NCBI GenBank assembly: GCA_030141605.1
Contig: JAQGDQ010000626.1
Span: forward strand, 60,343-124,342
Origin: Tubiluchus corallicola
Lineage: Eukaryota; Animalia; Priapulida
Reading direction: 5' to 3'
Length of the DNA stretch: 64,000 nucleotides
A program made the position numbers and the translations under genes. This document shows positions 1 through 64,000 of the stretch, piece after piece. The stretch's first letter is position 1; each line of letters begins with the position of its first letter. The notes below the pieces were generated by a model that saw nothing but the letters and a program-made list of their open reading frames with translations, ran no database searches and was not told the origin of the DNA.

Positions 1-149
1 GAGACTATTATTACCCCACTTTTACCCTAAATACCACGCGTCAGGCAGGGCAAAGCAGGTACCATTTTTAACGTCTTTGGTTCGAACTGCTGGTTCGAAC
101 TCACGACCTCCCAGACGGAAAGCAGACGCATTACAACTAGACAAAACCA
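1..149 (-). mobile_element. tRNA-derived SINE (5' part), core resembling the MetaSINE domain
   Basis: Minus strand shows a tRNA-like head with B box GAGTTCGAACC, then ACCAAAGACGTTAAAAATGGTACCTGCTTTGCCCTGCCTGACGCG. Confidence 0.65.
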
Positions 150-454
150 TCTGGTTTGAGGGGAAGTTGTTTGAAATAAGTTTAGATGGCACTGCGTAAA
201 GATTGAAAAAATAATCAAAGCACGAGCAGCAAACTCGTCGCAAACTAAAAAAAAGTTTAAATGATTTTACATTGTCAATATAATATTAATAATGTGTTTT
301 TTTTTGTGAGCGAGAGGTGCACGCTGGGATAGCAATGGCAGGGCTGTTTTGCCGGGTGGAGCAAATATTATAAATTATTAAAAATAAATGCAAAGTAATA
401 TAACTTTGTGTAGGAAGTTTTTTGTGACATGGTTTAAAATACCCTTTTTGAAGT

Positions 455-630
455 CAATCAATCAATCAATCAAGCTGGCAATCAATCAATCAATCAATCA
501 ATCAATAATCAATCAATTAATCAGTCAATCGATAATCAAACAATCAATGAATGAATGAATCAATCAATCAATCAATCAATTTTCCAATCAATAATCAATC
601 AATCAAACAATAATCGATCAATCAATCATT
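455..630. repeat. (CAAT)n microsatellite, possibly the tail of a minus-strand LINE remnant
   Basis: Degenerate caat array. Confidence 0.85.
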
Positions 631-1197
631 ACAATTATTTATCTCAATGGTGACACTGCATTACAGCACATGCGATTATAATACAATATATACACAGAGA
701 CGGGGTGGTGAAAAACCAAATGGTTGCCGAGTCGAGCCACGCCTAACTTAAATAAATCAACAATAAATTGTAGTGGCAGAAACGCAAGGTCGTGAAATTA
801 AGTAAATTTAATTGATATTCATCGTGAAAAACTTCAGCTCAAATTAAATACAAATTGAAAAAAGGGCAAAGTTATCAATGAAAATATAACACGTGTAATT
901 GAATATACAATCGTTATTTAAATCATTACTCATGCTATACTATAATATACTATAATAGCTTGCAGGTGTAAGACTGGAATCATAATGATAACAAGAAATA
1001 TAATAAGGCATAAAAAAGCAACTTAACAATAAAGCAAAATATAGCATTATCATAGCCTGTTTTAAAGAGCAAGTCATACAAAACCGTAAACAATTTAGAA
1101 ATAAAAGCAGCTATAATGCTATGTCACAATTATTTATGCTGAATCGTGAATTTTAGTCATTCATGATTCATGATCGTAAATACTAAAAGCGGCTTAC

Positions 1198-1323
1198 CTC
1201 GGTCCACGTTTTTCTGCAATACGATGCGGTTGCATTTAAGAAATCCTCCCGGGGAACTACGCCAGAGCCCTCTTTTGAAGTAAGATTTAAAAAAGCCATG
1301 ACGTAATAGTAACTTGCAAAAGC
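1198..1323 (-). CDS. ENTPD1: ENTPD exon 9
   Basis: AFASYYYVMAFLNLTSKEGSGVVPREDFLNATASYCRKTWTE (compare CD39 AFSAFYFVMKFLNLT...FC..PW.E); tacAG/GTAAGC. Confidence 0.93.
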
Positions 1324-4300
1324 CTGTAAAGAAAATGATAAAATCGGTGAAATGGAAAAGAAAGTTACAGCTAATATGTAAACTTACGTGGTTGTTGTGG
1401 AGATCGCTGGCGTCTATTAGAATTAAATAGAACATTGTAGAATGTTCCGTTAGAATAATCGTCCTACCGTGTAGAATGTTCTAGAAAGAAACTTCTAGAA
1501 GCTTCTCGGGTGCCCTATATAAGGCGAAGCAGGCCGATGAGACACACACAGATTCACATGAACGCCACTTACACATTCTCCTGAATACCTGTATTTTCAG
1601 ATACACTTAAACATTTTCCAGATTTTCACATTTACTGCAAACATTTCGTGTTCCTTCATACTTTTGTGTTGTAGAAGTCTCGCTTAATAAACTAGTTTAA
1701 TTTGACGAAGTGTTTTCTGGTTTTCTCTACGAGCCTTGCGAAAGAAACAAAACACAACAGTGGTCACAATTACAAAGTGCTCAAACATTATTCTAGATTA
1801 GATGTATACAAATATTTGTTCGCAAATAGAGTAGTCCCTACGTGGAATGATGTTAATTATGACATGGTTAATGCATCAAACATTGTCTGTTTTAACACTA
1901 GACTAACAAGCTGCAACTTTTTAAACTGGTGCCATTTTAATCGTTTTATGTAAGTTATTGTTCCTTAACTGTTTGTGGTGTCTCTGCGTTTTAAGTTTCT
2001 TTTTGGGTTTCTAAGGTTATTACTAGAGGATCTCGAAGATTTGAGCAGATGTTTAACATTTAGAACGGTATATTATTTGCAGTTTTACTTTTGTGATTAA
2101 AGGAACAATTCTTAAATTAGTATAAATTGAAACATTTATATTTGTACTTACGCTCTATGTGGTATGGCAGTATTATATGTAATTATTTTGTTGTCATTAT
2201 TTCAGCCTGATCATTGCTGCAATATGATAAATAAACCACTTTGATTGATTCAGCAAAAACTTCCATAGTTATTTACGATCAGGCGTTTTAAATGCTAAAC
2301 ATCTGCTTGACACTGCATGGAGTTCTTATTGTTAAATGTGTTAAGAATTGCCTCCTGGCAAACAGCAATATGGGTGCTCTTCATATGCTGAAATCTTTGG
2401 GATCCTCTATTTACTCGTTTAATAATAAAATACTTCTTGTTCAGGTATTTGTTTAATAATTGTAAATTACTTTATATTGTATTATATGGCTAGCATGAGT
2501 GCTATATGCCTGCTGCCATTTTCTTTTATAAAAAAGTATTTCATAAATAAATAATAATAAAATAATTATTTCTTATATAAATAATATATAATATTATTAA
2601 ATATAATAAAATTAATATATTATAATATAATATAATATAATATAATATAATATAATATAATATAATATAATAAAATATAATATAATATAATATAATATAA
2701 TATAATATAATATAATATAATAAAATATATATTTTTATAATATTTTTATAATAATAATATATTTTAAAATAAAAATATTTTTAATAATATTATTAAAAAA
2801 TAAGTAGTTCTTAAATAAATAAATAAATAATACTAAAATAATAGAATGATTCCACCATAAGTGTTCAAAGTGCTAATTAAGCATTAAGAAGGGCAGATTA
2901 TTCTATTCAGCAGTCACCTACAGCTAATAATTAATTAAACCCAAAAAGCTCACTGATTAGAATTGCATTTTGCTTTTTAAGAATTACTAGATTTCAGATG
3001 ACATCATGCGACTGAAAATAGCGCAATTACAAGTTTCATTGTTGTGCCTGATCAACATGCTGGCCATTGAGAAATTTCACTTTTTACACGACATTCGCTA
3101 ATTTTGTTACAATGAGTATCTGCAGGTAAAAACAGCCAATTAAGAGGGTTCTTAAGGTGTCAAGGTCGTTTTGGGGTTTTGTGCCTTTTCAGTAAATTTA
3201 TTAAGTGTTTTATTCTATTTTGTTCAGTAAATGAAGCATTTTTCATTGGGTTACCAGCAGGTTTTTCTCAAATAGTTAAATTATTTGCCTATTTAAACAA
3301 AAATAGCCAACATCTTCAAATAACTAATGAAATATCCAACCGGAATATTTGATTCATGCAAACGCAGGACATAAATTTTTTGCGCGCTAATGACATTTGT
3401 AAAAAAAACTGTGTAGAATTTCATTCACATGTTGGCTGGAGATACGTTGCCATGATGTTTGTGACACGCAGCTGCTATGTTCATTGTCCTGCTGTAACTT
3501 CAAACATCACATTACTGGAATGGACATTGCTAAAGTTGGCATTACTATGGTGAATGAGCCATTATCTGCCTGCCATCTAGAGGCGAGTTAAAAAATCTAT
3601 GCAATTGCACAACTTGCAGTCGTATTCAGCATTAAGCGAGGAGTTACAGTATATAAAAACAACAAAAATAAAGGAAAACCATGAGACAGTAATTGTACCA
3701 GAAAATCTCCATGCAACGCAGGTTGAGCAGACATTGGCTGGAAGGGACAGTCAGTACAATTCACTACCAAGAGTATTTGCAGTTTTAGCTGGCAGGCCAT
3801 GTAGTCACTGGTTCCTTGAAACTCATACGTTTTGTTCTAGAATAAACAATGTCAAATACAATGCTGCAGTACAATGCTGCAGTACAATGCTACAATACAA
3901 TGCTGCAATACAATGCTGCAATACAATGCTGCAGTACAATGCTGCAGTACAATGCTGCAGTACAATGCTGCAATACAATGCTGCAGTACAATGCTGCAGT
4001 ACAATGCTGCAGTACAATGCTGCAATACAATGCTGCAGTACAATGCTGCAGTACAATGCAAAATATCAATTTGTGATGCATCAACAAGAAAACAGACTAG
4101 AATCTCATTGCAGGCATGTTGACTATCTTTGTGTGAACAATTTGCAATCAAAGCTTCAGATCTTTCTCTGCATTTCACTCAAACTTTGGTTACGTATGTT
4201 TCCAGCAATACAATATAAATGTTGACAGGCATATCAAAATTCTGCCAAATTTTTTGAAGATACGAACGTTTTAAACAATAAAAATACATTCCATCTTTAA

Positions 4301-5765
4301 CATCCACTATTGCACATGAGGCATCTGCGGCGGATTCAGCCTTTAGAAAAAGGGTGGGCCCAACGAAAATGCAGCTAGGGGGTCTGGGGAACCCCGACTA
4401 CCAATGCATTTTACTGCATTTTAAACCATTTTTCTTACTATTTCCTCAAGGAAATCCAATAGTTTAAAACTCATTAAGTCACCTCAAACTTTTGACTCTT
4501 AATTACACACCAATATACACACTAGTATAACATATAATTGCGCACAGCGACATCTTTACCAAAAACTTCAATTATTACTTAAAGGGCACAGACATTTTTA
4601 CACTGAAATCATTAATGCAGAATTAATAAAATAAAAATGTAATCAGTTACCTCAGCATGTTGTGGGAGACTTAACAATGAACCCCAAGCAGTTACTGCTT
4701 CTTCGTCACCAACACACGGTTTCCTGAACAGTTCGGTACCGGTTGAGTACGTTGAGTTGCCTGTCGGTGCGCAAGGATTCTCCACAATTGTAGTAAAATT
4801 TGATGCCTGTGCAAAACAATGGGTACATAAAATGAAAAAACTTGCGCGAATGGAAGTTGAACATGCACAACTTAACCCTTTCACTACAGAAGGTGTGAAG
4901 CATTTTTGTTTGTTATATAGCGTTTTACAGTTACAAGTGGCGACATCTGGCTTCAATAATTGCATCCTAGTCAATTTCCGGTCATTCAAGTTTCAATGTG
5001 TTCAAGTGATGACGTGTTTCTGTGTAACTCACGATTTAATGTCAACGATGTATGTAAATTTTATTTAGTTTATTTGCTGTAAGTCTCTCATTAATTTCAC
5101 TTAATCGTAATCGATCTTTTGATAAGAAATGAATTAATTTATTAAAGGAATTTATATATCTTGTTTCAGATAAAATGTAATATTTTTGGGTAATGGCGTC
5201 TCAGTGTCAGATATGAAGTAAATGACTAAGGGTCACGAGACGTGAAGATGGTATACAAACAATAAACTGTTATGCTAAGCAAAAATGATGACTTTGTTTG
5301 TCACCGTAAAGCCCAAACAGAAGGTGGCACACTAACGTCTATGTTTTTCTTGTAAGAGACGGAAGGTGGTAGACTGCCGCCCGAGCTCAGCACTAAGCGC
5401 AGTCACCCAGGTCTGTTTATTTTGCTACTACGGCCATGCATAAACGTTATAGAAAAGCTTAACAGCCGTCGGATTGGGGTTGTTTCGCGACAAGTAATGC
5501 TAACCAGCCAATCAGCATCTGAAGCCAGGTGCATTCCACAATATTGTACTGTATCGTACGTTCCCAAGCAAAATCACTTGTAGATCATTGATGAAACGTA
5601 TGTTTAGTTTGACAGTTCAGCATTCTTATAAAATGATTGCATATTATGGATTAGTATTGTCTTTTGTGAAAACTGTGATTTCTAAATATAAGTACATGCT
5701 TATTTATGAGGGTGTGCAAGTGTGTGTGTGTGTGCGTGTGCGTGTGTGCGTGCGTGCGTGTGTGC

Positions 5766-5814
<49 letters not shown>

Positions 5815-8800
5815 CATGTGTGTGTGCATGTGTGTGTGTGCACATGTGTGTGCATGTGTGCTCGTATGTTTGCTCGTATGTGTGTACATGTGTAGAAATA
5901 AAACTAATATTTAATATTGGCACTCAATAACGAGCAACTATTTGTTTATTTACAAGATTCTGTTCTAGTAACACACCACAAGAAGTTATTGTCACATGCG
6001 AGACGTCAATGTGGCCCAGTTAAAAAGCAACGACATAGTGAAAGGGTTAAAAATATTTATCTAGAAGCCAAGAAGGATTTCAGAACACAACTTACAAGCA
6101 TCAGACGAGTATTTAAATGCAACCTCTGTTCTATAACCCTTTGCCATCATCACATTCCACATTGTCCAATCACGAGCAAGCTGCAAAAGTTTGTTAGCAT
6201 GTCAACCAAAAGTACTAGCACTTACCACGACTAGCGCCGCCTTGAATCGATTCTCCGCTTCCATCTTGCCGTAACAGAGGTAGCTATGCGTGTACACGGT
6301 GTAACTTTCTCCGTAAAGGAGTAGATCAGCACTATAGTTGGCAGGTATCACAGTACCGGTGCTGGGCTCAAATGTGAGCTGAGTCGATGCCCCACCCATG
6401 TCTAATGCACCAACTGTAGGCTTTCTTGCCACAAGTTTTGGCTGCACGAAAAATAAATCAGCAAATGTTTTAAAATGGCATTTACATTAACCTGCAAATT
6501 TAATATTGGAGTAGCAAGTTAGTAAGTAAAGTTAAATTTAAAAAAGAAGTCGTTTAATCGAAAGACAAATTTCAGGCAATTGCCTTAATATGTCAGTGCC
6601 TGGTTAGTACTTGGATGGGTGACCGCCTACGAATACCAAGTGCTGCAGGCTTGCAGGATGCCCACGCTGTATCTCGACACTAGGCAGAGGAGCTGAGCAA
6701 GCAGCCAATGGCTAGAGGGTGGAGGAGGTCAAGTGACCCTACGGCCATGTGTAGAGGAGTAAACCTTCCAAATTAGGAGTGGAGCCCCGAAGACGGACCA
6801 GTGCAGCATGCTCACTGACTCTGGCATCTCCTGCAGCCAACCTGATGCCAAACGTATCGCTCCGCTTTGCTTTGGACTACACCAGGGAGGAAGAGAGGGG
6901 GTTCCTGTTGTCTGGGCAACTCGGGATCTCCATACACCTTGCCCAGGCATGTGCCCTGGAGAGGCCATTCCAGTGGTTCGAGGATCGGACTGCTCAGCCA
7001 CAGTCGACGCTGCAGCTCCAACAATGTGATCAATAACTGACTCTCTTGGCGCACACTCCATTGTCTTCCGAGACAGAAGGATGCCAACAACAATACTTGT
7101 TCCAGCTGCTATATTATTCCATATTAGTGGCACGACATTTTATTGAAAATTTTCTTAAGTCGATGTTGCAACGTACAAAGTGATAATTAGACTTAGTCCG
7201 AGCATTTTCAGAGTTAAGAGTAAAATATTTTTGAAAAAAGGGAAGGCAGCAATAGTTTATCATGGAATTTATTCATAAATACAGCAGTATGAAAACGGTT
7301 AACACACCTAAAGAAAAAACACTGTTGCTAGTTAACTGTCTAAACAATTCATTGAATACACACCTCATTCAAATCTCCGTTTAAATAGTTTACTGTGACC
7401 CATGAAAATGAACCTTCCTTTTCTCCAGAGATAATGCTGGCATTTTTGTAGTCAAATACAGAGTTCTGCATAGCGGTCCGTACGGCTGACATGATGGCTT
7501 TACTTGCTTGTGGATCAGAGAGGCTATAAAAAATTTAACTGTTTATGTAACAGAAGATGTAAAGCATCACATAAGAAAAATTTATGCACAGCTCCTTGAT
7601 GCAACATGAAAAACATTATGATGACGCGAATGATAAGTTGAACCAACAAATGTAGTTCAGCAAGATCAAACTCTTATAGGATAAGCCTTTTCACAGTTCC
7701 AGCGATTGATGATCGTGAAAAGGTCAACAGTTAAGTGTACCAGACAACGCCTCGCAGTCCATGCCGTTGTAATTGTAACAGTTTTAACAGCTAGCTAGAA
7801 CCTTACCTAGTTCATTTTTCATCGTTCCCAAGCAAAGTCCTGCTAGTAAATCACTCTATGCACAGACTAATGCATAATTAAATAAAATCCACGTAAAACA
7901 ACTGACGTTACTGATCTGATGCAGCAGACGGCTTTGCTTTACCCACATGTCACCTAACGGTTATAGTTAAGATGCGTTGCCATGGCACGCTTAACCTTTT
8001 CCTACAGCAACTGCGCGTACGCACAACAAAAAGGCTTATTCGTTGACAAAAAGAACATTTTCATGAGCTCAAACTACAGAGTAGCTCATTTAATAATACT
8101 TAGATTATCAAGTTGATATAATTATTAGTAGATGTTGTACTGCTAATGAATAAAGGTGTTTTTGCAAAATCTTTAAAATTGAATATGAGCGAATTTCGTT
8201 TTAAGTAAACTAATAAAAAATTCTCTAATCCCTAAATTGCAAAAAAAGGGATACCAAGGCAATCCTGCTTTAGAATTGCGGAACCCCGAGAGATGACCAA
8301 GTTGAAAAATGAAAAACATCACATTTCCAGTCATATCGTATCAGCGGCCAAAACCACTGTACTTTATCGTCAGGTGAAAGAGAAAAGCAAATAGATCAGG
8401 TTAAATTAGTAATTCTCATTTTTGCGGGAATTTTTTATCGTATATATTAATGGCCATTTTTTGGACATTTTTTGCAAAACTTAAACGTCTGAGATCTGAA
8501 GAACGGGAACGTGCCGAGGGGGGTGCTGGCTATGGATAGATAGCCCGTTTAACTGTGGGTGTAGTAGGCGTATTTAGAATTCGCGAGAGGGTCACGGCGT
8601 CCCGTAATTTCCCAGACCCAACTCCCGATTTTTTCGAAATTTTGACCAAGCAGCCTGCAGAAAAAACGTTCTAGTGGTGCCTGGTGGGACTCTCGGAAGG
8701 AGATATATGGCTCTTTAGAAAGAGAAGAACAGGGCTACACGATGATGTGGGCCATGCTTTAAAACACATCCACCAAAAGGAGTGCCGACGAGTTAATTAG

Positions 8801-11800
8801 ATGTTCTATTTTTAGCAATTTTCTCTTAGAAAACTGCTGACGCAAAGCCATTGTTCTGACGTCATCCATTATACTCTGCATATAACTTTAATTCAGTAAA
8901 AGCTGCTACTGGCTTTGCGTTATAAATGAGGACTATGTAGCATGTTTGCGTATTTTTGATTATACGTGTATTTATACGCAAAATTTTTTGCAGGGCCTTT
9001 GCTAGTTTGTATTAATAGCACAAAATTATCATGCTAAAAGAATATAAGCATGTAAAAACACAGAAATACAGTAAACAAAAAAAATCAAGTGAGAGAAGTC
9101 ACGTGTTTTCAAACGTCTTCCCACCTGAGCAATCTCATTCCTGCCGTAGCACCAAGATAAAGAGGAGTCGTAGCTTGATGATCTTCTGCAATGATTCGTT
9201 GAGCGTCGTTCAGTAAACCTTCGATTGCCTTTCCGGCGGCATCGGGATTTTTGTCGTAGGTAGAAATTCCAGCTGACAAGGCAAAACATAATCAGAACGT
9301 TAATCAAATTAGGAATTTCCACATACGTACCACATATACACTGTCTTCAAATGTGACGCACCATAATCACTCCACGTATAAAACGAAAGCTAAGACAAAG
9401 AGGTAATGAACCACTAAAGTACAGCAGGCAAAAAAGAAGGGAAAATCGTATATATTAATTTCGCTGGTATATATATATATATATGTAAGAAAGCAGTACA
9501 TATTCTGTTCTGTTTATTCTGTTCTAAAAACGCATTAGTAACCTAAACAGCGCAATTATTATAACGCCTTTGCTTCCCGACTGACTACATACTAAATTCA
9601 AGCTGTTTGTATCAAGCGAGATCTATTTGCGGATTTATACAGCTCCAGGCACCCGAGTTTAAACTTTAGGCCACTTTATTTTGTCTGTAACTTGCGGCTA
9701 TTACAACCAGATTAGTACCACCTGAAATTCTACCAAGTCTAGCAAGATATTGATAAGAAAGATAGGTGGTTTCAAACAAACAGAAAGAAATTCATCAGTA
9801 GAAATATGAATAAATCTCGTAAAACATTTAATTTATATGATTAAGCAGCATTGATTTTTTGCTTCTGGGACGTATTTCAATTTTTTTACATTACTTTCCA
9901 TGAAAATTTTGGTTTCGCTTAACGACATTTTGCTGGAACACATTAGCGTCGTTAAGCGAGGACTTACTGTAGTTTTCTTTTATACGTTTACGTTGTATAA
10001 ACTATATAAACATTTCCTACATTTACCAACAAGCAAAAGAGTATTTGGCATAAAGTACTATAGAATTTACCAACACATCACAAACGTACACCTTTTCCAC
10101 ATTCACAAACAAACTTATCTAATAATGCATACCATCATGTTGAAAAGACCCGGCCTCCTTGACGATGGCTGTTCCTGCGTTCTTGTGAGGGTCCCATTTG
10201 TAAACGAAGAGTTTTGTATGCGTGGAGCCAGCATCAATTACAATTCCATACTTAAAAAGAAATAAGGACTTTTGTTCAAGAAAAAAATCCCGGTTTTTCT
10301 AGCTGTTTTCAAACATTAAAAGACAACATTTAAAATAGTGTCTACATCTAACATTGTAACCTCGCTTATAGCTGATGGAATGTCCTAAACAAAACTTCAA
10401 ATTCCGCCTTGGCTTGCTAATGGTCAGTTTATTCTGAGAAAATAAAATAAAAGCATTTTGCAAATTCAGGTGATTATACAAGATTATTATAAAATAGGAA
10501 CTAAATCAAAATATTAAATCATTTAGGTATGAATTACACAATTTTTACAAATTACAACAACTGTAAACTAGTAAAATGCTACATGAAATAGAAATTAAAC
10601 TTCTCTTTTAAGTAATCAAAAAAATTAATAATCATCATATTAAACCTACATATATTGGCAGGCTGCGTGAGATTAAGGATATCCATAAAATAAGACCAAA
10701 AATCCATAAAATAAAATTTAAGGAATTCATAAAATAAGAAATGCATAAAATAAAAAAAATATTTTTTTTGTGATTTTTTGTACAAAGTAACGAGTTGTAA
10801 GCATTGGCAACACTGAAAACGAACGTTAGAAGGAGAGAAAGAGAAAGAAAACAAACCAACAAAAGCGCATTTCCGGATTTGCTATTTTACATTGTTGTTT
10901 TCTCATTGTCTTTTTGTTATCAAGATGGCGAAGTTTCAACCAAAGCATGAGCTGGAGTTCGGTCTGAAACTGGCGAAGTTTCAACCAAAGCATGAGCTGG
11001 AGTTCGGTCTGAAACTAAGTCCTGCGTGTTTAAAAACACGTTTCAAGCACTCCTGTTTTTACTTTTTAATTGATTTCCCCCTGGGCATCTCGTTCCAGAT
11101 AAAGTCTATTTCTTATTTTATTGATATCCATAAAATAAAATTTCAAAAATCTATAAAATAAGCTATTTTATTTATTTTATACATATCCATAATCTTATGC
11201 ACCCTGTTTATTGGCCAGCAATGGCATTTAAACTTAAAGGTATCAGAAAACTGTAGAAACAGGTCATAAGCATTTATCAAATCATTGAATTTGGCTAAAT
11301 TAAGTATAAACAGATAGCAAACACCAAGACAGCGTAACAGTCTACTGTCCTACTGATATCTGCATAAAACCAGATTCAATCACCTGAGTATATAAGTACA
11401 TGCTAACAAATTTAAAGCAAGAAATTCATTCAAGGCCTACAAGGTGGCAGCACATGACAGTATCAGTTTATCCCCAACATCCCTATTATTGCTGTTGCAT
11501 TACTAGTCGCTGAGAAACAGGTGCAATCATCACATTAATGAATCAATGAAATAATCACTCATTGTTCAATAATTTCTTGAATAGTAAGTTAAAATTAATA
11601 AATGCAAACGATAATGATGTTTAGTATGTTCTCTGTGGGGTCGCAATATGAAACAGGGTCCTGGAAAGGGGTCACCGTCAACAAAATGTTGGGAACTACT
11701 GTTCTACCCTATAAAATCCCTCCTTGTGTTTTCTACCAGTAAGTAAAAAACGAACAAAGAAAAAACAAAATATTTTACTTATTTTAGAATTTCCTTTTTT

Positions 11801-14800
11801 CAGTTTTAATAATAGTTGGTTTTGCAAGAATGTTTCGTTTCGGTATCGGTTTTTAGTGTTTGATAAATTTCGGTTTCGGTAACACCCCTGGTTGCTATAA
11901 AATTCAATAGAATTGTTATTACAACTGGTATCTAGCTATACAAGAATCAAGGCGATGGTTGCAAGCTAATCTTGTACAGATCTAATACTTAGTTTAGCCT
12001 TTCTTTGAAAAACGATGCGCAACATTAAAATACAGTAAGTCCTCGCTTAATGATGCTAGCGCGTTCCAGCAAAATGCAACATTAAGGGAAACATCGTTAA
12101 ATGAAGCGAAGACATCCATAGAAATTAATGTAAAAGAACTGAGATACGTTCCAGAGGCAAAAATCAATATTGATGAAATCATATAAATTAAACGTTTTAT
12201 GAGTTTTACTCGTGTTTCTACTGACTAATTTCTTTCTGCTTGCTTGAAACCACCTATGTATCTTACTAATCTAGCTAGTGGTTTCTCTTTAGTTAACGTT
12301 TAAGTCTAGACGACAGTTAAACAATAAACACTGCAGCAAAGTCGAAGTCAAGCCTTGGAAATTTTATCTAGAAACTTAGTCTGGTTGCTAGAACAACAGG
12401 TTGCAGGTGAAATTCCTTCGCATAAAGTTTGCTGCCAGGTCTAGCTTGACACAAACGGCTAAGCATTTAGTGGTCAGTTGGCAAGTAAAAATGCATGTAC
12501 TTATATAATAATAGCAGTGTTTACGTTATCAGTGCATTTTTAGAACAAAATAATAAAATATGCACTGTTTTACAGCATCAAATTAAGTGAAAAAGTTGTT
12601 AGTCATATAAAAATTTGCATTGAGTAAATAAAAAAAGTAGAAAAACTGTCATTAAACCGAAACGTGCATGCCAATTTCAGGTAATACTAATCTGGTTGTT
12701 ATAGCAACAAGTTACAGACAAAATTCCTTGGCATAAAGTTTAAACTCGGGTGCCTGGAGCCGTATAAATCCGCAAATAGATCTCGCTTGATACAAACAGC
12801 TAGAATTTAATACATAGTCAGTCGGGAAGCAAAGGCGTTATAATAATTGCACTGTTTAGATTACTAATGTGTTTTTAGAACAGAGTAATGCAGCATGTGC
12901 CATTTTAATGCTTCAAGTTAGCTAAAAAAATTGCAGATAAAATGAAATATGGCTGTGAGCAAAGTAAAAAAATCATCGTTAAAATGAAGCAGGCGTCGTT
13001 AAGTGCGAAAAATGTGTCTAACGTTCGGCGTCGTTAAAACGAAACATCACTAAACTGGGAGTCGTTAAGCGAGGACTTACTGTATTAACGCAAAAGTAAA
13101 TTTACATCACTCTCATGTCTGAGACTGTTGGCATAAATGACCGAGATTGCTACTAAACCTCCAGCACCAATCAGAAACGAGACTCCTGTTAGAATCCACC
13201 AATTGCTGCAGCCAAACGTTTTATCATCCTGCATCACTACAAAAAAAGCAGAAAATCAATAATATAAAGATTTACAAGCATTTTTGTAATTCTAGTAAGA
13301 TCTTTGATACGTTTATTGCAGCGTATAACTCATGTGAACATTTGCACCCAAGTTTGATAAAACATAACTACTCTACTGTCATTCTTACATCACACTTGGA
13401 CAATAAACAGCTTTTATATATATATATAATAATCTTTATTTGCCATTAAAATACATTGATAATCACTGATAAAAACTTTACAGAGATGATCAATCCGTGT
13501 TAGTTAATAAAAACTTACACTGCTAAAGACAAATGCGTCAGTGCAATCTAAACTACTGTGCAGTAATGGAAAGTAACGACGAATAAAATCAAACATATTT
13601 ACAACTATGCACAAAAAAATGAAAAAGCTTTTGCATTTTTTACGTATAAACAGCCACACAAAATGGATGAAAATTCGATTGTTTTTCGAAATTGTTTTCA
13701 TTCTAAACATGTTATTTGTTTTTACAGACATTTGTAAAAAACGTCTCTACTGTTTAGTGAAGAAGAAGCAAATGACCAAGTGAAAGCCGAGATTGGTGGT
13801 CAGTGACTGCCAGGCATATGTTCTATAATTGCACTTGGTGGTTCAGTGTCTCATATTAATCCTGTAAGACTCATCATAATCAGACCCATTAAGTAGGCTG
13901 TTCTTAACACCAGTTCTCGTCTGATGACCGAAGTTAAGCAACGTAGAGCCTGGTTGCTACTTGGATGGGTGACCGCCTCGGAATACAAGGTCCTGTAGGC
14001 TTGCAGGATGCCCACACTGTATCTCGACACTAGGCGGAGGAGCTGCACAATCAGCCAACAGCTAGAGGGCGGAGGAGGTCAAGTGACCCAACGGGCATGT
14101 ATAGAAAAGTAAACCCTCCAAATCAGGAGTGGAGCCCCGAAGGTGTGCGCCCTCGAAACGTTCAAGGATCGCACTGCTCAGCCACAGTCGACGCTGCAGC
14201 TCCATCAATGTGATCAATAACTGATTCTCTTGGCGCACACTCCATTGTCTTCCGAGACAGAAGGATGCCAGCCAAAGTAGACTGTACCAGTGAGTGTTAA
14301 TTCCAGCTAGCTGTGCTAAACAGTAAGTTTTTTAGACAATATGGCTTGTTTAAAATGAAGTATCACAACATATAATTGTAAAAACATACGACAAATTAGT
14401 ACAAGCACTCCTATAATAAAATAATTGCACATACAGTACCAGTGGCGGCTCGTGGAACTGCAGCACCCCCTATTTTCACTCAATATTCTCGATAATATTC
14501 CATGTAATGAGTCTTTTTTTAGTTCTTTCTTAATACTTGTATGGAACCAGAGCACATGAGGGTAGTACTGTTTGCTTCAAAGCCAAGTACAGTGCACTCC
14601 AGCAACATGGTGTTTGGCTGTTATGTGCATGCACATATTTGAGCCTAGGTAGAGAAAGTACTGTCGCTCACACAGTTTGCTGTCAGTTGTCACGTGCTTA
14701 CCGTGAATGGATCACGACTGAACTGCGACAATTAGGCTATTAGTGATTAAAAAATGTTTTTTCATTTAGGATCTTATCAAGTTTATGTATAAACTTTCAT

Positions 14801-15201
14801 GTGTTTGTTTATTTAAAATTACAATTGCAAATTACAACATTAAAATTACATATGTTTGTTTCGTTTTACACAATATTAAAACAATGGCTAAAAATTTTTG
14901 AAGCAGCACCCCCGCTAATTTTAGCTACAAGCCACGACTGTACAGTACTATTAAAAACTAACATACCTCGTTTGCCAAAATAAACAACATCATCATCACT
15001 GAGGTTGTAGCTGCCGACAGTACGGTCACACTCGAGTATTTGGTAAGCTGCATTTCTGATGACGTAACTTGATTTAACGATGCAGCCCTTTTGTATGCAA
15101 AATTCAGCAATCAGACTGTTTACTTCAGTGCTAGGGTCCACATCAATTTCTATGCTACCAGAAGCTCCACCACTCAGTAAGCTAATCACTTGTAGATGCA
15201 T
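1198..15201 (-). CDS. ENTPD1: Ecto-nucleoside triphosphate diphosphohydrolase (CD39/ENTPD1/2/3/8-like) with an N-terminal ubiquitin-like domain; 9 coding exons visible, 3' end (ACR5, C-terminal TM) beyond the left edge
   Basis: Exons 15201-14967, 13236-13106, 10250-10133, 9272-9125, 7523-7364, 6441-6226, 4806-4651, 3836-3699, 1323-1198. All are GT-AG and phase-compatible, totalling 1428 nt = 476 codons with no stop. Motifs DAGSTHT, ATAGMRLL, ISGEKEG..W, DMGGASTQ. The exact paralogue is not resolvable. Confidence 0.93.
1393..1759 (+). mobile_element. Solo LTR (367 bp)
   Basis: 7-bp terminal inverted repeat TGTTGTG...CACAACA, perfect 5-bp TSD GTGGT (1388-1392/1760-1764), TATATAA near 1516, AATAAA near 1686. 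Confidence 0.88.
1765..2240 (+). mobile_element. CR1/L2-type LINE 3' fragment, interrupted by the solo LTR
   Basis: (NLRG)HNYKVLKHYSRLDVYKYLFANRVVPTWNDV, typical of the CR1 ORF2 C-terminus, followed by a 3'UTR and AATAAA. Confidence 0.75.
2545..2840. repeat. (AATAT)n / AT-only low-complexity tract
   Basis: Direct reading. Confidence 0.9.
3699..3836 (-). CDS. ENTPD1: ENTPD exon 8
   Basis: NKTYEFQGTSDYMACQLKLQILLVVNCTDCPFQPMSAQPALHGDFL, matching the CD39 GTG..C..C..C.F..P..GDF pattern; tctAG/GTACAA. Confidence 0.9.
3857..4060. repeat. 13-bp minisatellite TACAATGCTGCA(G/A), about 15 copies
   Basis: Direct reading; explains the MLQYNAAVQCC ORFs. Confidence 0.95.
4651..4806 (-). CDS. ENTPD1: ENTPD exon 7
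   Basis: ASNFTTIVENPCAPTGNSTYSTGTELFRKPCVGDEEAVTAWGSLLSLPQHAE (NPC..G and PC cysteines); cacAG/GTAACT. Confidence 0.9.
4876..6046. mobile_element. piggyBac-type non-autonomous element (1171 bp) containing a (TG)n tract
   Basis: TTAA|CCCTTTCACTA ... TAGTGAAAGGG|TTAA: perfect 11-bp TIR and TTAA TSD. Confidence 0.85.
5712..5892. repeat. (TG)n microsatellite
   Basis: Direct reading. Confidence 0.95.
6226..6441 (-). CDS. ENTPD1: ENTPD exon 6: ACR4
   Basis: PKLVARKPTVGALDMGGASTQLTFEP...LYGESYTVYTHSYLCYGKMEAENRFKAALVV; tgcAG/GTAAGT. Confidence 0.97.
6598..7093 (+). mobile_element. 5S rRNA-derived SINE (SINE3), copy A; 5'-truncated head, longer body, (CAA)n tail
   Basis: GCCTGGTTAGTACTTGGATGGGTGACCGCCT...GCAGGCTT is the 5S 3' half, with no oligo-T terminator; body shared with 13904-14274. 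Confidence 0.88.
7364..7523 (-). CDS. ENTPD1: ENTPD exon 5: ACR3 (catalytic Glu)
   Basis: SLSDPQASKAIMSAVRTAMQNSVFDYKNASIISGEKEGSFSWVTVNYLNGDLNE; tatAG/GTGTGT. Confidence 0.96.
7665..8020 (+). repeat. Dispersed repeat; inverted copy at about 38345-38715
   Basis: For example gtgaaaaggtcaa...aacagctagctagaaccttacctagttc is the reverse complement of 38560-38665. Confidence 0.8.
8438..9005 (+). mobile_element. Non-autonomous Helitron, internally deleted copy
   Basis: A|TCGTATATATTA ... GCAAAATTTTTTGC hairpin ... CTAG|T; homologous to 25607-26328. Confidence 0.85.
9125..9272 (-). CDS. ENTPD1: ENTPD exon 4: ACR2
   Basis: AGISTYDKNPDAAGKAIEGLLNDAQRIIAEDHQATTPLYLGATAGMRLL; gtcAG/GTGGGA. Confidence 0.96.
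9500..9969 (-). mobile_element. Partial inverted copy of the Tc1/pogo-type MITE at 12033-13082
   Basis: Ends TTAAGCGAGGACTTACTG|TA; internal blocks are reverse-complementary to 12176-12280 and 12680-12890. Confidence 0.8.
10133..10250 (-). CDS. ENTPD1: ENTPD exon 3: ACR1
   Basis: YGIVIDAGSTHTKLFVYKWDPHKNAGTAIVKEAGSFQHD; AG/GTATGC boundaries. Confidence 0.96.
12033..13082. mobile_element. Tc1/mariner (pogo/Tigger-like) MITE, 1050 bp
   Basis: TA|CAGTAAGTCCTCGCTTAA ... TTAAGCGAGGACTTACTG|TA. Confidence 0.9.
13106..13236 (-). CDS. ENTPD1: ENTPD exon 2: N-terminal transmembrane helix
   Basis: (V)MQDDKTFGCSNWWILTGVSFLIGAGGLVAISVIYANSLRHESD; acceptor tttttttgtAG, donor GAT|GTAAAT (phase 0). Confidence 0.88.
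13904..14274 (+). mobile_element. 5S rRNA-derived SINE (SINE3), copy B; boxes A and C present, internal deletion
   Basis: 5S-like 13906-14002 (AACACCAGTTCTCGTCTGATGACCGAAGTTAAGC...TGGATGGGTGACCGCC...GTAGGCTT); degenerate TSD aagtaggctgttc/aagtagactgtac. Confidence 0.9.
14440..14940. mobile_element. hAT-type MITE, 501 bp
   Basis: CAGTGGCGGCTCGT ... ACAAGCCACGACTG imperfect TIR with perfect 8-bp TSD TACAGTAC. Confidence 0.85.
14967..15201 (-). CDS. ENTPD1: ENTPD coding exon 1: ubiquitin-like (beta-grasp) domain, 78 aa
   Basis: MHLQVISLLSGGASGSIEIDVDPSTEVNSLIAEFCIQKG...LECDRTVGSYNLSDDDVVYFGKR aligns by eye to ubiquitin (ITLEVEPS, LEDGRTLSDYNI). Phase-1 donor G|GTATGT at 14966; candidate acceptor ttcattaAG at 15214-15215. 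Confidence 0.75.
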
Positions 15202-15213
15202 TCTTGGCTGTGG

Positions 15214-18200
15214 CTTAATGAAGAAACATTAGGCCTTTGTCAAAGCTTTACTAATAGTAACCTATAATGAGTATGATTATTATGGTGTTTAACACAACTT
15301 TGAAATGTAAATGCAAATGAAACTATTGTTAAGGCCAACAATAAATATACTTTTTAATAAACTTAATATTGTGGGATTTTTCATAAAAAGAAAGTAGAGG
15401 ATCTACAGGAGAGCTACAAGCTCTAGTCACCAGCTCATTTTACTGCATTTTACGCAGTTTCAGTGATATTCTTCAAGAAGTTTCGCCAGTTTAAAAGTCA
15501 CTATAATTGTCAATTACCAAAAAGTTTTTAAAAAATACATTTAATTACATGCCAGGATGTTGGTATACACTGTACATTACTTTTAATACATTTTTAAAAG
15601 CAATAACGTAGTAAGTGTTTGTGGCGTCAGGGAACAAAAAACTTCTAGCGCCCTACCCTTTTAATGTTTTGATCATGTTCTGTGGTTGAAGCCATAAATT
15701 GTGCACATTTTTTGTGTCCCTCAGCCTGACTCTCCCGTTTCGAAATGATGGGATAAGGGTTAAACAATTTTTTTCTAAAAATCACCCTGAGTTTGATTTG
15801 TGATACTGCACCAGAATAACTCTTCTATGCATAAGTTGCTCATAACACGACTGTCTTTAAACATTCAGCTTCGCATTAAAACATGCAAAGATTATAAAAG
15901 ATACAAAACACAATAGGTTTTCACAATAATACAATCGGCATTTAGAGAAACGCGCATTTTTCTCCCAAAATTATCGATCTGCAAAGCCACGCGACACCCG
16001 TTACTTAACAACATTAGCCTTCTTTCTAGGCTGTATATAGTAATTAAGTCAGCTACGATGATCTCTGACTAGGCAATTTTGTTGCAATTTAAAAACTTTT
16101 CACAACTGTTTTGTTACTGTTGGATTAGTAATTAATAATTAACAGATAATGAATTCGAGAAGTTTTGTGCCCTCTCATCCTTGCGCCCGGGTGCGATTGC
16201 CCCCACTCAAATGTGGGAGAATCTCAGAAGCATCTACGGACCACACCCTCCCGAAAGATCACGTATTTTAATAAGTAAGTTAGTTCTTTATTTGCCCATC
16301 CCTACTTGTGGGCGGAGGTTTAAAGCCTCAAGCTGTTATGTTTATTGCAAAACCATGAAGAGCATTGAAAAACCATGAAAAAGATGGCACTGCTTTTGTA
16401 TGGGGCAAAGCAGTATGCGGCTCTACAATACACAGTGAAACAATACATGTCCCAATTTTGGGAAACCCTACTCGGCCTATTTTGGAACAAAACTGAGTTA
16501 CTGATATCATTCTTCGTACCAGGCTGCATTTGACCAGCAAACTATTTGATGATCTGAAGCTTATTAAACAAGTTATTGCCAATCGATGTTTTCAGCACAG
16601 CTGCATTTTGAGTTGCAACCTAGTAAGTCCATTGATTTAAAAATTACTAAAAAATATTTGCAGAATAATAAACTGCATTTTAATGTGCATTTTGTTCCAA
16701 ATCTTAAGGTAATCCCTTAAAACATTGCTTCTCGGCAAACTAAAACTTGGCATACCTGGTATGGTATTGTATGGTAAAACTGTTTTTCGCATTTTCTAAA
16801 AAATTGCTGAAGTGGACTAATAGGTATTTGAGGGAACGGGAGACACAACAAGGCCATACATGGGAATGCGGAGCAAGCGCGAACGACCTACGTAATGTAT
16901 ACTATAATATATCAACTATACTATAGTGGTACAACTAACTTAAAGTAGAACACCTACGGCTTACGCGATCAAGCCTAAAAGTCAGAACTTAGGCGCATCA
17001 CTTTAACCGAAAAACGATTAGTATATAAAGCTATAAATGATTTTTTACAAACTATCATCCCTAAACTCAAAATTTCGTGGATAATGTGGAACGTTACCGA
17101 ACCGAACCTATTGCTTGTTTAGTGTTTAACGCAAACGGGGAAACCTTCGACTTGCAATTTCTGTATTGTTTCGCGCATCAGCTATGAGCCCGACACTTGG
17201 CTCAATGTATCCACAAAAAAAGCTGTAGGCTATAATCGTCTAATCGTTTTACACCAATTTTTCTAGCAACGCACAGTTCACAGAAGCATTACAAGCGTGA
17301 AAGTGTGCAAAGATAATTATGTTCCCATGAAAAATTAGTTAAAATTTTGTTAATTTTATGCTGTTGGGTCACCCTCCAAATTATTTTCATTACCGCTAAT
17401 CAATGAAATGTGAAAATAGTTGTAGGTTGAACACCAATACCCGTTCAGTTTTTTAATTCGATTCGAACTTAAAATCACAGATTTTATATAATTCAGTATT
17501 TCATCCACATACGTTCTTTATTATTAAAACGTTTGAAACATCATGCAATTAGCACAATTTAGTAGCGCTTTTTATGTGCATTTTTTAAACAAGTTATAAG
17601 TGGTTTTATTGCAGAACAAAATCGAGTAATATGCATTATCTTTGCAACACTGCTTTGCACTGGTGGTTCGAAAACTTGTTCGAAAATGTTTCATACTCAA
17701 TTCGCATTCGAAATACTAAAATTCGGTTTGATTCTAATTCGACAGTCACAAATTCGATTCGGTTTGAAGTCAGTTTCTGGTAGAGAAGCCTACTGTCCAT
17801 ATCACAACAGCATAGTTTACAAAATATTGAAAAAATTGCATCCCATTGTCTACACAGGATAGTGACAACAATGGTAACAATAGTGATAATGCTTTTATTG
17901 CTTTGTAAATGCTTGTGGTCCAGTAAAAATGTTACTTACTTTTCATATTACAGTGTTACTGAAAAGCACGTATTAGCACAGAAAAATAAAAAATATCCTA
18001 TGTGATTATGATAGAATTACCTTGACTTCGTTGAATTACAACATATCGGTATTTCACTTACATAATACACAGATTTACATAGTACTTTGCTATTTTTTAA
18101 ATCCCACAATTTAATGCCATCGATAACTAGTTATTTTTTATTTATTTTAGATTAAATTATGTGTATATACAAAATTATGTAACGGGCGTTAACTGGCCAT

Positions 18201-19525
18201 ACACTTACACTTGCACCATACAAATATGTAGCAAAAATACTGCCGACAGTTCAATATTATTAATCTATGTGCTGTTTCGTAAATCGCAAACAAAGTTTAC
18301 ACAATTTACATATTTTATAAACATATAGCCAGGCATTTATACTGTAAGACCAAAGTGCAATTTTAGCTGCCAATAATTCTTAATCAGTGAATTGAATTAA
18401 GTTGCACTCGCACAGCATCTACTGAGAAACTGAAGTAAGACGGCAAATATGACTTCTAGCATGTTTTCATGTCTACCTAAGTAAGCAATTAACGTCAAAT
18501 TAAAACGCTCTCAATATCGTGTTTTAGCTTTAATGGGATGCAGTCACGTGCTGCCATCTGCACACATGATAATGAAGAAAGCATGTGACAGAAACAGTTA
18601 CGCATGATTGTGTGTTGAGACCTTAACCTGAGACCAGAAAAGAATTCAAAAACTATTTCTGAAATGATAAAAATACGTTGTTAGATTTAAGTATTGAAAG
18701 CCATCTGTTTAATATTGCTGAAAGTGAAATAATTGTTTTTTTCTGAAACAAAGACTTTTTAGGTCCAAACGGTAGTACGAACACCCCACCCGGAATCATC
18801 AAGAGGACCTGACAGGAGGAGTTCTGTTTCTGCCGCTTTTTCTCACAGCATCAGAAACCCAGCCAGCCGCCGACAGTGCACAGCTTCGATAGAGTGACAA
18901 CCACACGAAAGCTGAATGTTACGTTATATTATATGGCTAGCTTATCGCAAGAACGAAAAAGTTGATGGCGTCACCAAACACAGGCAGTAATCTATTCACT
19001 GCCGTTATTTTGCTCGTACGTTGCACCACATTGCAGCCTAGTGCAGTGTTGCAGTTTTCCGTTCATAAAAATAACTGGAAAGTGTGGTCTTTATTTTTAC
19101 TTGCTAACTTTAATGAAGCTACGTGAAACTCTGCATATCCCCAGCCTCTGTTACAGATATTATGAGAATCTACTAAACAGCGATACTTGGATCCGTTCTA
19201 TTACAACTACTTAACTACTAATTTTTAAAGGTCTTCGGAATTTAATTAAAATTACGTTTGTATAAGAAACTGCAAGCGTGACATTCGATCATGCAAATCG
19301 GTTTTGCTTGCATTGTTTTTGCCAGCATTTGCGTTTTCCTGAGTCGATTCCACAGCTGATTACGTGAAAAGAATAAACAATCTACGTTTAGAACTGCGCT
19401 GAGTGACTGTGCATAGCAGCTCTGATCTCAGTGTACTGTGCAAGCAGCGAGCTGTTACAACAAGTATAGCTACACTGCTGTAAGCGTGTTTTCTTGTGCC
19501 CTAATTATGTTCCAACTTCAGCTAA
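15214..19525. promoter_or_regulatory. Divergent intergenic/5'UTR region between ENTPD and ARID5B; must contain both promoters unless 5' exons lie further out
   Basis: The two ATGs point away from each other, 4.3 kb apart. TSS positions cannot be determined from sequence. Confidence 0.55.
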
Positions 19526-19955
19526 ATGGGACCTTCAAAAATTGAGGTGGGTTTAGTTTTGCTTTTAAACCAGCTCAGCTATTAATAAAATTGACAGTAA
19601 ATTTATGTACATGAATTGCTTGAATATTTAATTTAGCTTCGTGTAGCTAAGTGTTACTGTAGTGTTTTAATTATTATAGCATTATAGGATGCTTTTATCG
19701 ATTTATTGTATTGATCGTTATAAAGGTGTTGTTGTTATAATGGGACCTTCAAAAATTGAGGGGGGTTTATTTTTGCTTTTAAACCAGCTCAGCTATTAAT
19801 AAAATTGGCACTAATTTTATATACATGAATTGCTTGAATATTTAATTTAATTAGCTTCGTGTAGCTAAGTGTTGCTGTAGTGTTTTAATTATTATAGCAT
19901 TACAGGATGTTTTTATTGATTTATTGTATTGATCGTTATAGTGGTGTTGTTGTTA
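19525..19955 (+). repeat. 214-bp tandem duplication of the ARID5B start codon, first donor and intron start
   Basis: ATGGGACCTTCAAAAATTGAG at 19526 and 19740; copy 2 has GG instead of GT at the donor. Confidence 0.92.
19526..19546 (+). CDS. ARID5B: ARID5B-like coding exon 1 (MGPSKIE)
   Basis: ATG GGA CCT TCA AAA ATT GAG|GTGGGT. Seven codons, phase 0, equivalent to ARID5B MEPNSLQ, and joins in frame to FLGNPCG. Confidence 0.8.
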
Positions 19956-20219
19956 GAACTTATTTTCTTAGTAAGCACAATTTCTTTTGTTAATCTAGAG
20001 GCCTAGTATTAATTATCGATAATAATTATTAAACATTTTAATAGGGTAAATCAATATTAGAACACACATTGTAGCATTGTAGCAAGTATAGCTGATTTTT
20101 AGCAAAAAATATAATATTTATAAGGCTTTTGTTCCGACTGTGCACTTGATAAATGAATCTGCAGATTGTACAGTATACACCAATTAAATCATTGATGATT
20201 TAAACATTTTCTTGTTTAG

Positions 20220-20480
20220 TTTCTGGGCAATCCTTGTGGTGAGCACGGAGCGTACGTTTTCTTCAAAAGCCTTCAATACGACGATGCCGTGACAGGCAAG
20301 CAAAAAACTTTGACCCTTGGACAATTTTTCTTCCTGAAGATATCTAATGATTTTCCATTTTGCATCGGAGAAATACAGCTACTTTGGGAGGATCGAAACG
20401 CCAAGGAACGCCTGTCTAGTTCCAGGCTGTACTTCCTGCCGGAGGACACGCCAAATGGAAGACAGAGCAGGGATGGCCAG
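20220..20480 (+). CDS. ARID5B: ARID5B-like exon 2: BAH domain
   Basis: FLGNPCGEHGAYVFFKSLQY...LTLGQFFFLKISNDFPFCIGEIQLLWEDRNAKERLSSSRLYFLPEDTPNGRQSRDGQ, matching ARID5B WVGSPCGLHGPYIFYKAF...IAELQLLWEE...SSSKLYFLPEDTPQGR; tttAG/GTGAGC. Confidence 0.95.
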
Positions 20481-21866
20481 GTGAGCCTAGTGGTAATTTT
20501 GTTCCCAAAAAATCAATTTGTAAACCCCCATTAATTGTACAATTCAGAGCTGTACTTAATTGCACGCGTAGCTGCTGGCAGTTTCTGTGTGTCTTAAAAT
20601 TGTGTTTAAAAGAGGAAGTGAAGATCGTGCTTGCCAGAATTATTGATTATTTATCTGTTGAATTAATTGTGTAATCTCACTGATCCCTATTGAGCTGTTT
20701 TCCACGTAGAATGAAAGTCGAAATGAAAGAAAATTTAATAATGTCGTGCTAATTAGTACTAATGTTTGTAATAAAGCTTCATTAAGCATTAAAGCGTACT
20801 GAATCAAATGAACGAAAATGATATCTACTAATTGACAGAAAAAGTGACAATTATTAATGTCAAGCATTGCTTTTTTGTCTACTGAATAGCATTTTTAGAC
20901 AAAGCCTTTGATTAGGTGAGGTTGCTTTGTTCGTTTTATTCTTTCAGTATTTCACACAATAAAATGTCTCGAGTCGCCAACTGGTATCTAATGAATGCCT
21001 TAATCAATGATCTCTCTGCTGTAAAAGCTTTAGCATCTTGCCGTCAACAGGCTGGGCTGTTTATAGAAGCGTAATGTATACAAAGGTCTACCTGCCATGC
21101 TTCACCTGTTTCAAAAATGTTGGAAGTGATTGAATGGTTGCTGCGTTTATGTACAATTTCTCTGCGTTACAGCCTGCTTACCCAGAGCGACGTTTTACCC
21201 ACATTAATTAATGAACCGCAATTAGGCATAAAATATTAATCACACAGTTACTGTACCGGTTATTTTGATTTTAGTTGAAACTGTGTTGAGTAAAATTGTG
21301 GCCCCAGGCATTCGAAGGTTCATTCGGATGTTGTAATATATAAATGATGAAGAAAAACCCAAGGTACAGTAGGGAACATTTGTGATTTTTGTTGCTGATC
21401 GAATATTCAGTTTTGCTGTTTGATCGAATAACGAAAATTTGTCGCTATTGTAGATTACTTTGAAAGTCTGAAATTGGACATCTTAATTGATTTTTTTCTA
21501 AGAAGCTTGCTAGCCATTATTAACAGCAAAGAAAAAATGGTGATCAAAATTATATTAGTGACACTTTTGTTATTAATATGCGTCCTGAACACTAAGTAGG
21601 AAAGTAATCGAAGCATTAAATTTTTAACGCCTAAAAGCTTGCTTCGACCTAATTAATGAACCATCGTCTTTATATTGCAAAGAGAAACAGAAATCAGCGC
21701 TTTTAATCACTGCTGCTGCTACCCGCTGCAAACTGAGCTAAGAAAATGGCTTTAGTTTAGAGAGCGATAGACCGACCTGTTTAGATTGCTGTTCGAAATG
21801 CCTGTATGTATAATTAAGGCGCTAACATTGAAGTGGAAGGGGGTGGGATCAGCACGAATGTGTTGC

Positions 21867-22214
21867 TGATTTTGATCTGTGTCATCACGATCTGCCATTT
21901 TCCAGATTAAACTGGATTTGTAAGAAATACACTTTTCTGGTAATCTATGTATAGTGATTAATATACACATAGTATGGTACACATACACATATACATATAA
22001 CATATACACATACAATGGTATGCATTGATTTATATTGATATATTGATATACTGATATATTGATATATTGGTAAACATTGATATATATATATATATATAAA
22101 TATATATATATACAACCACTATACAAAGTTTACTAGAAAAGTGCATTTCTTACAAACCCATTTAATCTGCAAAGTAGCAGATCGTGATGAATGTAATGAA
22201 ACAGATCAAAATCA
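21867..22214. repeat. Imperfect inverted repeat (arms about 100 bp) around an AT microsatellite spacer
   Basis: tgattttgatctgt...aagaaatacacttttctggtaa versus ttactagaaaagtgcatttctt...acagatcaaaatca. Confidence 0.8.
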
Positions 22215-24067
22215 TACAAAGTTATACTACAAAGTTAATTAGAGTTATTTTATATTTTACTTTTTTACGTCACTTGTTTAATCTAGGCTAGGGAGTATGT
22301 ATGATGTTGATAAAGTTGGTGTAATCATTATAGTAATTATTATGCTACTAATGATGATTTAAATAATTATTAATTAGTAACGTAATAATATCGATAGGGT
22401 AATTAGTTACTAACCATGATAATTAAGATGAACTGTTTACAAGTCGCTGAGACACGTAAAAACGTAACAAGATTTTAAGAAAGGGATTTGAGAGGTGAAT
22501 AATGGAAGATTAGAAGCACTAGCCAAGTTAAAAGATCCAATGGCGTTATGGGCAAAGCTGTAAATACTAAATCAGTTACCATACACACAGCTACCACCGC
22601 CTTAATTACTTTAATTGGGGACTCGTTCAATTAGTATAATTACACAGTTCAATAATTAACATACGTTGCTCATTCGGTACTTTACAGAACATTCGCCATT
22701 AAGTTCCATTATCGCATTAAAACCTTATTAATCTTTCCGTTTTTATGAAAAATTGTCAAACAAGAAAATTATTGTAATTATTACAATTGCGTAATCATCA
22801 CCAGTTGAGTGGCTCAACGAAGAAAATTGTTATTGATCGATGAAAGCGGCTGTTTAGTAAGCAGCCCATTCTACCGACCACCCCCGCACGAGATTAAAGC
22901 GACCCTGCGGGGTATTAATGTAGGCTTGTCATATGATGAGCTCTGCGTTGCCAAATTCCAATTTGGGTGCTATTTGCCCGTTCCGAGCCAAATGCTGTAT
23001 GTGCTGCGAAGCACTGGGGGTGGCTAGACCTGCCATCAATACTAGCAATAATGTAATCGAGCTGTAACCGTGGTGAATTAGTCATTTTTATGGCCGTCTT
23101 TGGAATTTATAATAATTACGACGCGGAAAAACATGGATTTTGTCATTTGCTAATGTTGCACGGATTAAATTTAATTTAGTATATTTTGTGCAAACGATGT
23201 ACACCTAATTACCTATAAGGCAATTATCTTTTGTGCCTTACCCAACGAAGGCGATATTATAATCTCTAAGTTAGTTTAGTTTTAGTTTAGTTTATTATTA
23301 TTACATTCAGTACAATATAATGACATTAAGCACACAGTGACATCAAAATTATTACGTCATACTGTATTAAATTGTTATGTTTCATACACTATCGTTATCA
23401 TAAAAGAATAATTGTACTGCAGTGGGCTAGAGAAGCAAAGGCTTGTGTAAGCCCACTGTCATGTGAACCCGATAAAAAAGGAATGGATGAGTTATATTTC
23501 TTATATTTCTTTCACTTTAAGAATTTTAAGAAATTATATTTATGGCATGGTCATACCTTACATGATAACATCAGTTTAAGAATTTTGTTTTGTGTTATTT
23601 GTAAAGCTTCCAGATTACTTTTATATGTTTACTTTATGGAATGAGTAAACACAACATAGCAACATAACACAAACTTTTGCGTGTTTTGACCCGTTCCGCA
23701 TAGTCCCAGCTGTATAAACTGCATGACTGCTTTTGTTTTAGAAATTTTGGACCCCACTTTGTAGTTTGAATTAAAGCGTTTTGCCGAATTTCATTTTATT
23801 TTATGTTTCTCATCCTATTCCATAGTCCATACACAACGGAATGACTGACCGAAGATAACTAAGTGTAACTAAGTGTAACTAGTGCTGCTTACCTTGCCTA
23901 GGCTATTTGAAATGAGCTAAAGTTATCTAAAGTGTTTACGTAATGCACTGGTGAGCTTATGCAATTGTTGATTGAGGGTACAAGTCTACCTGGTCCCTAG
24001 TTTTCTCTTCCTTTTGCTCCTCACTTAGGGTTGTCACCTCTTCACGATCCAAAATCTGGTGTCAAGA

Positions 24068-24206
24068 ACCAGCTAGGGGGTCAGGGTACCAGCTAGGGGG
24101 TCAGGGTACCAGCTAGGGGGTCAGGGTACCAACTAGGGTGTCAGGGTACCAGCTAGGGTGTCAGGGTACCAGCTAGGGTGTCAGGGTACCAGCTAGGGGG
24201 TCAGGG
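24068..24206. repeat. 20-bp G-rich minisatellite ACCAGCTAGGG(G/T)GTCAGGGT, about 7 copies, inside a probable degenerate hAT element (about 24026-24737)
   Basis: Direct reading; flanks TAGGGTTGTCACC ... GGTGGCAAC. Confidence 0.85.
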
Positions 24207-24947
24207 CAGTATGAAAACCGACCCATTTCCTATATCTTTCACGTCTTATGAATCCTTTTTCGGAAACAAAAATCAAGAAATGTAAACCGTAGAGTGTAAA
24301 TTGCTTGATTTTAAGCTTTACACAGTCCGTGTACCTTTCACACATTTTCGAGGTTTTTGGAGATGAAATTATTATGAAGTTATGTTAAATTATTATGAAG
24401 TTTATGTTACATAAATTAAAACAAAACAGAAGAATACTTGATTACTTGCACTGCACTTGTCACTGCAGCAAAAATTGGCAAAAAATGATGCCTTAAAATA
24501 GATTAAACTCGTTTTTTTAAGTTTGCTTTTATCTTAACAGGGATTTCCTTGTTTAGCTTGACCGCATGCAAAGTTTGAATATGCAATGTGCAATTTCAGT
24601 TTCTTTCCGTTTACATTTGAATACGATAATCAAAATCGGGAGATTTCAGAATTTTTCAAAAATCCGACCGAACTACGAAGCTATGGCTGAATTTCAGGAG
24701 ACTCCTGGGCAGATCAGGAGCGGTGGCAACTGGGCTACCTTCATCTCCTCCAGGGGAAGTTTCTATGTTTTGTGAATAATTTGTGATTTCATAACCTTGT
24801 TACGGGGTTGGTATAACCGAACTTATGCTACTAGGTATAGGGGGAAATTCTAGAAATGTTTTAAAAACTAAGATCACTGGATCCCTCGTGGTGCACACAA
24901 ACAAGCTATGTAACTCCACAAATTTTATTTTTGATTGTTACGTGGTA

Positions 24948-25152
24948 TCGTATATATTAATTCTACTGGTATGTTATACATATATATATATGTATATTTA
25001 TATATATATATAAGATTCGAGGCTACAGCTCGGACGACGGCACCATTTGCGGCGATCTATACATCAAACGAAAGGTCTCGATCTAGTGTCGTGCCATTGG
25101 GGGGTTTATTTTTCGAATCGGGCCCACCGGGAGGAACGGAGGGGGGGGCGAA
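24948..25152 (+). mobile_element. Helitron 5' fragment (a second stub lies at 9446-9485)
   Basis: A|TCGTATATATTAATTCTACTGGT(AT)n AAGATTCGAGGCTACAG, as at 25607. Confidence 0.75.
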
Positions 25153-25606
25153 ATTGTTATTAATAAAATTAACATTGCGCTGAGTTATTGCATCGTTTCT
25201 CAACTTTTGCGCCACATTCACTAAAATTTTAAATCTCGCAGATTCGAGTAAACCTGTTTAGTGTGTAATTCTCATCGCAAAATGGAGACATTTCGTTTAC
25301 GTGACATTTGTGTACATTTGTCTATTCTTGAACGCCATTAATAATGCATGAATGGCGCGGGCACGGGGGATGGTCGTTATATCAATATTAGGAGACATGC
25401 TGGCATGATGCAGCAGCTGTCTTTAATTGCATTAATCACTAAATTTATAATGATTCTGAATGTCCATTCACTAGAATTCACGTTGCAAGAAAACAATGGA
25501 CTCTGTTCACTAACGAATCAACATTAATTCAATATTGAATGATTTCTAAAGGTTTATTCAACAAATATACTGTAGATGTCGAAATTTTCATTGTACCATT
25601 TTTAAA

Positions 25607-26328
25607 TCGTATATATTAGTTCTACTGGTGTATATATATATATATATATATATATAAGATTCGAGGCTACAGCCACGATCGGTCTCGATCTAGTGTCGTG
25701 CCATTGGGGGTTTATTTTTCGAATCGGGCCCACCGGGACGAACGGTGGGGGGAGGGGGGTGCGAAAAACCTCCATTTTTTGGCCGTTTTTTTTTTTGCAA
25801 AAGTTATACGAATGAGATCTGGAAGGGGCCATGGGTGGTGCTGCCTATGGATAGATAGCCCGTTCAGCGGTGGGTGTCATAGGCGTATTTAGAATTTGCG
25901 AGAGGGCCACGGCGTCCCGTAACGGGCGTTTTCCCGGAACCAACTCGCGATTTTTTCGAAATTTTGACCAAACAGCATGCGGAAAAAACGTTCTAGCGGC
26001 GCCTGGTGGGACTCTCGGAAGGAGGTATATAGCTCCTTAGAAAGAGAAAGAACAGGGCTACACGACGATGTGGACTATATTTTAGGACACGTCCACCAAA
26101 AGGAGTGCCGACGAGTTAATTAGATGTTCTCTTTTTAGCAATTTTCGCTTGGAAAACTGCTGACGCAAAGCCATTGTTCTGACGTCATCCATTATACTCT
26201 GCCTATAGCTTTAATTCAGTAAAAGTTGCTACTGGCTTAGCATTATAAACGAGGACTATGTATGATGTTCGCGTATTTTTGATTATACGTGTATTTATAC
26301 GCAAAATTTTTTGTAGGGCCTTTGCTAG
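25607..26328 (+). mobile_element. Non-autonomous Helitron with both ends (722 bp)
   Basis: 5' A|TC, subterminal hairpin GCAAAATTTTTTG, 3' CTAG|T, no TSD. Confidence 0.88.
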
Positions 26329-27237
26329 TGTATTAATATTTCTAGACTTACACTATCAGCAATTAACTATACCTTACTACTACAGTATATTAAACTAACA
26401 GTAACGTATTAAAATAACACTATCACTATATTTACTAACACGTTATTTCCTTGCATTAATAAAATCTTCTACCTACCTTTTTATTAAATTAACTACATTG
26501 GCATTTGCGTGTTGCATTTATTAATCAATGCAGGAGTAGCAGCTGCAGGAGCTGATCGTCAACATTAAGATCTGAGAAGTTTACCTTTTTATTGGCGTGA
26601 AAATATTGAAGATCAGCAAATATCTTACCGTGCAACTTTTTCAAAGTTATATTTTATATATTAAGTGCATATAATATTGTCAGTATATTTTTATATTTTC
26701 GTAATAATCTTTGTCTTTAGTGTACGTCGTGTTTCTTTTACGTTGTTTTTAACGTAATTACGGATCGTTATAACTTTTGTTTTATCCGTTTATTTAGAAT
26801 ACCCTCCAGTTGTAACAGAAAGCGAAATCGTTATTTTCTGCTGCAAGTTTGCATCCTCTGACTAATCAATTTTGCATATACAGTAAACTCGGATGTCTTA
26901 ATAATAACTTTTCTTTCGCGGAAATTTAATCCTCAATTGTACAAACAGAAATTACGAACCTGCGTTGAGCTGTGTACACATGTGACTGAAATACCACAAA
27001 TTTGGAATTTGCCAGCATTGCGTACTAGCTTCGCTAATTTATGTTCTTGTTATGGTAAAATATTCGAGCTAATAAATTTCAAAGCTTGCCAGTTCTCTAT
27101 GCAGTTAGCCAGCGAAAACTGTAGAGTGAGGAGAGATCAAAGCTTTGTTTACAGCACTACCAGAAGGCAGGTGTAGAAAGGGGAGTGAAATACGACCCCT
27201 GACACAGCAGTACCTAAATGTAGATACATACTTACAT

Positions 27238-27486
27238 TATTACACTGCATTACATCGGTACAGTATTACACTGCATTACATCGGTACAGTATTACACTGC
27301 ATTACATCGGTACAGTATTACACTGCACTACATCGGTACAGTATTACACTGCATTACATCGGTACAGTATTACACTGCATTACATCGGTACAGTATTACA
27401 CTGCATTACATCGGTACAGTATTACACTGCATGACATCGGTACAGTATTACACTGCATTACATCGATACAGTAGTACACTGCATTA
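27238..27486. repeat. 26-bp minisatellite ATTACACTGCATTACATCGGTACAGT, about 9.5 copies
   Basis: Direct reading. Confidence 0.95.
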
Positions 27487-27940
27487 ACATTTTGTATGTT
27501 GCACTTCCAAAGTTCTCTCTTCACTGAGAATTAGATCCTTTTAAAAAATCAAGGCCTATTCCATGCATCTTCGATTAGTGAAAATTGGGATAAATAATGA
27601 GCGTACCAAATAATGATCCTAAGGCTTGCCATTCCTGTTATTTAAGAGATTTTTACTTGAGCCACTAATCATTGTAGATGATGTTACTAATCCTTGTTGC
27701 ACATACATGTAATTCACTCTCAGGGGAGAGGGGAATAGACCCACCCCCGCAGGCAAGATGAAAAGTCACGTGACTGATTAATTAGCTGTAGAACGGCACT
27801 CTAATAGAACAAATTTAATATGATCTTTAAACTAGAATATTTTCCATGTACTACTTTTCCATTTGTGGCAGTGACTTGAAAGGTACGCGAATCATTAAAA
27901 TTCAGTCTAGTTAATTCTGTGCGCACGAGTAAATAGTTAA

Positions 27941-28445
27941 AGGAAGACAGGATGATTTTTCGTATACTATCTCATTTTCATGTACGATAAAAAGAATACA
28001 TTTTAACACGATTAACACTGCAAAAGTGTTTCTGATAGTTAAATAATAAATTAAAATCTTAATTGACGGCGGGCGAGCTCATCTATTGATGACCTCACAA
28101 ACTAACATAATTTTCTACAGCAAAACATTCTACGAGGGTGTTGCACGTGTTTGCAGAAGCGAAAATTGAAGTACTGTGCTACTATAAGATATTCAGTGTG
28201 TTGTACTAAAACTAGGCAAGATTTAAGATAAAAATTCAAATTTCAAATTTACCGCTGTGCTCACGCATGAGCTGTCGAACGTGTGAAATTCGTCACAAAC
28301 TAACACATCCGAACTGAGAGGTACAGCACTTGTTTTTTGTGCAACGCGTTTTCGAAATGCAGGCGCTAGTGCCCGTCTCACAATCGAACGGCAATATGCA
28401 TGTAACAGCGAAGAACTAGTGACGTGAACGCGATATTGCATTTGT
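27941..28445 (+). mobile_element. Kolobok-like DNA element end; inverted copy at about 47965-48462
   Basis: TTAA|AGGAAGACAGGATGATTTTTC versus GAAAAATCATCCAGTCTTCCC|TTAA, with about 500 bp of shared sequence. Confidence 0.65.
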
Positions 28446-29122
28446 GTGGCAATAATTGTTTCACGTAACTCATTTTTGAAGAAATAGCACGTTTCCTTTC
28501 ATTATTTTAAAGACTAGATTGTTTTGACCTGCAGTTTAAGATTGGGTTCGGTTTGCTGATTATGCAGCCTGATTGTGCTTCACCATGTTCACTTACCTGT
28601 GCTATAATGTGCTTGTTTTATATGACAAACTTTACACAACTACATATACTGTGAACACCATGAAGGGGTTTTGGTGAAGTTTGAACCTTATAAAACTATT
28701 TATTACGACAGCAGAATCATTAAACACGATATTACTGCCGTAGCTGATATATTAGCCGCTAATGACGCTGTAAAGGAATGTATAGATAGACTATGTATAG
28801 AAGTATGTATAGACTAACCAATTAATCGAGATATTTGGCTATTATTCGCGGAAAATGAATAAACTCTTGAAACTCTTTAAAAAAAAAGAAAAGAAAAGCA
28901 AGTCATAATTTCTAAATTGTTACTAATATGAACGTAAGGCTCTCTATATCAGACCCTCAAATGCCATGTTTCTTTAAGCTTGTATTCGTATATAATCCAT
29001 CGCTTTTTTTCAGCCAATTTTTGTAAGCGCGTATGTCTCTTCCTAGTGCAGAATTTTCATGCACATAAGTGCCTAAATGTAGAGAAAGTGAAGGCAGCAT
29101 GTGTTCCTGGTTGAGTTGTTAA

Positions 29123-29313
29123 CCCTCCAGGGTGCAAACTGGGTACTATTCGCACCCCGGTGAAAACACCACTAATGTTGCTAACATGAGATACGCCCAC
29201 TGGTTTGCTCTCTAACCTCATTTTCTGCAATTCCCTTTCTTCGGCGATAGTAAAATCGATAATAAATTGATTACTAAAATCTTGTCTGCGAAGTTTGATG
29301 ATACGCTGGAGGG
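29123..29313. mobile_element. Small piggyBac-type MITE (191 bp)
   Basis: TTAA|CCCTCCAGGGT ... ACGCTGGAGGG|TTAA. Confidence 0.8.
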
Positions 29314-30625
29314 TTAAATAGACAAACAGCTGCCCAGGGCTGTGAGTGAAACCTGTAGTTCTTGTATTTTGAGTTATGTGTGTTTGTGTGGACACGTAAT
29401 TATCTAGACATGAATATTGATCATTGATTAATGTAATATACTTACACATTAAATATTATGTGCTACACGTAATGTAATAGAAATTACGAAAGATTAGCTG
29501 TTCTTACTGGACTAGGAGCATACTATTATATGTTTATGCTATACCTACATACAGCATAAAAGATGACTTCGCCCACGCTTGTGTTTGTATTACGCAAAAA
29601 CACATTGTATTAGCTTACAGTAGGGGACTGATCACGCAATAATAATTCTACGTTTATACGTTTATGGGCGTTCAGAACCAGAGCGAGATTAATCAGACTT
29701 GCTCTCGCCCCCCCCCCCGAATTTTGTTCCGATACTTTAAATAATATCTTTGCAATGCCAAGGTTTTCCAAAGTAATGCCGCTAGCCTTGTGGTAGAATC
29801 ACTAGAATGCTTCTATCGTGGAAATGTTTTTACTATTTCGATGCAAGAGGTATTGTAAAATGCAATAAAATTTATAAAAAAGATGAAATGTAATAAAAGG
29901 CGCTTTTATTACCATTTCAAAAACAAAATTACGCTTCGTTAGATAGAAATTATCAGTTAATAATTAATCTATCGTTGAGTAGACTTGCACCACAGACATA
30001 GCATTAGATTGTATTGTCCTAATTATTTTTCTTCTGTTACAAGACGCTTACGGTACTATTCAGTGAGTTGTCGTGTGACATAAATGAACATAACAGATTT
30101 CTTCTAGTCTCCTGCGACGTTCATTGGATTAGCTAAATAATCTTCTCATTTTCTGCCATTGCTGCAACAACAAACTGGATTCTTCCGGCATAATTACTCA
30201 GCATGAGAATAATAAAAGACGACTTGTCTTCTTACCTTACTGAATGATTTTAGTTAGTAAACTACTTGGACCCATCAGGTTTAAATTACTTTTTCTTGTC
30301 AGTATTCAGTGGTCTGATACGTCAATCGTTTTTTAATTCATTGACACACCGTCAACTTTACTTGTCCCAGGTACAGTTCACTTACTATAGTCGTGACTTA
30401 TGTCATGGGGTTTTTTTGGTTATTTTCCCCACTAATGGGAAGTTTAATCTCTGTTGCAAAAAATTACAGGAAATTCGTTGATGATTTGAGACTTTAGTAA
30501 GAGTTCGCTTAACTGCAGTGGGAGGCGTGCCTTGAATGGCCAAGACGCTGGTTATCGTGAGGTTTCGTGAAGGCTTGTTACTGTTTTTACCTAAGATTTT
30601 GCAATCTTCTTGGAACTCATGCAGT

Positions 30626-30654
30626 TCTTTCTTTCTTTCTTTCTTTCTTTCTTG

Positions 30655-30689
<35 letters not shown>

Positions 30690-30839
30690 TTTCTTGTCTT
30701 TCGTTCTCTCTCTCTCTCTTTCTCTCTCTCCCTCTCTCTCTCTCCGTCTCTCTCTCTCTGCCTGTCTCTCTCCTCCCTCCCTCCCCCCTCTCTCTCTCTT
30801 TCTCTATCTCTCTCTCTCTCCCTCCCTCTCTCTCCCTCT
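30626..30839. repeat. (CTTT)n/(CT)n polypyrimidine tract
   Basis: Direct reading. Confidence 0.95.
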
Positions 30840-31620
30840 GGTAGCCATGGTGGTGAGGGGCAGTGGGCGTCGTTCTCCTGGACTGAAAAACTACGCGTTT
30901 ACAGTTCAATATTTTATACACGAGTTCCTTCACCAGCTGTGACTATTGTCTACAAACTCTATACAGTGGTAATTTATGTTTTGTTTTGTCAGGTGTTTTT
31001 GTGTCTGATCAATACTCATTAACATGGCACTTGATTTATTGCACTACTGAAATTTAATACAGATCCCATGACGTAACGAGCTTTCTTGCTGGCGCCGGAG
31101 TTTCGTCACGAATCCAGTACACTCGGTGCTGGAATATTTTCTTGTATCCCCGGGATAGGTAGCTCCCTGGGTGAGTGCATTCTGGCAGTGATGCGCTAAA
31201 ACTAATAGCACAGCAGACCAGAAGTACGTGTAGAAAGGTTTAATAAAGAAAGCTGTGGTGGCAGTTTGTATTTTAAAAAGATTTGTTTGCTTTTTGTAGA
31301 TTGAACTAATTACTGAGATGTTCGATTGGGAAAGAATGTTAACATTGAAGAGTAAAAATTTGTGCTGAATAGGAACAATATGGGCTATTAATAGTATTGA
31401 AAACTAAATCTAGTGTAAGACCTGAACATTACATCAATTTACGTGGAAAATGCTTCCCGGTAACTCCACACCCAATGCCTGTAAATTCAACACCCATCTT
31501 ACCCAGAACATTATCCACAACTTCAGTACCCAAAATCTCAAAGAGGTGTCATCAAAATTGATGCGCCTTCTTTCTTGTAGTGTTTCTTTCGAGCTGTCCA
31601 CGTGGTTCTTAGGTTCACGC

Positions 31621-32120
31621 CAGGGATGAGAATGAGGAATTCCGAGTTTTTGGAAGACCAGTAGTGCCATTTTTGTAAATCGTGTAAATTCGTTGAGAAA
31701 ACTTTTACATACCCAGTACATTATTTCACAAACTGACCGCTAGTTGGCAGGCCGTCAGTTTGTTTACATCACGTACATCAGTGTAACCACGTGTAGATCT
31801 CTATGTATAAAAATATAGAATCAATTGTGCGGAGTTATTTGAGTCAATTGCAGACAGTTTTTATATACTTTTGCATAGGAGCAGCCAGTACTTTGACGTT
31901 TTTGAGACAATTAGGTATCATGTATCCGTGATAGTTGGGTATTTTAAATTATGCATGAAACAAGGTAATTGATATTTTAAGTCCACTTAGAGGCTCTCTA
32001 TGGTCACAAAATTGCAATTTGTTGCTGGCTCCCGTTGAACTCCATTGGAGGGCCTATGCGGCCCCAAAACCCCCGGCCTGTTTCAGAGTTTTTTTTTACA
32101 ATTTGTCATTCTCATCCCTG
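31621..32120 (+). mobile_element. hAT MITE (500 bp)
   Basis: TIR CAGGGATGAGAAT/ATTCTCATCCCTG, perfect 8-bp TSD GTTCACGC; second copy at 55991-56474. Confidence 0.92.
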
Positions 32121-32534
32121 GTTCACGCACACTGGCTGTTTGAAATTGAAAGTAAATCGATTGTTGTACATTCTTCATTTTTCCAAGTCTCTGGCTTCAA
32201 CACTGCAAGGGATTCGAATCAAGATGTGTATCACTAATTCCTAAAGCACATTTTCATTCACTGCCTGTATTCGGGGAGATGTTTCCTCATATTCACTTTA
32301 ACCGCGAGCGTTATTTTACAAATCACCACTTCTGACTCTGAACGCGCGTACGTTGGATTCTCTTTTGTCTATTGTTCATTCGTTGCGCACGTGTATATGA
32401 GAAACATTATAGGGGTGTAACTAGCTTGATAAGTACATCCATGTTTTACTTGGTCTCCTGTTGCACGGTGGCTGTGACCCGAGGCCTAAAAGCGTGTTAT
32501 TTGTATGATGACCATTACCGTGTTCGCAAAGTGT

Positions 32535-33177
32535 TGCTTAAAGCACAAGAAAACCCTTCATAAACATGAAGCTTAAAAAATTCGTTTTGAAATTTTATAT
32601 CACTTACATAAAACATGTAAATTTAAACTCCCGCGATGACCGTTAGACGCAGCCATTTTCACGACAAGTCATTTGAAACAAGTTTAGATTACATTTTGTA
32701 AAGTTTGAAAAATAATCAGAGTATTCGTAGCGCACAAGTCACTAACTAAATAAAATTTAAAATTACTGTATCTTGTCAATAAGATTAAAAATACGTTTTT
32801 TGGTTACTGAGTGGTGCACCCTGGAGGGTTGAGTCAGCGACATTTTACCAACTGGTGAAAATATTTTAAATAATTAATAATTTTCTTTTCTAGTTACATA
32901 AGTCTTTCTAGTAGGTAAGCGAAAATCTAAGTAATATAGATTTGCACGGAAAGTCTTTTGAGACATAATTTAACATTGCCTTTTCTTCCCCTGATTTACG
33001 TTTAGTACATGACGTCATGTAATGGCGACTTCGGAACAGTATTGGGGGAGATTTAAAATGAACAAACTAAAATTTCTTTCAGCGTGAGTAAGATATACGC
33101 ATAAAATTGCTATAAAGTATTATAATTTTTAAGGCGATTTTTCTGAAACCTATTTCAGGTGCCCCTTTTCTTGTCCT
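32535..33177 (+). mobile_element. Kolobok-like DNA element fragment; relatives at about 165-235, 56845-57105 and 57150-57553
   Basis: Ends CCCCTTTTCTTGTCCT|TTAA; shared block aaagcacaag...tttgaaacaagtttag. Confidence 0.6.
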
Positions 33178-33195
33178 TTAAATGAGTAGAGTATT

Positions 33196-34627
33196 GTGTG
33201 TAGTAAGTTTGGTAGAAGTAAATTTGGTCCTGGTCACTTTCGTACGAAGAAATTCTTGTACCGGGAAAATTTCCTGCTAGGAACATTTGGTGCATGGAAA
33301 TTTTGGCACTGGGAAAATTGGGTGCTGGTAAATACAGTAGGTAACGGTAGCTACAATACTGACGAAGTTTTGTCAAGTATTTTTGGTGCAAGTAATCTAG
33401 TACAAGGTAAAAATAGTACGAAAAAAGTAAATACAGTAGGTACTGGTAACTATAATACTGGCGAAGTTTTATCAAGTATTTTTGGTACAAGTAATCTAGT
33501 ACAAGGTAAAAATAGTACGAAAAAAGTAAATACAGTAGGTACTGGTAGCTGCAATACTGACGAAGTTTTGTCAAGTATTTTTGGTACAAGTAATCTAGTA
33601 CAAGGTAAAAATAGTACGAAAAAAGCTTTTAACACTAGAAAAGTTTGCTACCGAGAAAATTTGGCACCATAAAAATAGCTTTTTTATAATCTACTCAACA
33701 AAGTTATGGATGTTTATATTGTTACATTTTCTTTTTATTTTGTTTTTTTTTGTTCATTCATTTGTTTGTGTTTTTTATTATTTTGTTATTGTTGTTTCTC
33801 TGTTTTTTACTCTCTTTTGTTGTTATCATCATCATAATTGCTGTGGCCATTGTTACTTACGTTGTTTTGTTGCTGTTGTTGTTGCTGACATCGTTGCTGT
33901 GCCTGCTGCTGCTGTAGTTTATTCGTCTCTTGCTTGCTGTTTTTGTTATTATCTTCATCAGCATCATTATTATAATCATCATCATCATCATTGCTGTGGT
34001 CATTGTTAGCTTTCTTTTTTGTTACTGATGCTGTTGCGGTTACCATTGTTGTCCTTCTTTGCTGTTGTTGTTGTTGTCAACATTTTGTCGTCGACGATGC
34101 TGCTGCTGTTGTTGTTGTTATCATTATTATTGTCGTCATCATCAGCATCGTCGTCATTGCTGTTGTCGTTGTTACATTTATTCTTTCCTTGCTGTTATTG
34201 TTGCACTTATTTTGTAAAAGAGGTACAGAGGTGCTCTCTTTTCTGTTTAGTACCATTATTTCCTATACCAAACTTTCCTAGTTCAAGATTTTCCTGATAC
34301 TTAGTACCAAAACGTTCCCTATATAATACGTTCTCCTACTACCAAAAATTCCTTGTACCTAAAGATCGTAGTACGAAATTTACCTGTACTGAAATTTCCA
34401 TGCACTGAAAATTCTTTGTACCTAAAGATCGTAGCACAAAATTTAGCTGCACCGAAATTTCCATGTACTGAAAATTCTTTGTACCTAAAGATCGTAGTAG
34501 GAACTTTACCTGTACAGAAATTTCCATGTACTGAAAATTCCTTGTACCACATTTCCTTAGTACCAAGCTTTCCTTGTACGAAATTTAGCGGTACCTAACT
34601 TACTTGCACCAAACTTTCCTACCTTCA
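33196..34627. mobile_element. Mutator/Foldback-like element with modular arms (3x99-bp and 3x63-bp repeats) and a trinucleotide-rich core
   Basis: Imperfect TIR gtagtaagtttggtagaagtaa / ttacttgcaccaaactttcctac; 9-bp direct repeat TAGAGTATT at 33187 and 34628. Confidence 0.7.
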
Positions 34628-34680
34628 TAGAGTATTTAGCAAAGGACAATTCTATTGCTATTCAAATAATCACTTGTTTC

Positions 34681-34866
<186 letters not shown>

Positions 34867-35323
34867 ACTATGATAACATTTACCTCTTATGTTCTTACTA
34901 ATACCCTGTCTTTCATTTACGCGCCTACTTGACATACATTAATTTGTGTTTCTTCTGAAGAACCATTTTACATTGATTAAACCATCGTAAAACTCCTTTC
35001 TACACTGTATGTAGTACAATTTGGAGGTGGCAAATTCACAAATTGCCCATGTTAAACGCCTAGCATAAATGTTGAAAATGTTTTTCTTCATACGCATTCT
35101 ATGACGTAATGCCAGACTCCCGTGGCCGTAAATGATGAAAACAAATTACTTCGATATCTAAAACAAAAACAAATTGATATCTGTGTTCATTGATAAAAAT
35201 TTGTTTTCTTAAAAATTTTAACAACAAAAAGCTTTTTTCATTAATCAGAAACCTACAGTGTAGTCTGTCTTATACACATACTGAATTTTAGAATAAATGG
35301 TTAAGCAAACGAGTCAGTGAATT

Positions 35324-36705
35324 AAAACATTGAATTAATAAATGAGCGAATGAGTAAATCAGTGAATAAATGGATGGACGACTGACTGACCGGCTGACTG
35401 ACTGGCCGACCGACCGACTGACTGACTGACCAACTGACTGAGCGACCGACGGACGAAGGGAGGAAGGAATAAGTGAATGAATGTGTTAATAATGAGCCTG
35501 TGAATTAATTAATGAATAAAAACATTGAATCAATAAATGAGTGAATGAGTAGATCAGTGAATAAACGGATGGACGACTGACTGACTGACTGACTGAGCGA
35601 CCGACCGACCGACGGACGAAGGGAGGAAGGAATAAGTGAATGAATGTGTTAATAATGAGCCTGTGAATTAATTAATGAATAAAAACATTGAATCAATAAA
35701 TGAGTGAATGAGTAGATCAGTGAATAAACGGATGGACGACTGACTGACTGACTGACTGACCGACCGACCAACCGACGGACGGATGAAGGGAGGAAAGAAT
35801 AAATGAATGAATGAGTTAATAATGAGCCTGTGAATTAATTAATGAATAAAAACATTGAATCAATAAATGAGTGAATGAGTAGATCAGTGAATAAACGGAT
35901 GGACGACTGACTGACTGACTGACTGACCGACCGACGGACGAAGGGAGGAAGGAATAAGTGAATGAATGTGTAAATAATGAGCCTGTGAATTAATTAATGA
36001 ATAAAAACATTGAATCAACAAATGAGTGAATGAGTAGATCAGTGAATAAACGGATGGACGACTGACTGACTGACTGACCGACCGACCAACCGACGGACGG
36101 ATGAAGGGAGGAAAGAATAAATGAATGAATGAGTTAATAATGAGCCTGTGAATTAATTAATGAATAAAAACATTGAATCAATAAATGAGTGAATGAGTAG
36201 ATCAGTGAATAAACGGATGGACGACTGACTGACTGACCGACCGACGGACGAAGGGAGGAAGGAATAAGTGAATGAATGTGTTAATAATGAGCCTGTGAAT
36301 TAATTAATGAATAAAAACATTGAATCAATAAATGAGTGAATGAGTAGATCAGTAAATAAACGGATGGACGACTGACTGACTGACCGACCGACCGAGCAAC
36401 CGACGGACGGATGAAGGGAGGAAAGAATAAATGAATGAATGAGTTAATAATGAGCCTGTGAATTAATTAATGAATAAAAACATTGAGTGAATGAGTAGAT
36501 CAGTGAATAAACGGATGGACGACTGACTGACTGACTGACTGACTGACTGACTGACTGACTGACTGACTGACTGACTGACTGACTGACTGACTGACTGACT
36601 GACTGACCGACCGACCGACCGACCGACCGACCGACCGACCGACCGACCGACCGACCGACCGACCGACGGACGGACGGACGAAGGAAGGATGGAATAAATG
36701 AATGA
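35324..36705. repeat. Compound minisatellite (about 8 units, mostly 150-165 bp) with embedded (GACT)n(GACC)n
   Basis: Recurring aaaacattgaatcaataaatgagtgaatgagtagatcagtgaataaacggatggac. Confidence 0.92.
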
Positions 36706-37240
36706 CACGTAATATCACTTTCACCACAAGCAATAACAGTTCTGCATAAATTTTACTCATGAACTGTTGAGTGTTGAGTTTATACAAAAATGTCATTTTT
36801 AGCACCTCTGTTATTACGGGTAGGATCGTGAATACCTGCACGCGTGTATTCACACACCAAAAGCATGTTGTCATGGAAATACAGCAAGCATGATTAACGT
36901 CTTGTATCTAGACTAAAATGCTGCGGCGGATGTTGTTATTTTGAGAAAATTAGCTATTTCAGTTTCTGAAGAAAAACGTTGATCGGTTAAATAAGTTCTG
37001 TCTTCTCCGTGTCTTCATAAAGTTGTTTATAAAGCATCTCACATTGATAAAATCGTAGCCATTGATAAAATAATTAGAATTTGATTCATATTTTGTTTGC
37101 CAAATGCTGCTTGAACGTCCGTGCATTCAATTTTTAAAAGCTACAGAAGCTTTCATCATTTTAATACACGTGGGGGGAGGGAGGGGAGGTGAAAACAAAA
37201 TGTTGAAAAAAGGAACGCATGCTTCAAAGTCAAGCAGTCC

Positions 37241-37845
37241 TTTAAGATTTTAAGATTTAATATTTTATTTCAAACTTCACAAAGTTCATATACACATCAC
37301 AAATTAATACAAATAATACAATAAATCATAACACACAACAATAACACAAATAACAATTAACGATATAATAAACTACGCTAATGACGTCTAATTACAGAAG
37401 TAAAGTTTGCATCACTGTTTAAAATGTTCTTGCATATGAAATTTTAAACTCTTATTCAGCCTGACGTGTAAACTGTATGCACATTTTCTGTGAATCACAT
37501 TAAAATAAATAATATTTAGTCTAGTAGAAATATATCTAGCGCTCGTATCATATGACAAGTTAAACAGCTTCCGTGTTGATACATTATATGCAACCTTGAG
37601 TTTGCTAAGATTGTAAGAAAAAAATGTCTCCAAGTGGACACACAATAAAAAGTAGTGGAGTAAGCATTAAACAATTGTCTCTTCACGTTAACTGAACAGT
37701 GAGTAAATTTCATGAGTAATTTATTTGCTCTACCATAGTAAATTGAACATTGTCGTAATATATCTAAATCATCTCTATTGTCATCTGATAAAATATGACC
37801 CAGGTATTTTTCCTTTTTACTAGGTAAAAAACTTTTACACTGTAA
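37241..37845 (-). mobile_element. Non-LTR retrotransposon 3' fragment (post-RT region; Proto2/RTEX-like by recollection), frameshifted
   Basis: KYLGHILSDDNRDDLDILRQCSIYYGRANKLLMKFTHCSVNVKRQLFNAYSTTFYC / KLKVAYNVSTRKLFNL; AATAAA and a short-repeat tail. Confidence 0.75.
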
Positions 37846-38891
37846 AACAACAGACCCAAAAGTAAACTGCTGCATGTGGGCTGAGCGAAACGTGACAAGT
37901 CACACAGTCTGTAGACAGCTGTTGGTTCGGTGACTTGTCTTAGAGGCACTGATAATGACATAGGTACCAGTCCTGCCTACAAAGAGAATTTTAAAGTACG
38001 TCTCAAAAGCTTTCCATGCAAAGTTATATATCACTTACCTGTTTGAAAGGCGTATGTAACCGAAAAAGAAAATTCTTGTAAATTTAAAATGTTTGCGGTA
38101 AAACGTTACTGACTCATCAAAAAACATATCAATCTTTTTGACAAGATAAAGAAATTTGTATTTTTGCTTAGTTTGTGAAGTGTGCGCAACGAATTTTTTT
38201 CGAACTTTACAGAATGTCACTGCCAGGGAGCACCATTCGCGAGAGTTTATGCAGCGTTGCTGTTAATGCAACCTCTGTATGCAATAAGACAGCTCGTACG
38301 TGATACAACAGTTCAATGCGAAAAAGCCTTTCCACAGTTTTCGTTGTGCGCATGCGCTGATGCTAATAGGTCAAAGGTTAAGTGCACCACAGAAAAAGAG
38401 TCTTAGTTACAACCGTCACGTGACATGTGGATAAAGCAAAGCCAGCTGCCGCGTCAGTTCAGTAACGTCAATTGTTTTACGTTGGATTTTACTTAATTGT
38501 GCAGTTAGTCTGTACGTAGATTGATTTACTAGCAGGATCTTGTTTGGGAACAAGAAAAAATGAACTAGGTAAGATTCTAGCTAGCTGTTAAAATTGTTAC
38601 TGTTACAACACCTTGGGCTGCGAGGCGTTGTCAAGTGTACACTTAACCTTTGACCTTTTCACGATCATCATCAATCGCTGAAGCTGTGAATAGGCTTACT
38701 TTTTGAGTTTTATCTTTTAAGAATCCGCCTTTTGTTGACCTTTAACGTGGCTAAGACCATAATTATGTGTCAGTTGACTATCATGAATAATGAGCTAGGT
38801 TCCAATCCAGCTGCAACTAGCAACTTAATGTTTATTAGGCTGGCCTTTGAGTGCTCGATACCCTCTTACAAGTTCCGAACTGTATTAAATT

Positions 38892-39395
38892 CTTCTTCTT
38901 CTTCCCAGCTTTTCCCTACTCGCAGTCGCCGTTGTGAATGAGTCTTCTCCACGCATTCCTGTTGTTGACCATCTCTTTATTTATGTCTTCCCTTCCCACA
39001 TGATCTTCACCAACTCTTCTTTTCAGGTGTCCATACCATCGCAATCTTGCGAGGCTTCCACTACTTTTACTGTTCCTCTGATATTATTATTTCTAATTTT
39101 ATCTCTTCTTGTTATTCCCACCATCCAACTCAACATCCTCATCTCCACCACATCCATTTTCTTCTCTTCGGTCTTCTTTAGAGAAGCTGCTTCCAGCCCA
39201 TAGATTAGAGCAGGTTTGACCACTTCTTTGCGGACTTTCCCTTTAAGTCTCCCCGACTCATTCTAGAAAGTTTTGGCGCAGTTTTTACAGGCGGATGCCC
39301 TTCCTGATCATAACCCTCCCTATTTATCCGGGCTTGGGACCGGCACTGAGTTGGGCTGGCTTGCACCCCCCCCCCCCCCCCAGTGGCTAGGTTTG
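38892..39395 (-). mobile_element. Bipartite non-autonomous RTE (Expander-like) element: 5'UTR joined to the ORF 3' end and a (GAA)n tail
   Basis: 16-bp TSD CGAACTGTATTAAATT (38876-38891/39396-39411); VKPALIYGLEAASLKKTEEKKMDVVEMRMLSWMVGITRRDKIRN. Confidence 0.92.
39312..39393 (-). ncRNA. Twister ribozyme core (3' cleavage product) at the 5' end of the RTE element
   Basis: AA-CCUA-GCC-[ACUG...CAGU stem]-GCCGGUCCCAAGCCCGGAUAAA-UAGG-GAGGGUU; P2 = CCUA/UAGG, P4 = CGG/CCG, conserved L4 and GAGG. Confidence 0.82.
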
Positions 39396-39776
39396 CGAAC
39401 TGTATTAAATTAATACAATGAAATACTCAAATGTTTTTCAGTTTAAAATGTCGTCTTCCCCATTCAGCATTATATAGCCGCGGTTTTCCGTTTACTTAAA
39501 TTCTATAAATGCTCGATCAATAAGTACGCCCGTTTATGTGCTTCTCCGTTGTATTGAAATGAGAAGAATTTTGATTTTCCGATAAACTTGCCTAATGTGT
39601 TGTGGGGCTGACAGCGGCAGAGGCCGTCTAATTAAAGAATTTTATTCTCACTCATGTTCACGAAGCTGCAGGCAGCATAGGTGAAAAACCTGTTTTAGCC
39701 TAGTTCTTTAATCACAGTATATTAAGTACCTATACCCGAGCTTTTTCGTGAACGTTGCGTTTACCTGAAAAGGACA

Positions 39777-41283
<1,507 letters not shown>

Positions 41284-41639
41284 ATGACTCTCTTTTCACT
41301 TTTTGGTACAAAAAGAAGATGTTGTTTAAAAATGAACAAAAAATTTGTGAGCAGTATAAATTGTACTTCTTTTCGATTTACAACTAAAATGCAATGAAAT
41401 TGTGATAAAATATTACATTTTTAGGTTGTAGTTTTTAATTTGCAATATTAGAACAGATCGATTTGGAATTACAATAATTATCATTACGAAAAATGCAAAA
41501 ATTAGCGTCAAATTTAGTATTGCAGTGGATCATAATAATTTGAAAATTGCAAATTAATCGTCGTCAGTCATCGTAGATGTAGGAAAAGCGTTCAACTACC
41601 ATATCGCTAGTGCCATAAGCTTGGAAGTAAATTCGGTTA

Positions 41640-42452
41640 GTTTAAACATATTTTATTATAGGATTGGATCAGACAGTTTGAACAACATGATTTAGGATCC
41701 TCACCACAACAGACTTTATACACCATTTACAAAAACATTTACAGTAAGAATAGACTATAACTACACAAGCTGACAAGTTTTACTGCAAGACTACATTAGA
41801 CATTAGTAACATTTACAGTAAGAATTGACTATAACTACACAAGCTGGCAAGTTTTACTACAAGATTACATTAGCCATTAGTAACATTTACAGTAAGAATT
41901 GACTATAACTACACAAGCTGACGAGTTTTACTACAAGATTACATTAGACATTAGTAACATTTACAGTAAGAATAGACTATAACTACACAAGCTGACAAGT
42001 TTTACTACAAGATTACATTAGACATTAGTAACATTTACAGTAAGAATAGAATATAACTACACAAGCTGACAAGTTTTACTACAAGATTACATTAGACATT
42101 AGTAGAAAATGACGGTTAGAAAATATTAATGTACGAATATTTAAGACTGATGCATTACATATATAGAAACTACTGGAAGCGTTTAGTACGTAATATAAAG
42201 TCATGTATACATTGGAATATTTTACAGTAAGTAACATAGTTAAATTCATCTTTACCGAATAATAACAACTTCAACAGAGCATTAGTTCCTAAGGCAGCTA
42301 TATTAAGGTTTTCAGGCAGAAGTATTTCATTTAATTTATCAAACATAAAAACCCTAGTTTGTTGATACAATGGGCAGTGCAACAAAAAGTGTTCAACAGA
42401 CTCAAATTGAAATCCACACTTACAATTCGGCAATACTGGATGACCGTTATTA
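41640..42452 (-). mobile_element. LINE 3' end (C-terminal CxC..H....C motif) with five 74-bp repeats in the 3'UTR
   Basis: CKCGFQFESVEHFLLHCPLY...LLFG...ILRTKRFQ; homologous to 49541-50133 and 55040-55539. Confidence 0.85.
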
Positions 42453-43107
42453 ACAGCCTTTAGAGAAAAGGTTAAATGTGGGTTAAATTCGGTTAAAAAT
42501 AGTCAAATTTAATGATCGTCAAATCAGCGCGAGAATCGATAATTAAAAAATTAAACGATTTTGCCGCGATACGCCGTTTCAAATGCATCTGATAAAATTT
42601 GTATTAATGTAGGTATGAGATTATATTTCTTATTCTGCAGATCTGTCTCTGATAATCTATCTGCCAGTAAAGTGGAAATGCCCGTCGGGGGTGGCGTATC
42701 TGATACCATCCATAGTGATGCCTATAATGCGTTTTCGGGGGTAATAAGTCATAAGTCGTTTATTTCAGTAATTATGAAATGCATGTTGATTACAGCAGAG
42801 TTTCGTAAGCTAACACGTTTGGCAATCTTTTGAATTGCAGAGAGCGAAACTGACATCCTGCGGAAATGGGTCTTGCGACTTTTTAGCGGTGCATAAATTG
42901 ACATCTTTTGCTGCAAACTTTGCCTTAATTTCAATATTCGTGTTATTGCGCTGCAACCAATTTGACAATGAAAATATGGACGTTTCTCCGTGATAGAGGA
43001 CAGTGATCGTTTAATGGTTTTAACTGAACTGACGAAATTTTTTAATATCTGTAACTGTAAGCCAAATCGTAAAAAAAATTATACGTGTTACATTTCTGAA
43101 TTTTTCA

Positions 43108-43490
43108 TGTGTCTGTGCGTGCGTGTTTGTTTGTGTGTATCTGTGTGTGTGCGTGCGTGTTTGTTTGTGTGTATCTGTGTGTGTGCGTGCGTGTTTGTTT
43201 GTGTGTATCTGTGTGTGTGTGCGTGCGTGTTTGTTTGTGTGTATCTGTGTGTGTGTGTGCGTGTGTGTGTGTGCGTGTTTGTTTGTGTGTATCTGTGTGT
43301 GTGCGTGCGTGTATGTGTGTGTGTTTGCGTGTATGTGTGTGTGTGTTTGCGTGTATCTGTGTGTGTGCGTGCGTGTGCGTGTGTGCGTGAATGTGTGTGT
43401 GTTTGTTTGTGTGTATCTGTGCGTGTGCGTGCGTGTGTGCATGTGTGTGCGTGAATGTGTATATGTGGTTGCGCGTGCATGCGTGCGTTC
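43108..43490. repeat. TG-rich compound micro/minisatellite
   Basis: gtgtttgtttgtgtgtatctgtgtgtgtgcgtgc units. Confidence 0.92.
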
Positions 43491-44209
43491 GCGATCTTTT
43501 TTTTAAATTTAGCTTAGTAACTTAATATTTAGTTTGTGTGATTTTACTAACTTGGTAGTGATTGATAGCTTAAGTTGCGTTCATTTTTTCCCGTTGGATA
43601 AAGAGTTTCTGCCCATTTATTTTCACACTGTTGCAAGTTTTGACAATTTGTTGTCTTTTCGTTTCAAATAATCAAATCTTCTTTGTTTGTTTTAACTGCG
43701 TATAGCCAACAAACGCTTCTCTGCCACATTTGTTCGACAATCAATAATTGTTTCGAGCCACAGTAATTATTTATTTATCATATAAAATCCATCTGGAAAG
43801 CATCAATAAGCGTTCGAAACAGGATTTCCCTAATGGCCATTCTCTTTCACACACAGCTACTGGTTTCTACTGTATAAATACCAAGAATACACTCGGTCCT
43901 ACACTGTTTGACTTATGGCACTCGTAGTCCAAGAGCACGCCGCGCAATAAACGAAAATTATTAATTGTCTCAAGATAAGAAAATGTTGCCGGCAGACATC
44001 TTGGGAAGTATTTACGTGACGTGGATTTTTCAATGAGACTAGCGGGCGCTTTCAAAAAATTGGTTCTGGTCGATTTTCGAATGCTTTGCTCATTTTTGTG
44101 TCGTTGCATTAACGTGAGTACCAGTCTATAATGATTAGCGCCACTGCCTGGAAAATTCTGGTTTTTGCTGTCATTATAGTGGACGTTAATGATTAACGTA
44201 CTGTTTGCC

Positions 44210-44590
<381 letters not shown>

Positions 44591-45472
44591 TTCTATCAAC
44601 GACGTAATCTCGGAATCACATCATGTGCAGACCGCTGCTAATAACCTAGCGGCACTGAGAACCAGCAAGCCCACATAATGTCCTCGTTTATTATTGTGTT
44701 AAACAAGTACATTGAACGATTTCTTCGCCCTCAGTACATGCAATACCACATTTTCATTTGCACAGGAGAGAGAGTATTTGCCTTGCCTTTTCTGCTTACC
44801 AATTATATACGTGTAGCTAGAATGCGAAATTTTCTTTCACGAGTCAAGAAAATGCTGCGTTTGTAACTTAAACACGCATTATTATTTTCTCTAAATTGAT
44901 TCCGTATAATCCTCGAATTATTGATGAAATAATCTTATGCGGGGATGTAATGAAAGTATACAACTTTGCGAGTTAATTTAGAAATGGAAAAAGAGAGTTT
45001 ACTGTGTTCTCTCCCTACTACGTGACATGTTTTAATACAACCAGTGTTTGAATGTATAAGGAAACGTATTTTGATTTTTGACAAAGAAGGCTGCCAAGAA
45101 TTCAGTTTTTCAGTTTATCTTTGCACTAAAACGACTAGTATTGCTCCTCTGTATGCTAACTTTTTAATCATTTGCGCGTGTTCTAAATTACTGTATGACG
45201 TTTTTGTATTAATTAATGACTAATAAATTAATGTCTAATTAATTAAAAACAGCACTAACTAACAAGTCTGTCAGTGCGGAAAAATAAAAGTATTAGAGAT
45301 ATATGAAACTACTGTAGCCTTTTGGTTAGATACTTTGTATGGTATCCACGATAGAAATTACTTGTAGCTGCTACGTATTACTAAGATTGAATAAACAGGT
45401 TGTTTATTTAGTGCAAAACGTCGCTTCGACAGCAACTGTCATTTTCAGTGCTATAAATCAAGCAGAAATAAA

Positions 45473-47155
45473 TAATCTGTACAATTATGACACTACTAAC
45501 CAAGTCATAGAATATCATTACGTTATTTACAAGAGTGAAATTCAAATTGCTATAATCAGTACAATTATGACACTACTAACCAAGTCATAGAATATCATTA
45601 CATTATTTACAAGAGTGAAATTCAAATTGCTATAATCAGTACAATTATGACACTACTAACCAAGTCATAGAATATCATTACATTATTTACAAGAGTGAAA
45701 TTCAAATTGCTATAATCTGTACAATTATGACACTACTAACCAAGTCACAGAATATCATTACATTATTTACAAGAGTGAAATTCAAATTCCTATAATCAGT
45801 ACAATTATGACACTACTAACCAAGTCATAGAATATCATTACATTATTTACAAGTGTGAAATTCAAATTGCTATAATCAGTACAATTATGACACTACTAAC
45901 CAAGTCATAGAATATCATTACATTATTTACAAGAGTGAAATTCAAATTGCTATAATCAGTACAATTATGACACTACTAACCAAGTCATAGAATATCATTA
46001 CATTATTTACAAGTGTGAAATTCAAATTGCTATAATCAGTACAATTATGACACTACTAACCAAGTCATAGAATATCATTACATTATTTACAAGAGTGAAA
46101 TTCAAATTGCTATAATCAGTACAATTATGACACTACTAACCAAGTCATAGAATATCATTACATTATTTACAAGAGTGAAATTCAAATTGCTATAATCTGT
46201 ACAATTATGACACTACTAACCAAGTCATAGAATATCATTACATTATTTACAAGTGTGAAATTCAAATTGCTATAATCAGTACAATTATGATACTACTAAC
46301 CAAGCCATAGAATATCATTACATTATTTACAAGTGTGAAATTCAAATTGCTATAATCAGTACAATTATGATACTACTAACCAAGCCATAGAATATCATTA
46401 CATTATTTACAAGAGTGAAATTCAAATTGCTATAATCAGTACAATTATGATACTACTAACCAAGCCATAGAATATCATTACATTATTTACAAGAGTGAAA
46501 TTCAAATTGCTATAATCTGTACAATTATGACACTACTAACCAAGCCATAGAATATCATTACATTATTTACAAGTGTGAAATTCAAATTGCTATAATCAGT
46601 ACAATTATGATACTACTAACCAGGTCATAGAATATCATTACATTATTTACAAGTGTGAAATTCAAATTGCTATAATCAGTACAATTATGATACTACTAAC
46701 CAAGTCATAGAATATCATTACATTATTTACAAGAGTGAAATTCAAATTGCTATAATCAGTACAATTATGACACTACTAACCAAGTCATAGAATATCATTA
46801 CATTATTTACAAGTGTGAAATTCAAATTGCTATAATCTGTACAATTATGATACTACTAACCAAGTCATAGATTATCATTACATTATTTACAAGAGTGAAA
46901 TTCAAATTGCTATAATATGTACAATTATGACACTACTAACCAAGTCATAGAATATCATTACATTATTTACAAGAGTGAAATTCAAATTGCTATAATCAGT
47001 ACAATTATGACACTACTAACCAAGTCATAGAATATCATTACATTATTTACAAGAGTGAAATTCAAATTGCTATAATCAGTACAATTATGACACTACTAAC
47101 CAAGTCATAGTATAATTAATCATTACATTATTTACAAGAGTGAAATTCAAATTGT
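45473..47155. repeat. 80-bp tandem satellite, about 21 copies
   Basis: acaattatgacactactaaccaagtcatagaatatcattacattatttacaagagtgaaattcaaattgctataatcagt, period 80. Confidence 0.97.
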
Positions 47156-47964
47156 TAGAATACAAGTGGAAATAACTTAGAAATAGGTTCATATGTAAAG
47201 AAAATTGTAAAGTAAGCATAAAAATTGTATATTATATATGAGTTTCTGGCAAAGATTACAACAACCAGCAAACAAATCGTTTGACAACAAGCAAAATCTA
47301 CATACTGGGGAAATAAACTGCCCTAATAAGTGTTAAAAGAATAATGCACATTGTTAAAAGAATAATACACATTGTTAAAAGAATAATACACATTGTGTGT
47401 TAGTATCTGCGCAGATAAACAACGTCAATTCCTAGACGCTGGTTTTTTCGCGTATTTGAGATGGAATAGACCGGTAGATGAAGTAGAATTTTATTTAACC
47501 AAAGAGTTTGAATGTATTCAAGACGAGCAATATGTGTTGTCAATTAACTCGGATTGTCAACGTATGAAACACTGTAGACCCCAGTTCTCTAGTAATAACT
47601 TCAGTAACTAATAAAGCCTTACTTCTCGTTGCTTTCTTACAAAATTTTAAATTTAATTAAATGATAAGGTAAATAAAATTCATTCACGTGTTTCGACTCT
47701 GTAAGATGGACGTTTATTACAAGATTGTAATTTTATAGTAATTTGTACTTTGTAATTTCATTAAATTAACTAACTGTGTGTAAGTAAGGTTTGACTAACT
47801 AAAAGAAGCAAAGGCTGGCCTAATTACATGTGTGGATTTGAAAGTACTAACTATTAAACGAAAACCGGACTCAAACTGTACATCAAAACAATCTGCTCTT
47901 TAACATACTGAAAGGAAACATTCTATTTTCTCAAGAATATCTTACGTGAAAGAATTATTAGCAC

Positions 47965-48462
47965 TCAAACACAGTTTCACGTTCGCGCCACTAGATGCAT
48001 TTTGCCATTCGCTAGTTGGACGGGCACTAGCGCCTACATTTCGGAAACGCATTGCACAAAAACAAGTGCTGTACCTCCGCGTTCAGAGAATCAAAGGTGC
48101 TGGTTTGTGACGTACTGGCGGTACTATGCACGTTCGACATCTCATGCGTGAACATGATTTGCGGCAAATTTGAAGTTTATATTTATATTTTAAAACTTGC
48201 CGATTTTTAGTATAACTCACTGAATCTCATACAGTAGCACTGTACTTCAATCTTTGGTTTCGCGAACACGTGCAACAGGCACGTGGAATATTTTTGCTGT
48301 TGAAAATTATGTTCGTTTGTGATGTCATCAATAGTTGGGCTCGCTCGTCGTTGATTAAGATTTTAATCTGTTGTAGCATTATTAGTGTTAAAATGTATAC
48401 TTTTTATCGGACATGAAAATGGGGTAGTAACCGTAGTATATGAAAAATCATCCAGTCTTCCC
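47965..48462 (-). mobile_element. Inverted copy of the Kolobok-like element at 27941-28445
   Basis: Reverse-complement similarity; ends CCC|TTAA. Confidence 0.65.
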
Positions 48463-49540
48463 TTAAGCGCACTGTGTAATACAGCAGTAGTATTGGTTGC
48501 AGCCCTTGTTTCATTCACTCCTTTATCTCTTGCAGCTCCTATTATGATTAATATGTAAACCGGATTGTCGTTCCGGCAGCCAGCAGATCTCAGTGAACAG
48601 CATGAGGTTCAACCAGGCAACATCGATTCCTGCACTGCAGTGTTTCCGCGTGAAATTTAAATTAGCACGCGCTGGCCTGATATAATTATAACACCATAAT
48701 AATATGCCCTGCAGTTGCTTGGTCGCTATGATGTTCTATTATGTATTGAATTATTATTATTATGAATTTATTTCGTATAAAAATATACAGTTTACAAAGA
48801 TAAAGATGTTAGTAAAATAGGTAATGCGATGTTAGTAAAGTAACATATCTACAGAAATTCAACTTTATAATAACCACACATTGTAGTTCCCTTGTAGTTA
48901 TATTACATTATACAGTGTTGTAAGGAGCTATATTAGATATCTTAAAACATAATCTTTAAATGAGTTCTTAACCTTTAATTTTACATATTCGTTTAGATCT
49001 ACAGTACAACCACATTTAAATCTTAAATACACGTGACTGTTATTTACATAGTAGCATAGCTTTGGAATTCTCAATGTGCAAGAGTTTGCAATTTTTCTCA
49101 CAAAGTTTAATTTTCGACTATGTTTTAGATAATTCGCAGACATTGCGCCACAAAAATACATTAACAATTTGACGCTTTCATTTTGTCTAAATGAAAATAC
49201 AAAGTCTTTAAACCGCGTACATCGGGTTCTATTTATAAACAATCAGATAAAAACGTGATCCTGTTATCTTAGACTCTACTTTCCTACTTTTTGCTAATAA
49301 AGGGAATTGGCGCATAATATGAGATAGATAGTTATTGTAATTATTGGTCTCGGATTAATAATTTTGCTAACTAAGTTACACAAGCTGCCAAAGTAATGAG
49401 AAAAGTGATTTTAAACTTTTATAACGTGTACATAGGAGCTCAAAGTTCATCATTTACGCATGCGTAGTTAATATTAATTCGCTTTTTATACAAAAGTAAA
49501 TGTGGTGTCAGACTGCATTCAAACATAAAGGCTGTGAAGA

Positions 49541-50133
49541 TAATAACGGTCATCCAATATTGCCGAATTGTAACTGTGGATTTCGATTTGAGTCTGTTGA
49601 ACACTTTTTGTTGCACTGCCCATTGTATCAACAAACTAGGGTTGTTATGTTTGATAAGCTAAATGAGATACTTCTGCCCGAAAACCTTAATATAGCTGCC
49701 TTAGGAAATAATGATCTGTTGAAGTTGTTATTATTCGGAAAAGATGAATTTAATTATGTTGCTAACTGTAAAATATTCCAATGTATACATGATTTTATAT
49801 TACGTACTAAACTCTTCCAGTAGTTTCTATCTGATACGAAATGCATCAGTCTTAAATATTCGTACATTAATATTTTCTAACCGTCATTTTCTACTAATGG
49901 CTAATGTAATCTTGTAGTAAAGCTTGTCAGCTTGTGTAGTTATAGTCTATTCTTACTGTAAATGTTACTAATGTCTAATGTAATCTTGTAGTAAAACTTG
50001 TCAGCTTGTGTAGTTATAGTCTATTCTTACTGTAAATATTTTTGTAAATAGTGTATAAAGTCTGTTGTGGTGAGGATCCTAAATCATGTTGTTCAAACTG
50101 TCTGACCCAATCCTAAACAAGTTATGTTTAAAC
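49541..50133 (+). mobile_element. LINE 3' end, same family as 41640-42452 (two 74-bp repeats)
   Basis: CNCGFRFESVEHFLLHCPLY; ends GTTTAAAC. Confidence 0.85.
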
Positions 50134-51045
50134 CAAATTCTCATTAAAATAAAACAGTCGAATACGTATATCTCTTTGACTCAACTAGCTACAGTACTTC
50201 ATATTGGTTTTATACACTGAGCTTGAACAAAACTGACTATATATTAATCTAGTGATGCAAGGGATTGCTTTTGCATGAAAATTTGACAGTTAAGCTCTGA
50301 TATCCGTGTTGAATTTTTGCTCTTAGCCAGCAATAGCTTCAGACTTCAGTCCAGAATAAATGTAAACTCTTACAGCCAAAAAAAAACTGTTTTGATTCAT
50401 TTTGCCAACCGCGCTAAATTACGCAATGATAAATTGCGATAAATTTTAAATGCCAAACTGTAAGAGCACTTGTGTAAGTGTTCTATTTAGCTGTTTGAAC
50501 TACCATTAAAAATAGACTCCACGCAGCGTTTAGGTTTTCATACAGTAATAATTTAAACCTATACTCTTGCACCTGATTATGTAATATTAGCTGCACTACA
50601 GTAAAACCATCGCTCACTGCAAATGTCAATAACGAAGGTACAGCTGCCGCGCAGTGGCAACCAAGTTAATGGAAACGCTTTAAACATGAAAAACCTCACA
50701 ATTTGTAACGTCTTATCATGTAACTAATTCTTCCTGGCAGCGTATTAAAGACGTTTAAGCAAAGAGGCTGTTGAAGTTATGTCCTTTGTATGAGGTAGTC
50801 TGATCTCTTACACGCCCTTGCACCCCGTTGCCTAGCTACGCCCTCGGTATGAATGATGAATAAACGTTGTGATAAAGATAATTTTGTAAAACTGGAATCA
50901 TTTGAAGATTTGTATAAATGATGTAGCGGGCATGTAGTTTTCTTGTACACATTAGTATGTGGACATTTCAAGCCTAGCAGCTTCATAAATCACATCATGA
51001 ACTCATCTGTACTCTCTCTTTCCTTTATTTAATTAACAAGGCTAA

Positions 51046-53046
51046 TTGTATAAGACGTACTAGAGTCTAGAACTGTGTCTATGCCAAAACAGAACAACGC
51101 TGAACACTGTAATTCATTCGTTTCGTAATTTATTTAAACTGATTTGGTATGCGTCCATTTGTATAAGACGTACTAGAGTCTAGAACTGTCTCTATGCCAA
51201 AACAGAACAACGCTGAACACTATAAGTCACTCGTTTCGTAATTTATTTAAACTGATTTGGTATGAGTCCATTTGTATAAGACATACTAGAGTCTAGAACT
51301 GTCTCTATGCCAAAACAGAACAACGCTGAACACTGTAATTCATTCGTTTCGTAATTTATTTAAACTGATTTGGTATGAGTCCATTTGTATAAGACGTACT
51401 AGCGTCTAAAACTGTCTCTATACCAAAACAGAACAACGCTGAACACTGTAATTCATTCGTTTCGTAATTTATTTAAACTGATTTGGTATGAGTCCATTTG
51501 TATAAGACATACTAGAGTCTAAAACTGTCTCTATGCTAAAACAGAACAACGCTGAGCACTATAATTCATTCGTTTCGTAATTTATTTAAACTGATTTGGT
51601 ATGAGTCCATTTGTATAAGACATACTAGCGTCTAAAACTGTCTCTATGCCAAAACAGAACAACGCTGAACACTGTAATTTATTCGTTTCGTAATTTATTT
51701 AAACTGATTTGGTATGAGTCCATTTGTATAAGACATACTAGCGTCTAAAACTGTCTCTATACCAAAACAGAACAACGCTGAACACTGTAATTCATTCGTT
51801 TCGTAATTTATTTAAACTGATTTGGTATGAGTCCATTTGTATAAGACATACTAGCGTCTAAAACTGTCTCTATACCAAAACAGAACAACGCTGAACACTG
51901 TAATTTATTCGTTTCGTAATTTATTTAAACTGATTTGGTATGAGTCCATTTGTATAAGACATACTAGCGTCTAAAACTGTCTCTATACCAAAACAGAACA
52001 ACGCTGAACACTGTAATTCATTCGTTTCGTAATTTATTTAAACTGATTTGGTATGAGTCCATTCGTATAAGACGTACTAGAGTCTAGAACTGTCTCTATG
52101 CCAAAACAGAACAACGCTGAACACTGTAATTCATTCGTTTCGCAATTTATTTAAACTCGTTTGGTATGAGTCCATTCGTATAAGACGTACTAGCGTTTAG
52201 AACTGGCTCTATGCCAAAACAGAACAACGCTGAGCACTATAATTTATTCGTTTCGCAATTTATTTAAACTGATTTGGTATGAGTCCATTCGTATAAGACG
52301 TACTAGCGTCTAGAACTGTCTCTATGCCAAAACAGAACAACGCTGAGCACTATAATTTATTCGTTTCGCAATTTATTTAAACTGATTTGGTATGAGTCCA
52401 TTTGTATAAGACATACTAGAGTCTAGAACTGTCTCTATGCCAAAACAGAACAACGCTGAGCACTATAATTTATTCGTTTCGTAATTTATTTAAACTGATT
52501 TGGTATGAGTCCATTTGTATAAGACGTACTAGCGTATAAAACTGTCTCTATACCAAAACAGAACAACGCTGAACACTGTAATTCATTCGTTTCGTAATTT
52601 ATTTAAACTGATTTGGTATGAGTCCATTCGTATAAGACGTACTAGAGTCTAGAACTGTCTCTATGCCAAAACAGAACAACGCTGAACACTGTAATTCATT
52701 CGTTTCGCAATTTATTTAAACTCGTTTGGTATGAGTCCATTCGTATAAGACGTACTAGCGTTTAGAACTGGCTCTATGCCAAAACAGAACAACGCTGAGC
52801 ACTATAATTTATTCGTTTCGCAATTTATTTAAACTGATTTGGTATGAGTCCATTCGTATAAGACGTACTAGAGTCTAGAACTGTCTCTATGCCAAAACAG
52901 AACAACGCTGAACACTGTAATTCATTCGTTTCGTAATTTATTTAAACTCATTTAGTGTGAGTCCATTTGTATAAGACGTACTAGCGTCTAGAACTGGCTC
53001 TATACCAAAACAGAACAACGCTGAACACTGTAATTCATTCGTTTCG
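51046..53046. repeat. 113-bp tandem satellite, about 17.7 copies
   Basis: tgtataagacgtactagagtctagaactgtctctatgccaaaacagaacaacgctgaac..., period 113. Confidence 0.97.
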
Positions 53047-55039
53047 GCATCGAGTTGTTAATTAAATATTCGTTTGGCTTATTTTTTCACATTCGCTGCA
53101 TTATTTCCGGCCGTTTAGCTGGAGATGCAGTGATCATTACCCCGGTTCCGTGTCTACGAAAAGTATGCATTACAGTAAACACTTAGAGAAATTGGAAAAG
53201 ATTTGGTTGTGCTGTTGCAGCGTATACACACAGCCTGTTCAGCAGTTCCTTCTCCCTTGTATACAGAGGCCCTCCCTAGAATTGCTAAACATTCAGTTGG
53301 CGCGTGATGCATTCAATAAATTATTGATGATGCACGACATTATGCCAGCAAAAAGAAAAACGATTTATTTTAAAATTCAACTTTTGGAACACAGAAATCG
53401 AGCGATAAAATGGGTCGTTTAATATCCATTTTGTTTTAAATTAGGGGCTACATTAATTTCTTCATGATTACTTAGATTGTATGATATTCAGTTGTGGGTG
53501 TGTCACAGCGTTTTTTGAAAACTGACAAAGAATAGTGAACCTGCTCTCTTTTCTTTCGCCAGTTCAATATTTCTTAGTATTTTCGATTACCTCCTTAATA
53601 AACTCGGCACTATTATAGTACGTAATTGTGCAGTTATACATGAAAATATAACTTACAAAAAAACTGTTTCATATTGCAATAGTAGTATTTCAATTTTTCA
53701 GCATCTCAAACGTGTTATTTTTCTTATATTTTTTTTCATTTTATCTTTTTAGCATAGGCCTTGTTGTTCGTCTGTTGTTCCTTCATTTTCTTTCTTGATA
53801 TTTGTTCATTGCTTTGCTTGCTTTTGCTTTACTTTGCTTTATTTTCTTTTCATGTACTATTTCGTTCATTCATTTATTAGTCATAAGTCATAAGTGATAA
53901 GTCATTTATTTCACATTACACATTTACAATAGTTTCATGTACAATATCTAGTGAAAGGGCCTACAATGGATATAATACAAATAAGAAATACTGCACAGGA
54001 AAAGCCTCAAACACTGTTCACTTATATACGAAGCTAAATGTGTTGCGGGCAATCAAAAAGCAGGGCTTGTTAGATTGTCACACACAGTGAAAGAAAAAAA
54101 AGTAATGGAAATAATCTGAAAAATTTAAAGTGAATCGTATGATAAAAAAAACATTAGTGCTTAAAATGCAATGATGTAATGAATGAAGCTCATATATGGG
54201 ATGATATAAAAGATAGAAAGACTATTATTTGTTAATAGTATGTAAAATTAGGATAACTGCATTATTCACGCATCCATTTTCCCTTTCACTCGTTTACTCT
54301 TCCATTCATTAATTTATTCATTCGCGCGTTCTCTGTCATTTATTCGCTCATTAATTCATTCACTTTGTTCGGCAGTCCGCTTTTTTATTAGCTACTATGA
54401 ATCAGTTTGTTCGGTTGGCATATTAATAGCTGCCCACAAGCGACAAGTTGAAATAGATTGTCATCTCTGTAAACTTGGAGTCAATATTGTGTGCGCGTAG
54501 CAGCTTCGCCATGCTGTGTGTGTCTATTTATTACTAATAACACGAAGGCAATGGCGAACCAAACTGTTTAACAGGATACGTACGTACTGTACCAGTTGTG
54601 TGTTGAATACTGCTGAGGTTTGGAAACACTTGTACGTGAGACCCTGCTATCACGTACAGCAAGCGATAAATCTCATAATAACATTATTAAAGATTATTAA
54701 TTCCTATTAATATACGGTGAATTATTTGGTTTTCTATTTTCTATACTTTAAACTTTTAAACTTTTCTATTACAGGTTCATTGTAATTAATCAAAATTTAC
54801 AGTTATTTAACGGCCATTTGCATTATGGGCTAATTTAAAGCAGATAATTAAAATGTAAACGTTTAACAAAATTTAATAAAATAATAATGTTGACATAAAA
54901 AACTTAACCTTAATCTAATCAGTTTAACTTACAGCAGATTGTCTGTTTTTGAAAAAATACAAATGTAATTTTTCGGCCATGAATAAAATCAGAAATACTG
55001 TAAAAACAATTGAGCATGTGGTAATGGTAAATGGTGTTA

Positions 55040-55539
55040 GCTAGGGTTGTTATGTTTGATAAATTAAATGAAATACTTCTGCCTGAAAACCTTAATATAG
55101 CTGCCTTAGGAACTAATGATCTGTTGAAGTTGTTATTGTTTGGAAAAGATGAATTTAACTATGTTGCTAACTGTAAAATATTCCAATGTATACATGACTT
55201 TATATTACGTACTAAACGCTTCCAGTAGTTTCTATCTGATATGAAATGCATCAGTCTTAAATATTCGTACATTAATATTTTCTAACCGTCATTTTCTACT
55301 AATGTCTAATGTAATATTGTAGTAAAACTTGTCAGCTTTTGTAGTTATAGTCTATTCTTACTGTAAATGTTACTAATGTCTAATGTAATCTTGTAGTAAA
55401 ACTTGTCAGCTTGTGTAGTTATAGTCTATTCTTACTGTAAATGTTCTTGAAAATAGTGTATAAAGTCTGTTGTGGTGAGGATCCTAAATCATGTTGTTCA
55501 AACTGTCTGATCCAATCCTATATGAAATTATGTTTAAAC
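55040..55539 (+). mobile_element. LINE 3' end, third copy of the same family
   Basis: RVVMFDKLNEILLPENLNIAALGTNDLLKLLLFGKDEF; ends GTTTAAAC. Confidence 0.85.
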
Positions 55540-55990
55540 GAAGGTAAATGGTGTGCCTGCATGTATAAACTGTTTACTCGGAGAAGTAAGTTATATTTCA
55601 TGAGCAAAACGGTGGTTGTTGCTTAGATTGCATACGCGCACTTTGCACTCCTGGGATATCTAAAAATAGTAGGCGTTCACGAAGCTAATGCGTAATTGAT
55701 TTTTCATTGAAAAGAAACTGGCCAAGGTATATATAACACGGCATTAACAGCAGACGATATGCTCAAATGCTTGTTTCGCTTGAATCCGAAAATATTTTTT
55801 CAAAATACGTCCAATTTATAGCGTCGGTTTTTTTTGGCTGCGTGTGTGCGCCGTGTAAAATGAAACTGACTTGACGCGTGATATAATTGCTCGTAGTGAA
55901 TCGATATTTCTTCCCTAGCAGCAGAAATAAGCTTTACTGTTCTTTAAGTAGTGTCTCTGCATGAATTCCGAATGCACACTGCATTTTTTC

Positions 55991-56474
55991 CAGGGATGAG
56001 GAATTTTCCGCGGATACGCGGAATTCCGAGTTTTTGGAAGGCCAGTAGTGCCATTTTTGTAAATCGTGTAAATTCGTTGAGAAAACTTTTACGGACCCAG
56101 TACATTATTTCACAAGCTGACCGCTAGTTGGCAGGCCGTCACTTTGTTTACATCACGTACATCAGTGTAACCACGTGTATATCTCTATGTATAAAAATAT
56201 AGAATCAATCGTGCAGAGTTATTTGAGTCAATTGAAGACAGTTTTTATATACTTTTGCATAGGAGCGGCCATTACTTAGACGTTTTTGAGACAATTAGGT
56301 ATCATGTATCCTTGATAGTTGGGTATTTTAAATTTTGCATGAAACAAGGTAATTGATATTTTAAGTCAAATTAGAGGCTCTCTATGGTTACAAAACAACC
56401 CCATTAGGGCCTAAGTGGCTCCAAAACCCCTGGCCTGTTTCAGAGTTTTTTGCAATTTGTCATTCTCATCCCTG
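55991..56474 (+). mobile_element. hAT MITE, second copy
   Basis: CAGGGATGAG...CTCATCCCTG; near-perfect TSD ATTTTTTC/ATTTTTTT. Confidence 0.88.
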
Positions 56475-56844
56475 ATTTTTTTCTACGCTGGCTATATAGC
56501 CCAGGCTTAATCACTGCGTTGCCGCTATGCTTCGATTCAATAAATTTCTCTTGACGCAAATTTCTCTCGGATCGTCAAAGATCCGATCAAATGAATTTCT
56601 CGTAAGATATGACAATTACCTACAGTAAATTTTTGGGATGCTGTAATAAAAACTGGTTTCAAGTTCGTATACTGTCTTTATGATCTTATTATAACTCTGT
56701 TATTAGACCATTTTCAACCGACTGATCATAAGTTAAATAATTTACATTTCATTTTCTAATTTTGTATCGATAATAAGGCATAAATAAGGTGAGATCTTTC
56801 GTTTAAGAAATTTAAATAATGAATTTAAGAAAGTGTGACCTCTG

Positions 56845-57553
56845 TCTTAAAGCACGAGAAAACCCTCCGCTTACATGAAGCTTAAAAAATTCGTCTTGAA
56901 ATTTGTGCCACTTATGTACGGCCTTTTTGCATGCAGGGCTTGCGGCGTCAGTAATGCTGTATAAAACTTGTAGATAAATTTGAAGTCTCCCGATGACCGT
57001 TGGGCACAGCAATTTTAATGGTAGGTCGTTTGAAACAAGTTTAGGTAACATTGTGTCAAATTTGAAAAAATAATCAAAGCATTCATTTATAGCACACATG
57101 TTGCTAACTATTGTTTCTGGGGGGGGGGGGGATTGTACAAAAACAATGAGTTATTAAAGCACAAGGAAACCCTCCACTTACATAAAGATAAAAAAATTCG
57201 TCTTGAAATTTTATACCACTTTCATACTGTCTTTTTGCATGCAGGGCTTGCGTAGGCCGTAACGCTGCTAAAACGTGTAAATTTAAATTCCCGCGATTGC
57301 CGCTAGGCGCAGCCATTTTGATGGTAGATCGTTTGAAACAAGTTTAGATAACACTGAGTAAAGTTTGAAAAACAGAGCATTCGTAGCAAACATGTTACTG
57401 AGTAAAATTTTAAATTACTGTATCTTTAAAATGAAAACGAACAAAAAATCCTTTCAACTCGAGCACGATATTTGCATAAAATTGCTGTAAAGCAACGTAA
57501 TTTTTTAAGGCAATTTTTCTAAAACTTACTTCGGGTACCCCTTTTCTTGTCCT
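56845..57553 (+). mobile_element. Tandem partial copies of the Kolobok-like family at 32535-33177
   Basis: Shared blocks; ends CCCCTTTTCTTGTCCT. Confidence 0.6.
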
Positions 57554-58494
57554 TTATCAAATGCATTGGCCGAATATTATTATGACGATGACAAGGTCTT
57601 GACGAACCGTGGTGAATTTCCAATAATTTGGTATCCAATTTGATCAGCTGTCCCTAATCAAGTGCATTACGTCATTTTTGTAACGTGTGCTCAATGATAT
57701 AGTGCAGAAAGATATATAATTTGGATAAAAATGCCGTATTCATTAAGAAAAAAGATAAAAACTGTCACAGCCGGCTAAACACTTAATCGTTCCCGGTAAT
57801 TTTATTTTTAGAGCTTTTTGTTATAAGCTTATAGCTTGTTCGGGATTACATGAAACATTTTATGAAGTCGCAAATTGATGCTATTATTATCGCAAATGGC
57901 AAACATGCTGTAAGGAAGCATATATAAGTACACTATGATTCATTAGGTAATTACACAAAAAATTGACGTTTCATTCATACCCAAAGGTTCCTCGTTCAAG
58001 CACGGTTAATCACGAATTTTTTTTACCTACATTTTTTATCCATTTGGCTGTAGAAGTTAATGAATACGCGCGTTTATAATATATATAATATATATAGAAA
58101 TTACAATATAAAGCTTCCCCATTTTTGCCAGTACCTCTGGTTATGTGGCTATAATAGGATGTGTTTGCTGTTATCGGTACAGTTCAATTCGAGTTGTGTA
58201 TGCTGTTGGATGTAATATTCTCAAAAGGCCAGGCGATTGTTATATTTCTGAGGCCAAAGGTAACATTTCAAGGTCAATTTCAATTCCAGGAGTTTTAAAA
58301 TTTTTAAGTTTGCCAAGTTTTGAAGCTGACAGGATTGGCTTTGAAACTAAGACTAGGACGTTTCTAAGATTGAAGCGTGCGGTTAGTAAGTAAAATTATA
58401 TTCTCACAGGTGTTCGAAATATAAGCAGTTTTAGGCCAAAAGATTGTTGTGCTCCTAGTGTTGTTCTGGGTTGATATGTTTATAGCATAGCTAA

Positions 58495-58954
58495 CCCTTT
58501 CATACCCGTTGTATCCCGTGGGATACAAGAATATTTTCTGCCTTTAAAATTAATAAAATTTTAAAACCGACAGTTATTTGATCTGTTAATAGTTATATTG
58601 ATTTAAGCCAATAACAATAGACTAAAAATGGTGATAAAATGGCAAACTACAAAATCTACATAGCATAAAAAAACTGCGCAAGGTACAGTACTTTAGAGAC
58701 GACTTTGTACAGATCAGCATAGCGTGCATACTAAATGTCTTAAATACTTTAAAAAATTATCAGCAGTTGCAAAATGAAGCACATTTTATGCTTCCATTGA
58801 ATCTCAATGTATCCCGTTGGATACAGGCTATATTTAGCACGCAGGCACAGGTAGAAAAAAATAATTATTTTGTGTAAACAAGATGGACAAACTGAACAAA
58901 AGTACCAAGCCAAAAAAAAATTTCTTATTAAAAAATAATTTGGGACTGAAAGGG
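58495..58954 (+). mobile_element. piggyBac-type MITE (460 bp), copy 1
   Basis: CTAA|CCCTTTCATACCC ... GGGACTGAAAGGG|TTAA. Confidence 0.9.
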
Positions 58955-59242
58955 TTAAACAACGTGAGTTCATTCAAAACACGTTTACGGTAAAGACGTA
59001 TAAAGCATTGGCAAATGTCATTTTTTTCATTTCCCCTTGATGTCTGCGTAATCAAATCCTGCATTTGAGCCTGCTGTACTTCACTATGCTAAAGTAAACG
59101 TAACGGTATCTATTTGCTATGAATTTAGATATTTGTTGAAAAGAATAATAATTCATACTGACTAAGCAACACTGGGTGCTTGGGCGAATTTTAGATAGGA
59201 AAGATACTAGCCATGATGAGATAATCATAAAAAATATCCATT

Positions 59243-59615
59243 AACAGTCTGCGGGAAAAACGTTCTAGCGGCGCCTGGTGGGACTCTCGGAAGGAGATAT
59301 ATGGCTCTTTAGAAAGAGGAAGAACAGGGCTACACGATGGTATGGGCCACGCTTTAGGACACGTCCATGTGCACCAGCTCCCGACGAGTTAATTAGATGT
59401 TCTATTTTTGGTAATTTTTGCTTAGAAAACTGCTGACGCAAAGCCATTGTTCTGACGTCATCCATTATACTCTGAGTATAATCTTATAGCTTTAATTCAG
59501 TAAAAGCTGCTGCGGGCTTTGCGTTAGGAAAATAAACGAACACTAGGTAGGATGTTCGCGAATAGTTGATTATACGTGTATTTGTAAGCAAAATTTTTTG
59601 CGGGGCCTTTGCTAG
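59243..59615 (+). mobile_element. Helitron 3' fragment
   Basis: Homologous to 25970-26328; hairpin plus CTAG|T. Confidence 0.82.
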
Positions 59616-59911
59616 TTCTTTTATATATTTTTCGTAAATTGTTACAGTATCGTAGAGTAATCGCACACCACCAGAATAACTTAGTCACTATTATAGATGG
59701 ATGAATGCACTCCTGTGTATTCGTGCTGCGAAAAGATAATCTTTCTAAGATTTCATACTACTTATAAAAACGTTTTCTATTAAATAGCGGTTGACAGTCA
59801 CGCTATGCAGCTGTGGTTAATAAAATTTCATAATAAAATACGTTATTACGAAGTTTGAGCCGCAAATAACTTGACAAATAGCTCATTTTTTGAAAGGTTA
59901 TAAAATTTAAA

Positions 59912-60315
59912 GTTCGGGAACGGGGTTCGGGATAGGACTGAATGTTCGGGAACGGGGTTCGGGATAGGACTGAATGTTCGGGAACGGGGTTCGGGATAGG
60001 ACTGAATGTTCGGGAACGGGGTTCGGGATAGGACTGAATGTTCGGGAACGGGGTTCGGGATAGGACTGAATGTTCGGGAACGGGGTTCCGGATAGGACTG
60101 AATGTTCGGGAACGGGGTTCCGGATAGGACTGAATGTTCGGGAACGGGGTTCGGGATAGGACTGAATGTTTGGGAACGGTGTTCGGGATAGGACTGTATG
60201 TTTGGGAACGGTGTTCGGGATAGGACTGTATGTTCGGGAGCGGGGTTCAGGATAAGACTGAATGTTCGGGAACGGGGTTCCGGATAAGACTGAGTGTTCG
60301 GGAACGGGGTTCGGG
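59912..60315. repeat. 32-bp G-rich minisatellite GTTCGGGAACGGGGTTCGGGATAGGACTGAAT, about 12.5 copies, next to a hAT-like terminus ending 60363
   Basis: Period 32; followed by CCCCGATCCCGAACACCCCTA. Confidence 0.93.
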
Positions 60316-60650
60316 GTTTAGGAAAAGTCGGGATCACTGTGACCCCGATCCCGAACACCCCTATGTGTTTCTCAGGTGGAACGATCCATGTTCAAGGTCA
60401 CAGAGCAATTTAATAATTATTGAATGATGGAGCTTCAAGTTGGTCTTCGTAATAGATTTCTGGCATCATTTTTATAGGTCCCAGTGGGGCAGTTATATTT
60501 CTGAGGCTGAATCACATCAGTTCTACTCCGTTCGGGTGTTGCTCTTATCCGTGTTCATTGTCAAACTTTGAAATGATCTCTTGCATCTGTTACATGTGTG
60601 GATTTTCCATATCTTCTACATACGTGGCTAACTTTAGATAACTTTTTCAG

Positions 60651-60813
60651 GATGAACTACTAGCAGTGTCGAAGAAAATTGTACTAAAAGTAGAAGACCT
60701 TGTCACACGAATATGTAGCGATGTCAAATGGCCGCATGGCACTAAAGCTGGCGCTAACACTGCATCGACTAAATACAGAAAAAATGGAGAAATCACTCCT
60801 GTTTCTAAGCAAG
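60651..60813 (+). CDS. ARID5B: ARID5B-like exon 3, after a 40,170-nt intron; the gene continues beyond the window
   Basis: DELLAVSKKIVLKVEDLVTRICSDVKWPHG... (compare ARID5B DEVIAVSEKVIVKLEDLVKW); tttttcAG/GTGAGT, phase-0 entry matches exon 2. Confidence 0.9.
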
Positions 60814-60930
60814 GTGAGTATTGAGTTCTTATTTCTCTGAATTCGGTCGTTTTGCTTTATTATGGGTAATAATTGTCCATAAAAGTTATTGACTTCCATC
60901 CCGATAATTTGTACTACTCAAAACAAGTGA

Positions 60931-61345
60931 ACATGTATCTGTGCTATTATTAGTATAAAAACTACATGTATCTGTGCTATTGTTAATATAAAAAACTACA
61001 TGTATCTGTGCTATTGTTAATATAAAAAACTACATGTATCTGTGCTATTGTTAATATAAAAAACTACATGTATCTGTGCTATTGTTAATATAAAAAACTA
61101 CATGTATCTGTGCTATTGTTAATATAAAAAACTACATGTATCTGTGCTATTATTAATATAAAAAACTACATGTATCTGTGCTATTATTAATATAAAAAAC
61201 TACATGTATCTGTGCTATTATTAATATAAAAAACTACATGTATCTGTGCTATTATTAATATAAAAAACTACATGTATCTGTGCTATTATTAATATAAAAA
61301 ACTACATGTATCTGTGCTATTATTAATATAAAAAACTACGTGTAT
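60931..61345. repeat. 34-bp minisatellite ACATGTATCTGTGCTATT(G/A)TTAATATAAAAAACT, about 12 copies
   Basis: Direct reading. Confidence 0.95.
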
Positions 61346-62027
61346 CTGTGCTATTATTAATATATATATATATATAGTATATTAATATACCGCTCCCACC
61401 ATTGTTCTAAAACCTGTATCCGCCCCCACCGTTGTTCTAAAACCTACATCCGCCCCTGTGCAGGTTGGCTGTTTGAAAACTCGCTTACTCACCTCGGTGC
61501 CCTCGACTTCAGTAACCACAGCCTCAGTACCCACAACCTTGATTCATGGTTAAGCAGTGATGAATGACAAGCTATTCACCTGCTTAACGTATAAAGAGCA
61601 AAGCTAAAGCAGTACACAGTCGACTAGTGTGTCTTTTCGGTAAAACTGTTGAAAAAATCGATAGAAAATTTAAAAATGATCAGGTATTAAAGAAATTGGA
61701 ATCGTTGTTCTTTATAGCACAGCAACCCAGATCCGATTATAAACGTGTTTCACTTTATATTTGTGCAACAGCATCAGTAGCAGCAGCAGCAGCAGCTAAA
61801 TTTATGGTGCAAAGCTTTGAGTGAATCAATAAAGCTTGAAAGACAAAGCGGAGTGGATTTTAATTAATGAAATTAAAATTTTAGTAAGCTGCAATACCGC
61901 ATGTCGTTTTTCAGTCTTATTAGTTTCTTTAAGTTCGACTGTTAGCGTAAGTTTCTTTATCATTTCATCATTTGCAAACACGTTATATGTAACCTATGAG
62001 TAAAGTTCAATATTAATGTTAATTTAA

Positions 62028-62487
62028 CCCTTTCAGTCCCAAATTATTTTTTTATTAAGAAAATTTTTTTGGCTTGGTACTTTTGTTCAGTACGACCATC
62101 TTGTTTACACATAATAATTATTTTTTTCTACCTGTGCCCGCGTACTAAATATAGCCTGTATCCCACGGGATACATTGAGATTCAATGGAAGCATAAAATG
62201 TGCTTCATTTTGCAACTGCTGATAATTTTTTAAAGTATTTAAGACATTCAGTATGCATGCTATGCTGATCTGTACAAAGTCGTCTCTAAAGTACTGTACC
62301 TTGCGCAGTTTTTTTATGCTATGTAGATTTTCTAGTTTGCCATTTTATCACCATTTTTAGTCTATTGTTATTGGCTTAAATCAAAATAACTATTAACAGA
62401 TCAAATAACTGTCAGTTTTAAAATTTTATTTATTTTAAAGGCAGAAAATGTTCTCGTATCCCACGGGATACAACAGGTATGAAAGGG
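62028..62487 (-). mobile_element. piggyBac-type MITE (460 bp), copy 2, inverted relative to copy 1
   Basis: TTAA|CCCTTTCAGTCCC ... GGTATGAAAGGG|TTAA; near-identical reverse complement of 58495-58954. Confidence 0.92.
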
Positions 62488-62555
62488 TTAATATGTAAAG
62501 TTTTGTTTATTCATGACAACCTTTAGCTTTTAATTGCGTTTTCTCTAAGCATAAA

Positions 62556-64000
62556 ACTAAGCTGTAATGAAAAATTAGTCGATACCCGTACATACTGTAC
62601 GAATTATACTATATTGATTAAGTTGCGTGTATCTAAAAGCTACCAAACTTAGCTGTAGACTAAAATTAAAGTCGATACCCGTACATACTGTACGAATTAT
62701 ACTATATTGATTAAGTTGCGTGTATCTAAAAGCTACCAAACTTAGCTGTAGACTAAAATTAAAGTCGATACCCGTACATACTTTACGAATTATACTATAT
62801 TGATTAAGTTGCGTGTATCTAAAAGCTACCAAACTTGGCTGTAAACTAAAATTAAAGTCGATACCCGTACATACTGTACGAATTATACTATATTGATTAA
62901 GTTGCGTGTATCTAAAAGCTACCAAACTTAGCTGTAAACTAAAATTAAAGTCGATACCCTTACATACTGTACGAATTATACTATATTGATTAAGTTGCGT
63001 GTATCTAAAAGCTACCAAACTTAGCTGTAACTAAAATTAAAGTCGATACCCTTACATACTGTACGAATTATACTATATTGATTAAGTTGCGTGTATCTAA
63101 AAGCTACCAAACTTAGCTGTAAACTAAAATTAAAGTCGATACCCGTACATACTTTACGAATTATATGATTTTGTAAAAACTACCAAACTGATAAAATTAA
63201 ATGATACCCGAATATACTATATTGATTGTTGCGTGTATCTAAAAGCTACCAAACTTAGCTGTAGACTAAAATTAAAGTCGATACCCGTACATACTGTACG
63301 AATTATACTATATTGATTAAGTTGCGTGTATCTAAAAGCTACCAAACTTAGCTGTAAACTAAAATTAAAGTCGATACCCGTACATACTGTACGAATTATA
63401 CTATATTGATTAAGTTGCGTGTATCTAAAAGCTACCAAACTTAGCTGTAAACTAAAATTAAAGTCGATACCCTTACATACTGTACGAATTATACTATATT
63501 GATTAAGTTGCGTGTATCTAAAAGCTACCAAACTTAGCTGTAAACTAAAATTAAAGTCGATACCCGTACATACTTTACGAATTATACTATATTGATTAAG
63601 TTGCGTGTATCTAAAAGCTACCAAACTTGGCTGTAAACTAAAATTAAAGTCGATACCCGTACATACTGTACGAATTATACTATATTGATTAAGTTGCGTG
63701 TATCTAAAAGCTACCAAACTTAGCTGTAAACTAAAATTAAAGTCGATACCCGTACATACTGTACGAATTATACTATATTGATTAAATTGCGTGTATCTAA
63801 AAGCTACCAAACTTAGCTGTAAACTAAAATTAAAGTCGATACCCTTACATACTGTACGAATTATACTATATTGATTAAGTTGCGTGTATCTAAAAGCTAC
63901 CAAACTTGGCTGTAAACTAAAATTAAAGTCGATACCCGTACATACTTTACGAATTATACTATATTGATTAAGTTGCGTGTATCTAAAAGCTACCAAACTT
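62556..64000. repeat. 93-bp tandem satellite, about 15 copies, running off the window
   Basis: gtcgataccc at 62578, 62671, 62764, 62857...; the 31-codon period explains the long minus-strand ORFs. Confidence 0.97.

Follow-up and report, generated by a model that had tools for sequence, protein, structure and literature searches.

In the window, the stretch of 64,000 nucleotides of Tubiluchus corallicola DNA that was analysed, one gene almost certainly encodes a CD39-type NTPDase with a ubiquitin-like (Ubl) domain ahead of its first transmembrane helix (TM1). This architecture is well supported because the fold is predicted, full-length homologues align from residue 1, the linker is of equal length and the intron position is conserved. 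According to the reading preferred here, to which a probability of about one half is given, the Ubl would be a cytosolic, non-conjugatable docking module that routes the enzyme together with tyrosine motifs in the C-terminal tail.

Gene model and identity of the domains

The coding part of the first exon comprises 235 nt on the minus strand (15201-14967). The ATG at 15201, with an in-frame stop 10 codons 5' of it, opens 78 codons plus one base, and a phase-1 GT donor, gtatgt, follows directly after 14967; a 5' UTR exon is possible as well, since stretches ending in AG directly precede the ATG. Through its phase-1 base, the first coding exon is joined to the one at 13236-13106, which has a polypyrimidine-AG acceptor and a phase-0 GT donor. 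All introns of the predicted model are GT...AG, and its nine exons (Table 1) give 476 aa without a stop in the order Ubl, TM1, ACR1-4, with TM1 at about aa 92-114 (hydropathy peak 2.1), DAGS at aa 128, ATAG at aa 203, EKEGSFSW at aa 245 and DMGGAS at aa 278. ACR5, TM2 and the C-tail lie outside the window, which ends before the 3' end of the gene. The model agrees with the original prediction of a 235-nt exon that encodes 78 aa from ATG 15201, lacks a C-terminal GG and leads from a phase-1 GT donor through the transmembrane exon in frame to ACR1-4. The 14967->13236 splice is a probable one in this species; a sequencing run under this species label (X1, contigs, 13.2 million letters) leaves the Ubl and TM exons and their joint uncovered and weighs neither way.

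Table 1. Features of the predicted NTPDase gene, in window positions
Feature	Positions	Strand	Basis
Exon 1 (first coding): 78-aa ubiquitin-like (beta-grasp) domain, no di-Gly, phase-1 GT donor	14967..15201	-	frame, splice sites, profile, predicted fold
Exon 2, aa 79-122: short linker with juxtamembrane Cys (GCSNWW), TM1, short stalk, in-frame ATG (MQDDK)	13106..13236	-	hydropathy, gene model
Exon 3: ACR1 (DAGST)	10133..10250	-	gene model, motif
Exon 4: ACR2 (GATAGMR)	9125..9272	-	gene model, motif
Exon 5: ACR3 (EKEGSFSW, conserved Glu)	7364..7523	-	gene model, motif
Exon 6: ACR4 (DMGGAS)	6226..6441	-	protein search, gene model, motif
Exon 7: catalytic domain	4651..4806	-	tblastn with P0017, P0012; open frame
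Exon 8: catalytic domain	3699..3836	-	gene model
Exon 9; gene continues past the low end of the window	1198..1323	-	gene model

The GDA1/CD39 family is recognised by the intact ACR1-ACR4 with the catalytic Glu in ACR3, and the two-TM (CD39-like) group by the N-terminal TM helix ahead of ACR1; the C-terminal TM helix was seen in the aligned full-length relatives, that of the window protein itself would lie beyond the window. Searches with exon 6 return proteins labelled ENTPD8/1/2/3, and the homologue P0017 matches NTPDase1/2 in the PDB at E ~1e-83 to 1e-81 and NTPDase4 at 1e-26. By sequence, NTPDase1/2/8 are nearer relatives of the window gene than NTPDase4-type enzymes. Its product would be expected to hydrolyse ATP and ADP and, by analogy with CD39, to hold the Ubl and the C-tail in the cytosol and the catalytic domain outside or in the lumen. 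The short cytosolic N-tail typical of such enzymes is not seen; in the model, as in 25 relatives, TM1 is preceded by about 90 residues that include a folded Ubl.

Taken by itself, the window Ubl is weakly ubiquitin-like. It shares about 23% identity with ubiquitin and reaches no Pfam family's curated cut-off, the best matches being Rad60-SLD (E 0.0014; 18.8 against 23.8 bits) and ubiquitin (E 0.015; 15.5 against 25.4 bits). Once relatives are included, its likeness is far above chance: a profile of 60 homologous Ubls, from which the window sequence was left out, gave 72.4 bits for the window domain, with the core residues of the family kept, compared to 7.7 bits for the best of 2000 shuffles and 7.4 bits for the next match when all six frames of the window were scanned. 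When only the 78 aa were used, a word-seeded search of longer proteins returned none of 108 candidates, a sensitivity miss, since the exon 6 matches and the P0017 alignment reveal homologues. The domain behaves as a Ubl subfamily of its own. Pfam labels over 13 members are spread among YukD (10), UN_NPL4, ubiquitin and TUG-UBL1 (9 each) and Rad60-SLD (7), and cut-offs are passed only by P0011 of Mya (UN_NPL4, 23.9 against 21.9 bits) and crab P0263 (TUG-UBL1, 26.8 against 23.3 bits; also Rad60-SLD). Unnamed clusters of 73-84 aa were also found in the Atlas at 0.91-0.94, two of them with minority Rad60-SLD labels, and were given no weight.

A ubiquitin pseudogene or stray repeat was ruled out by the single copy in the window, the low identity to ubiquitin and the nearest relatives, all of them N-terminal parts of NTPDases. 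The lack of di-Gly after the last strand, where the window reads FGKR-VMQDD, likewise ruled out a cleavable ubiquitin fusion; GG within 10 residues occurs in none of 21 full-length relatives.

From the single sequence, AlphaFold gave a poor model of the window Ubl (pLDDT 48). With the 61-row alignment, pLDDT rose to 95.2 (pTM 0.83) and the predicted fold is a ubiquitin-type beta-grasp, beta-beta-alpha-beta-beta-(alpha)-beta, which Foldseek matches to ubiquitin at E ~4e-6 and TM 0.81-0.85. This bears out the end-to-end likeness to ubiquitin claimed at the outset, with the leading VIA matches at Z 12.5-13.4. The top VIA match is Rad60 SLD2 in complex with Ubc9 (Z 13.4, rmsd 1.1, 71 aligned), and a ubiquitin fusion scores within 1 Z unit of it (Z 12.5, rmsd 1.5, 71 aligned), so that the top ranks are tied; the Ubls of Rad23 and Dsk2 reach Z 11.0-11.7, and talin F0, kindlin and SHANK3 SPN Z 10.6-12.0. 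Identity to solved structures is 8-25%. With Pfam labels divided among several Ubl families and a tie at the top of the structural matches, the fold does not point to a partner.

Distribution and probable age of the Ubl-bearing NTPDases

The Ubl-TM1-NTPDase layout is present in 25 full-length proteins and, with partial models counted, in six invertebrate phyla: molluscs, a brachiopod, an annelid, arthropods, echinoderms and a hemichordate. The named sources are oysters, clams, limpets, a land snail, Lingula, Owenia, Strigamia, Chamberlinius, Chionoecetes, Acanthaster, Asterias and Saccoglossus. While the Ubl-TM-NTPDase part of the architecture originally proposed stands on fold, homologues, linker and intron, this spread removes its character as a one-off, and a species-specific fusion was ruled out. 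P0017 aligns from residue 1 (43.6% over aa 1-338), and the Ubl-TM1 linker of the window protein is as long as in P0017 and in Owenia P0227. Many of these proteins stem from contigs of cDNA size: continuous frames of 593-637 aa sit on contigs of 1.9-3.7 kb, which implies spliced mRNA.

Among 80 NTPDase matches to the exon 6 protein, a full N-terminal Ubl was found in 12 and a partial one in 1. The best 150 matches to a Ubl-only profile contain 50 single-domain cases: 37 are short ORFs, 11 are full NTPDases, and one partial NTPDase and one Ubl+TM fragment make up the rest. Routine annotation misses the Ubl, for among the 80 exon 6 matches and 11 others listed, only 2 carry a precomputed Pfam label for it. 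No Ubl was found in the 49 named vertebrate matches (48 labelled ENTPD8) or in the cnidarian NTPDase matches. The Ubl is also missing from the chiton NTPDase model P0012 and, in the Strigamia model, from NTPDase units two and three.

The short ORFs bear on the gene structure. In 35 of the 37, the Ubl breaks at the junction codon of the window with G, S or C (30 G), all possible from an N-G-T codon, whereas G is found at this column in none of 21 full-length proteins. P0083, from a contig of up to 183,793 nt, equals P0003, from a 2,133-nt contig, for 81 residues and then runs through G-K into a stop, the reading expected of a phase-1 donor. An intron directly after the Ubl therefore appears to be conserved.

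Within close pairs (n=8), conservation of the Ubl matches that of the enzyme (81% against 72% identity). Across phyla (325 pairs), it diverges faster (median 27% against 43%), which argues against one highly conserved partner bound over a large surface.

Most likely, the layout is an old bilaterian form of NTPDase. The distribution suggests an origin before the protostome-deuterostome split and loss on the way to vertebrate ENTPD8. Both trees were quick and built without an outgroup and without ENTPD1/2/3, tunicate and amphioxus sequences; under these terms the cnidarian NTPDases fall on the window protein's side of a 97% split, and a single clade of the 15 Ubl-bearing rows obtains a p-AU of 0.097.

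Sorting motifs and the possible role of the Ubl

The C-tails of the relatives, that of the window protein lying beyond the window, end in Y-G-x-hydrophobic in all 25 full-length Ubl-bearing proteins, and 20 of the 25 carry at least two YxxPhi motifs. Neither tail YxxPhi nor a terminal tyrosine motif was found in the 8 vertebrate ENTPD8 proteins checked. As far as the parts consulted of these sources go, YGSI targets SLC11A1 to lysosomes (PMC12247208) and AP-3 sorting of yeast Atg22 requires YGTI (10.64898/2026.10.29.762757). The family C-tail thus looks like a signal for endocytosis or for endosomal or lysosomal sorting, and because of this resemblance the "ecto" label is unproven. Ubl and tail motif are not strictly coupled, since chiton P0012, which lacks the Ubl, has the tail.

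The job of the Ubl is the least certain part of the explanation, and a role in trafficking is given a chance slightly short of even. Together, the Ubl and the tyrosine motifs would direct the traffic of the enzyme between cell surface and endosomes or lysosomes; the C-tail would bind AP adaptors, the Ubl, separated from the membrane by about 13 residues, would bind a retention or release factor, and ATP-clearing activity would be set by the location of the enzyme. Among the roles suggested originally, trafficking has the strongest support, while a proteasome/p97 link found no specific support. A wider version is put forward tentatively: the ancestral bilaterian CD39 would have been Ubl-bearing and actively sorted, with a Ubl/tyrosine-tail switch that keeps it stored in endolysosomes until it is released to the cell surface, or that lets it control ATP in the lumen, and vertebrates would have lost both cytosolic modules as ENTPD1/2/3/8 expanded.

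It is unlikely that the Ubl instead offers a SUMO-like or ubiquitin-mimic surface which recruits an E2 (e.g. Ubc9), a ligase or a DUB and sets the modification or turnover of the NTPDase or its neighbours. Rad60 leads both the VIA matches, in its Ubc9 complex, and the Pfam matches of the window domain, and Cys35 is kept in 59 of 61 alignment rows, at what we take to be the helix position of a Cys in SUMO; however, ubiquitin ties in rank, the Rad60-SLD score is under its cut-off and surface positions vary widely among phyla. Transfer of the enzyme to p97/VCP or the proteasome for quality control or ERAD, as by NPL4-, TUG- or Rad23-type domains, is equally improbable. It would agree with the UN_NPL4 and TUG-UBL1 scores of P0011 and P0263 and with the Rad23 and Dsk2 matches, but those cut-offs are passed by single members only, and the receptor patch would be absent if the equivalent of Ile44 is R49 (K/R in 70% of 61 rows). 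This register follows from the alternation of the fully hydrophobic columns Y46 and I48 and is ambiguous by one residue, the HMMER alignment being shifted by one and keeping a hydrophobic residue.

We also doubt a Ras-association or FERM-F0-like role, in which the Ubl would bind a small GTPase or acidic membrane lipids and control catalysis from inside out through TM1. Talin F0, kindlin and SHANK3 SPN are among the structural matches, helix 1 and the next loop are rich in K/R (positions 32, 33, 36, 38 and 43, in 41-74% of rows), and the TM domains of CD39 are required for activity and specificity according to the portion consulted of PMC6788384; yet generic Ubls match as well or better, the net charge of the window domain is negative (-4, against a family median of -1), and RBD and RA matches in Pfam are weak (3 and 1 of 13). 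Very improbable is a main product in T. corallicola that skips the Ubl exon and starts at MQDDK behind a non-coding first exon: an in-frame ATG does lie 2 nt into exon 2, and the Ubl-less chiton and Strigamia units offer a parallel, but the Ubl exon is intact with its donor position and phase as in the family, the linker equals those of P0017 and Owenia P0227, and the family core residues are kept (72.4 bits, leave-one-out).

Comparison with known systems

CD39-family enzymes terminate ATP signalling in immunity, haemostasis and nerves. Retention of a Ubl on an NTPDase in six phyla, in its own exon and before a fixed intron, suggests that many invertebrates regulate this enzyme in a way that the checked vertebrate proteins cannot, and it casts doubt on naming these proteins "ecto" on grounds of homology. 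If the ancestral, sorted CD39 existed, an undescribed link would join a ubiquitin-fold interaction module to invertebrate purinergic signalling. As a small soluble domain, the Ubl could serve as bait for partners in oysters, starfish and annelids. No description of a Ubl-NTPDase fusion or family was found in titles and the starts of abstracts, a scope outside which most subscription journals and supplements fall, and the part consulted of PMC9857879 does not mention the fusion. In the consulted part of a review, cytosolic control of CD39 is limited to palmitoylation, which affects the N-tail, and RanBPM binding (PMC6788384).

The vertebrate two-TM NTPDases (CD39/ENTPD1, ENTPD2, 3 and 8; Pfam GDA1_CD39) resemble the window protein in the intact ACR1-4 and in TM1 ahead of the catalytic domain, and the juxtamembrane Cys of the window protein may be a palmitoylation site as in CD39. 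They differ by a short N-tail in place of the 80-residue Ubl and, in the 8 of 8 ENTPD8 proteins checked (full ENTPD1/2/3 sequences being outside the set), by lacking the YxxPhi C-tail of the window protein's relatives. Cnidarian NTPDases (Nematostella, Stylophora and other relatives) share the two-TM layout and catalytic motifs but have no Ubl; the N-tail of all five cnidarian-type proteins carries an acidic dileucine motif, and none of the five ends in a tyrosine motif. With the integral (type II) Ubls of Rad60 SLD2, NPL4, TUG, Rad23/Dsk2 and talin/kindlin F0, the window Ubl shares the beta-grasp over about 72 residues at rmsd 1.1-2.0 and the absence of di-Gly, and differs by its sub-cut-off Pfam scores, 8-25% identity and attachment to a membrane nucleotidase. 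TECR, HERPUD1 and TMUB1, ER proteins of lipid synthesis or ERAD, also carry a non-conjugatable cytosolic Ubl near a TM helix and use it for partner binding; in the window protein, the catalytic domain would lie across the membrane from the Ubl.

Gene model and relatives with the same layout

Joining nine minus-strand exons by their coordinates, with all introns GT...AG, gives a stop-free predicted product of 476 aa. The first exon opens at ATG 15201, with an in-frame stop codon 10 codons 5' of it, and holds 78 codons plus one base before a gtatgt donor after 14967; as originally predicted, it runs in frame into ACR1-4. The predicted protein consists of a ubiquitin-like (Ubl) domain (1-78), a 10-residue linker with GCSNWW, TM1 (about 92-114) and ACR1-4, and the gene exits the window ahead of ACR5 and TM2. 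On the features within the window it is a two-TM GDA1/CD39 NTPDase; of the putative cell-surface NTPDase with an N-terminal Ubl that had been proposed, both domains were borne out in the predicted protein, whose N-tail, unlike that of cell-surface NTPDases, is not short.

Coding exons of the predicted NTPDase gene and repeat arrays in the window
Feature	Position	Strand	Remark
Ubl coding exon	15201-14967	-	aa 1-78
Exon 2	13236-13106	-	
Exon 3	10250-10133	-	
Exon 4	9272-9125	-	
Exon 5	7523-7364	-	
Exon 6	6441-6226	-	
Exon 7	4806-4651	-	
Exon 8	3836-3699	-	
Exon 9	1323-1198	-	
Repeat arrays	35300-36700, 39700-40780, 41630-42460, 45470-47160, 51050-53050, 59900-61360, 62530-64000		large tandem and simple repeats

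A search with exon 6 returned 80 NTPDases, among which a full N-terminal Ubl was found in 12 and a partial one in one Mya model; the cnidarian entries and the 49 named vertebrate ones all lack it. Profile scores of these carriers are circular, since the carriers sit in the profile. A Ubl-only profile gave 343 matches among 1.84 billion representatives. The best 150 of the 343 comprised 100 tandem multi-Ubl proteins without NTPDase motifs and 50 single-domain matches (11 full NTPDases, 1 partial NTPDase, 1 Ubl+TM fragment and 37 short ORFs). Ubl-bearing sources are Crassostrea, Ostrea, Mya, Mactra, Mercenaria, Ruditapes, Patella, Candidula (partial), Lingula, Owenia, Chamberlinius, Acanthaster, Asterias, Saccoglossus, Strigamia (unit 1 of three in one model) and Chionoecetes (Ubl+TM only). 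The layout that the original prediction suggested seeking in related genomes thus spans six phyla by our own assignment, and one relative, P0017, is 43.6% identical to the window model over residues 1-338.

Public databases label these relatives plain ENTPD, and only 2 among the matches listed (80 from exon 6 and 11 others) bear a Ubl Pfam label. No description of such a fusion or family was found in the titles and abstract openings searched or in the accessible part of PMC9857879, with subscription journals and supplements outside the search; the accessible part of PMC6788384 treats palmitoylation, TM domains and RanBPM for CD39. The domain architecture is real, conserved and apparently undescribed.

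The chiton model P0012 and units 2 and 3 of the Strigamia model P0192 are NTPDases without Ubl, which may reflect loss, the use of another first exon or an error in the gene model, and they weaken a simple picture of Ubl history. P0192 (1697 aa) is probably three tandem genes fused, and part of ACR3 is absent from its unit 1, probably a missed exon. ACR2 reads ATGG, not ATAG, in the proteins P0164 and P0249 and in P0192 unit 1, all on long branches; despite this, the P0164 Ubl is the nearest to that of the window among full-length proteins (42%).

Predicted ubiquitin-like fold and a probably shared intron

Alone, the domain matched Pfam Rad60-SLD (E 0.0014) and ubiquitin (E 0.015) below cut-off, its top PDB sequence match had E 0.024, and single-sequence AlphaFold gave pLDDT 48. 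With 60 relatives, the beta-grasp fold anticipated for these 78 aa was predicted in element order (pLDDT 95.2, pTM 0.83). Foldseek with this model retrieved ubiquitin, archaeal ubiquitin, NEDD8 and SUMO (E 3e-6 to 1.5e-5), and VIA-align placed it against Rad60 SLD2 (Z 13.4, rmsd 1.1) and a ubiquitin fusion (Z 12.5, rmsd 1.5), with 71 residues aligned in each. The modelled fold is clearly Ubl; since many Ubls score within 2 Z units, the structural ranks do not discern a subfamily. A profile built without the window sequence scored the exon at 72.4 bits, against 7.7 for the top of 2000 shuffles. Di-Gly, stated to be lacking, is indeed absent from the window protein and from 21/21 full-length relatives. 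Conserved non-core columns are S7, E/D37, K/R43, V47, R/K49, D71 and Y74; by the pattern of hydrophobic columns R49 may occupy the position of ubiquitin Ile44, and a HMMER alignment is shifted by one residue.

Two lines of evidence show that relatives splice the gene. On the one hand, contigs of 1.9-3.7 kb from public runs carry continuous frames of 593-637 aa; for the oyster cluster, with 134 members of which 40 were covered and 15 listed, at least 11 are 613-aa entries of this kind. Given the introns of the gene, these contigs most plausibly represent mRNA. On the other hand, in the short ORFs the Ubl exon seems to continue into its intron. One of them, P0083, is identical to the Ubl-bearing relative P0003 for 81 residues, followed by G-K and a stop. 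At the window's junction column the 37 short ORFs have Gly (30), Ser (4) or Cys (1), all encodable by N-G-T, and the remaining 2 break one or two residues beyond; Gly occurs there in 0/21 full-length proteins. These protein letters of relatives indicate a single phase-1 intron position common to the family. As linker length from the junction to the pre-TM1 Cys is identical in the window, P0017 and Owenia, the window model misses no exon between Ubl and TM1.

Evolutionary history

For the catalytic part, quick trees were built from 38 and from 23 rows, without ENTPD1/2/3 and invertebrate chordates and with an assumed root; near-duplicate relatives and the majority of the 49 vertebrate entries were omitted. 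In both trees a 97% branch separates the protostome sequences from a group with the window protein, Saccoglossus, starfish, vertebrate ENTPD8 and cnidarians. Rooted on cnidarians, the tree would follow species-tree order, suggesting a Ubl in the bilaterian ancestor that was lost toward vertebrate ENTPD8. Monophyly of the Ubl-bearing rows was neither established nor rejected with this sampling (p-AU 0.097). The Ubl keeps pace with the enzyme in close pairs (identity 81% vs 72% in 8 pairs, 94% vs 95% in 4) but lags across phyla (median 27% vs 43%, 325 pairs).

Putative sorting motifs of relatives and surroundings of the gene

Following the established topology of CD39, both the Ubl and the C-tail would face the cytosol, and the active site the cell exterior or a lumen. 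Y-G-[AST]-hydrophobic stands within the last 8 residues of 25/25 full-length Ubl-bearing proteins examined, and 20/25 have at least two YxxPhi motifs in the last 25 residues; these proteins are mutually related, and the counts are not independent events. The Y-G motif is also present on the chiton protein, and neither motif was found in the C-tails of 8 vertebrate proteins. Five of five cnidarian-type proteins (P0024, P0026, P0015, P0020, P0022) have instead an N-tail acidic dileucine, at the Ubl's place.

Since the tail motifs resemble the YGSI that sends SLC11A1 to lysosomes (PMC12247208, in part) and the YGTI required for AP-3 sorting of Atg22 (10.64898/2026.10.29.762757, in part), a sorted enzyme is tentatively preferred, at a probability of about 0.45-0.5. 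Adaptors would bind the tyrosine motifs of its C-tail, a factor for retention or release would dock on the Ubl close to the membrane, and location would set the amount of ATP-clearing activity on the cell surface or within an acidic lumen. It is unlikely, and equally so, that this Ubl recruits ubiquitin/SUMO enzymes or delivers the enzyme to p97 or the proteasome; binding of a GTPase or lipid, with control passing through TM1, is slightly less probable. That the Ubl exon is simply unused in Tubiluchus corallicola is very improbable.

A divergent neighbouring gene lies at 19544-20481 (+), where a contig of X1, a public run with the same species label, joins 19544 to 20218 over a GT..AG gap. One of its exons has a weak BAH match (E 0.015), and we take the gene to resemble the ARID5B N-terminus. 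A tandem duplication of ~215 nt (92%) at 19525-19958 takes in its splice donor region. Within intron 1, a 5S rRNA match at 13885-14001 (+) (41.5 bits, cut-off 38) is likely a 5S-derived SINE, with related copies at 6595-6792 and 6976-7086 in another intron. Related elements with terminal inverted repeats, presumably Tigger/pogo-like MITEs, occupy about 12030-13080 and 9510-9975 in introns 2 and 3, one beginning ~25 nt past the exon 2 donor. The tabulated repeat arrays occupy a large share of the window's right half.
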